Source: Heterodontus francisci (taxonomy: Eukaryota). From it: DNA of 64,000 bases. Location of the stretch: contig NC_090413.1 in the NCBI RefSeq assembly GCF_036365525.1, positions 28,782,262-28,846,261 of the forward strand, in the 5' to 3' direction. The translations under genes were made by a program, and so were the position numbers. This document shows positions 1 through 64,000 of this stretch, piece after piece. Within the stretch, counting starts at the first letter, position 1; every line of letters begins with the position of its first letter. Below the pieces are notes generated by a model that saw only the letters and a program-made list of their open reading frames with translations, had not been told where the DNA came from and made no database searches.

Positions 1-470
1 TGGACTCACCCACAAGAGGAAACATCCTTTCCACATCCACCTTGTCAAGACCATTCTTGATCTTATGTACTTCAATCAAGTCTCCACTCACTCTTCTAAA
101 CTCCAGTGAAAACAAGCCCAGTCTGTCCAACTTTTACTCAAAAGACAACCCGCTCATTCCAGGTATCAATCTAGTAAACCTCCTCTGAACCACCTCCAAC
201 GCATTCATATCCTTCCTTAAATAAGGTGACCAAAACTGCAGCAATGAATAAAGAAGGCTAATGGAATGCTATCCTTTATGATGAGAAGAATTGAAAATAA
301 AAGTAAGGATGTTATGCTTCAGTTATACAGGGCATTGGTGAACAACAGGTATACCGTTTTGGATACTGTTGGGGGAGACGACTTACCAGGGGTAGGCAAT
401 GGGATACAGGTCTCTGGCGCAGAGTCTGTCCCTGTTGCTCAGAAGGGAAGGGGTAAGAGGAGCAGAGCAT
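1..470. mobile_element. Scrambled CR1 LINE fragments (1-240 minus; 241-340 plus; ORF1 piece ~342-470 plus)
   Basis: KSKDVMLQLYRALV (ORF2 C-terminal part) and NRYTVLDTVGGDDL (ORF1) motifs. Confidence 0.75.
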
Positions 471-760
471 TATGTACCCTCTCCAAAGCCTCCACCGTCC
501 TTCTGGTAGTGTAGTGACCAGAATTGCATGCAATATTCCAAGTGTGGCCTAACTAAGGTCCTGTACAGCTGCAGCATGACTTGCCAATTTTAAGACTCTG
601 TGCCCCGACCGATGAAGGCAAGCATGCTGTATGCCGCCTTGACTACCTTATCCACCTGCGTTGCCACTTTCAGTGACCTGTGGACCTGTACGCCCAGATC
701 TCTCTGCCTGTCAATACTCCGAAGGGTTCTGCCATTTACTGTATACTTCCCACCTGCATT

Positions 761-817
761 CTTTCTTTCTTTGGCCTCCTTGTCTCGAGAGACAATGGGT
801 AAGCGCCTAGAGGTGGT
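761..817 (-). mobile_element. Extreme 3' end of an RTE-clade LINE inserted in CR1
   Basis: TSD cacctgcatt (751-760 / 818-827); same sequence as the 3' end of 2611-2816, with (GAAA)n tail. Confidence 0.8.
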
Positions 818-2610
818 CACACCTGCATTAGACCTTCCAAAATGCATTACCTCACATTTGTCCGGATTAAACTCCATCTGTCATTTCTCCGCCCAAGTCT
901 CCAACTGCTCTATATCCTGCTGTATCCTCTGACAATCCTCATCACTATCCGCAACTCCACCAACCTTTGTGTCATCCGCAAACTTACTAATCAGACCAGC
1001 TACATTTTCCTCCAAATCATTTATATATACTACAAAGCGCAAAGGTCCCAGCACTGATCCCTGAGGAACACCACTAGTCACATCCCTCCATTCAGAAAAG
1101 CACCCTTCCATTGCTACTCTCTGTGTTCTCTGACCGAGCCAGTTCTGTATCCATCTTGCCAGCTCATCTCTGAACCCATGTGACTTCACCTTTTGTACCA
1201 GTCTACCATGAGGGACCTTGTCAAAGGCTTTACTAAAGTCCATGTAGACAACATCCACTGCCCTTCCTTCATCAATCAACTTCGTCACTTCCTCAAAACA
1301 CTAGATCAAGTTAGTGAGACACGACCTCCCCTTCGCAAAACCATGCTGCCTCTAGCTAATAAGTCCATTTGTTTCCAAATGGGAGTAAATCCTGTCCCGA
1401 AGAATCCTCTCTAATAATTTCCCTACCTCTGACTTAAGGCTCACCGGCCTATAATTTCCTGGATTATCCTTGCTACCCTTCTTAAACAAAGGAACAACAT
1501 TGGCTATTCTCCAGTCCTCTGGGACCTCACCTGTAGCCAATGAGGATGCAAAGATTTCTGTCAAGGCCCCAGCAATTTCCTCCCTTGCCTCCCTCAGTAT
1601 TCTGGGGTAGATCCCAGACTCATCATCCACCAAGTCCTCCTCTTTGGTGATGCAAAGTACTCATTTAGTACCTCGCCCATTTCCTCTGGCTCCACACATA
1701 GATTCCCTCCTCTGACCTTGAGTGGGCCAACCCTTTCCCTGGCTACCCTCTTGCTCTTTATATACATATAAAAAGCCTTGGGATTCTCCTTAATCCTGTT
1801 TGCCAATGACTTTTCATGACCCCTTTTAGCCCTCCTGACTCTTTGCTTAAGTTCCTTCCTACTTTCTTTATATTCCTCAAGGGCTTTGTCCGTTCCCAGC
1901 CTTCTAGCCCTTACGAATGCTTCCTTTTTCTTTTTGACGAGGCTCGCAATATCCCTCGTTATCCAAGGTTCCCGAAACTTGCCAAACTTAACCTTCTTCC
2001 TCACAGGAACATGCTGGTCCTGGATTCTAATCAACTGACGTTTGAAAGACTCCCACATGTCAGATGTTGATTTACCCTCAAACAGCCACCCCCAATCTAA
2101 ATTCTTCAGTTCCTGCCTCTTAATGTTATAATTAGCCTTCCCCCAATTTAGTACGTTCACCCGAGGACTACTCTTATCTTTATCCACAAGTACCTTAAAA
2201 CTTACGGAATTATGGTCACTGCTCCCGAAATGCTCCCCTACTGAGACTTCGACCACCTGGCCGGGCTCATTCCCCAATACCAGGTCCAGTCTGGCCCCTT
2301 CCCTAGTTGGACTATCTACATATTGTTTCAAGAAGCCCTCCTGGATGCTCCTTACAAATTCTGCCCCATCCAAGCCCCTAGCACTAAGTGAGTCCCAGTT
2401 AAGATAGGGGAAGTTAAAATCACCCACCACAACAACCCTGTTGCTTTTACATCTTTCCAAAATCTGTCTACATATCTGTTCCTCTATCTCCCGCTGGCTG
2501 TTGGGAGGCCTGTAGTAAACCCCCAACATCATGACTGCACCCTTCCTATTCCTGAGCTCTACCCATATTGCCTTGCTGCATGAGCCCTCCGAGGTGTCCT
2601 CCCGCAGTAC

Positions 2611-2816
2611 TTCTTTGGCCTCCTTATCTCGATAGACAATGGATACGCGCCTGGAGGTGGTCAGTGGTTTGTGAAGCAGCACCTGGAGTGGCTATAAAGG
2701 CGAATTCTAGAGTGACAGGCTCTTCCACAGGTGCTGCAGAGAAATTTGTTTGTCGGGGCTGTTGCACAGTTGGCTCTCCCCTTGCGCCTCTGTCTTTTTC
2801 CTGCCAACTACTAAGT
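2611..2816 (-). mobile_element. 5'-truncated RTE/BovB-type LINE 3' end
   Basis: TSD ctcccgcagtac (2599-2610 / 2817-2828). Translates FLCSTCGRACHSRIRLYSHSRCC, the RTE C-terminal zinc-finger pattern. Confidence 0.85.
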
Positions 2817-3944
2817 CTCCCGCAGTACAGCTGTGATATCCTCCTAAACCACTAATGTAGTATAGGTGATTTACAGGATGCACTGAAGCAACTCACCAGG
2901 ATTGTTTTGTCAGTACCTCCCTCCCCCGTGACCTCTGTTATCCGGAGCAATTTCAAAGGAAAGAAGAGTGCATTGTTTTTGTTCAATCAATTATTCAATC
3001 ATTATTGTCACAAAAGGGCAAAGAGGTCTGAAGTATTAGTATGTAACACTCTTGTTGGCTTTTTCAGTGAAGTAATCACTTGTCTCCATAACTGCTATCC
3101 TCATGAACGCCAATTCATCCAAAACCATACTGCCTGCATTCTATTCTGTACTAAGATGCCCTGAAATATCCTGAAATATTGCACCTGTCATTGCTGATTC
3201 CCCATCCCTTTTCACACTGATTTCAGTATCCTCACTGTCATTTACAAATCCTTTCTGGACCTCATCCAATCCTACATCTGTAGGCTCCTCACATCCTCTA
3301 ACTTTGGTTGATCCCCAGACTCTATTCACCACTTGTGCTAAAGGTGGAATTCATTTTGACCCTTGCACTGTGGAATTTGCATCCTTGATATGCTGTTCCT
3401 CATCTTCAAAGTTTAATCAAAATTTATCTCTGTAACTATATTTTTCATTGCAGGAGCAAGAAAATTGAGAGGAGGCATAGTGTTTCTTTCTCCACTCCTT
3501 TTGTAAAGTGCTTTGGGACATTTTGCTACATTAAAGACACTGTGCAAGTCCCTGTTCTAATTAGATATTGTATTATAAAGAACATGGTTAGTAGGGGATG
3601 TTAGTAGCAGTAATCAGATGTGACATTGAGTATATGCGAAACATCATCTTGCTCTGTGCCCACTCCTGTCTACTGCCCAACAACCCAGTAGTCTCAATAG
3701 TCATACATAGCCTTGCATTTTTGTCTCCCACTTCTTTCTATTCTTCACCTTCAGCATTGGGGAAAAAAAACTGAGAACTGGCAGAAATATCTTTTGAGTC
3801 TCTTCAAAACCTGTAAGAATTATTGACCTATTCTGCCACTTCCTAGTCCCAGTGCTGGGCCTCCTCCCTGAACATATCCAAAGCTATTTCTGAAACTGTG
3901 CATTGTTATAATAATGAGCTGACCATGAGGAATTTTTGGATGAT

Positions 3945-4240
3945 CTAGAACTAGGGATCACTGTTTAAAAATAAGGGGTCGCCCATTTAAGACAGAGGGT
4001 CATAAGTCTTTGGAAGTCTTTTCCTCAAAAGGTGGTGCAAGCAGAGTTTTTGAATATTTTTAAGGCAGAGGTAGATATATTCTTGATAAGCAATGGGGTG
4101 AAAGGCTATCAGGGGGTAGGCAGAAATGTGGAGTTGAGGTTACAATCAGATCAACCATGATCTTGTTGAATGGTGGAGCAGGCTCGTAGGGCTGAGTGGC
4201 CTACTCCTGCTACTATTTCGTATGTTCATATGTATGTTTG
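3945..4240 (+). mobile_element. CR1 3' end fragment
   Basis: SRTRDHCLKIRGRPFKTE-like coding end, 3' UTR with ggcctactcctgct and (TATG)n-like tail. Confidence 0.8.
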
Positions 4241-4416
4241 TAAAACTGACCTTCTGCTCTTTGAAAGAGCCAGTGCAGTCTAAATGGGCTAAACGGCCTC
4301 TTTCTGTGCTGTACTCACCTATGGATCATGCGACCTTTGTCCTCATTCCTAGCAGCCATTTGTAAAATATACATTATAAAACAATATTTATGCCATAACA
4401 GAAACATATTATTATA

Positions 4417-5256
4417 AACAACTGCCATTTATACAGCACCTATAATGAAGTAAAACTTCACATGGTTCTTCACAGGAGAGTTATCAAACAAAATTTGACA
4501 CTGAGCCACATACTGAAGAACATAAGGAGAAATTAGAACAGAAAAGAAAGACTTGAATTTATATCGTGCCTTTCACGATCATAGGATGTCTCAAAATGCC
4601 AATAAAGTACATTTGAAGTTATGAAGTGTACTGTTATATTGTAGGAAATCCGGCAGCCAAATTGCACACAGCAAGCTTCCACAAATAGTAAGTAATAATG
4701 ACCCAGATAATCTGTTTTTGTGATGTTGATTGAGGAATAAATATTGGCCAGGACTCTCCTGCTCTACTTTGAAATAGTGCCACCTGAGAGAACAGGCAGG
4801 GCTCGGCTTAATGTCTCATCCGAAAGACGCACCTCTGAAAATGCAGCACTCCCTCAGCACTGCAGTGGGATGTCAGCTTTGATTTTGGTGCTCAAGACCT
4901 GGAGTGTGACTTGAACCCACAACCTTCCGACTCAGAGGCAAAAGTGCTACTAACTATGTCCCAACTAACACAAGTGACGAAAAGCTTGGTCAAAGATGTA
5001 GCTTTTAAGGAGAGTCTCAAAGGAGGAGAGGCAGAGAGGTTTAAGGAGAGAATTCCAGAGCTTACAGCTTAGGCAGCTGAAAGCAGAGCTGCTAATGGTG
5101 GGGCAATGAAAATCAGGATGCAGAAGAGACCAGAACTGGAGGAGTGCAGAGTTCTTGGAGGGTTATAGGGGTGGGGGAGGTTACAAAGATAGAGAGGGGT
5201 GAGGCCATGGAGACATTTAAATACAAGGATGAAAATTTTAAAATTGACGTGTTGTC
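4417..5256 (-). mobile_element. L2 LINE 3' fragment with a nested DeuSINE/SacSINE1-like SINE (~4548-4970)
   Basis: FKIFILVFKCLHGLTPLYLCNL...PPRTLHSS is the L2 ORF2 C-terminus; the SINE has a tRNA-like head (ggttgtgggttcaagtcacactcca on minus). Confidence 0.75.
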
Positions 5257-5660
5257 TCACAACTAGTCTTCATTTCGTCTGTTTGTAAAATATACAATAC
5301 AGAAACAATATTTATGCCAGTAAAGCAAACAGAAAGACAGTTGTTTTCACAGAGCTGTTGTTACCAGTGCTGAACCCATCTAGATACCGAAGTTCAGGTG
5401 ACGATTCAGTGCCAGTAGAAATCAAAATAAAATTTTAAACACACTGATTTGAAAACAGTTGAAAAATACTGAGTGTTGTCAGCAATGAGCTGTTCTTACA
5501 GTTAGTGCATTAATGACTGCGAGTGGACTTTAACATTGCAATCACTGGCGTTCCTCTGTAACAATATTAACAGCATCATTGGAATTTCTCCCCAAAATCA
5601 GGACATGCAATATCACTTTAATCCGTTAAACCTGTTTGTAATTGTCACTATCCCACCAGG

Positions 5661-5869
5661 TTATGGATATGGATTAAGTTTGGTTAAAGGAACATTTTCC
5701 TGGTATTCATTTCCATTGGGGATCTGTGGATTGTTGTTTGGATTTGCTTTGTATACTTTATATAATCCTCTTTTTTGGGCACTGGATATTTTGTACAAGG
5801 CAACGATTGCTGATATGATCAATGCTAACATGATTCCTGTGATCACCATTTCTGGTCTCCATGATTCAC
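5661..5869 (-). CDS. Copy 1 second terminal exon B (alternative or relic TM + tail)
   Basis: Same acceptor tgttttcatag and same phase, open frame. GESWRPEMVITGIMLALIISAIVALYKISSAQKRGLYKVYKANP...KLNPYP*. Confidence 0.65.
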
Positions 5870-6388
5870 CTATGAAAACATTCAAGAAAACACTTACACA
5901 AATTATTGACAGTCCCAGGGCAATATATTTATTACAAAACTTCTTATCATCTCCAAGATCTGTGTTGTAAACAATGGGAATTTTTCATGGAATGTCGAGT
6001 GTGTTATATTCAGCTCTTCCCTCTTTGTCAAGTTGTGTTCTTCACCTCCTTTCATTCACCCCGTACCACAACCCAGTACTGATTATCATAAAGGATAGAC
6101 AGCCTATTCCAGGTCCCTGTCTTTTCCCATTTACACCACTCCAAGGAATTGTATATACATGATGCAAATACATTTTTTTTTGTGGAACTTAGATGACTGA
6201 GTGTTGTCAGCAATGAGCTGTTCTTACAGTTAGTGCATTAATGACTGCGAGTGGACTTTATCATTGCAATCAGTGGCGTCCCTCAGTAACAATATTAACA
6301 GCATCGTTGGAATTTCTTCCCAAAATCAGGACATGTAATATCATTTTAATTGGTTAAACCTGTTTGTAATTGTCATTATCCCACCAGG

Positions 6389-6585
6389 TTATGGATCAAG
6401 TTTTTTCAAAGGGACATTTTCCTGGTATTCATTTCCATTGGGGATCTGTGGATTGTTGTTTGGTTTTGCTTTGTATACTTTATATAATCCTCTTTTATGG
6501 GCACTGGATATTTTGTACAAGGCAACAACTAATAGGATCATTGCTAATATTCCTGCGATCACCAAAAATAGTATCCATAGTTCAC
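6389..6585 (-). CDS. Copy 1 terminal exon A: transmembrane + cytoplasmic tail
   Basis: Acceptor tgttttcatag, phase 1. GELWILFLVIAGILAMILLVVALYKISSAHKRGLYKVYKAKP...KKLDP*. Confidence 0.88.
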
Positions 6586-7112
6586 CTATGAAAACATACA
6601 AAAAAGTTACATAAATTATTGACAGTCCCAGGGCAATGTATTTATTACAAAACTCCTGATCATCTCTAAAATTTGTGTTATAAACAATGGGAATTTTTCA
6701 TGGACTTCCAAATGTGTTACATTCAGCTCTTCCGTCTGATTTTCAAGTTGTGTTCTTCACCTCCTTTCATTGTCCCCATACCACAGCCCAGTCCTGATTA
6801 TCATAGTGGATAGACTGCCTGTTCCCAGGTACCTGTCTTTTCCCATTTACACTACTCCAAGGAATTGTATATAGGTAATGGAGATCAATTTCTCTCTGTG
6901 GAACTTAGATTTTACTAAATCATAACTATAGAGTCCATCATCTTCCCTGGCATGGAGTGCACCAGTCAGTGTCGGGGAAGGGAAGAAGAGTTTATATTTA
7001 AGGCGGAGACCCTTTGTTAGAACAAAGAATGATGTGGGAACAGGAGAGAGGGGTATCTGTAACCCTGCTATTCGCCTCCTATTTCTCTTTTTGGAATTGA
7101 CAACTGTGTTTT

Positions 7113-7467
7113 AGTTTAGTTTAGTTTAGTTTAGAGATACAGCACTGAAACAGGCCCTTCAGCCCACCGAGTCTGTGCCGCCCATCAACCACCCATTTAT
7201 ACTAACCCTATACTAATTCCATATACCACATCCCCACCTATCCCTATATTTCCCTACCACCTACCTATACTAGGGGCAATTTATAATGGCCAATTTACCT
7301 ATCAACCTGCAAGTCTTTGGCATGTGGGAGGAAACCGGAGTACCCGGAGGAAACCCACGCAGACACAGGGAGAACTTGCAAACTCCACACAGGCAGTACC
7401 CAGAATTGAACCCGGGTCATTGGAGCTGTGAGGCTGCGGTGCTAACCACTGCGCCATTGTGCCGCCC
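7113..7467 (-). mobile_element. tRNA-derived HE1/V-SINE-like SINE
   Basis: A box tggcgcagtgg, B box gggttcaattc, CR1-like tail (CTAAA)n; 10-bp TSD actgtgtttt; empty site in copy 2 at ~56388. Confidence 0.9.
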
Positions 7468-8288
7468 ACTGTGTTTTGCTAGGCTTTTCTATTTCAATTT
7501 CTTACCTGATCTGCAGGAGTTCCATTTTTTTACTCACTCCAATTTTCTCATTTTACCTCCTTACACACTCCATGTCCCTCTATTATCTTTCATTAATTTA
7601 ATAAATCTTTCCATTTTCTGCTGCAAAGATCGCATGTCATCCAACAATTTCCTGTTTTTCTTTAAAGCCAAATTTCACTGATACTTCTTCTGTTTGTTTG
7701 TCCCTACACTTTGCTTCTAATTCTATTTGAAGATCTTGCTCATCTTCCATTTTTCAGCCAAAAACATTCACCGTCCATTCTTTGCACAGATTTGACTGAC
7801 CTGCTCTGTTGCAGCCTCTCCTGGTTTAGTTTTACACTGTGATTGCCCCCCCTCACTATTAGAATTGAAGCCCAGCCATGTGATGCAGCTCACTGAGCTG
7901 CCAACACCCTGCACCATGACCGGCAGTGTGTGGATTCACAGCTGCAACTCCCCTGCTGTGGAGTTATTGCTCAGGCAGTCTGGGCAAACACAGAGCAGGA
8001 ATAAAGTGCTTCTACACACAAAGAGAAACAAGTGGAAGGGAGTATCACTCTGGGCCATTCTTACTAATGTCCTAGAGGCCAGTTACAGAGCAGCATTGTG
8101 AGAGGCAGGCAGTAGTTTATCCATTTGTCCCATTACCAGCACGTGTGGAGTAGAACAGGAGTCTAAATAACTGAACTAAGTAAACCAAAATGGCACTCGG
8201 GATTTATTTGGGATAACAGAAATGCTGCTTCAATCCACAAAGGATTAATTATTTATTCTTTGCATTCTGACCAATATTACAAACTGAC

Positions 8289-8570
8289 CTTTGATCCTGA
8301 TGTCCACTTCCTTCTCATGAGTTCCATATTTATTGGTAACTGTACATTTATAAATGCCTTGATGTTCTGATGTTGCGTGGGAAATATGGAGGACTCCAAG
8401 AGGACCATCCTGAATGTTACTGTCATTACTGGGGGCTTCCCACTTTAATGTCGGCGTGGGGTTTCCACTGGAATTGCAGATAATTGTAACCTCATCACCT
8501 TCACTGAGGGTTACTGGAACCCCTGACATGGTTTGGTTATTTACTGATATGGTTGTATTTCGAGGTTTAT
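8289..8570 (-). CDS. Copy 1 Ig domain 6 exon
   Basis: Acceptor tcttttccag, donor G|gtcagt, 282 bp. EGDEVTIICNSSGNPTPTLKW...HQGIYKCTVTNKYG. Confidence 0.9.
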
Positions 8571-8959
8571 CTGGAAAAGAGAAAAGGAAAAGATGAAAAG
8601 AGGCAGGAAAGGCATATCACAGGATCACTGACACAGCACCACATCAGTGCTTGGATTAGCTGCATTCCCAAACTTAGTCACATATTGTGCTCTCGTCCAT
8701 CTTCAACAGCCAGTTCAGAACATCTGAATCCCTACAGTTGGATTGAAGTCCAGTGAGTGTTACTGCCTGGAATTTACTCCCACTCATCTGTCATTTTATA
8801 AAGCCAAAGTGAAATGCAGTTTCTTTGTGTAAATATAAACTCAACATAACAGCCACTCACTGGATCAGCTTGCCTAAGGATATCACACAAACACACTGTT
8901 CACAGCGCTCAGAACAAAGGAACATTCAAAGAGTAAACTTCCTGTAATCCATTACTCAC

Positions 8960-9205
8960 ACAGAATGACTGAATTTACAGAGGAGTTTCTGGATCCATAC
9001 TCATTGGTAACTGTGCACGTGTACAGACCACTATGCCACATTTGAACTGATGGGATGTGGAGTATCTCTCTGCTGAGTATCTTCCCATCTTTGGTCCAGA
9101 ACACCTGGGGAGCTGGGTTCCCTGCACCATGACATGTTAAATTCTGTGATTTCCCTTCAATCCAGTCTTCTTGTGCTTTAAAGATCTGTGCTTCCATTGG
9201 AGCAT
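8960..9205 (-). CDS. Copy 1 Ig domain 5 exon
   Basis: Acceptor aatttacag, donor T|gtgagt, 246 bp. WIEGKSQNLTCHGAGNPAPQVFWTKDG...HSGLYTCTVTNEYG. Confidence 0.9.
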
Positions 9206-9350
9206 CTGTAAATTTCATTAGAATACAAAATTAAAACTTGAAATTGAATAACAAAGCTCAAATACTTTTCAGATCTTTCTGGTGATTTTATTTTGGTGCT
9301 CTCCAGATGTCAGTGCTCAGAATAAAACTGACTTCTATATGAAAACTCAG

Positions 9351-10225
9351 TGTCATGCTGGGCCCCCACCTGCCAAGAATGAGATACATCAGTTTTGTCA
9401 TGAACATTGATTTTAAACTGTTACTGGAGTGAAGAAGACTTGTTAAGCAGATCAGCCATGGCTGGAAAATACATTTGCATATTAACAGATGGTGTTTGGA
9501 AGAACAAAGCAGCCATTCCCTGACATTCAACCCACAATGGAGTTTTGATCACCAGGTGAAGGTTGGCTGCTAAGATGACCGAATACATAAATGGACATGC
9601 TCAAACCAGCTAGTCACATGACTAACCTGCTGGGCAACCTGAGTTTTTTGAATTTGTACAAACATTTTCTGCTGAAAGCTGTTTGCTCCTGGACTGAGAA
9701 GATGCATCTCCTGTCTGCTCCCATCTCTTTCTCACAAGCCTCTGAAGACACATGAACCCCAAGAGAAAGAGAGAAAAGTCTCCTACAGCGAACAAGGTTT
9801 AAGAAGAATACTGGGCCCCGACAAAAACCAAGATCTACCTACAATCAAGGATTCTACAGTGAGCTCGAAGAACTGTAACAATAACTCTTCAGATATTGCC
9901 TCAAACCTTTCCACTTTATTTTTCTTCTGCTCTTTTCTGTCTCTATTTGCATGTGTGTAACGGGTATGCATGCTAGCATGGGGCATGGCATGTATCCGTA
10001 GGCGTTAACCGAATTAGAGTGTAAGTTTAATAAATTTCAAATTTTCTTCTTTAAACCGAAGAAAGTATGTTTGTGCTGGTTTCTTTGCCTTGTAATTGGA
10101 AAGTGGCGAACAAGGATTCAGTAAGGGGGAGCTAAAAACAGTGTGTTTAAAATTAAACCCTGTTACACAAGACCAGGTGAAGGCTGAAAGGGAACCCTAG
10201 ACCTCTTTCTCACCTAGTCGTAACA
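9351..10225. mobile_element. Solo LTR
   Basis: TGTCATG...CGTAACA termini, 4-bp TSD TCAG; paralogue at 58236-59141. Confidence 0.8.
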
Positions 10226-10544
10226 TCAGAGTCAGCATGAAACACTCCCAGGTCAAATAAAGCACAGGAGTAAAGGCAGAGTAATTGTCCCTGTACTCTG
10301 CAGCAAAAAGCAAAATTTTGAGTGCCACTTTTGAGAAATCTCCAAGTGATGTCTACTTTATCCTGTTTTTGAATAGCTGATTGAGCACCACTCTGAGAAT
10401 AGAGAAGGGTGGTCTTTGGTTAAACGGTTCTAAGAGGAGTTTTACAGCTCTCTAGTTAGATGGACTTATTGAACTATTGTTGAAATCTTACAGTGCAATA
10501 TTCGTAATTAATCGATTAATACAACGTGTTATATACAATACAAA

Positions 10545-12313
10545 AAAAAGATTAGTGAAGACAAATGTGGGTCCCTTACAGTCGTAAATGGGGGAATTTA
10601 TAATGGGGAACAAAGAAATGGCAGACCAATTAAATACATACTTTGGTTCTGTTTTCACAAAGGAAGACACAAATTACCTGCCAGAAATGTTGGGGAACAT
10701 AGGGTCTAGTGAGAAGGAGGAACTGTATGAAATCAGTATTAGCAGGGAAATGGAGTTAGGGAAATTGATGGGATTGAAGGCCAATAAATCCCCCTGGGCC
10801 TGATAATCTACATCCCAGTGTACTTAAGGAAGTGGAAATAGTAGATGCATTGCTGGTCATTTTTCAAAATTCTATAGACTCTGGAACAGTTCCAATGGAT
10901 TGGAGGGTAGCTAATGTAACCCCACTATTTAAAAAAGGAGGTAGAGAGAAAACAGGGAATGACAGACCAGTTAGCCTGACATCAGTAGTGAGGAAAATTC
11001 TTGAGTCCATTACAAAAGATGCAATAGCAGAGCACTTGGAAAACAATGACAGGATCGGACAAAGTCAACATGGATTTACGAAACGGAAATCATGCTTGAC
11101 AAATCTACTGGAATTTTTTGAGGATGTAACGAGCAGAATAGATAAGGGAGAACCAATGGATGTGGAGTATTTGGACTTTCAGAAGGCTTTCGATAAGGTC
11201 CCACATAAGTGATTAGTGTTAAAATTAAAGCACATGGGATTGGTGGTAAGGTACTGACACTGAGAGAGCTAGTTGGCAGACAGGAAACAAAGAGTAGGAA
11301 TAAACGGGTCTTTTTCTGAGTGGCAGGCAGTGACTAGTGGGGTACCGCAGGGATCAGTGCTAGCCAGAATATATAATTAATGATATAGATGAGGGAATTA
11401 AATGTAATATATCCAAGTTTGCAGATGACACAAAGCTGGGTGGGAGTGTGAGCTGTGAGGAGGATGCAGAGAAGCTCCAGTGTGATTTGGACAGGTTGAG
11501 TGAGTGGGCAAATACATGGCAGATGCAGTATAATGTGGATAAATGTGAGGTTATCCACTTTGGCGGCAAAAACAGAAAGACAGATTATCTGAACAGCGAC
11601 TGATTGGGAAAGGGGGAGGTGCAGAGAGACCTGGGTGTCCTTCTGCATCATCACGGAAAGTAAGCATGCAGGTGCAGCAGGCAGTTAAGAAGGCAAATGG
11701 TATGTTGGCCTTCATAGCGAGAGGATTCAAGTACAGGAGCAAGGATGACTTGCTGCAATTATACAGGGCCTTGGTGAGACCACACCTGAAATATTGTGTG
11801 CAGTTCTGATCTCCTTATCTGAGGAAGGATGTTCTTGGTATGGAGGGAGTGCAGTGAAGGTTCACCAGACTGATTTCTGGCAGGACTGACGTATGAAGAG
11901 AGATTGGGTCGATTAGGCTTGTATTCACTAGAGTTTAGAAGAATGAGAGGGGATCTCATAGAAACCTACAAATTTCTAACAAGACTGGAGAGACTAAATG
12001 CAGGAAGGATGTTCCCGATGGCGGTAGAGTCCAGGACCAGGGGGTCACGGTCTAAGGATAAGGTGCAAGCCATTTAGGACTGAGATGAGGAGGGATTTCT
12101 TCACCCAGAGTGGTGAACCTGTGGAATTCTCTAGCACAGAAAGCAGTTGAGGCCAAGTCATTAAATATATTCAAGAAAGAGTTAGATATAATTCTTAGGG
12201 CTAAAGGGATCAAGGGATACGGGGAGAAAGCGGGGACAGGGTACTGAGTTTGGATGATCAGCCATGATCGAATGGCCTTTTCCTGCTGCTATTTTTCTAT
12301 GTTTCTATGTTTG
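10545..12313 (+). mobile_element. 5'-truncated decayed CR1
   Basis: DWRVANVTPLFKKG, YLDFQKAFDKVPHK, KFADDTK motifs; (TTTCTATG)n tail. Confidence 0.9.
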
Positions 12314-12914
12314 ACATTTCTATGCTATTTTATCAAAAGTGTTAACCTGTTTAAATAAAGATGATGCAATTGTTTTCTAAATAAACAATCGAATGACCAC
12401 TGCAAACAATAAACATATCAATACAATATATTTATCTGTTATATTTTTAAATCACGGAGTCACAGCATTCTATTTGAAAATACCTTCAAGACTCATGTGT
12501 CAAACTCTGGTAATGGGAAATCCCATCGGAAGACTGTCAACAGTTACCTACTGTACCAGTCATGCCTGTATTCGTCACTTTGATTGATATTTATAACGCT
12601 GAAAGACCTGCCATGCATTGTTAGTGCCAGCCCAGTAGTGAAACTATTTACATCTTTGAAGTCAGTTGTGTGCAAGCATGTGGCTCCATTACAGATCCAC
12701 TGGGTGGCAATGTAGAATAAATATATTAAAAAGCCTCTCACTGCATTCAGATAGCAGCCTTTTTAAACCTCCATGCGCTGAGGCCTTTCCCCCAAAGTTT
12801 CCACCTGAACAAAATGGTGCCTCCTTCAGATATTGCATCAGATTCCAAATCCTCAATATTCCCGGACAGAAAATGGGAACCAAGAATCCACAAAGCATAG
12901 AAATGTTCCAGAAA

Positions 12915-13537
12915 TTGAACTCGACTGACCACCTAAATACTGTGGCTACAAGAGCAGGTCAGAGGCTGGGAATTCTGTGGCGAGTAACTCACCTCCTGTC
13001 TCCCCAAAGCCTGTCCATCATCTACAAGGCACATGTCAGGAGTGTGATTGAATACCCTCCACTTGCCTGGATGGGTGCAGCTCCAACAACACTCAAGAAG
13101 CTCGACACCATCCAGGACAAAGCAGCTGGCTTGATTGGCACTCCATCTATCACCTTCAACATTCACTCCCTTCACCACCGACACACAGTGCCTGCACTGC
13201 AGCAACGCACCAAGGCTCCTTAGACAGCACCTTCCAAACCCGCGACCTCTACCAACTAGAAGGACAAGGGCAGCAGATGCATGGGAGCACCACCAGCTGC
13301 AAGTTCCCCTCCAAGTTACACACCATCCTGACTTGGAACTATATTGCCGTTCCTTCACTGTCGCTGGGTCAAATTCCTGGAACTCCCTTCCTAAAAGCAG
13401 TGTGGGTTTACCTACCCCACATGGACTGCAGTGGTTCAAGAAGACAGCTCACCACCACCTTCTCAAGGGCAATTAGGGATGGGCAATAAATGCTGGCCTA
13501 GCCAGAGATGCCCACAACCCATGAATGAATAAAAAAA
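12915..13537 (+). mobile_element. CR1-group LINE 3' fragment (same family as 21686-25860)
   Basis: ATRAGQRLGIL...LSIIYKAHVRSVIEY; 3' end ggcaataaatgctggcc...atgaatgaataaaaaaa. Confidence 0.85.
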
Positions 13538-13648
13538 GTCAAATTACACAAGAATGCTGAAGAAACAAACAACAGCAGTTACAACAGGTGGGTGGGCTAG
13601 ATGAACCACTAATTTTTTTCTCCAGTGCGTTACATTCTCTGCTTCAAT

Positions 13649-14358
13649 GGCCAGAATTTTACGGTGGATGGACGGATGCTGGAGTCCGACGTGAAAGTCG
13701 GTGTTGAACCACCTCCGTCTAGCCAGGGGATCCGTCCCGTATTTTATGGGTCCCCAGGCTTCAATTGTCCTGAGGTGGGACATCCCCCCAACTTGAGGGA
13801 GGAGGTCCCGCCTCAGTCAGCTGCTGGTCATTCAGCGGGCCGGCAGCTCTTAGTTCCAGCAGCGCAACCAGGAGCGTTGGCCACTGCTGGGACTGCAGCC
13901 CAGCCGACACCATGGATCGAGGAGGGAAGGTAAGTAGGGGCATGCCTCACCAGAGGGATCGGTCTGGTGAGGCTGGAGTGGTCGTTTGGGGGGCGGGGGT
14001 TGTCTTGGGTCCCGTGGATGGGTTGGGAGGTGGGGGCGGCCCTCAATCTGGCCCAACTGCCATGCCCCCCTACCGGGGCGCAGAAAGGACAGCAGCTATC
14101 GCTGGGTGGCCTCTCACTTCCCCAGCACACCCACTTGCCATGGGTAAAATACCCGTGGAGTCAGGCGAGGGTCCTTAAGTGGCCACTTAAGGGTCCTGAT
14201 TGGCCTCGGGTGGACGGGTCGTTTCCCAACCCCCGCCCGACGCCATGAACATGTCTGGAGGCGGAAGTGGGGCAGGTAGGCCTCCAGGAGCCTGCTGCTC
14301 AATTTTACGTTGCTCCACACCACCATCCGACCCGCTGGGGCGGCGTAAAATTCCGGCC
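13649..14358. mobile_element. GC-rich MITE, probably PIF/Harbinger-derived
   Basis: TIRs ggccagaattttacg / cgtaaaattccggcc; 3-bp TSD (tat/tat in the paralogue at 62423-62782). Confidence 0.7.
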
Positions 14359-14948
14359 TATGTTTTCTTTTTTTCCATCACAATATCGTTTCAGACAAAA
14401 TAGGATCATTTCTCCCCAGAGTATTTCTGCATGAGTGTTGGACAATTATATCAGTCTTTCTGCAGTATTCATGAGCTAGATGTTCTCTTTTCATTCTTCA
14501 CAACTGTTGCTCTGTTGAACATGCTATTTTAGCGTTCTTCATCTCCCATTTAATAGATCCTATTCATATCCCTCATGTTACAACAGCCCAGTGTGGCTCA
14601 GCTTCCAATTGCTCCTCGCTTGTCCATGTGGAAGTGTCTGGCCTTCACTTAGCATCTCACCCAATGGTCTGGTCAGGACATGTATCTTGTTATATGGGGG
14701 ACTCAGGCCACATACTCACATGATTGCACTCTGTGGTCAGTAATGGACAGTGTCCCCACACAGCCCCGTCCTGTGTTCTGCATTCTGATCAAGCTTGGAA
14801 ATAAAAAGAGCCACTGAAAATCAGGATAAATGTGAGACCAATTCTGTTTTTTTTCAGGACTAAGAGAAGGGTCAGTATGAGTTTCATTGGTCTCCATTTG
14901 AAATAAAAAACCTCACTAACTATTTGTAACCAAAATGATGCAACTTAC

Positions 14949-15230
14949 ACAAGACGTGGAGGGTGTCAACCTGTTGTTTAACATGGCTTGTTGACGGATC
15001 TTGAAGTTTCAGTTCAGCCTCGCAGGTGTACTGCTGTCCATCCAGCTTTGCTTCTGCATCCACAGTATAGTAGATACTGAGCCCAGTACTACTTGATTCA
15101 TTCACTAATATGTCATTTCTGTTCTTCAGACTGAGTTGAAGTTCCCCTGAGACATTAAACACACTGCAGGTAATATTAACTGGGTTTCCTTCAGGGCTGA
15201 TTGGTACTTGGATTTCAGGGTCAGGAAAAA
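14949..15230 (-). CDS. Copy 1 Ig domain 4 exon
   Basis: Acceptor atttttacag, donor T|gtaagt, 282 bp. FPDPEI...EGNPVNITCSV...DGQQYTCEAELKL...LHVL. Confidence 0.9.
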
Positions 15231-15871
15231 CTGTAAAAATAATAGAGAAAAGTTGTTAGAAACACTCCCAAGCTTATCTTACAGCTGCTCAGTGTGAAAA
15301 TTCATCCTGGAGACTTGATCTGTTGTGCTGTTTTATCATTGATCCATATTACATGCCTGTGCCACACAGACACATCCAGCTACTGCACTAAGGCTGGGTA
15401 GAGAACTTTAATCACTTTCAATCAATGACCATCTGATACATGATTTTGTAAGTGGAACCGGATTTAAAAAAAAATCTGAGATCATACCCTATCTTCACGA
15501 AATGTACTCACTCATCACTGAGCACAACTCATTTATCTCATTACATGATTGTTCCTTTGTCAAGATGAGACATAATATTGTGTTTACAATCCAAATCCAG
15601 TCACTTGTTTCAACACTCGCTTTTAATCAGGGAATATCGAGTGCGACTAACACTTTCTCATGATCTTGGAATACCAAGTGTTTCTAAGACATCTTAAGCT
15701 GCTTCTCTTTGAGTATCTGTGAATATGCAAATATTTGAATAAACTTCCTAACTTGTCACTCAACGGAAGGGATTTTATTGTTTAAAGTAAACCTGACATG
15801 CTGCAATTTTGACTATCATGAACTATCAGAATGCTATCAAATCATAATGCCTCCACAACCAGAATCCTTAC

Positions 15872-16165
15872 CAAACACCTCAATGAAGACGCTATCATTC
15901 TTTGGTGGAACTGATGGATATTCCTCAAAATCTGCTGTACAGACGACTTCCATCAGACCAGCCACCTGTGGTTTCCATGTCGTTGTTGTTCGGACAGTAT
16001 TAGAATTTGGCCTTGTTGTAACTGAATTCAGTTCTTTACCATCCTGAAACCACCTGACTCTCATCTTCTCAGCAGGATAGACATTTGGGACCTCACATGT
16101 TAACGTGGCCTCTTGCTTCATTTCTATGGGCCTCTTGTCAAGGATTCGAGGTGGATCCAGAAAAG
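15872..16165 (-). CDS. Copy 1 Ig domain 3 exon
   Basis: Acceptor tgtgttgcag, donor G|gtaagg, 294 bp. ATLTCEVPNVYPAEKMRVRWFQDG...VVCTADF (VCAM/ICAM C2-like). Confidence 0.9.
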
Positions 16166-17355
16166 CTGCAACACAGACAAGGAATTCACTTCATTTTGAT
16201 TTGCTGTGCTGTGATTCAGTTGCTATTGGACAGAGTGGAAAACTGACCAGTACTGGTATTCCCCAATACACACATCCCAGGAGTCTATCACACTGTTCAC
16301 TGAGAGAAAACTGGAGCCATCATCAGGAGATCACATACTTTATTTTTTAAATTAATTCTTCCTACTCTTCAGGCAGCCCTAGTATCTAAATCTGCTACTT
16401 TTGTGCCAGCCACTATGAGTGGTACAGTCTGATGCATTCACTGATTAACCTTTATTGTGATCTTTACTTGTATCTGCTACAACATCCCAGTTGAGGCTCA
16501 GACCTCAGTGTGGGTGACTCTGGGTGTAAATCTTTCAAGCTTTTTTGCTGCTCCTGCATGGTGAGATTGACTGATCTGCTCCTTGACCATCACCTCTACT
16601 GACCACTATGAGGTGTGCAAAGCTGTCACATGAGTTTCCTTCAGACATTCCCGTCACTATTAGGAAGCATCTGGCTGCCATCTGGCAAAAGCAAGAGAGT
16701 GATAATATCAACATGTGGGCCATCCTGGAGATAAACATACTTTGCACCAATTTGTTTGTTGCAGAAGAGTAATCAAGCACAGGGAAAAGCCATTTGGCCC
16801 AGAAAGCTCATTTTACTAATGGCTTATCTCTGCGAGCCTAGTATTCAAGCATTGCCTGAAAGATTATTGAGTAAAAGATACCTACTATTATCTTCTTATT
16901 CGATTAATATTGGCTTATCTATAGCATTTAATATTTTATACACCTTCCTGAGAGTGTCCTTTAGCCTTCCTCTTGCTACACTGCAGAGCTCATCTTCATA
17001 CCAGGAATCAGGTTAGGGCCCTTGGATGTCTTTTTGGAGTCAAGTTAATAAGATCTTAGGTTGGTAGAAAAGGTCTTGCAAAATCTTTCTTGACCCATTC
17101 AAACTAAGCTTTGCGCACACCCAAGCTGGCTAAAAGATTTGCAGTAATTTACCGCTACACTTTGGGCAATTGAGAAAACTGCATATTTGAGGTGGGTCCA
17201 AGATGAACAATTCTTATCCAACACATTTTGTGGTATGGATAAAACAGGAGCTAATGAGATCATCACTGCATTGCTTCCCACTGTTTATTCTCTACAAATT
17301 ATCGATATTTAACCATTCTCAAAAAGAGAACATTTCTTGTTCAAGTGGAACTTAC

Positions 17356-17670
17356 AGTAAGTTTGCAGAGTCACAGAGGAGTTTGTGATTGGTTTTGTGG
17401 TGTTTGAGCCCAAGTCCACCTCTGCCAAGCAGGTGTACTCCTGTCCATCATCTGACATACTTGCAGTGAATTGGAAGATGTTCCTCAATCTTTTATCTTC
17501 ATCCGGGAAACCTTCTTCTCCTGTGAAATTCCTCTGAACAATCTCACTCCCTCTCAGCCATGTGAGTTTGAGTTTATTGTTTGGATAGACCCTCGGACCA
17601 ATACACTCCAGACTATATGTCTTGTTAACTTCCAGCACTTCAGGAGGTGATGTAATGTTTAACTCTCGAT
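17356..17670 (-). CDS. Copy 1 Ig domain 2 exon
   Basis: Acceptor ctttaacag, donor T|gtaagt, 315 bp. YSLECIGPRVYPNNKLKLTWLRGSE...DDGQEYTCLAEVDLG, ICAM D2-like. Confidence 0.9.
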
Positions 17671-18161
17671 CTGTTAAAGGAGAATCAGTTAACATAATTC
17701 ACTGAAATAATGTATCTGGGCACCCTCTGCTCCATCACACATGCATCTGAGTGAATATGTGCAACATGACTTTATCCCAACCACAAATACCATGTTCAAT
17801 CTCCCCCATTAAAGATTAGCACATTGATCTCTCTTCACTCTGCATTATACCATCATCAGAAATAATTAAGTCATTAACTGACAGCAATAACTACACAAAG
17901 TTGTATTTTCAGGCAAGAAGTTTTCCTAAAGTGGAATACTGAAACAATTGGCATCTACATAGAATCTGATCCCCAACTGAACACACCTTGAATTAAAATA
18001 AACTGACAAAGCTATATTTGTTCCAAATACTGAACTGAATGCATGCAAATTATAAGCTGAAGCTTAATTATTGCATTGTTTAAACATTTAAAATAGTCTA
18101 ACTGTAAATTAACTAGTCATTTGGTAGTACAGAACTTGAGTATTGCTGAGAATAGAGATAT

Positions 18162-18199
18162 TTTGTCGAAGCTTTTCGTCTTGCACTCATCAGGACAAA
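18162..18199 (-). ncRNA. Minimal type I hammerhead ribozyme
   Basis: TTTGTC-CTGATGA-GT GCAAG AC-GAAA-AGCT-TC-GACAAA: stem I TTTGTC/GACAAA, intact core, palindromic stem III. Confidence 0.85.
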
Positions 18200-18506
18200 T
18201 CACAGGAATACCAATGTAAGGGAAGCAACAAATTTATACTGTATGAGAAGAGAGTGCTGATTGGTTGGGAAGTGGACTCTGACTGGTAGAGGCGTTGCCA
18301 TGGAGAATGCACCAGTTTATGGTGACAGATAACTACCAAGCTTTGTTTGAAATTTCAACCAGGCAGCTTGACTCTGATTGGTCAAAGCATTGCCCTATGG
18401 AATGAACCAGCAAATGGCTGTCACTTATTTTGTTTAGGTGAAACAGGCATAATGTGTGTACATGTTCTTTCTGTCTGCAAAGAACAGGGCCCTGTGTATT
18501 AATATA

Positions 18507-20000
18507 CAAAGTGATTCCTGACAATGCAGCCGGCCATTGATGTCATCAGGCTGCGCCAAGGTGCGCACATGCACAGACCGGTTCCTGCTCTCTGTGCATG
18601 CGCTGCGTTCCGACTTGCCAGGACTGGTTAGCGCATGCGCCGATGATGTCATCGCGTGATGTGTGCATCTTCGGGCAATGCGCCTGGTCGGCCTCTGCGC
18701 ACACGCTTTATGCATACAGCAATGCAACGCCAACGGGTATTCACCCATGCGTCAAGCTCCGCTCACCCCACCCTCGTTGCTCTCTCCGGCCGCTCCGCTC
18801 CCCCACTCGCTGCTCTCTCTGGCCGCTCTGCTCCCCCATTCGCTGCTCTCTCCGGCCACTCTGCTCCCCCCCTCGCTGCTCTCTCTGGCCGCTCCGCTCC
18901 CCCACTTGCTGCTCTCTCTGGCCGCTCCGCTCCCCCCCTCGCTGCTCTCTCTGGCCGCTCCCCACCCCCCTCGCTGCTCTCTCCGGCCGCTCCGCTCTTC
19001 CGGCTGCTCTGCTCCCCGCCTCGCTGCTCTTTTGGCTGCTCCACTCCCCCCCTCGCTGCTCTTTCGGCCGCTCCGCTCCCCGCCTCACTGGTTTCTCCGG
19101 CCGCTCCGCTCTTCCGGCTGCTCCGCTCCCCCCCTCGCTGCTCTTTCGGCTGCTCTGCTCCCCCCCTCGCTGCTCTCTCCGGCCGCTCTGCTCCCCCGCC
19201 TCACTGCTCTCTCCAGCTGCTCCGCTTTTTCAGCTGCTCTGCTCCCCCCCTCGCTGCTCTCTCCGACCGCGCCGCACCCCCCCCTCGCTGCTCTCTCGGC
19301 CGCTCTCCTCCCCCCACTCACTGCTCTCTCCGACCGCGCCGCTCCCCCCCTGGCGGCTCTCTCAGCTGCTCCGCTCCCCCCCTCGCTGCTCTCTCGGCTG
19401 CTCTCCTCCCCCCCTCACTGCTCTCTCCGACCGCGCCGCTCCCCCCCCTGGCGGCTCTCTCAGCTGCTCCGTTCCCCCCCCTCGCTTCTCTCTCGGCCGC
19501 TCTGCTCCCCCCTCGCTGTTCTGTCCGGCCGCACCGCTCTTTCGGCCACTCCGCTCCCCGCCTCACTGCTCTCTCCGGCCGCTCCGCTCTTTCAGCTGCT
19601 CCGCCACCCCCCCTCCTCGCTGCTCTCTCCGACCGCGCCGCTCCCCCCCTCGCTGCTCTCTGGCCGCCCCGCTCTTTCCGGCCGCTCCAATCCCCCCCTC
19701 CCCCCCCCCCATCCCCGGCCCGCTCCGCTCCCCCGACCCCGACCTGGGCCCGCTCCGCTCCCCTTCCACCCCATATCCCCGGCCCGTTCCGCTCCGCTCC
19801 GCTCCCCCCGTCCCGCTCCCCCACTGTCTCCCTCCCGCCATTGTGTGCTACCATGTGTTTAGGTTAGGTTATCTTCGTGTGATTATTTGAGCAGCACCAT
19901 CTTTAGTCCTGGCAGCTGCCTGAAGTCGCAGACTGTAACGTTTTCGTGACATGTGCCACTGCAGCGCCACCTCGTGGTAGCATTGTCAGCAAATGCAGCC
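18507..20000. mobile_element. Non-autonomous element with 9-bp TSD and internal minisatellite (MULE-like candidate)
   Basis: TSD attaatata (18498-18506 / 20001-20009); inverted CTGACAATGC exactly 11 bp in from each end. Confidence 0.75.
18755..19835. repeat. GC-rich minisatellite, unit ~33 bp like CCCCCCTCGCTGCTCTCTCCGGCCGCTCCGCT
   Basis: Many degenerate tandem copies with higher-order variants. Confidence 0.95.
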
Positions 20001-20235
20001 ATTAATATATATAGCTTCCAGTATGCACAAATGCACCCACACTGCGAGCCCGACTGACAATCTTAAATTGGTTGAAAGCATAATTCTTAGCACACTGAGG
20101 ATCATATAGCAAATGTTGTCCAATCGTGGAATCACAGCTAATGTTGGACACTGTGTTTTGAGTTTTGCAAGCACAGGCTGGTCAGGTACAGCCTGTACCT
20201 TGCCCGTTGCAAACAGCGAAGGGATATAGAGTCTA

Positions 20236-20302
20236 TATAGAGATACAGCACCGAAACAGGCCCTTCGGCCCACCCAGTCCGCCATGACCATCAACCACCC
20301 AT
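20236..20302 (-). mobile_element. HE1-like SINE / CR1 3' tail fragment
   Basis: agagatacagcaccgaaacaggcccttcggccc matches the SINE tail at 7134. Confidence 0.7.
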
Positions 20303-20324
20303 GTTGTTTGATCTACGCTGACTA

Positions 20325-21685
20325 TCCCTGATTAATCCGTGCCTTTCTAAGTGACAGTTTATCCTATCCTATCTCTCAGAATTGATTCTAATAATTTGCC
20401 CACCACTGAGGTCAAACTGACCAGCCTATAATTATTTGGCCTATCCTTCACACTCTTTTTAAGCAATGGCACAATGTTCGTAGACTGCCTGTATCGAGTG
20501 AGGATTTGAAAATGATCCTCAGAGCATCCACAATTTTCTCCCTGGTTTCCTTTAACAGCCTGGGATAAAATCTATCCAGCCCTGGTGAGTTATTCACTTT
20601 CAAGGACGTCAGACCTTCTAGTACTTCGTCTCTCATTATGCTTATCGTATCTAATATTTCACACTTCTCTTTGACTACAATGTCTGCATCATCCCTCTCC
20701 TTTGTGAAGACAGGGACAAAGTACTCATTAAGAACCCTGCCCACATCTTCTGCATCCATGCATAAGTTGCCTTGTACATCTCCGATAGGCCTTACCCTTT
20801 CCCTAGTTATCCTCTTAATGTACTGATAAAATATCTTTGGGGTTTCCTTGATTTTGCCTGCCAATATTTCTTCATGTCTTGTCTTTGCTTTCCTAATTTC
20901 CTTTTTTACTTCATCTCTGCAATTTCTATACTTCTCTAGGCTTTCTAAAGTATAAGTTTTTTTGTGACTGTCGTAAGTTTTCTGTTTCTGCTTTATCTTA
21001 CCCTGTATGCTTCTAAATAACCAAGTGGCTCTAGATTTGGCTGTATCACCCTTTTTCTTTGTGGGGACATGTCGACACTGTGCCTGTAGAATCTTGCTTT
21101 TGAATGCCTCCCACTGGTTTGCCACTGATTTTCCTTCAAGTAGCTGTATCCAATCTACTTTCGGCAGGTCACCTCTCAGCTTCGTAAAATTTGCCTTCCC
21201 TCAATTTAGAACTTTTATCTTTGTCCATTTCCATAATAATGCTGAATCTAACTGTATTATTGTCACTATCTCCAAAATAGTCTCCCACTGCCACTTCATC
21301 CACTTGCCCAGCTTCATTTCCTGAGACTAAATCTAGAATTGCACTCCCTCTTGTTGGGCTTGTTACATGCTGGCTAAAAAAGTTCTCTTGAACACAGTTC
21401 AAGAATTTTGTGTCCTCTGTGTCCTTCACACTGTTTGTAACCCAGTCGATATTAGAGTAGTTGAAATCCCCAACTACTATTGCCCTATTGTCTTTGCACT
21501 TAGAAATCTACATACATATTTGTCCTTCTCTCTCCCTTTCACTATTTGGGGTTCTATAGTACACTGCTAGTAGTGTGGCTGCCCCTTTTTTATTTCTGAG
21601 CTCAACCCATATGGCCTCATTTGATGATTCATTTAGCACATCATCCCTCCTCACAGTTGTAATTAATTCTTTAACCAATAATGCT
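20325..21685 (-). mobile_element. Decayed CR1 (endonuclease/linker), resumes at ~25861-25956
   Basis: EAIWVELRNKKG, YYRTPN, PTRGSAILDLV, NNSPGLDRFYPRLLKE motifs. Confidence 0.85.
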
Positions 21686-22386
21686 ACCCTGGTATACTCT
21701 GGGTGGGAAACTTCAATGTCCATCACCAAGAGTGGCTCGGTAGCACCACTACTGACAGAGCTGGCCGAGTCCTAAAGGACATAGCTGTTAGACTGGATCT
21801 GCGGCAGGTGGTGGGGGAACCAACACGAGGGAAAAACATACTTGACCTCGTCCTCACCAATCTGCCTGCCGCAGATGCTTCTGTCCATGACAGTATTGGT
21901 AGGAGTGACCACCGCACAGTCCTTGTGGAGACGAAGTGCCGCCTTCACATTGAGGATACCGTCCATCGTGTTGTGTGGCACTATCACCATGCTAAATGGG
22001 ATAGATTTCGAACAGCTCTAGCAATGCAAAACTGGGCATCCATGAGGCGCTGTGGGCCATCAGCAGCAGAATTGTACTCAACCACAATCTGTAACCTCAT
22101 GACCCGGCATATCCCCCACTCTACCATTACCATCAAGCCAGGAGACCAACCCTGATTCAATGAAGAGTGCAGGAGGGCATGCCAGGAGCAGCACCAGGCA
22201 TACCTCAAAATGAAGTGTCAACCTGGTGAAGCTACAACACACGACTATCTGCGTGCCAAACAGCGTAAGCAGCATGCGATAGACAGAGCTAAGCGATCCC
22301 ATAACCAACGAATCAGATCTAAGCTCTGCAGTCCTGCCACATCCAGCCGTGAATGGTGGTGGACAATTAAACAACTAACTGGAGGA

Positions 22387-24073
22387 AAACAAGAAATGCT
22401 GGATTCACTCAGCAGGTCTGGCAGCATCTGTGGAAAGAGAAGCAGAGTTAACGTTTCGGGTCAGTGACCCTCCTTCGGAACTGACAAATATTAGAAAAGT
22501 CACAGATTATAAACAAGTGAGGTGGGAGTTGGGCAAGAGATAACAAAGGAGAAGGTGCAGATTGGACCAGGCCACATAGCTGACCAAAAGGTCACGGAGC
22601 AAAGGCAAACAATATGTTAATGCTGTGTTGAAAGACAAAGCATTAGTACAGATTAGGTGTGAATATACTGAATATTGAACAGCAGCAAGTGCAAACCTGA
22701 AGAAAAACAACCTGAAAAAAACAGTGGGTAAGCAAACTGAACAAACGGAGATGAAATGAAATAAATGCAAAAAAAGATTGTAAAAAATGTAAAAAGGAAT
22801 GTCAAAAAAAAAAGGAAGAAAAAATAACTAAAAATGACTAAAAATGAAAGTAAAGTGGGGGGCTGTCATGCTCTGAAATTATTGAACTCAATGTTCAGTC
22901 CGGCAGGCTGTAGTGTGCCTAATCGGTAGATGAGATGCTGTTCCTCGAGCTTGCGTTGACGTTCACTGGAACACTGCAGCAATCCCAGGACAGAGATGTG
23001 AGCATGAGAGCAGGGGGGAGTGTTGAAATGGCAAGCAACCGGAAGCTCAGGGTCCTGCTTGCGGACTGAGCGGAGATGTTCCGCAAAGCGGTCAGCCAGT
23101 CTGCGCTTGGTCTCCCCAATGTAGAGGAGACCACACTGTGAGCAGCGAATACAGTATACTACATTGAAAGAAGTACAAGTAAATCGCTGCTTCACCTGAA
23201 AGGAGTGTTTGGGGCCTGGGATAGTGAGGAGAGAGGAGGTAAATGGGCAGGTATCACACCTCCTGCAATTGCAAGGGAAGGTGCCCTGGGACGGGGACGA
23301 GGTGGTGGGGGACATTGGGGAGACCAAGCGCAGACTGGGTGACCGCTTTGCGGAACATCTCCGCTCAGTCCGCAAGCAGGACCCTGAGCTTCCGGTTGCT
23401 TGCCATTTCAACACTCCCCCCTGCTCTCATGCTCACATCTCTGTCCTGGGATTGCTGCAGTGTTCCAGTGAACATCAACGCAAGCTCGAGGAACAGCATC
23501 TCATCTACCGATTAGGCACACTGCAGCCTGCCGGACTGAACATTGAGTTCAATAATTTCAGAGCATGACAGCCCCCCACTTTACTTTCATTTTTAGTTAT
23601 TTTTTCTTCCTTTTTTTTGACATTCCTTTTTACATTTTTTACAATCTTTTTTTGCATTTATTTCATTTCATCTTAGTTTGTTCAGTTTGCTTACCCACTG
23701 TTTTTTTCAGGTTGTTTTTCTTCAGGTTTGCACTTGCTGCTGTTCAATATTCAGTATATTCACACCTAATCTGTACTAATGCTGTGTCTTTCAACACAGC
23801 ATTAACATATTGTTTGCCTTTGCTCCGTGACCTTTTGGTCAGCTATGTGGCCTGGTCCAATCTGCACCTTCTCCTTTGTTATCTCTTGCCCCACCCCCAC
23901 CTCACTTGTTTATAATCTGTGACTTTTCTAATATTTGTCAGTTCCGAAGAAGGGTCACTGACCCGAAACGTTAACTCTGCTTCTCTTTCCACAGATGCTG
24001 CCAGACCTGCTGAGTGAATCCAGCATTTCTTGTCTTTGTTTCAGATTTCCAGCATCCGCAGTATTTTGCTTTT
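22387..24073. mobile_element. Penelope-like insertion arranged as a long inverted repeat
   Basis: GIY-YIG ORF (NVVYCIRCSQCGLLYIGETKRRLADRFAEH); arms 22387-23122 and 23312-~24033; 14-bp TSD aactaactggagga (22373-22386 / 24074-24087). Confidence 0.92.
23940..23976 (+). ncRNA. Variant minimal hammerhead motif in the Penelope pLTR (mirror copy 22446-22482 on minus)
   Basis: AGTT-CCGAAGA-A-GGGTC ACT GACCC-GAAA-CGTT-AACT; core reads CCGA instead of CTGA. Confidence 0.6.
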
Positions 24074-26184
24074 AACTAACTGGAGGAGGTGGCTCCACAA
24101 ATATCCCCATCCTCAATGATGGGGGAGCCCAGCACATCAGTGCGAAAGATAAGGCTGAAGCATTTGCAACAATCTTCAGCCAGAAGTGCCGAGTTGATGA
24201 TCCATCTCGGCCTCCTCCTGAAGTCCCCAGCATCACAGATGCCAGACTTCAGCCAATTTGATTCACTCCGCGAGATATCAAGAAACGACTGAAGGCACTG
24301 GATACTGCAAAAGCTATGGGCCCTGACAATATTCTGGCAATAGTACTGAAGACCTGTGCTCCAGAACTTGCGGCGCCCCTGGCCAAGCTGTTCCAGTACA
24401 GCTACAACACTGGCACCTACCCTGCAATATGGAAAATTGCCCAGGTATGTCCTGTACACAAAAAGCAGGACAAGTCCAACCCAGCCAATTACCGCCCCAA
24501 CAGCCTGCTCTCAATCATCAGTAAAGTGATGGAAGGTGTCATCAACAGTGCCATCAAGCGGCACTTGCTTCGCAATAACCTGCTCAGTGACACTCAGTTT
24601 GGGTTCCGCCAGGGCCACTCAGCTCCTGACTTCATTACAGCCTTGGTTCAAACATGGACAAAAGAGCTGAACTCAAGAAGTGAGGTGAGAGTGACTGCCC
24701 TTGACATCAAGGCAGCATTTGACCGAGTATGGCATCAAGGAGCCCTAGCAAAACTGAGGTCAATGGGAATCAGGGGGAAAACCGTCCGCTTGCTGGAGTC
24801 ATACCTAGCGCAAAGGAAGATGGTTGTGGTTGTTGGAGATCAATCATCTGAGCTCCAGGACATCACTGCAGGAGTTTCTCAGGGTAGTGTCCTAGGCCCA
24901 ATCATCTTCAGCTGCTTCATCAATGACCTTCCTTCAATCATAAGGTCAGAAGTGGGGATGTTCGCTGATGATTGCACAATGTTCAGCACCATTCGTGACT
25001 CCTCAGATACTGAAGCAGTCCGTGTAGAAATGCAGCAAGACCTGGACCATATCCAGGCTTGGGCTGATAAGTGGCAAGTAACATTCGCACCACACAAGTG
25101 CCAGGCAATGACCATCTCCAACAAGAGAGAATCTAACCATCTCCCCTTGACATTCAACGGCATTACCATTGCTGAATCTCCCACTATCAACATCCTAGGG
25201 GCTACGATTGACCAGAAACTGAACTGGAGTAGCCATAGAAATACCATGGCTACAAGAGCAGGTCAGAGGCTAGGAATCCTGAGGCGAGTAACTCACCACC
25301 TGACTTCCCAAAGCCTGTCCACCATCTACAAGGCACAAGTCAGGAGTGTGATGGAATACTCTCCACTTGCCTGGATGGGTGCAACTCCAATAACACTCAA
25401 GAAGCTCGACACCATCCAGGACAAAGCAGCCCACTTGATTGGCACCCCATCTACAAACATTCACTCCCTCCACAACCGACACACAGTGGCAGCAGTGTGT
25501 ACCATCTACAAGATGCACTGCAGCAATGCACCAAGGCTCCTTAGACAGCACCTTCCAAACCCGCGACCTCTACCAACTAGAAGGACAAGGGCAGCAAATA
25601 CATGGGAACACCACCACCTGCAAGTTCCCTTCCAAGTCAAACACCATCCTGACTTGGAACTATATCACCGTTCCTTCACTGCCGCTGGGTCAAAATCCTG
25701 GAACTCCCTTCCTAACAGCACTGTGGGTATACCTACCCCAAATGGACTGCAGTGGTTCAAGAAGGCAGCTCACCAGCACCTTCTCAAGGGCAATTAGGGA
25801 TGGGCAATAAATGCTGGCCTGGCCAGTGACGCCTACATCCCATGAGTAAATGAAAAAAAAATGCTGCACCCCCTCTTTTTTATCCCCCTCTCTATCCTAC
25901 CTGAAAACTCTTTATCCAGGGATGTTGAGCTGCCATTTTTGCCCCTCTTTAAGCCAAGACTTTCATACCTCATTAAACGATGGCTCTATTAGTGGTAGGA
26001 GTAGAATTTCAGCACAATCTAATTCGTTTTCTGTAACTCAGTTATGCTGGGCACTGAACCCTGGATATGTGTTCATGTAATCCCATGCCCTGAATCCAGG
26101 TAACCAGAGTTATCATCTAAAGCAGAGCTTTAAAAAGCGTGCCAAGAACCTGGATACGAGAGAGAGAGAGAGAGAGAGAACGAG

Positions 26185-27360
26185 AATGAGTTCAATCAGG
26201 GCAAATGCGAGGTGATGCATTTTGGAAGATCCAATTCAAGAGTGAACTATACAGTAAATGGAAAAGTCCTGGGGAAAATTGATGTACAGAGAGATTTGGG
26301 TGTTCAGGTCCATTAGATTAGATTAGATTAGAGATACAGCACTGAAACAGGCCCTTCGGCCCACCGGGTCTGTGCCGACCATCAACCACCCATTTATACT
26401 AATCCTGCACTAATCCCATATTCCTACCACATCCCCACCTGTCCCTATATTTCCCCACCACCTACCTATACTAGTGACAATTTATAATGGCCAATTTACC
26501 TATCAACCTGCAAGTCTTTTGGCTTGTGGGAGGAAACCGGAGCACCCGGAGGAAACCCACGCAGACACAGGGAGAACTTGCAAACTCCACACAGGCAGTA
26601 CCCAGAATCGAACCCGGGTCCCTGGAGCTGTGAGGCTGCAGTGCTAACCACTGCGCCACTGTGCCGCCCTCATTGTTCCCTGAAGGTGGCAACGCAGGTC
26701 AATAGAGTGGTCAAGAAGGCATACGGCATGCTTTCCTTCATCGGACGTGGTATTGAGTACAAGAGTTGGCAGGTCATGTTACAGTTGTATAAGACTTTGG
26801 TTCAGCCACATTTGGAATACTGCGTGCAGTTCTGGTCGCCACATTACCAAAAGGATGTGGATGCTTTGGAGAGGGTGCAGAGGAGGTTCACCAGGATGTT
26901 GCCTGGTATGGAGGGCGCTAGCTATGAAGAGAGGTTGAGTAGATTAGGATTATTTTCATTAGAAAGACGGAGGTTGAGGGGGGACCTGATTGAGGTGTAC
27001 AAAATCATGAGAGGTATAGACAGGGTGGATAGCAAGAAGCTTTTTCCCAGAGTGGGGGATTCAATTACTAGGGGTCACGAGTTCAAAGTGAAAAGGGAAA
27101 AGTTTAGGGGGGATATGCGTGGAAAGGTCTTTACGCAGAGGGTGGTGGGTGCCTGGAACGCGTTGCCAGCGGAGGTGGTAGACGCGGGCACGATAGCGTC
27201 TTTTAAGATGTATCTAGACAGATACATGAATGGGCAGGAAGTAAAGAGATACAGACCCTTAGAAAATAGGCGTCATGTTTAGATAGAGGATCTGGATCGG
27301 CACAGGCTTGGAGGGCCGAAGGGCCTGTTCCTGTGCTGTAATTTTCTTTGTTCTTTGTTT
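26185..27360 (+). mobile_element. CR1 3' fragment, near-identical to ~29737-30553
   Basis: LVQPHLEYCVQFWSP...RPLENRR; (TTCTTTG)n tail. Confidence 0.9.
26315..26670 (-). mobile_element. HE1/V-SINE-like SINE nested in CR1
   Basis: Same family as 7113-7467; (CTAAT)n tail; short TSD catt. Confidence 0.9.
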
Positions 27361-27415
27361 GAAAGAAAACACAGCGGGAGCAGAGCTATAAAAAGCGTGC
27401 CAAGAAGTCGGAGAC

Positions 27416-30400
27416 TAGGTAGTGGACAGGGGAATGTCTATTGATGTTATTTATATGGACTTCCAGAAGGCATTTGATAAAGTCCCACTTAAGAGACTGT
27501 TAACTAAGGTAGAAGCCCATGGAGTTGAGGGCAAATTATTGACATGGTTAGCAAGTTGGTTGAATGGTAGGCGACAGAGAGTGGGGATAATGGGTAAGTA
27601 CTCCGATTGTCAGGATGTAAATAGTGGTGTCCCACTAGTGGGGCCTCAATTATTCACATTATTCATTAACGACTTGGATGATGGCATAGTAAGTCATATA
27701 TCCAAATTTGCTGATGATACAAAGTTAGGCGGCATTGTAGACAGTCTAGATGATAGCATAAAATTGCAAAGAGATATTGACAGGTGAGTGGGCAGAACTG
27801 TGGCAGATGGATTTCAATGCTGGCAAGTGTGAGATTATCCATTTTGGACCAAAAAGGATAGAGCAGGGTACTTTCTAAATGGGAAGAGGTTAAGTACAAT
27901 GGATGTCCAAAGAGTCTTGGAGGTTCAGGTGCATAGATCTTTAAAATGCCACGAGCAAATGCAGAAAATAATCAAAAAGGCGAATGGAATGCTAGCCTTT
28001 ATATCTAGAGGATTGGAGTATAAAGACACAGAGGTTATGCTGCAGCTGTACAAAATCCTGGTTAGACCCCACTTGGAGTACTGTGAGCAGTTCTGGGCTC
28101 TGCACCTTAGGAAAGATATACCGGCCTTGGAGGGAGTGCAACGTAGGTTTACAAGAATGATACCTGGACTACAGGGGTTAAGCTACGAGTCCAACTCAGG
28201 AAGGGGCCATACTGGACCTGGTGTTGGGGAATGAGCCCGGCCAGGTGGTTGATGTTTCAGTAGGGGACTACTTTGGGAATAGTGATCACAATTCCGTAAG
28301 TTTTAGAATACTCATGGACAAAGACGAGAGTGGTCCTAAAGGAAGAGTGCTAAATTGGGGGAAGGCCAACTATACCAAAATTCGGCAGGAGCTGGGGAAT
28401 GTAGATTGGGAGCAGCTGTTTGAAGATAAATCCACATTTGATATGTGGGAGGCTTTTAAAGAGAGGTTGATTAGCGTGCAGGAGAGACATGTTCCTGTGA
28501 AAATGAGGGATAGAAATGGCAAGATTAGGGAACCATGGATGACAGGTGAAATTGTGAAACTAGCTAAGAGGAAAAAGGAAGCAAACATAAGGTCTAGGCG
28601 GCTGCAGAAAGACGAAGCTTTGGAAGAATATCAGGAATGTAGGACCAATCTGAAACGAGGAATTAAGAGGGCTAAAAGGGGTCATGAAATATCTTTAGCA
28701 AACAGGGTTAAGGAAAATCCCAAAGCCTTTTATTCATATATAAGGAGCAAGAGGGTAACTAGAGAAAGGATTGGCCCACTCAAGGACAAAGGAGGAAAGT
28801 TATGCGTGGAGTCAGAGAAAATGGGTGAGATTCTAAACGAGTACTTTGCATCGGTATTCACCGAGGAGAGGGACATGACGGATGTTGAGGTTAGGGATAG
28901 ATGTTTGATTACTCTAGGTCAAGTCGGCATAAGGAGGGAGGAAGTGTTGGGTATTCTAAAAGGCATTAAGGTTGACAAGTCCCCAGGTCCGGATGGATGG
29001 GATCTATCCCAGGTTACTGAGGGAAGCGAGAGAGGAAATAGCTGGGGCCTTAACAGATATCTTTGCAGCATCCTTAAACACGGGTGAGGTCCCGGAGGAC
29101 TGGAGAATTGCTAATGTTGTCCCCTTGTTTAAGAAGGGTAGCAGGGAAAATCCAGGTAATTATAGACCGGTGAGCCTGACGTCAGTGGTAGGGAAGCTGC
29201 TGGAGAAGATACTGAGGGATAGGATCTATTCCCATTTGGAAGAAAATGGACTTATCAGTGATAGGCAACATGGTTTTGTGCAGGGAAGGTCATGTCTTAC
29301 CAACTTAATAGAATTCTTTGAGGAAGTGACAAAGTTGATTGATGAGGGAAGGGCTGTAGATGTCATATACATGGACTTCAGTAAGGCGTTTGATAAGGTT
29401 CCCCACGGTAGGTTGATGGAGAAAGTGAAGTCGCATGGGGTCCAGGGTGTACTAGCTAGATGGATAAAGAACTGGCTGGGCAACAGGAGACAGAGAGTAG
29501 CAGTGGAAGGGAGTTTCTCAAAATGGAGACGTGTGACCAGTGGTGTTCCACAGGGATCCGTGCTGGGACCACTGTTGTTTGTGATATACATAAATGATTT
29601 GGAGGAAAGTATAGGTGGTCTGATTAGCAAGTTTGCAGACGACACTAAGATTGGTGGAGTAGCAGATAGTGAAGGGGACTGTCAGAGAATACAGCAGAAT
29701 ATAGATAGATTTGAGAGTTGGGCAGAGAAATGGCAGATGGAGTTCAATCCGGGCAAATGCGAGGTGATGCATTTTGGAAGATCCAATTCAAGAGTGAACT
29801 ATACAATAAATGGAAAAGTCCTGGGGAAAATTGATGTACAGAGAGATTTGGGTGTTCAGGTCCAATGTTCCCTGAAGGTGGCAACGCAGGTCAATAGAGT
29901 GGTCAAGAAGGCATACGGCATGCTTTCCTTCATCGGACGTGGTATTGAGTACAAGAGTTGGCAGGTCATGTTACAGTTGTATAAGACTTTGGTTCAGCCA
30001 CATTTGGAATACTGCGTGCAGTTCTGGTCGCCACATTACCAAAAGGATGTAGATGCTTTGGAGAGGGTGCAGAGGAGGTTCACCAGGATGTTGCCTGGTA
30101 TGGAGGGCGCTAGCTATGAAGAGAGGTTGAGTAGATTAGGATTATTTTCATTAGAAAGACGGAGGTTGAGGGGGGACCTGATTGAGGTGTACAACATCAT
30201 GAGAGGTATAGACAGGGTGGATAGCAAGAAGCTTTTTCCCAGAGTGGGGGATTCAATTACTAGGGGTCACGAGATCAAAGTGAGAGGGGAAAATTTTCGG
30301 GGGGATATGCGTGGAAAGTTCTTTACGCAGAGGGTGGTGGGTGCTTGGAACATGTTGCCAGCGGAGGTGGCAGACGCAGGCACGATAGCGTCTTTTAAGA

Positions 30401-30989
30401 TGTATCTCGACAGATACATGAATGGGCAGGAAGCAAAAAAATACAGACCCTTAGAAAATAGGCGACAGGTTTAGATGGAGGATCTGGATCGGCGCAGACT
30501 TGGAGGGCCGAAGGGACTGCTCCTGTGCTGTAATTTTCTTTGTTCTTTGTTCTTTGAGAGATTACACAAATTAGGCCTGTTTTTGCTAGAATTTGGAAGG
30601 TTAAGGGGTGATCTGATCGAAGTCTTCAAGATATTAACAGGAAAAGACAGGCTAGATAAAGATAAACTATTTCCACTGGTTGGAAATTCTAACACTAGGG
30701 GGCATAATCTAATAATTAGGACCAGACCATTCAGGAGAGATGTTAGGAAGCACTTCTTCATGCAAAGGGTGGTAGAGGTTTGGAACTCTCTCCCACAAAC
30801 AGCAGTTGAAGCTAGAACAGTTATTAATTTTAAAACTGAGATAGATAGATTTTTGTTAAGCAAAGATATTAAGGGATATGGGCCAAAGGCAGGTCTATGG
30901 AGCTAGGCTGCGGATCAGCCATGATCTCATTGAATGGCGGGACAGGCTTGAGGGGCTGAATGGTCTACTCCTGTTCCTATGTTCCTATG
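27416..30989 (+). mobile_element. CR1 RT/3' fragment split by a younger CR1
   Basis: ...GLQGLSYE at 28189 resumes as ERLHKLGLF at 30556. Confidence 0.85.
28190..30555 (+). mobile_element. Young 5'-truncated CR1 with near-intact ORF2
   Basis: ORFs 28221-29087 and 28972-30474 are joined by one 4-bp duplication frameshift (ggatggatggg ~28991). Confidence 0.93.
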
Positions 30990-31052
30990 AGAGAGAGAGA
31001 AAAACACAGCGGCAGCAGAGCTTTAAAAAGCGTGCCAAGAACTCGGAGACTG

Positions 31053-31083
<31 letters not shown>

Positions 31084-34000
31084 CACAGCGGGAGCAGAGC
31101 CAGGGGGAAAGAAAAAATCAAAAAGTGACATCAGAGTAACGTCACATTCAACAGTGAGAGCAGGGAAACAGAAAGCAGCTGGGATCAGTATTCAGGCAAG
31201 CTTTTAATTTAATTGAAATCAAATATAGAGTAAGACTTGAATGATTTATTCGTATATAAACTAAATACTAAAGTGGATTAAAAAACGAAAGACTGGTCAG
31301 AAATTTAAAAAAACAAATTAAAATCTAATTAAATAAAATAGAGATGCAGGGCCAGACAATGTGTTGTACCTGCATGATATGGGAGTTGGTGGACCCCATT
31401 GTGTTTCCTAGTGACCACATCTGTAGCAAGTGTTGGTTGCTCGAGGAACTCCGACTCAGATTTGATGAGCCGGAGTTTGTGCTTCAGACACTGTGACACA
31501 TCAGGGAGGGGGAGAGTTACCTGGAGACTGTGTTTCTGGAGACAGTCACACCTCTTAGATTAACTACCTTGAATTCGGCCAGTGGTCAGGGATAGGAGGG
31601 TGTGACTATGAGTGAGGCAGGTAGAGGGATCCAGGAGATAGTGTTGCAGGAGCCTCAGCTCTTGTCCAACAGGTACAAGATTCTTGCCTCCTGTGTGGAC
31701 GAGAGCAGGGACTGTAGGGAGGATGAGCAAACTGACCAGAGCACCGTGGTACAGGGAGCCATTCAAGTGGGGGGAGAAAAGAGAAATGTAGTTGTAATCG
31801 GGGTTAGTATAGTTAGGGGCATAGACACTGTTCTCTGTGGCCAAAATCGAGAGTTCCGAAGGCTGTGTTGCCTACCTGGTGCCAGGGTTCAGGATGTGTC
31901 ATCTGGGCTGCAGAGGAACTTGGAGTGGGAGGGGAAAGATCCAGTTGTTGTGGTCCACATATGTACCAATGATATAGGTAGAACGAGGATAGAGGTCCTG
32001 CTGAGGGAATATGAGTAGCTCGGGGTTAAATTAAAAAGCAGAACCAAAAAGGTAATAATCTCCGGATTACTACCCGAGCCACGAGTTAATTGGAACAGGT
32101 AAATGCGTGGCTCAAAGATTGGTGTGGGAGAAATGGGTACGAATTCATGGGACATTGGCACCAGTACTGGGGAAGGAGGGAGCTGTTCTGATGGGACAGG
32201 CTCCACCTGAATCATGCTGGGACCAGTCCTGGCGAATCGCATAACTAGGGCTGTAGATAGGGCTTTAAACTAAATAGTAGTGGGGGGGGAGGGTTCAATT
32301 GCATGGAAAATTAGGAAGTCAAAGTTAAAGAAGAAGGTAGGAGTGCAGGTTAGTGATGAGGCTGATTGTTACCAGAAAATAAAAGGAAGGGACAGAACGT
32401 GTGAACGTCATATTGCACCAAGGAATTGTACAAGAATAGGGAAATTTGATAATACAACAAAGTTAAAGGCTTTGTAGCTGAATGCACGAAGCTTTCGGAA
32501 TAAATCAGTTAACAGTGCAAAGAGAGATGATTGGCTATGACATAGTGGCGATTACTGAGAGGTGGTTGCAGAGAAAGCAGGTTTGGGAATCGAATATCCA
32601 AGGGTACTCAGAATTTCGGAAGGATAGGCAGGAAGGAAAAGGAGGATGGTGTAGCTTTGTTAGTAAAGGAAGAGATCAGTGCTGTAGTGAGAAATGATAC
32701 AGGCACTGGAGATCAAGACGTAGAATCAGTCTGGGTAGAAATAAGAAATAGCAAAGGAAAGAGGTCCCTAGTGGGAGTAATCTATAGGTCCCCAAACAGT
32801 AGTTCTGCAGTCGGGCACAGTATAAACCAGGAAATACTGGGGGCTTATAAGAAAGGTACGGCAATAATCATGGGTGATTTTAATATGTATATAGACTGGA
32901 TTAATCAAATTGGCAAGGGTGGCCTTGAGGGAGAGTTCATTGAATGTATTAGAGATGGTTGGAGCAATATGTTGTGGAACCAACCAGGGAGCAGACGATT
33001 CTAGATTTGGTATTGTGTAATGAGGTGGGATTAATTACTGATCTCATAGTTAAGGATCCTTTACGGACGAGTGATCATAGCATGCTAGAATTTCAAATTC
33101 AGTTTGAGGGCGAGAAACTGGAGTCCCACATTAGCGTTATGGAGTAAAACAAAGGTAATTACATAGGCATGAGGACAGATTTGGGCCTTGTGGACTGGGC
33201 AGAAAAACTAAAAGGTAGGACAGTTGATGAGCAGTGGCAGATGTTTAAGGAGATATTCAATTCCTCCCAACTAAAATATATCCAGAGAGGAAGAAAGATT
33301 GTAAGAGAGGGAAAAAACATCCATGGCTAAGCAAGGAAGTTTAGGATAACATAAAGACAAAAACAAAGGCCTACCATATTGCAAAGGCCAGTGGCAGGCT
33401 GGAAGATTGGGAAACTTTTAAAGATCAACAAAGGGTTACTAAAAACGTAATAAAAAGAGCAAAGGTAAATTATGAAAGAAAACTCGTGCAAAATATAAAA
33501 ACGGATAGCAAAAGCTTCCATAAGTATATAAAAGGGAAGAGAGTAGCTAAAGTGAATGTTGGTCACTTGGAGGATGAGACTGGGGAGTTAATAGAGGGGA
33601 ACACAGAATTGGCGGAGACACTAAATCAGTATTTCATGGTGGAGGACACTAGTACCATCCCAATAGTAACAGGTAATGCAGAGGTTATAGAAAAGGAGGA
33701 ACTTAGAAAAATCATCATCACTAGGGAAAAAGCACTGAGCAAACTATTGGGATTGAAGGCAGACAAGTCCCAAGGGCCTGATGGCCTACATCCTAGGGTC
33801 TTAAAAGAAGTGGCAGAGATAGTGGATCCATTGGGTATAATATTCCAAAATTCCCTGGATGCGGGAAAGGTTCCAGTGGATTGGAAAAATGCTAATATAA
33901 TGCCCTTATTCAAAAAGGGAAGGAGGCAGAAAGTAGGAAACTATGGACCAGTTAGTTTAACATCTGTTGTTGAGAAATTGTTAGAATCCATTATTAAGGA

Positions 34001-35451
34001 AGTAATAACAGGACATTTAGAAAGTCAAAATGCAATCCATCAGAGTCAGCATGGTTTTATGAAGGGTAAATCATGTTTGACTAATTTGCTAGAGTTCTTC
34101 GAAGCTGTAACAAGCAAAGTGGATAATGGGGATCCTGTAGATGTAGTATATCTGGACTTCCAGAAGGCATTTGATAAGGTGCCACACAAAAGGTTAATAC
34201 ACAAGGTAAGATCACATGGGGTTAGGGGCAATTTATTAGCTTGGATAGAGGATTGGCTAACCAACAGAAAACAGAGAGTCGGGATAAATGGGTCTTTTTC
34301 TGGTTGTCAAGATGTAACTAGTGGAGTGCCACAGGCTTCGGTCCTCGGGCCCCAACTATTTACAATCTATATTAATGACTTGGATGCAGTGACAGAAGGT
34401 ACTATAGCCGAATTTGCAGATGACACTAAAATAGGTGGGATAGTAAGTTGCAATAAAGAAATAAGTAATTTACAAATGAATATAGAGAGTTTGGTGAATG
34501 GGCAAAAATTTGGCAGATGGAGTTTAACGTGGATAAGTGTGAAGTTATCCATTTTGGTCGGAAGAATAGAAAGGCAAATTATTATCTAAATGGAGAGAAA
34601 CTTCAGTGTGCTTCAGTGCAGAGGGATCTGTGTGTCCTCGTGCATGAATAGCAGAAAACTAGTATGCAGGTACAGCAGGTAATAAGGAAGGCAAATGGAA
34701 CTTTGGGATTTATTGCTGAAGGAATAGAATATAAAAGTAAGGAAGTGCTGCTGCAACTGTACAAGGCATTAGTGAGACCGCACCTGGAGTATTGCGTACA
34801 GCTTTGGTCCCCTTACTTGAGGAGGGATGTAGTTGCATTGGAGGCAGTTCAGAGGAGGTTCACTAGATTGATTCCAGAAATGAGGGGTTTGTTTTATGAA
34901 GCGAGATTGAGCAGTTTAGGCCTTTACTCTCTAGAGTTTAGAAGAATGAGAGGAGATCTAATTGAGGTATATAAGATGATTAAGGGGATTGACGAAGTAG
35001 ATGCAGAGAGGATGTTTCCTCTTGTGGGGAAATCTAGAATGAGAGGTCATAGTTTTAGGATAAAGGGTAGCAGATTTAAAACAGAGATGAGGAGAAATTA
35101 CTTCTCTCAAAGGGTCGTGAGTCTGTGGAATTCACTACCCCAGTGTGTGGTGGATGCCGGGACTTTGAGTAAATTTAAGGAAGAGATAGACAGATTTTTA
35201 ACTAATAATGGGTTGAAGGGCTATGGACAACGGGCAGGAAAGTGGAGTTGAGACCAAGATGAGATCAGCCATGATCATATTGAATGGCGGAGCAGACTCG
35301 AGGGGCTGAATTGCCTACTCCTGCTCCTAGTTTTTATGTAAGTCTGAGAGCTTCAAATCAGCAACACATTTGACAATTACTTCCAGCAATGTGAAAGGAC
35401 CTATCTAGGGCTGCTTGTGGCAAACCAGCCATCTTAATGTTCAAGATGCAC

Positions 35452-36885
35452 AAATACGAACATACGAATTAGGAGCAGGAGTAGGCCACTCGGCCCTTCG
35501 AGCCCGCTCCACCATTCAATAAGTTCATGGCTGAACTGATTACTCCACATTTCCACCTACCTTCCACCCCCTTGCTTATCAAGAATCTATCTACCTCTGT
35601 CTTAAAAATATTCAAAGACTCTGCTTCCACCGCCTTTTGAGGAAGAGAATTCCAAAGACTCACGACCCTCAGAGAAAAATATTCTCCTCATCTCTGTCTT
35701 AAATGGGCGACCCCTTATTTTTAAACAGTGACCCCTAGTTCTACATTCTCCCACAAGGGGAAACATCTTTTCCACATTCACCCTGTCAAGACCCCTCAGG
35801 ATCTTAAATGTTTCAATCAAGTCGCCTCTTACTCTTCTAAATTCCACTGGATACATGTCTAGCCTGTCCAATCTTTCCTTGCAAGACAGCCCACCCATTC
35901 CAGGTATTAGTCTAGTAAACCTTCTCTGTAATGTTTCCAACGCATTTACATCCTTCCTTAAATAAGGAGACCATAATTGTACACAGTACTCCAGATGTGG
36001 TCTCACCAATGCCCTTTATAGCTGAAGCATAATCTCCCTACGTTTGTATTCAATTCCCCTCGCAATAAATGATAACATCCTATTAACATTCTGAATTACT
36101 TGCTGAACCTGCATACTAACCTTTTGCGAGCCATGCACTAGAACACCCAGATTCCTCTGCATCTCAGAGCTCTGCAATCTCTCACCATTTAGATTATATC
36201 CTTTTTTATTCTTGCTGCCAAAGTGGACAGTTTCACACTTCCCACATGATACTCCATTTGCCAGCTCTTTGCCCATTCACTCAACCTATCTATATCTCTT
36301 TGAAGCCCCCTTATGTCCTCTTCACAAGTTACTTTCCTACCTATCTTTGTGTCATCAGCAATTTAGCATCCATACCTTCAGTCCCTTCATCTAAGCCATT
36401 TATATAAATTGTAAAACGTTAAGGCTCCAGAACAGATCCCTGTGGCACAGCACTTGTTACATCTTGCCAACCAGAAAATGGCCCATTTATGCCTACTCTC
36501 TGTTTCCTGTTAGCTATCCAATCTTCTATCCATGCCAATATGTTACCCCCTACACCATGAGCTTTTATTTTCTGCAATAACCTTTGATGTGACACCTTAT
36601 CAAATGCCTTCTGGAAATCTACGTACAATACGTCCACCGGTTCCCCTTTATCCACAGCACTTGTAACTCCCTCAAAGAACTCCAATAAATTGGTTAAACA
36701 TGATTTCCCTTTCACAAAACCATGTTGCTCTGCCTGATTACCTTGAATTTTTCTAAGTGCCCTGCTATAACGTCTTTAATAATAGCTTCCAACATTTTCC
36801 CTAAGACAGATGTGAAGCTAACTGGCCTGTAATTTCCTGATTTCTGTCTCCCTCCCTTTTTGAATAAAGGAGTTACATTTGCTAT
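35452..36885 (-). mobile_element. Decayed CR1 RT/3' fragment
   Basis: SGNYRPVS, KSCLTNLLEFFE, VRPHLEYCVQLWSP motifs; tandem tail at ~35452. Confidence 0.9.
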
Positions 36886-37711
36886 ACAAATCCAGCACCA
36901 CATACCAGGCATACATCTTCTAAACTCCTTAATCAAGATCCTTATATAGAGAGCTTCTGCAAAGAGTCTGGTGTACAATGAGGCTACTCCTGCTCCCGGA
37001 TACCCAGGATAGGTTTGTGTTGGCTAGAGTCCTCTCTACCTATTAGCATTCCCACTTTTTGCAGAAATCCGCTGCCCTGTTTGATTTTGGATCCAGAGGA
37101 GGAGCTTGTGCTGCTTGCTTAAAAGTCTTAAACCATGAAATGGAACTGTGTAAATACATCTTCGACAGCACAAACTTCACTTGTATTCAGACATTGCAAT
37201 CACTGAATAGAAGAGAAAGTGCAGATTGCCCTGCACTCAGTGTTAGTGCAGTCCTAAAGGATTGAAGTTGACACCCAACAGGACTTCCAGATATGGATAT
37301 AAATCAATAAGTGGGAGAATACAGTTTGTAAACAACAATTTGCATTTATATAGTGCCTTTAACATAGTAAAACATCCCTAGGTCCTTTACAGAAGCGTTA
37401 TCAAACAAATTTGACACCAAGCTACATAAGAAGATATGAGGACAGATGACCGTAAAGAAAAAAAGACTTGCATTTATATAGTGCCCTACATGACCATGTC
37501 TCAAAGCGTTTTTCAGCCAACAAAGTACCTTTAGAAGTGTAGTCACTATTGTAATGCAGGAAATGCAGCAGCCAGTATGGGCACAGAAAACTCTCACAAA
37601 CAGCAATGTGATAGTGACCAGATAATCTGTTTTTGTGATGTTGATTGAGGGATAAATATTGGCCAGGACACCGGGGAGAACTGCCCTGCTCTTCTTCAAA
37701 GTAGTGCCATG

Positions 37712-37900
37712 TAGAGGCCTGCTACCTGACCCAAACCCGAATGGACCTGATGACACGCGTCGGGTTCGGGTCGGGTTGGGCCCATCTTCCAGGGCCGGCT
37801 TTCGGGCTCGGGTCAGGTTGGGCCAAGTCCAGATCGAGTCGGGTTGGATCGGACCGGACACACACGGTAAGTGCTCTGCTGGTATGAAAGCAGGCTTCTA
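37712..37900. mobile_element. hAT-type MITE
   Basis: TIRs tagaggcctgct / agcaggcttcta, 8-bp TSD gtgccatg / gtgccatt, internal (TCGGG/ACCCG) repeats. Confidence 0.85.
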
Positions 37901-38147
37901 GTGCCATTAGATCTTTTACATTCACCTGACCAAGTAGATGAGGCCTCGGTTTAACGTCTCATCAGAAGGCTTGGACAAAGAAGTCGGTTTTAAGGAGCAT
38001 CTTAAAAGGAGCGATTCCAGATATTAGGGACAGGAAGCTGAAGGCATGGTCGCCAATGGCGGAGCGATTAAAAGCGCAAGAGGTCAGAATTGAAGGAGCT
38101 CAGAGATATTGAAAGGTTGTTGGGCCGGAGGAGGCTACAGAAATAGA

Positions 38148-38881
38148 GGGATGAATCTTCTGTGCCTGCCGCTGAGGTCATTTACATAGCCAGGGCAGGC
38201 TGCTCGCCACCCACCCCCCACCCAATCACATGGAGAGGACTGGCTTCCTGTCCGCGGCAATGGCGTCAGCTACCTGTGCGCAGCCACTGCCTTACAGGGA
38301 ATTCATCCCTACCGGGAAGTTTAAATATGTCAAGGTACGGTAGGTTTTTTAAAATGAAGACATTTCTTCTTCCCCTCTCCCACCCCAAAAAGCAATAAAA
38401 TTAATTATTTGCCCTTTCCTCCCCCCAAAATACTTACCTTGTCTATCTGACCTTCCCCCCCACAACTACACAAACTTTAATCTCCAACTCTTCCCACCAT
38501 CCCCCTACATCCATGATGTTACTTTGACCCCATTCGCCCCACTCCTGCACTGATAAAATTACCTCCTCCCCCCACAGTGTGGCGCCTCGTTTCCCCAGAC
38601 GGGGATCCAAAGGCGCAGGAGTGCTGGCCACCGGCTGAAGATCACAGCGGGAGATCAGGCAGCGGTGTATCATTAATTCATTAATTTTAATTTATTTAAA
38701 TATTCAAATGGAGGTCCTGTCACCGAGCGGCAGGGGGGCTGCCAAGAGGCCTTGCCACAGCCAGCAATATCGGGCCAGGCCCTCCCAGCATTGGGGTGCA
38801 TGGTGGCCATCTCCTGAAGGCACCTTCAGGCCTCCCCCCCGCCACGGACCCAAATGCCTAGGGGGGAACAAAATACAGCCC
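38148..38881. mobile_element. GC-rich MITE (Harbinger-like)
   Basis: Degenerate TIRs gggatgaatctt / aaaatacagccc; interrupts L2; related to 53625-54405. Confidence 0.6.
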
Positions 38882-39060
38882 AGGGAGTGGCGAGGCCATG
38901 GAGGCATTTAAAAAACAAGGATGAGAATTCCAATATCGAGGCATTGCTGGAATGGGAGTGAATATAGGTCAGCGAGCATAAGGGTGCTAGGTGAATTGGT
39001 CTTGGTATGAGTTAGGATCGGGCAGTAGAGTTTTGGATGCTTTCAAGTTTAAGTAGGTTG

Positions 39061-39428
39061 TGTTATGAAAGTGATTCTGTTCTTTGTTTAAAATATTTTA
39101 AAAGGAATTTATGGTTAAGCTGAATAAATGTGGACAGATTTTTTTGTTTTCAAAAGGAAGCCATCAAGGGGTCTGAGGGAGCCAGATTTCCAACAGTGTT
39201 GCTGTTTGTCACATGGCTCGCGTTAGGCTTAGCGCAGAAGCCCTGGCAACAGGGGCAGAAAAGTGACAAGCACTCCTTTGATTGGACAAGCCCAGTAGCA
39301 GGCAGAGCACACCTGGATGGGCAGAAAAAAAGCTCATTAAGCATTTTGGTTGTTAGACAGTGTGTGTGTGTGTGACCTTCTGGAAGGGACTGAATTAACA
39401 GTGCACTCCTCCCACCTCAGTCGTAACA
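39061..39428. mobile_element. Short solo LTR
   Basis: TGTTATG...CGTAACA termini with 4-bp TSD gttg. Confidence 0.78.
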
Positions 39429-40325
39429 GTTGGAAGATGGGAGGAGATGATTGGAATAGTCAAGTCCAGAGGTAACAAAGACATGGATGAGCCTTTCAGC
39501 TATAAAAGCTGTATTCTGCTCATTCACATATTTCATGTAAAATATACCAGTTTTCTCACTTCCACCTTAATTTTGCTGGAATCCTTTTCAATCCACCTTC
39601 CATAAAAGCTGGGAGAACACATGTAAGCATGTGTACTGTTGTTGTATTCAGCACACGCAACAAGGTGTCCATGTTATGGCCCCAGGGCATATTTTACTAT
39701 ACATTGGAAAAGGAAGGTACACTTCAGATCGTAATGGATGTGAGGTCTGATTACAGGAGAAACTGGTGATGCTGAATCTGTGAGTATCTAGTGCAGAACT
39801 CATAAATCTGTAGCAGTAAGATTAGTACAGTTGCTCTTACACAGATCTTACAACTGGAGTACACATGCCAGGTAAATTAAGATTTGCTTGTGTGCATCAA
39901 TACTTTTTATCTTCTTTCAGAGGCCCAAATGAGACACAGAATCAGAAGCCTTAAGAAATCATTGAAAGAGCAAGGTTCCCAAGTACTTACAATGTTCCAT
40001 AATCTTTTATAAAGGCAGAACGTGTCTGACACATTCCTCCCAAGAATTAAAATTTAGCTCGTTCACTTGTAACTACTCTGGAGGTCTCCAAAGCATCAAG
40101 TATGCTTACTACAACAACCCAAGGAACCAGCTTAAAAGCCACTGATCAGTGAAATTTGTCCATAGTTTCAGGCTCACTCAGATCCCTTTTGTGAATAGAA
40201 ATCATAACTGCACACTAGAAAACCAAATGTAAGCATGCCTATAACAGAATCTTACTCAGCCGCTGAACAAGTGCAAACTTGATATAAAGACAGAAAGTGC
40301 TGAAAATACTCAGCAGGTGATACAG

Positions 40326-43300
40326 TCATAGAGTTATACAGCACAGTAACAGGCCCTTCGGCCCACCGTGTCCGCGCCGGCCATCAAGCCTATCTATTCT
40401 AATCCCATTTTCCACAATTGGCCTGTAGCCTTGGATGCTATGGTGTTTCAAGTGCTCATCTAAATACTTCTTAAATGTTGTGAGGGTTCCTGCCTCTACC
40501 ACCTCTTCAGGCAGTTTGTTCCAGATTCCAACCACCCTCTGGGTGTAAAATATTTTCCTCAAATCCCCTCTAAGCCTCCTGAACCTTACCTTAAATCTAT
40601 GCCCCCTGGTTGTTGACCCCTCCATTAAGGGAAAAAGTTTCTTCTGATCTAACCTATCAATGCCCCTTATAGTTTTGTATACCTCAGTCATATCTCCCCA
40701 TGCCTTCTCTGCTCTAAGGAAAACAACCCTAGCCTTTTCAGTCTCTCTTCATAGCTGAAATGCTCCAGCACAGGCAACATCCTGGTGAATCTCCTCTGCA
40801 CCCTCTCCAGTGCAATCACATCCTTCCTATAGTGTGGTGCCCAGAACTGTACACAGTACTCCAGCTGTGGCCTAACTAGCATTTTATACAGCTCCATCAT
40901 AACCTCCCTGCTCTTATATTCTATACCTCGGCTAATAAAGGCGAGTATCCCATATGCCTTCCTAACCTTAGGTTGCTGCCTTCAGTGATCTACTGAGAAA
41001 TACACGAAGGAACCTCTGACCCTCTGTACTTCCTAGGGTCCTACCATCCATTGTATATTCCCTTGCCTTGTTAGTCCTCCCAAAATGCATCACCTCACAC
41101 CTCTCAGGATTAAATTCCATTTGCCCCAGCCCTGCCCATCTATATTGTCGTGTAATCTAAGGCTTTCCTCCTCATTATTTACAACACCACCAATTTTCGT
41201 GTCATCTGCAAACTTACTGATCATACCTCCTATATTCATGTCTAAATCATGAATGTACACTACGAACAGCAAGTGTCCCAGCACCGATCCCTGCAGTACA
41301 CCACTGGTCACAGGCTTCCACTCGCAAAAACAACCCTCGCCCATCACCCTCTGCCTTCTGCCACTAAGCCAATTTTGGACCCAAATTGCCCTGAATCCCA
41401 TGGGCTTTTACATTCTTATCGAATCTCCCATGTGGGACCTTCTCAAAAGCCTTACTGAAGTCCATGTAGACTACATCAACAGCTTTACTCTCATCTACAC
41501 ATCTCGTCACTGCCTTGAAAAACTCGATCAAGTTAGACACAATCTCCCCCGACAAAGCCATGCTGACTATCCCTGATTAATCCCTTCCTCTCCAAGGGGA
41601 GATTAATCCTGTCCGTCAGAATTTTTTCCAATAGTTTCCCAACCACTGATATTAGACTCACTGGCCTGTAATTACCTGGTTTATCCCTACTACCCTTCTT
41701 AAATAATGGTACCACATTTGCTGTCCTCCAATCCTCTGGTACCTCTCCTGTGGCCAGAGAGGATTTGAAAATTTGTGTCAGAGCCCCTGCAATCTCCTCC
41801 CTTGCCTCACATAACAGTCTGGGATACATCTCATCTGGGCCTGGGGATTTATCCACTTTTAAGCCCGCTAAAACAGCTAATACTTCCTCCCTTTCAATGC
41901 TAACATGTTCAAGTATATCACAATCCCCCTCCCTGATCTCTACACCTACATCGTCCTTCTCCATAGTGAACACAGATGAAAAGTAATCATTTAAAACCTC
42001 AACCTATGTCCTCCGGCTCCACACACAGATCGCCATGTTGGTCCCTAATAGGCCCTACTCTTTCCCTGTTATCCTCTTGCCCTTAATATACTTAGAAAAC
42101 ACCTTGGGATTTTCCTTTATCTTTCCCGTCAGTGTTTTTTCATGTCCCCTCTTCGCTCTCCTAATTACTTTTTTAAGTACCCCCCCTACACTTTCTTTAC
42201 TCCTCTAGTGCTTCCGCTGTTTTCAGCACTCTGAATCTGCCATACGCCTCCTTTTTTTTTCCTGATCCAATCCTCTAAATCCCTTGACATCCAGGGTTCC
42301 CTGGACTTGTTGGTCCTACCCTTCACCTTAATGGGTACATGTTGGCTCTGTACTCTCACTATTTCCTCTTTGAATGACTCCCACTGATCTGATGTAGACT
42401 TTCCTACAAGTAGCTGCTCCCAGTCCACTTTAGCCAGATCCTGTTTTATCATCTTAAAATCGGCCTTCCCCCAATTCAGTACCTTTATTTCTGGTCCATC
42501 TTTGTCCTTTTCCATAACTACCTTAAATCTTACAGAGTTATGGTCACTATCCCCGTACTGCCCCTTCTCTTGTAGGGCTTTCTACCTCTCTGTGATTTTC
42601 CTACATATCTGCTCCTCTATTTCTCCCTGACTGTTTGGCAGCCTGTAGTACACTCCCAGCCAAGTGATTGCCCCCTTTTTGTTTTTAAATTCTACCCATA
42701 TGGCCTCATTTGAGGAACCTTTTAAGATATCATCCCTCCTTACTGCAGTAATTGACTCCTTGATCAACAGTGTAATGCCACCTCCTTTTACCCCCTCCCC
42801 TGTCATGCCTGAAGATTCTATACCCTGGAATATTCAGCTGCCAGTCCTGCCCCTCCCTCAACCATGTCTCTGTGATAGCAATAATATCATAATGCCATGT
42901 GCTAATCAATGCCCTCAATTCATCTGCCTTACTACTAAGACTCCTTGCATTAAAATAGATTAAATCTAGCCTTGCATTTTTCACTTGTGCATAAACAGGT
43001 CTGTATTTACTCTGCCTTCGAAATTGACTCAGTTTCTCTTCTATATTTGACTGTGCATCAAACTAAAGCCCTCCCTCCTGCACCACCTCCTCAGCCACGC
43101 ATTCATCTGCTCTATCCTCCTATTCCTGTACTCACTAGCACGTGGCACTGGGAGTAATCCAGAGATTACAACCTTTGTGGTCCTGCTTTTTAATCTTCTA
43201 CCTAGCTCCCTAAATTCTTGTTGCAGGACCTCAACCCTCTTTCTACCGATGTGGTTGGCACCAATGTGTACCATGACCTATGACTGTTCACCCTTTCTCT

Positions 43301-44040
43301 TCAGAATGTCCTGCAGCCGCTCCAAGACATCCTTGACCCTAACACCAGGGAGGCAACATAGCATCCTGGAGTCTCGTTTGCGGCCACAGAAACGCCTGTC
43401 TGTTCCCCTTACAATTGAATCCCCTATCAGTATGGCTCTCCCACTCTTTTTCACCCCCTCTTGTGCAGCAGAGCCATCCATGGTGCCACAAATTTTGCTG
43501 TTGCTGCTTTCCCCTGGGAGGCCATCCCCCCCCCAACTGTATCCAAAGCGGTGTATCTGTTTGAGAAAGGGATGGGCACAGGGGACCCCTGCACTACCTG
43601 TCTGCGCCTACTACTCCTCCTGGTGGTCACCCATCCCTTTTCTGCCTCTGCAGCCATTACCTGCTGTGTGACCACCTTGCTAAATGTGCTATCCACGATG
43701 TCCTCAGCATCTTGATGTGGACCAAGACCTCTAGCTGTTCACCCTCCCCCAGAAGAATGTCCTGCAGCCTCTCTGTGACATCCTTGACCCTGGCACCAGG
43801 GAGGCAGCACACCATCCTGGAGTCACGTTTACTGCCGCAGAAACGCCTGTCTGTTCCTCTAACTAAGGAATTCCCTATCTCTACAGCTCTTCAACTTCTC
43901 TTCCACCCTTCCAGTGCAACTGAGCCACCTGTGGTGCCACAAATTTGGATTTGACTGCACTCCTTCGAGGAACCATCACCCTCACCGGTAACCAAAATCG
44001 ATTAGCGAGTGAGATCATAGCAGGGGACTCTTGCACTATC
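40326..44040 (-). mobile_element. Long decayed CR1 (ORF1 esterase region present twice, plus ORF2)
   Basis: ILIGDSIVRG, CLPGVRVKDV, YFNARSL, AITETWL, KPGNYRPVSL, KFADDTK; 43714-44040 is a second diverged ORF1 piece. Confidence 0.9.
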
Positions 44041-44890
44041 ATTGATGAAGCAGCTGAAGATGGTTGGTTAGGGCACTTTCCTGAGGAACTCCTGCAGCAA
44101 TGTCCTGGAGCTAAGATGATTGTCCTCCAACAGCCACAACCATTTTCCTTTGTGTTAGATATGACTCCAGACAGTAGAGAATTTCCCCCTGATTCTCATT
44201 GACTTCAATTTTACTGGGCTCCTTGATGCCACATCTAGACAAATGCTACCTTGATGTCAAGGGCAGTCACTGTCTGGAATTCAGCTCTTTTGTCCATGTT
44301 TGGTCCAAGGCTGTAATGAGGTCTGAATCTAAGTGGTCCTGGTGGAACCCAAACTGATCATCGGTGAGCGGGTTATTGCTGAGTAATTGCCACTTGATAG
44401 CCCTGTTGATGACACCTTCCATCATTTTGTTGATGATTGAGAGTAGACTGCTGGGGAGGTAATAGGCTGTAGAAGATTTGTCCTGCTTTTTGTGGATGGG
44501 GCATATCCAGGCAATTTTCCACATAGTCGGGTCCATGCTGTACTGAAACTGAAATTGTACTGGAACAACTTGGCTAGGGGTGTGGCTAATTCTGAAGCAC
44601 AAGTCTTCAGCACTGCAGCTGGGTTGTATCCTTTGCTGTATCCTGTGCCTTCAGCTGTTTGTTGATGTCACGTGGAGCGAACCGCATTGCTTTGGCTGAA
44701 TATTGGCATCTGTGATCATGGGACCGTCACAAGGAGGCTGCGATGGATCATTAACTCAGCACTTTGGCCGAAGATGTTCGCAAACACTTCACCATCATTG
44801 AGAATGGGGATGTTTGTTGAAACTCCTCCTCCCATTAATTATTTAATTGTTGACCACCATTCATGACTGGATGTGCTCGGACTGCAGGAA
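44040..44890 (-). mobile_element. Old CR1-group fragment
   Basis: LKTCASELATPLAKLFQ and QFGFHQ motifs, homologous to 24340-24720. Confidence 0.8.
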
Positions 44891-45391
44891 TGTTGCTCCT
44901 TCTGGAGTAACAATTACTCAATTCCCATCAAACTGAAGCAGATCTGAGGACAGATCGACTGCTATTCTGTGAAAGCATCAACATCCCAAGGTGACCTCTG
45001 CCTATGAAATGAAGGCAGTTTGTATTTGTACATGGCAGATGAACAAATGCAGGACAAAGTAAAAATGTTGCTTCTTCAAACACTGATCAGACGCTTGGGT
45101 TTCCAAAAGGTTTCACTACCTTTACTTAAAAGATTCTAAGGCCTACTCAATGTTACACAATTGATGACTCACTTTCATTCAATGACTATCCAATAAACCA
45201 GCTGAGTTCAGGATCAAACTGTGTCTGAGTGTTAATCTATTTTACACCACTCTGCACACAGTTCAGTATTTCACCAGCGCCAGGCTACCCTAAATCAGAC
45301 ACATTCTGGTTATCCTTAAACACTTTTCCCTGGCTCCACTTTCCTTTTATGTCAGATAATCAAATATGTTGGGTCAAGAGTTTTCACTTAC

Positions 45392-45667
45392 TGTATACTG
45401 TGACCACCTTTTTTTCCTCCTTCAGCTGATAACCGTCTGATTTACAGATTACACTGCATGGTGCTGCAAAATCCCATTTCTGCATACTTGGGAAATAGTC
45501 TGTGGACCAGTTAGTGCCATTTCTTCTGTTCGGATGTATCCCTGATTTATATTCCACAGTCATTATCGGTTCTGCACATGATGTACTGCAGTTCACCTCT
45601 AAAGAATCTCCAAATTCCACAGCTGAGGGGTTTGTGTCAATCCAAATCTCAAATCCAGTTACACTTG
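45392..45667 (-). CDS. Copy 1 Ig domain 1 exon (ICAM N-terminal type)
   Basis: Acceptor ttccttggcag, donor A|gtaagt, 276 bp. Encodes SVTGFEIWIDTNPSAVEFGDSLEVNCSTSCAEPIMTVEY...PCSVICKSDG...VVTVY; four-Cys CSTSC/CxxxC pattern, compare ICAM-2 GSLEVNCSTTC. Confidence 0.9.
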
Positions 45668-48143
45668 CTGCCAAGGAAACAAAACAGAATAGATTCAGGA
45701 AAAGGAAATCCTTTTAATTGCAGAACTCATGATTAACTCCCCACAGTAACTGCACACTTTCATTTTGTATCTGGGCACTTTTATAGTGGAAAAACTGATG
45801 GAAATTAAAACTGGAAGCTCAAAAAACCATACAGGAGGCTAAAAATTCAAATCCACGAACTGCTTTCAAAAAGTGGAAGTTAATAAATGTGTGGTTGCCC
45901 GTTAATAAATTTTAAACTTCCAGTATATGTGTAAAGAACTGTAAATGAAAGAAGTATCAACTCAGCCTTGGGTTGGATAAGCAGGCATTAGAAAGACCAA
46001 ATAATGAGCTAACCATGACCGCAACATAGAAGGGAAAGCAGTAGATTGGGAATGTTTGCAAGATAGGTTCAGATAAAGAGAGCCCTTTAGCCAATTTATA
46101 GTTATCTTTCTGGCTTACTATCTTCGCATTTAGCCATTTCAGAAATTAGTGCTGTGTCCCGGCCAGATGCAGTGATGGACAAGATAATTCCTCTGGTGCA
46201 GGACCTCGCTTAGAGGAGGTTAACTGCAGAATGGGCAAGGAGGTCAATATCCTCAACATTTATCAAGCAAAATTGTAAATTGAAAATAATAATCCCATTA
46301 CACAGGAGGAGCGACAGGAATGAATATCAGAAACACAGAGGCACTGGTCTGCTTCGGGTGACTGAGAAATTGCCGCACTTTGTGTGCCAGCATGGTGACT
46401 GGACCCTTTGGTTTTGCCCAATTCTGTGTTACTCATTGTAGCCTCATACAGATCTGTCAGAATTGCTGGTTTCAATGTGATGGCAACAACAAGCAGTAAG
46501 TGCCAGTGGGGTGAAACCCACATGGAACTTTGTTTTTTTCAATTCAAATGCTAGAAAAGAGCCAAATGACCTCTTCAGTTGTCAATAACAGACCAGAGCT
46601 GGTGTTGGGTGTGGAGGCTCCATGCCTGGGATCTGCTGGGGCTCTCCACTGCAGTGGACCTCCGCAGGCACTGCTGCCTTAAAATCCATGTCTGGTTTTT
46701 ACTCTAAAGGGTACAGAGGAATGGCCACTGCTCCCAGTGTTTTTCACAAGCGCTGGCTCACTTATTTAAGACAAACCAATAGGGCAGAACAGAAAGTGCC
46801 AGAGTCGCAAGTTTAGATTTTTAGCACAAGTTGAGTCCCCGCCCTCACCTGTAGTTCTTTACCTCTCAAGTCTCTTTTGAGAAAGAACCCAGAGAACCCC
46901 AAACTAATATTTCCCAATGTTGAATTAAAATAGAGCAGGAAAATGTAAAAACCCCAGTAGTTTAACCATAAGGTCGTAAAGATCTGTTACCACCCTGAAT
47001 ATAATGTAAAGAGGAAATTACCTTGTTTACTTCAACCCACCTGTCATACTGAAAGTTAAGATGGAGAAGTAAATACATCCAACTGTTGAAATCAGCCTAA
47101 AGTCCATAACTCCGGGGTTTTGGAGAGAATGGATCTTCACAGTTTGCAGGCTGGAATCTGAAATTGCAACTGCTGTTGCTGCCTCTTGGAGATATTGCGT
47201 TACAGATCGTTATCAAGGATTGCATGAGCATCGCCCTTCCGGGACATTATTTGGAATTAAAACATTCATTTTGGGACTTAATGTGAGGAGATTCCACAAA
47301 TACTTTTCTCTCATTTTAACATTTTGCAGATTAATCAGGCTTTTTGAAAGTTTTTCGATGTCGCTATAGGAGTTCCCGATGTGGTTGTAGGGGACAGGAT
47401 TGAGTGTGCCTGTGTACCAGCTGTCGCACCCTGGCAGCTGGGATACAGGCTGCTGTGTCTTAGGGCATTCAGGATCTCATAGCTACTACTAGACCATTGA
47501 TCCTGCTAATGAGCTGGGACACATATATGTATGGCACGCCCAGTGGAATGGTGATAATTGGAGGAGTCCTGCCTGATACTGCCATCTCCGTGGACAGTAC
47601 ACATGTGAAGCCTCTGGACTTCTCCCTCAGCTATCCTGCCAGTGATATGCAAGGGGAAACTTTAGGCTGTCCATGAACAAGCTCCAGGGATACCTTCACA
47701 GGAATAAGCTGCTACTAGTGCAGAGCCACCTTAGTCCCATGAGGTTTCTGTAGCAAAGGAGCAGTCAACCACCTCTTGTGATACTGGACATCAAGTTGCA
47801 ACTTGAAGAAGCACTGGAAGTTGAGAAATAAAAGCACCTTTAGGCACCAGGGGAAGTATGGTGTCAGGGACAAGTAGGTTGGCTCATGTTCACTTTGGAG
47901 GTTCTTTTTAATTAAAAGGAGAATATTCATTCTGTTGTACTCACTTATTCATGGACATTAAATACAGGATTAAAAACTAGATAAATATAACCCAGGGGAG
48001 AGGTGAGTAGCTGCCCCCAATATCAAGGCAGCATTTCACTGAGCATAGCAACAAAGAGCTTGAGCAAAACTGAACTCAGTGGGAGTTAGAGGCAAAAGTC
48101 TCCAGTGACTGGAGTTATCCCTAACAGAAAGGAATGTGGTTGT

Positions 48144-48278
48144 ATAAAAGCAAAACACTGCGGATGCTGGAAATCTGAAATAAAAACAAGAAATGCTGGA
48201 ACCACTCAGCAGGTCTGGCAGCATCTATGAAAAGAGAAGCAGAGTTAACGTTTCGGGTCAGTGACCCTTCTTTGGAAC
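48144..48278 (-). mobile_element. Solo Penelope pLTR fragment with a degenerate hammerhead
   Basis: Reverse-complement match to 23941-24073; TSD gtggttgt (48136-48143 / 48279-48286). Confidence 0.82.
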
Positions 48279-49150
48279 GTGGTTGTGGTTGTTGGCTGCC
48301 AATCATCACCAGCCCCAAGTCATTCACTGCAAGTGTTCTTCATGGAAACATCCTCAGTACAATTATTTTCAACTACTTCATCAGTTACCTCCCTCAGTCA
48401 TCAGGTCAGGACTGGGTCAGTTCATTGAGAATTCCACAATCTATAGCTCCATTCATAACCCCTTTGATATTGGGAACCCTATCCAGGTTCAGCTTCTGGC
48501 AGGCAATAACGTCCAGGCTTGGGCTGACAAGTGGCAGATAACATTCCTTCTCCAATTATACCAGGTAATGACCATCTTGAACAAGAGAAAGTCCATCCAT
48601 TTCCTCTTGACCTTCAGTAGCACCAGCATCACCAGGAGCTTGACAGAGTAGACACTGAGGTTGTTTCCTATGGATGGGGAATCTAGAACACAGAGGCATG
48701 GGATAAAGGGGCCAATCATGAGGAGAAATTTCTTCACTCAAAGGGCTGTGAATCTTTGGAATTCTCTACCGCAGAGGGTTGTGGATGCTCCATCTTTGAA
48801 TATATTTATGGCTGAGATGGAAACTTTTATTGTCTCTCAGGGAATCAAGGGATATGGGGAGCGAGTGGGAAAGCAGATTTTAGGACAAGTATCAGCCGTG
48901 ATCATAGTGAATGGCGGAGCAGGCTCGAGGGGCCGTATGGTCTTCTCCTGCTTCTATTTCTTATGTTCTTACATCCCCGCACCATCATCTTGAGGATCAC
49001 CACTGATTAGAATCTGAAGAGAACCAGCCTTATGATCACCATGGTAGGGCAATCACTTCCTGATCCTTGAAAACCACACCACCATCCAGAAAACTTATGG
49101 CAGGAGTGTGATTGTATGTTAACCACTCAGCTGGGTGGGTGCAGCTTTAC
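48279..49150 (+). mobile_element. Old CR1-group fragments with a nested CR1 3' end (~48640-48971)
   Basis: VQAWADKWQITF and FFTQRAVNLWNSLPQ motifs. Confidence 0.75.
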
Positions 49151-49154
49151 AAAT

Positions 49155-51025
49155 TATGGAAAAAACCACAGCTGCCAAAAATGAGATTAATTTCATCAAA
49201 TGGAACAGTATTTTTGAACTATTACTGGACTTGAAATAACTTGTTTAAATAGACGACAACAGTGTCTGAAAACATGGCTGCACATTTGCATTCTAAAGGA
49301 CAGTGGCTGGAAACATGGCAGTATATTTGTAATCTAAAAGACAATTGCAGGAAGAAGACAATGGGAATGCCTCCCTGACTTAATTAGCCAGATGGATTTT
49401 GATCAAGAAACATTGAATGTGTAAGAGACTGCAATTTGACGGCAAAAGAGAAGGAAGGTCTCTCCCTGTCTCTCTCTCTCAAGCAAAGTTCCAGGGAGCC
49501 ACGGAAGTAACTTAAGCCTCAAGAAAGACGACCAGCGAAACATGTTTGAAAGTGTGCACTGGGCCCCAACGAGAACTGCAAGACATAACTTCAATCAAAG
49601 ACTTTACATCAAACCCAGAGCCAGTAACTGAATTCCAGCTATTACTTCAAACCTTTCCCCTTCCTTCTCCTCCTCTGTCTCTATTTACGTGTGTGTTTCT
49701 TGCGTACGCATGCTAGCGTGGCCGTGTTGCATATTTTTTAGAAGTTTTAACTGAATTGGAGTTTTAAGGTTAATAAACTTACACCTTCCTTGTCTAAATC
49801 TGAGAAAACCTGTCTGGCTGATTTCTTTGCCATTATAATTAGAGAACCGTGAGCAAGGACTCACAGAGGGAAGCTAAAACACAGTGTTTTAAAAAGTTAA
49901 ACCCTGTTATGGCCAAACCAGCAAGAGCCTAAAAGGGGGAGCCGTAGACCCCTTTTTCACCTGGTCATGTTACACATATGCAAATAGAAACAGTGGAGGT
50001 GAAAGAAGGGGAAATGTTTGAAGTAATAGCAGGAATTCAGTTACTGGCTCTGGGTTTGATGTAAAGTCTTTGTTTGAAGTTAAGTCTTGCAGTTCTCGTT
50101 GGGGTAAAGTGCACACTTTCAAAATTGTTTCACTGGTCTTTTGTCTTGAAGCTTAAGTTACTAAGCAGCACAGTGGCGCAGTAGTTAGCACTGCAGCCTC
50201 ACAGCTCCAGCAACCCAGGTTCAATTCCGGGTATTGCCTGTGTGGAGTTTGCAAGTTCTCCCTGTGTCTGCGTGGGTTTTCTCCGGGTGCTCCGGTTTCC
50301 TCCCACAAGCCAAAAAGACTTGCAGGTTGATAGGTAAATTGGCCATTATAAATTGTCACTAGTATAGGTAGGTGGTAGGGAAATATAGGGACAGGTGGGG
50401 ATGTTTGGTGGGAATATGGGATTAGTGTAGGATTAATCTTTATGGGTGGTTGACGGTCGGCACAGACTCGGTGGGCCGAAGGGCCTGTTTCAGTGCTGTA
50501 TCTCTAATCTAATCTAATCTTACTACTGTCGGTCCCTGGAACTTTTTTTGAGAGATAGAAAGAGAGAGAGAGAGAGAGGGGGGAAGACAGGGAGAGAGCC
50601 TCCTTTTCTTTTGTCTTCAAATTGCAGTCTCTTCCTTAAACTGTTCTGAGAGCATAATTCAAATAACACCAAGTTGGCCAGCAGGTTATTCATGTGACTA
50701 GCACCTTATTTGGAACAGCCTCTCCTGCGAGGTTTGTGGATTTCCCCCAAGCTTACCAGACACTCTCAGTGGGGGTGTGGAATGCTGGCTCTTACACATT
50801 CAATGTCGCTTGATCAAAATCCATCTGGCTAAATGAATCAGGGCGGCACTCCCATTGTCTTCTTCCTGCAACTGTCCTTTAGAATGCAAATGTGCAGCCA
50901 TGTTTTCAGCCACTGTTGTGGTCTATTTAAACAAGTTATTTCAAGTGCAGTATCAGTTCAAAAATAATGTTCCATGATGATGAAATTAATATGTCTCATT
51001 TTTGGCAGGTGCTGTTTCTGTCACA
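49155..51025. mobile_element. Two LTR-like copies in inverted orientation (related to 9351-10225)
   Basis: 49165-49640 matches the reverse complement of ~50030-51015; right end ...ctgtcaca. Confidence 0.7.
50165..50520 (+). mobile_element. HE1/V-SINE-like SINE
   Basis: tRNA-like head gcacagtggcgcagtagttagc...ggttcaattcc; (TAATC)n tail. Confidence 0.9.
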
Positions 51026-53624
51026 AAATCCATTCAGCATCTCACTCAATCCTACTTCTGTAGGCTCCTCACATCTTTTACTCCTTTAACTTTGGTTGAC
51101 CCCCAGACTCTACTCACCATTTGTGCTAAAGGTAGCATGCATTTTGACCCTTGCACTGTGGAATTTGGATCCTGAAACCTTGTCTTGATATGCTGTTTCT
51201 CATCTTCAAAGTTTCCTCAAAATTTATCTCTATAACTATGTTTTTGATTGCAGGAGCCAGGAAATTGAGAGGATTAATAATTTTTCTTTCTCCCATCCTT
51301 TTGTAAAATGCTTTGGGACTGTACAAATTGCTGTTCTGATTATATCAGATGTGGTGTTGAGTACATGCCTAATACTATCTTGCTCTGTCTGCATTCCTGA
51401 TCATTGCTCAACAATCCAGTAGTGTCTGTAGCTATACACAAGCTTTCATTTTTGTCTGTCACTTCTTTCTATTCTTTACTTTCAGTATTGGAAAAACCTG
51501 TGATCAGGTAGAACTGTGGTTTGAGTCTTTCCAAAACTGATAAGAATTTTTTTACCTTCTGTTTTGCCACCTCCTGGTCCTAGCACAGGGCTACTTCCCT
51601 GCACATATCCAAAGCTATCATTATAACAATGAGCTGACCATCAGAAATGGTTTGCAAAGAGAAAATGGGCCTCGGGTGATCTTTGCACTCATTTCGAGGC
51701 AATTGTAGTTGATCTTTTATTAGATGCTGGAGTATTCAATGTAGAAGTAGAACAATTGAGGAAGCAGCATGGCCACAGCTGGTGCAGATGGATTAATGCA
51801 CTATTATACCTACAAAGCATTGCTATCACATCCTATTTACAAGCAACACATAAGCATAACTACATTCATTAATTACATTTTCTGATTTTCTTGGCTCTGT
51901 AGTTTAACCTGTTTGGACCCAGACCTCAGATACTGGAGATGAAAGTCCAAGACTTTAGTTGCAGTAAAAAATACACTAAACTATTTGAAAATACATGCCC
52001 AATACCCAAAGTTCCTGCTAAAACACCAAAGCAATGACTTCTCCCTCTGTCCAGTCTGATGATCAGATTTTTCTACAGCATCCTCCCAGTGGTTCTCATT
52101 TCTCCCATTGTTGGTTGTTAAAAACTCTATCACTATGATGATAATACAGAGGGGCGCATTTCCTGCAGGCAATCAGAGTTTGCTCTGTACTGTCAGTTTG
52201 TTCTGGCTGGCAATGGTTTCAGCTGAAAGCTCAGAGATAAAAACGATGCTCAATCACACATTCTCTCAAAACAGACATTGTGCAGAATTGCACCTTGATC
52301 ATGCAGTGTGTTTTAGGAGGTCAAACTAATTTTAACTTTAGTTTATTCAAATTCTAACTACATATCTTTGTACTGGATATACCGTTAACCAGCTATGGAT
52401 AGTGGCATCCAGAGAAAGTGAAATTTTTAGTTTAAAAACTTTACATTTATACTTCAAGTGAATGTTAGCAACAACAACTTGCATATAGTATTTTCAAAGT
52501 AGAAAAACATCTCAAAGCCCCTCAGAGGGAGGTCAGAAATGAATGAACGCAGAGTAATGGAAGAGAGTTAGGAGGGTGGCCGATAGCTTATTTGAGATGA
52601 TGGGTTTTAGGAAGACTTGTAAGGTAGAAAGATACAGGGAGCATTTTGGAGAGTGGGATTGAGGCGTTTATAAGTTCTGGCATCAATTGTGGGCAAAGGG
52701 GTGGTATATACGAAAGGAAAATTTGAAGAATTCAGAATGCAAGTCGGAAGGACCTTGCAATGGTAGGGTCGGACAAGGCTCCGGAGAGATTTAAGATGGG
52801 ATTAAACATCTAATATTCAATGTGTTGGAATACAGGAAGACAGTGTAGATTAGGAAGGACAGAGGGATGGGTGAGTGAAACTCTCTGTGGGACAGGATAC
52901 AGAGAGCTGAAGGAGTCATGGGGTATCCTTGATGTTCAGGGCAATCCTCGAGTAATAGGTTTTAGGTGAGGAAAGTGAGTCAAATATGAACTAAATATGG
53001 TTGAGTTGGTCTAGTGATTGATGAGTGGGCCAGTTATATGCTGGGTGTAGTCAGGTTTATGGTTCCTTGGACTTCAGGACATTGTACCAGGCAACAGCAG
53101 GAATGGGAGACAGTATTAATGAATGTAATGATTTGGTGAGAACAAGTACATTGTGGGCAGAGGTGAGGGAGCAATTACTTTCAAAGCAAACATTAGTTTG
53201 AAAAGATGATTTTTCCAGCATTTGCACTTAATTCACTACAAAAACAAATTCTTTTAGTACAATTTTCTTCAAAAAAAATTCTGTTTACTTGTTCAAATAT
53301 ACCACACCAGTAGTCTATGAACAGCACTTTTTGTCCAAAAGAGTTGTGATATCACTATCTATAATTATCTCTACAAATATCAGCAAGATTTCAGAAAAAT
53401 ACCTTCATACTATGGATGTTACATTAATAAAACTGTCACAGTATACACAGTATGTGCTCAGAAAACAGTAGTGACGATAGTTCAAAAAGGCATCCGTTTG
53501 TAAAATATACTTTATAAAAACAATATTTATGCCATAACAAAGATTATTGTACAGTAGAAACAACTGCCATTTATAATGTAGTAAAATTTCCCAAGGTTCC
53601 CAAGGGAGAGTGAACAAACAAAAT

Positions 53625-54405
53625 GGGCTGAATCGGCAGGGAGCTTCAAAAAGTGCGCGGTGCACGCATGAGACAAGCACCACGGAGCCGCCGTGATATT
53701 TTGCGTGGTGACTCATTAACATGGAATAGGCAGAAGGCCCGCCCCCGATGACATAGAGGGGGCAGGTGCTCCGTCCATGGCAACAGCATCCGGTATCAGC
53801 GCACAGGCACCGGCAACATTTTTAAAGGGCTTCAAGTCCTTCAGTTAAATCTAAATTTTTAAAGGTCCCACTTCTATAAAAATGGCAATAAAATTTTAAT
53901 TTAACTTTGAATCCCCTCTCCCACCACTGGGTACTCAATAAAGAAATTGACCTATCCCCTCAAAAAAAACACCTTTTGTTATTACGAACTCCACCCCCCC
54001 ACCCCGAACCTCTGCATCTCAATCCCTTCCCACCATCCCCACAACCAATAGGAACAGTTTCCCCCACTCACGCCCTGAATATTTCACTCCTCCCCCCCTC
54101 CCCACCATGTCACGCCTTGGATCTCCAAACGAAGATCTGAAGACATAGGAGCTCTGGCCACTGGCCGGAATATCAGCGTGGGACGGCCTTCGTGACAAGG
54201 TAAGTGCTTTTGCATGTAGTTAAATTAATTTTAATATTTAAATGAGGCTTTGTCGAGTGGCAGGGGGACCGCACTGAGGCCTCGCTGCCACCGGTAAAAT
54301 GCAGCAAGACCTTCCCAGCATCAAGGCCCGTGGTGGACCTCTTCTGGAAGTATTTTCTGGACCCCTCCCCCCCCCCACCGTCGGCTGGTTTACAAAATTC
54401 AGCCC
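53625..54405. mobile_element. GC-rich MITE (Harbinger-like)
   Basis: TIR gggctgaat / attcagccc, 3-bp TSD aat. Confidence 0.72.
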
Positions 54406-55230
54406 AATTTGTCACCAATCCACATAAGGAGATATTAGGAAAGAGAAAGAACTGCATTTATATAGCACCTTTCACCACCACAGGACGTCCCAAAGCAGTT
54501 TTCCACCAATGAAGTACTTTTGAAGTTTAATCAGTGTTGCACTTTAGGAAATGCAGCAGCCAATTCCCACAAACACAATGTGATAATGACAGGATAATTC
54601 TTTTTGTGATGTTGATTGAGGGATCAATAATGTTCAGGATACTGGCGATAACTCCCCTGCTCTTCTTCAGAAATAGTACGAGGGATCTCTTACGTCCATC
54701 AGAGGGGGCAGATGGGGTCTCGGTTTACTGTCTCATCTGAAAAATGGCACCACCAACAGTGCAGCAATCCCTCAGTACTGCACTGGACTGTCAGCTTTGA
54801 TTTTGTGGTGAAGTCCTGGAGTGGGACTTGAACCCACAACCTTTTGAGTCAGAGGCAACTGAGGCAGCTGACACAAGTGACCAAAACCTTCGTCAAAGAT
54901 GTAGCTTTTAAGGAGAGTCTCAAAGGATGGTGGAGGGGCAGAGAGCTTTAGGGAGGGAATTCCTCAGCTGAGGGCCGAGGCAGCTGAAAGCACAGTCGCT
55001 AATGTTAGGATGATGAAAATCAGGATGTGCAAGAAACCAGAATTGGAGGCACGCAGATTTCTCAGCAGGTTACAGGGCTCAGGGAGGCACATAAGAAGGT
55101 AACAAATAGGAGCATAAGTGGCTATATTACCCTTTGAGCCTGCTCTGCCTTACAATATCATGGCTGATCTGATCTTGGCCTCAACTCCACTTTCCTGCCA
55201 GTTCCCCATAGCCCTCGACTCCCCTATAAT
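54406..55230 (-). mobile_element. L2 + DeuSINE-like SINE (~54450-54870) + CR1 3' tail (~55089-55230)
   Basis: Paralogous to 4490-5190, with an added CR1 tail. Confidence 0.7.
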
Positions 55231-55673
55231 CTGAGGTGTTGTCTCACATCACCTGTTTGTAAAATATACATTGCAGAAACAATATTTATGCCAGAAAACA
55301 AACAGTCACAACAGAAATAGATTAGCCTTCATCTCATTTAGTGGGAAAGCCAGTTTTTTTCGCACTGCTATTGTTACCACTGCTGAACCCAACTAGATAC
55401 CAAAGTTCAGGTGACTTTCCAGTGTTTGTGGAAATTAAAATATAATTTCAAACACACTGATTTGAAAACAGTCCAAAAATACTGAGTGTTGTCAGCAATG
55501 AGCTGTTCTTACAGTTAGTGCATTAATGACTGCGAGTGGACTTTATCATTGCAATCAGTGGCGTCCCTCAGTAACAATATTAACAGCATCGTTGGAATTT
55601 CTTCCCAAAATCAGGACATGTAATATCATTTTAATTGGTTAAACCTGTTTGTAATTGTCATTATCCCACCAGG

Positions 55674-55870
55674 TTATGGATCAAGTTTTTTCAAAGGGAC
55701 ATTTTCCTGGTATTCATTTCCATTGGGGATCTGTGGATTGTTGTTTGGTTTTGCTTTGTATACTTTATATAATCCTCTTTTATGGGCACTGGATATTTTG
55801 TACAAGGCAACAACTAATAGGATCATTGCTAATATTCCTGCGATCACCAAAAATAGTATCCATAGTTCAC
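55674..55870 (-). CDS. Copy 2 terminal TM + cytoplasmic exon (A type)
   Basis: Protein identical to exon A at 6389-6585. Confidence 0.88.
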
Positions 55871-57227
55871 CTATGAAAACATACAAAAAAGTTACATAAA
55901 TTATTGACAGTCCCAGGGCAATATATTTATTACAAAACTCCTGATCATCTCTAAAATTTGTGTTATAAACAATGGGAATTTTTCATGGACTTCCAAATGT
56001 GTTACATTCAGCTCTTCCGTCTGATTTTCAAGTTGTGTTCTTCACCTCCTTTCATTGTCCCCAAACCACAGCCCAGTCCTGATTATCATAGTGGATAGAC
56101 TGCCTGTTCCCAGGTACCTGTCTTTTCCCATTTACACTACTCCAAGGAATTGTATATAGGTAATGGAGATCAATTCCTCTCTGTGGAACTTAGATTTTAC
56201 TGAATCATAACTATAGAGTCCATCATCTTCCCTGGCATGGAGTGCACCAGTCAGTGTCGGGGAAGGGATGAAGAGTTTATATTTAAGGCGGAGACCCTTT
56301 GTTAGAACAAAGAATGATGTGGGAACAGGAGAGAGGGGTATCTGTAACCCTGCTATTCGCCTCCTATTTCTCTTTTTGGAATTGACAACTGTGTTTTGCT
56401 AGGCTTTTCTATTTCAATTTCTTACCTGATCTGCAGGAGTTCCATTTTTTTAACTCACTCCGATTTTCTCATTTTACCTCCTTACACACTCCATGTCCCT
56501 CTATTATCTTTCATTAATTTAATAAATCTTTCCATTTTCTGCTGCAAAGATCGCACGTCATCCAACAATTTCCTGTTTTTCTTTAAAGCCAAATTTCACT
56601 GATACTTCTTCTGTTTGTTTGTCCCTACACTTTGCTTCTAATTCTATTTGAAGATCTTGCTCATCTTCCATTTTTCAGCCAAAAACATTCACCATCCATT
56701 CTCTGCACAGATTTTGACTGACCTGCTCTGTTGCAGCCACTCCTGGTTTTGTTTTACATTGTGATTGCCCCCCCTCACTATTAGAATTGAAGCCCAGCCA
56801 TGTGATGCAGCTCACTGAGCTGCCAACACCCTGCACCATGACCGGCAGTGTGTGGATTCACAGCTGCAACTCCCCTGCTGCGGAGTTATTGCTCAGGCAG
56901 TCTGGGCAAACACAGAGCAGGAATAAGGCGCTCCTACACACAAAGAGAAACAAGTGGAAGGGAGTATCACTCTGGGCCATTCTTACTAATGTCCTAGAGG
57001 CCAATTACAGAGCAGCATTGTGAGAGGCAGGCAGTAGTTTATCCATTTGGCCCATTGCCAGCAAGTGTGGAGTAGAACAGGAGGAGTCTTAAAGAAAATA
57101 AATGAATAACTGAGTTAAGTAAACCGAAATGGCACTCGGGATTTATTTGGGATAACAGAAATGCTGCTTCAATCCACAAAGGAATAATTATTTATTCTTT
57201 GCATTCTGACCAATATTACAAACTGAC

Positions 57228-57509
57228 CTTTGATCCTGATGTCCACTTCCTTCTCATCAGTTCCATATTTATTGGTAACTGTACATTTATAAATGCCTTG
57301 ATGTTCTGATGTTGCGTGGGAAATATGGAGGACTCCAAGAGGACCATCCTGAATGTTCCTGCCATTACTGGGGGCTTCCCACTTTAATGTCGGCGTGGGG
57401 TTTCCACTGGAATTGCAGATAATTGTAACCTCATCACCTTCACTGAGGGTTACTGGAACCCCTGACACGGTTTGGTCATTTACTGATATGGTTGTATTTT
57501 GAGGTTTAT
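57228..57509 (-). CDS. Copy 2 Ig domain 6 exon
   Basis: Paralogue of 8289-8570, 282 bp, splice sites intact. Confidence 0.88.
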
Positions 57510-57844
57510 CTGGAAAAGAGAAAAGGAAAAGATGAAAAGAGGCAGGAAAGGCACATCACAGGATCACTGACACAGCACCACATCAGTGCTTGGATTAGCT
57601 GCATTCCCAAACTTAGTCACATATTGTGCTCTCATCCATCTTCAACAGCCAGTTCAGAACATCTGAATCCCTACAGTTGGATTGAAGTCCAGTGAGTGTT
57701 ACTGCCTGGAATTTACTCCCACTCATCTGTCATTTTATAAAGCCAAAGTGAAATGCAGTTTCTTTGTAAATATAAACTCAACATAACAGCCACTCACTGG
57801 ATCAGCTTGCATAAGGATATCACTTCCTGTAATCCATTACTCAC

Positions 57845-58090
57845 ACAAAATGACTGAATTTACAGAGGAGTTTCTGGATCCATACTCATTGGTAACTGTG
57901 CACGTGTACAGACCACTATGCCACATTTGAACTGATGGGATGTGGAGTATCTCTCTGCTGAGTATCTTCCCATCTTTGGTCCAGAACACCTGGGGAGCTG
58001 GGTTCCCTGCACCATGACATGTTAAATTCTGTGATTTCCCTTCAATCCAGTCTTCTTGTGCTTTAAAGATCTGTGCTTCCATTGGAGCAT
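57845..58090 (-). CDS. Copy 2 Ig domain 5 exon
   Basis: Paralogue of 8960-9205; one synonymous difference seen. Confidence 0.88.
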
Positions 58091-58235
58091 CTGTAAATTT
58101 CATTAGAATACAAAATTAAAACTTGAAATTGAATAACAAAGCTCAAATACTTTTCAGATCTTTCTGGTGATTTTATTTTGGTGCTCTCCAGATGTCAGTG
58201 CTCAGAATAAAACTGACTTCTGTATGAAAACTCAG

Positions 58236-59141
58236 TGTCATGCTGGGCCTCCACCTGCCAAGAACGAGTTACATTAATTTTGTCATGAACATTGATTTTA
58301 ACCTGTTACTAGAGTGAAGAAGACTTGCTAAGCAGATCAGCCATGGCTGGAAAATACATTTGCGTATTAACAGATGGTGTTTGGAAGAACAAAGCAGCCA
58401 TTCCCTGACATTCAACCCACAATGGAGTTTTAATCACCAGGTGAAGGTGGGGGAGCTCACATTCCAGGTTGACTGCTAAGATGACTGAATACATAAATGG
58501 ACATGCTCAAACCAGCTAGTCACATGACTAACCTGCTGGGCAACCTGAGTTTTTTGAATTTGTACAAACATTTTCTGCTGAAAGCTGTTTGCTCCTGGAC
58601 TGAGAAGATGCATCTCCTGTCTGCTCCCATCTCTTTCTCACAAACCTCTGAATCCACTGAAGACACATGAACCCCAAGAGAAAGAGAGAAAAGTCTCCTA
58701 CAGCGAACAAGGTTTAAGAAGAATACTGGGCCCCAACAAAACCAAGATCTACCTACAATCAAGGATTCTACAGTGAGCTCGAAGAACTGTAACAATAACT
58801 CTTCAGATATTGCCTCAAACCTTTCCACTTTATTTTTCTTCTGCTCTTTTCTGTCTCTATTTGCATGTGTGCAACGGGTATGCATGCTAGCATGGGGCAT
58901 GGCATGTATCCGTAGGCGTTAACCGAATTAGAGTTTAAGTTTAATAAATTTTAAATTTTCTTCGTTAAACCGAAGAAAGCATGTTTGTGCTACTTTTTTT
59001 GCCTTATAATTGGAAAGTGGCGAACAAGGATTCAGTAAGGGGGAGCTAAAAACACAATGTGTTTAAAATTAAACCCTGTTACAGAAGACCAGATGAAGAC
59101 TGAAAGGGAACCCTAGACCTCTTACTCACCTAGTCATAACA
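58236..59141. mobile_element. Solo LTR (paralogue of 9351-10225)
   Basis: TG...CA termini, TSD TCAG. Confidence 0.8.
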
Positions 59142-59464
59142 TCAGAGTCAGCATGAAACACTCCCAGGTCAAATAAAGCACAGGAGTAAAGGCAGAATAA
59201 TTGTCCCTGTACTCTGCAGCAAAGAGCAAACTTTTGAGTGCCACTTTTGAGAGATCTCCAAGTGATGTCTACTTTATCCTGTTTTTGAATAGCTGATTGA
59301 GCACCACTCTGAGAATAGAGAAGGGTGGTCTTTGGTTAAACGGTTCTAAGAGGAGTTTTACAGCTCTCTAGTTAGATGGACTTATTGAACTATTGTTGAA
59401 ATCTTACAGTGCAATATTCGTAATTAATCGATTAATACAATGTGTTATATACAATACAAAAAAA

Positions 59465-61241
59465 AAAGATTAGTGAAGACAAATGTGGGTCCCTTATAGT
59501 CGGAAATGGAGGAATTTATAATGGGGAACAAAGAAATGGCAGACCAATTAAATACATACTTTGGTTCTGTTTTCACAAAGGAAGACACAAATTACCTGCC
59601 AGAAATGTTGGGGAACATAGGGTCTAGTGAGAAGGAGGAACTGTATGAAATCAGTATTAGCAGGGAAATGGAGTTAGGGAAATTGATGGGATTGAAGGCC
59701 AATAAATCCCCCCAAGCCTGATAATCTACATCCCAGTGTACTTAAGGAAGTGGAAATAGTAGATGTATTGCTGGTCATTTTTCAAAATTCTATAGACTCT
59801 GGAACAGTTCCAATGGATTGGAGGGTAGCGAATGTAACCCCACTATGTAAAAAAGCAGGCAGAGAGAAAACAGGGAATTATAGACCAGTTAGCCTGACAT
59901 CAGTAGTGAGGAAAATGCTCGAGTCCATTACAAAAGATGCAATAGCAGAGCACTTGGAAAACAATGACAGGATCGGACAAAGTCAACATGGATTTACGAA
60001 AGGGAAATCATGCTTGACAAATCTACTGGAATTTTTTGAGGATGTAACTAGCAGAATAGATAAGGGAGAACCAGTGGATGTGGAGTATTTGGACTTTCAG
60101 AAGGCTTTCGATAAGGTCCCACATAAGTGATTAGTGTTAAAATTAAAGCACATGGGATTGGTGGTAAGGTACTGACACTGAGAGAGCTAGTTGGCAGAAA
60201 GGAAACAAAGAGTAGGAATAAACAGGTCTTTTTCCGAGTGGCAGGCAGTGACTAGTGGGGTACCGCAGGGATCAGTGCTAGCCAGAATATATAATTAATG
60301 ATATAGATGAGGCAATTAAATGTAATATATCCAAGTTTGCAGATGACACAAAGCTGGGTGGGAGTGTGAGCTGTGAGGAGGATGCAGAGAAGCTCCAGTG
60401 TGATTTGGACAGGTTGAGTGAGTGGGCAAATACATGACAGATGCAGTATAATGTGGATAAATGTGAGGTTATCCACTTTGGTGGCAAAAACAGAAAGACA
60501 GATTATCTGAACGGCGATAGATTGGGAAAGGGGGAGGTGCAGCGAGACCTGGGTGTCCTTCTGCATCATCACGGAAAGTAAGCATGCAGGTGCAGCAGGC
60601 AATTAAGAAGGCAAATGGTATGTTGGCCTTCATAGCGAGAGGATTCGAGTACAGGAGCAAGGATGTCTTGCTGCAATTATACAGGGCCTTGGTGAGACCA
60701 CACCTGGAATATTGTGTGCAGTTTTGATCTCCTTATCTGAGGAAGGATGTTCTTGGTATGGAGGGAGTGCAGTGAAGGTTCACCAGACTGATTTCTGGCA
60801 GGACTGACGTATGAAGAGAGATTGGGTCGATTAGGCTTGTATTCGCTAGAGTTTAGAAGAATGAGAGGGGATCTCATAGAAACCTACAAATTTCTAACAA
60901 GACTGGAGAGACTAAATGCAGGAAGGATGTTCCCGATGGCGGTAGAGTCCAGGACCAGGGGGTCACGGTCTAAGGATAAGGTGCAAGCCATTTAGGACTG
61001 AGATGAGGAGGGTTTTCTTCACCGAGAGAGTGGTGAACCTGTGGAATTCTCTACCACAGAAAGCAGTTGAGGCCAAATCATTAAATATATTCAAGAAAGA
61101 GTTAGATGTAGTTCTTAGGGCTAAAGGGATCAAGGGATACGGGGAGAAAGCGGGAACAGGGTACTGAGTTTGGATGATCAGCCATGATTGAAGGGCCGAA
61201 TGGCCTTTTCCTGCTGCTATTTTTCTATGTTTCTATGTTTG
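59465..61241 (+). mobile_element. CR1 fragment (paralogue of 10545-12313)
   Basis: Shares the same disablements, e.g. the stop after DKVPHK. Confidence 0.9.
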
Positions 61242-61844
61242 ACATTTCTATGCTATTTTATCAAAAGTGTTAACCTGTTTAAATAAAGATGATGCAATTG
61301 TTTTCTAAATAAACAACCGAATGACCACTGCAAACAATAAACATATCAATACAATATATTTATCTGTTATATTTTTAAATCACAGAGTCACAGCATTCTA
61401 TTTCAAAATACCTTCAAAACTCATGTGTCAAACTCTGGTAATGGGAAATCCCATCGGAAGACTGTCAACAGTTACCTACTGTACCAGTCATGCCTGTATT
61501 CGTCACTTTGACTGATATTTATAACGCTGAAAGACCTGCCATGCATTGTTAGTGCCAGCCCAGTAGTGAAACTATTTTCATCTTTGAAGTCAGTTGTGTG
61601 CAAGCATGTGGCTCCATTACAGATCCACTGGGTGGCAATGTAGAATAAATATATTAAAAAGCCTCTCACTGCATTCAGATGGCAGCCTTTTTAAACCTCC
61701 ATGCGCTGAGGCCTTTCCCCCAAAGTTTCCACCTGAACAAAATGGTGCCTCCTTCAGATATTGCATCAGATTCCAAATCCTCAATATTCCCGGACAGAAA
61801 ATGGGAACCAAGAATCCACAAAGCATAGAAATGTTCCAGAAATT

Positions 61845-62782
61845 GAACTCGACTGACCACATAAATACTGTGGCTACAAGAGCAGGTCAGAGGCTGGGAA
61901 TTCTGCGGTGATTAACTTACCTCCTGTCTCCCCAAAGCCTTTCCACCATCTACAAGGCACATGTCAGGAATGTGATTGAATACTCTCCACTTGCCTGGAT
62001 GGGTGCAGCTCCAACAACACACAAGAAGCTCGACACCATCCAGGACAAAGCAGCCTGCTTGATTGGCACCCCATCTACAAACATTCACTCCCTCCACCAC
62101 TGACGCACAGTGGCAGCAGTGTGTACCATCTACAAGATGCACTGCAGCAACGCACCAAGGCTCCTTAGCACCTTCCAAACCCACGACCTCAAATGGACAG
62201 CAGCGGTTCAAGAAGGCTGCTCACCACCACCTTCTCAAGGGCAATTAGGGATGGGCAATAAATGGTGGCCTAGCCAGCAATGCCCACATCCCATGAATGA
62301 ATTAAAAAAAAGTAAAATTACACAAGAATGTTGAAGAGACAAACATCAGCAGTTACGACAAGAGGGTGGGCTAGATGAACCTCTAATTTCTTTCTCCAGT
62401 GTGATACTTTCTCTGCTTCTATGGCCAGAATTTTACGGTGGATGGATGGGAGCCGGACTCCGACATGAAAGATGGTGGTGAACCCGCTTCCGCCTAGCCT
62501 GGGGATCCGTCCCGTAATTCACGGCTCCCCAGGCTTTAATTGTTCTGAGGCGGGACCTCCACCCACCTGAGGGAGGAGGTCCCGCCTCAGTGAGCTGCCG
62601 GCCAATCAGCGGCTACGTGGCCACTTAAGGGCCTTGATTGGCCTCGGGTGGGCGGGCCATTTCCCACCCCCCCGCCATAAACTTGTCCGGAGGCGGAAGC
62701 AGGGCAGGTAGGCATCCCGGAGCATTCCACTCAATTTTACACCGAACCCACGCCACCGCTGGGGCAGTGTAAAATTCCGGCC
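61845..62782 (+). mobile_element. CR1-group 3' fragment and MITE (62423-62782), paralogues of 12915-14358
   Basis: Same insertion points but different internal deletions. Confidence 0.8.
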
Positions 62783-63374
62783 TATGTTTTTCTTTTTTTC
62801 CATCACAATATCGTTTCAGACAAAATAGGATCATTTCTCCCCAGAGTATTTCTCCATGAGTGTTGGACAATTACATCAGTCTTTCTGCAGTATTCATGAG
62901 CTAGATGTTCTCTTTTCATTCTTCACAACTGTTACTCTGTTGAACATGCTATTTTAGCATTCTTCATCTCCCATTTAATAGATCCTATTAATATCCCTCA
63001 TGTTACAACAGCCCAGTACGGCTCAGCTTCCAATTGCTCCTCGCTTGTCCCTGTGGAAGTGTCTGGCCTTCAATTAGCATCTCACCCAATGGTCTGGTCA
63101 GGACATGTACCTTGCTATATGGGGTCCCAGGACACACGTTCACGTGATTGCAATCTGTGGTCAGTAATGGACAGTGTCCCCACACAGCCCCGTCCTGTGT
63201 TCTGCATTCTGATCAACCTCAGAGACAAAAATGCCACTGGAAAGCAGGATAAATGCGATGAGACCAATTCTGTTTTTTTCAGGACTAAGAGAAGGGTCAG
63301 TATGAGTTTCATTGGTCTCCATTCGAAATTAAAAAACCTCACTAACTATTTGTAACCAAAATGATGCAACTTAC

Positions 63375-63656
63375 ACAGGACGTGGAGGGTGTCAACCTGT
63401 TTTTTAACACGGCTTGTTGACGGATCTTGAAGTTTCAGTTCAGCCTCGCAGATGTACTGCTGTCCATCCAGCTTTGCTTCTGCATCCACAGTATAGTAGA
63501 TACTGAGCCCAGTACGGCTTGATTCATTCACTAATATGTCATTTCTGTTCTTCAGACTGAGTTGAAGTTCCCCTGAGACATTAAACACACTGCAGGTAAT
63601 ATTAACTGGGTTTCCTTCAGGGCTGATTGGTACTTGGATTTCAGGGTCAGGAAAAA
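63375..63656 (-). CDS. Copy 2 Ig domain 4 exon (gene continues beyond the window end)
   Basis: Paralogue of 14949-15230, same splice sites, 282 bp, open frame. Confidence 0.88.
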
Positions 63657-64000
63657 CTGTAAAAATAATAGAGAAAAGTTGTTAGAAACACTCCCAAGCT
63701 TATCTTGCAGCTGCTCAGTGTGAAAATTCATCCTGGAGACTTGATCTGTTGTGCTGTTTTATCATTGATCCATATTACATGCCTGTGCCACACAGACACA
63801 TCCAGCTACTCCACTAAGGCTGGGTAGAGAACTTTAATCACTTTCAATCAATGACCATCTGATACATGATTTTGTAAGTGGAACCGGATTTTTAAAAAAA
63901 TCTGAGATCATACCCTATCTTCACGAAATGTACTCACTCATCACTGAGCACAACTCATTTATCTCATTACATGATTGTTCCTTTGTCAAGATGAGACATA

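Follow-up and report, generated by a model that had tools for sequence, protein, structure and literature searches.

Tandem terminal exons in a shark ICAM-like gene: a second transmembrane/cytoplasmic exon that is intact and perhaps mostly spare

The 64,000-nucleotide stretch of Heterodontus francisci DNA analysed here (the window; contig NC_090413.1, positions 28,782,262 to 28,846,261 of the forward strand) carries on its minus strand an ICAM-like gene that ends in two tandem transmembrane (TM)/cytoplasmic exons, A and B. On balance we lean towards regarding the second of them, exon B, as an intact spare exon that arose by recombination in a tandem gene array and that most transcripts either run through or end short of, without splicing to it.

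The gene and its two terminal units

Unit A (6196..6912, minus strand, 717 bp) and unit B (5468..6195, minus strand, 728 bp) align at 87.7% identity over 730 columns (E=0), so that a single gene carries a tandem pair of homologous coding exons. Each unit comprises about 326 bp of intron end (327 bp in unit A and 326 bp in unit B), an acceptor, the TM/tail coding part and about 190 bp of UTR. Both acceptors read TGTTTTCATAG followed directly by GTGAA, and both exons are phase-compatible with the phase-1 donor (GT at 8288-8287) of the last Ig exon. Both frames are open, in coding parts at 6389..6585 for exon A (TM, cytoplasmic tail and stop) and at 5661..5869 for exon B (a 19-residue hydrophobic segment and a near-identical tail), both on the minus strand; the branch-point-like motif of B is altered in H. 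francisci. A tandem duplication of about 720 bp with the same phase-1 acceptor and two open frames had been proposed in a first-pass annotation, and alignment and reading of the acceptors bear it out. The 12 bp by which exon B exceeds A (two 3-bp gaps in the TM and one 6-bp gap at the C-terminus) do keep the frame, as had also been claimed, and the translations match those given earlier.

Only a few residues separate the last Ig domain from the TM, so that a stalk is nearly absent. The TM of exon B is hydrophobic, its best 19-mer scoring 2.54, compared with 3.32 in A and 2.44-3.12 in 10 homologues. When the 6.0-Gb genome was searched at the DNA level for B, three matches came back, namely B, A and the A-type exon of copy 2 of the gene, so unit B is single-copy in the genome; a protein search of the genome added two distant TM exons, both of the same array. 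Among 24 longer candidate proteins the B peptide matched one, P0001, which has the A form, and among proteins of similar length it matched none.

P0001 bears the NCBI name 'intercellular adhesion molecule 5-like isoform X1' (Heterodontus francisci), and the ICAM/VCAM-like member is listed by NCBI as 'intercellular adhesion molecule 5-like' (Heterodontus francisci, XP_067877401.1). Mapping of P0001 by tblastn gave minus-strand exons at 47107 (signal peptide, approximately 47033..47107), at 45.4-45.7 kb (Ig domain 1, 45387..45704, the upper end of which includes some intron), and at 17671 (Ig domain 2, 17357..17671), 16166 (Ig domain 3, 15873..16166), 15231 (Ig domain 4, 14950..15231), 9205 (Ig domain 5, 8961..9205) and 8570 (Ig domain 6, 8289..8570), followed by A. 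The protein has a signal peptide, six Ig domains, a single TM and a short basic tail, with weak matches to ICAM_N (24.8 bits, cut-off 21) and ICAM1_3_5_D2 (43.3 bits, cut-off 27.5); it thus has the make-up of an ICAM/VCAM-like molecule, with N-terminal and D2-type Ig domains of the ICAM kind, one TM and a short tail.

Divergence, conversion and origin of the tandem

Substitutions between A and B number 14 in 75 sites of the stalk/TM part, 7 in 119 of the tail, 41 in 323 of the intron piece and 11 in 193 of the UTR. The differences had been said to cluster in the stalk and TM. This holds for the TM in comparison with the tail (p=0.008) but not in comparison with the intron piece, over which the TM shows no significant excess (p=0.19), and there is almost no stalk in which differences could gather. 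TM exons are, moreover, variable across all homologues. The non-coding UTR is as alike between A and B as the coding tail, and the likeness of the tails therefore needs no selection; reaching as it does into the UTR, it looks like gene conversion.

Unit A differs from the single A-type unit of copy 2 (55481..56197, minus strand; exon start 55870; no B unit behind it) at 3 of 717 positions (99.6% identity). This is less than the distance between H. francisci and the related organism described below, from which we infer that the tandem was already in place when A and copy 2 were homogenised. Exon B and the 3' flank of copy 1, in contrast, lie 12-14% from copy 2 (the flank, 5275..5467, minus strand, has 26 substitutions in 191 columns against its paralogue in copy 2), and on this divergence B together with its flank is an old block. 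Relative to the flank, exon B occupies the place of copy 2's only exon. Its TM has the length seen in Heptranchias P0015 and its C-terminus the PYP of Carcharodon P0013; since both features are lost in A, B is not a decayed copy of present-day A.

Identical runs of 29-65 bp are shared by A and B. Of 13 changes private to the related organism at sites where A and B agree in H. francisci, 7 fall inside the two longest of these runs, which together make up 98 of the roughly 624 sites (p=0.002 by a binomial test, the runs having been picked afterwards), as would be expected if A recently overwrote B in the H. francisci lineage. The 5-mer TCAGT stands at the A/B junction (6196..6200, minus strand), at the end of unit B (5468-5472) and just upstream of copy 2's unit (56199-56203), which points to a microhomology join. 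Two histories fit these data equally well: a tract of copy 2 may have been pasted in front of a native exon B, or a duplication in place may have been followed by conversion of A alone. The earlier suggestion that B is the original exon, stranded behind a pasted A-type body, accordingly agrees with the flank and conversion data, but the second history predicts the same pattern. A peptide tree of 18 rows did not resolve A, B or most of the homologues, and a dN/dS estimate for the TM from the protein alignment was set aside, its gaps disagreeing with the DNA alignment. No duplicated terminal exon was found in six loci self-compared around other copies, and no second TM exon in six further members drawn from the isoform clusters of 10 related proteins.

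Under the reading that we prefer, in which B is a spare exon, TCAGT microhomology would have fused one terminal unit, at its end, with the intron of a second such unit, creating the A-B tandem before H. francisci and its relative separated. Gene conversion with copy 2 would since have kept Ig2-Ig6 and A near-identical, B and its flank, for which there is no in-register partner beside the gene body, would have diverged by 10-14%, and short tracts of A would still have overwritten parts of the tail and UTR of B, all as suggested by the identities. In the contigs Ig6 is seen spliced to A and transcription is seen to continue past A into the intron piece of B. A presumably wins as the first acceptor transcribed, most read-through mRNAs are likely terminated by an AATAAA copied with the intron, some 45 nt short of the B acceptor, and a base change at 5893 likely weakens the branch point of B in H. 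francisci. The protein made would then be the A form, with B lengthening the 3' UTR and supplying material on which recombination can act.

Transcript evidence and competing readings of exon B

Nine sequencing runs were found, seven presumed to be RNA and two of unrecorded type, and four of them (X1, X2, X5 and X8) were compared with positions 5100-7100 of the window. All four are assembled contigs whose RNA nature is guessed or unrecorded, and they represent at most three samples. X5 derives from a related organism (organism B), about 3% diverged, and from a study other than that of X1 and X2. The Ig6 exon lies outside the compared stretch, and splices appear only as loose ends. Ig6 letters are joined to exon A in contigs of three of the four runs (X1, X2 and X8); of the joints and loose ends listed for the contigs of the four runs, none lies at 5869 or connects Ig6 with B. 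Read-through from the UTR of A into the intron piece of B is present in contigs of X1 (5914-6225) and X2 (5912-6225). These two runs, from one sample, differ at 6027 and 6171 in the read-through contig, and both haplotypes may carry the A/B junction.

The AATAAA at 5928..5933 (minus strand) is the only canonical hexamer from the stop of A to 4400; it lies 64 nt before the B acceptor and is a copy of the intronic hexamer upstream of A. The read-through contigs of X1 and X2 end at 5914 and 5912, 14-16 nt past it, and poly(A) use near 5912 may be proposed by inference only, because 5912 also coincides with a k-mer boundary against copy 2's intron. In the branch-point-like motif of B (5888..5897, minus strand), position 5893 is G in H. 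francisci, giving TAAG where A has C and thus TAAC; in the related organism it is T and the motif is intact. Within 45 nt upstream of the acceptor, B has one UnAy motif compared with three for A. It also carries a further AG at -25 and a GTAAGT that resembles a donor, and the motif loss, the extra AG and the GTAAGT are in part due to the G at 5893. The acceptor pyrimidines are similar, 12 of 17 for B and 13 of 17 for A. In-register splicing between A and B was also considered and rejected, the shared 32-bp run containing no AG/GT.

One contig of X5, spanning 5743-6255 (513 nt), contains 60 letters of the A UTR, the A/B junction, the intron piece, acceptor and TM of B, and retains 52 of 56 B-diagnostic letters; the adjoining B-tail contig (found in X5 and also in X8) retains 16 of 17. 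The tandem is therefore not an assembly error and is older than the split of the two organisms, and the expectation, under which the duplication would have fallen, that only one unit exists is contradicted. Nor is B disabled in the relative, since its frame and AG are intact in both organisms. At least 20 substitutions separate the two over 5485-6195 (about 3%); in the coding part, counted by hand, there are three replacement and two silent changes, and no indel is among the differences listed, which include 12 of the 14 in the X5 contig. By a rough calculation, calibrated on very few indels, the chance that the frame and AG of B survive neutrally would be about 0.17 for the time since the two species separated and 0.10 for half the distance between A and B.

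That the second unit is an artefact, a haplotype or paralogue wrongly joined in assembly, is a notion to which we give almost no credence: a tandem array of near-identical blocks invites such errors, and X1 and X2 may derive from the assembled individual, but the junction is bridged in another organism and another study, and the window contains no N. A more serious competitor is the proposal of the first-pass annotation that the choice of last exon could swap the membrane anchor beneath the same ectodomain, with conceivable effects on dimerisation and shedding. B would then be a true alternative last exon, minor or tissue-restricted, to which Ig6 could splice once transcription has passed A; its anchor would be shorter but hydrophobic, its linker a polar Arg-Pro-Glu and its tail almost that of A, and we consider this doubtful. 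The preservation of frame, AG and hydrophobic segment in two organisms argues for it, and this, with the low neutral chance (0.10-0.17), the intact branch-like motif of the related organism and its contigs in X5 and X8 with the B-type tail and the copy-1 flank, counts against a spare exon. It also speaks for use of B that ancestral lengths lost by A are retained, that read-through into B occurs and that X5 and X8 have B-type tail contigs, accompanied in X8 by the copy-1 flank; among human tandem-duplicated-exon events described in one survey, 77 of 236 swap C-termini (PMC9741552). Against use of B stand the lack of an Ig6-B joint or loose end among those listed, the X5 contig, which passes the B acceptor unspliced with 127 letters on the exon side, the altered branch-like motif with AATAAA upstream, and the few replacement and silent changes, which give no purifying signal between the organisms (a hand count against one relative). 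Annotated proteins are a weak indication in the same direction: all five members of the 90% cluster of P0001 end otherwise than in B, two from copy 1 and two from copy 2 in A and one in copy 3's exon. The loose letters at the starts of Ig6-junction contigs, 24 in X1 and 22 in X2, indicate other branch points, where a branch to B would be expected to leave 19, a weak pointer, as the 24 letters could also reflect a merger of copy 1 with copy 2, or a branch leading to an exon of the copy-3 type. What stands of the proposal is an intact B in a relative and the presence of two units; the splice to B was not seen among the listed contig ends or the cluster proteins, and contigs may lose minor isoforms.

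Coverage of X8 can be read in several ways. The run has no cover over the intron piece and TM of B, yet the B tail has a depth of 12.7, and the depth of the A TM (60.4) is close to that of the A tail (47.5) and B tail together; its spliced A-TM contig ends on the 30-mer that opens both the A-type and the B-type tail contigs. This pattern would result if a spliced B had been removed as a bubble, if the allele were a hybrid, or if read-through were patchy. In an assembly the spliced B path would form a 90-nt bubble beside A; assemblers may remove such bubbles, and assembled contigs can hide a minor isoform. The absence of cover in X8, like that over the B coding part and proximal flank in X1 and X2 and over the A TM in X5, was not counted as evidence. 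A hybrid would arise if the A-B tandem acts as a recombination substrate, crossover in the identical stretches yielding one-unit alleles with the TM of A and the tail and flank of B in some individuals, so that B would reach protein only in hybrid form. The 29-65 bp runs, the signs of recent A-to-B conversion and the shared 30-mer of X8 would suit such alleles, which we nevertheless think rather improbable, as the X8 pattern comes from a single run, read-through or a removed bubble gives the same contigs, and X5 has the full tandem. Minor use of B, if it occurs, is more likely in the related organism than in H. francisci. One may tentatively picture an anchor switch in a young gene, caught in mid-evolution, working in the relative, where the branch point is intact and the B tail and flank would be transcribed, and being shut in H. 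francisci by the branch-point change and the co-duplicated intronic poly(A) signal, with conversion keeping the tails alike and leaving the TMs free; we would not expect it to be so.

The wider array and related systems

The tandem array to which the gene belongs holds eight Ig6-like exons and extends over approximately 28.76-29.02 Mb (8289-47107 and 55481-64000 of the window), with near-identical Ig2-Ig6 bodies and exchanged D1 and TM/tail ends. Between copies 1-5, Ig2-Ig6 are 93-100% identical where present; in comparison with copy 1, the signal peptide and D1 range from 57% (copy 2) to 85% (copy 3), and the TM/tail is 100% identical in copy 2 and 31-35% in copies 3-5. Domain and block identities thus indicate an ectodomain homogenised between paralogues with differing TM/tail, and the mosaic of identity along the array is a pattern typical of gene conversion. 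Copy 1 combines a copy-3-like D1 with a copy-2-like tail, and the copies are candidate combinatorial pairs of ligand-binding and anchor parts that conversion may have made.

CEACAM arrays are a gene-converted group of Ig receptors, and in SIGLEC11/SIGLEC16 ectodomains have been converted between genes with different signalling ends (PMC5701461). Copies 1-5 resemble both in that ectodomain exons are homogenised between neighbouring genes that differ in TM/tail. In those pairs, as described, the ligand-binding N-domain is converted and the tails are opposite in signalling, whereas in the shark D1 differs (57% between copies 1 and 2); the tails of A and B, unlike those of the SIGLEC and CEACAM pairs, are nearly the same, with few residues different. 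Among the titles listed by a literature search, none concerned this shark array.

If used, B would be a case of C-terminal tandem duplicated exon substitution, a kind already known from the 77 C-terminal examples among the human events cited above, of which the terminal ones often cover TM helices (PMC9741552). As in these events, the shark gene has a tandem of two homologous coding exons at its 3' end, both served by a single donor of matching phase. It differs in that the surveyed events have both forms annotated and are mostly ancient, while in the shark only A is seen spliced and the pair is 10% diverged and known from two close organisms. In Drosophila Dscam, exons 17.1 and 17.2 are an internal, mutually exclusive TM/juxtamembrane pair, both shown to be functional (PMC7685093); like A and B they are tandem TM-segment exons of an Ig-superfamily adhesion receptor, but the shark exons are terminal, with their own stops and UTRs, and the use of B is putative. 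Mammalian ICAM-1, as far as it is described in one account, has isoforms that arise by exon skipping or by frameshift to a soluble form, with dimerisation placed in Ig domains 3-5 (PMC10215618); the second TM exon sets the shark gene apart from it.

If only spare, B would be an ordinary by-product of a converting tandem array, instructive as a case in which conversion leaves terminal exons stranded or gives rise to them, and it would illustrate that tails can be near-identical without selection. Should B prove to be used, an ICAM-like gene would have gained an alternative TM exon recently and at a time that can be dated, with a one-base difference between close species. For comparative immunologists the array itself, in which a shared Ig2-Ig6 body is combined with exchanged D1 and TM/tail ends, may hold more interest than exon B.

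Several further features of the array were observed. Over long stretches, the signal-peptide and D1 exons of copy 1 and their upstream region (43056-49146) match those of the next gene downstream (about 1-9 kb before the window start) at 95-99% identity, although the body of that gene is shorter and its TM exon is unrelated. Two distal paralogues (L016:3831-4001 and L017:4494-4664) have 58% Ig6 identity and, relative to Heptranchias P0026, in-frame stops in the cytoplasmic part of the TM exon, two in L016 and one in L017, which could mark either truncated tails or pseudogenes. In the TM exon of copy 5 (L015, about 6900) a nonsense change ends the tail earlier than in copies 3 and 4. The last intron of copy 1 contains an insertion (7116-7465), absent from copy 2, that we take to be SINE-like and that has copies, 89-92% identical, at 26313-26677 and 50165-50520. 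The D1-D2 intron of copy 1 contains a C-rich minisatellite with 32-33 bp units (18756-19795), absent from the matching place in copy 2, and a long inverted repeat (22386-24036) with arms of 426 bp at 98% and 352 bp at 92%.
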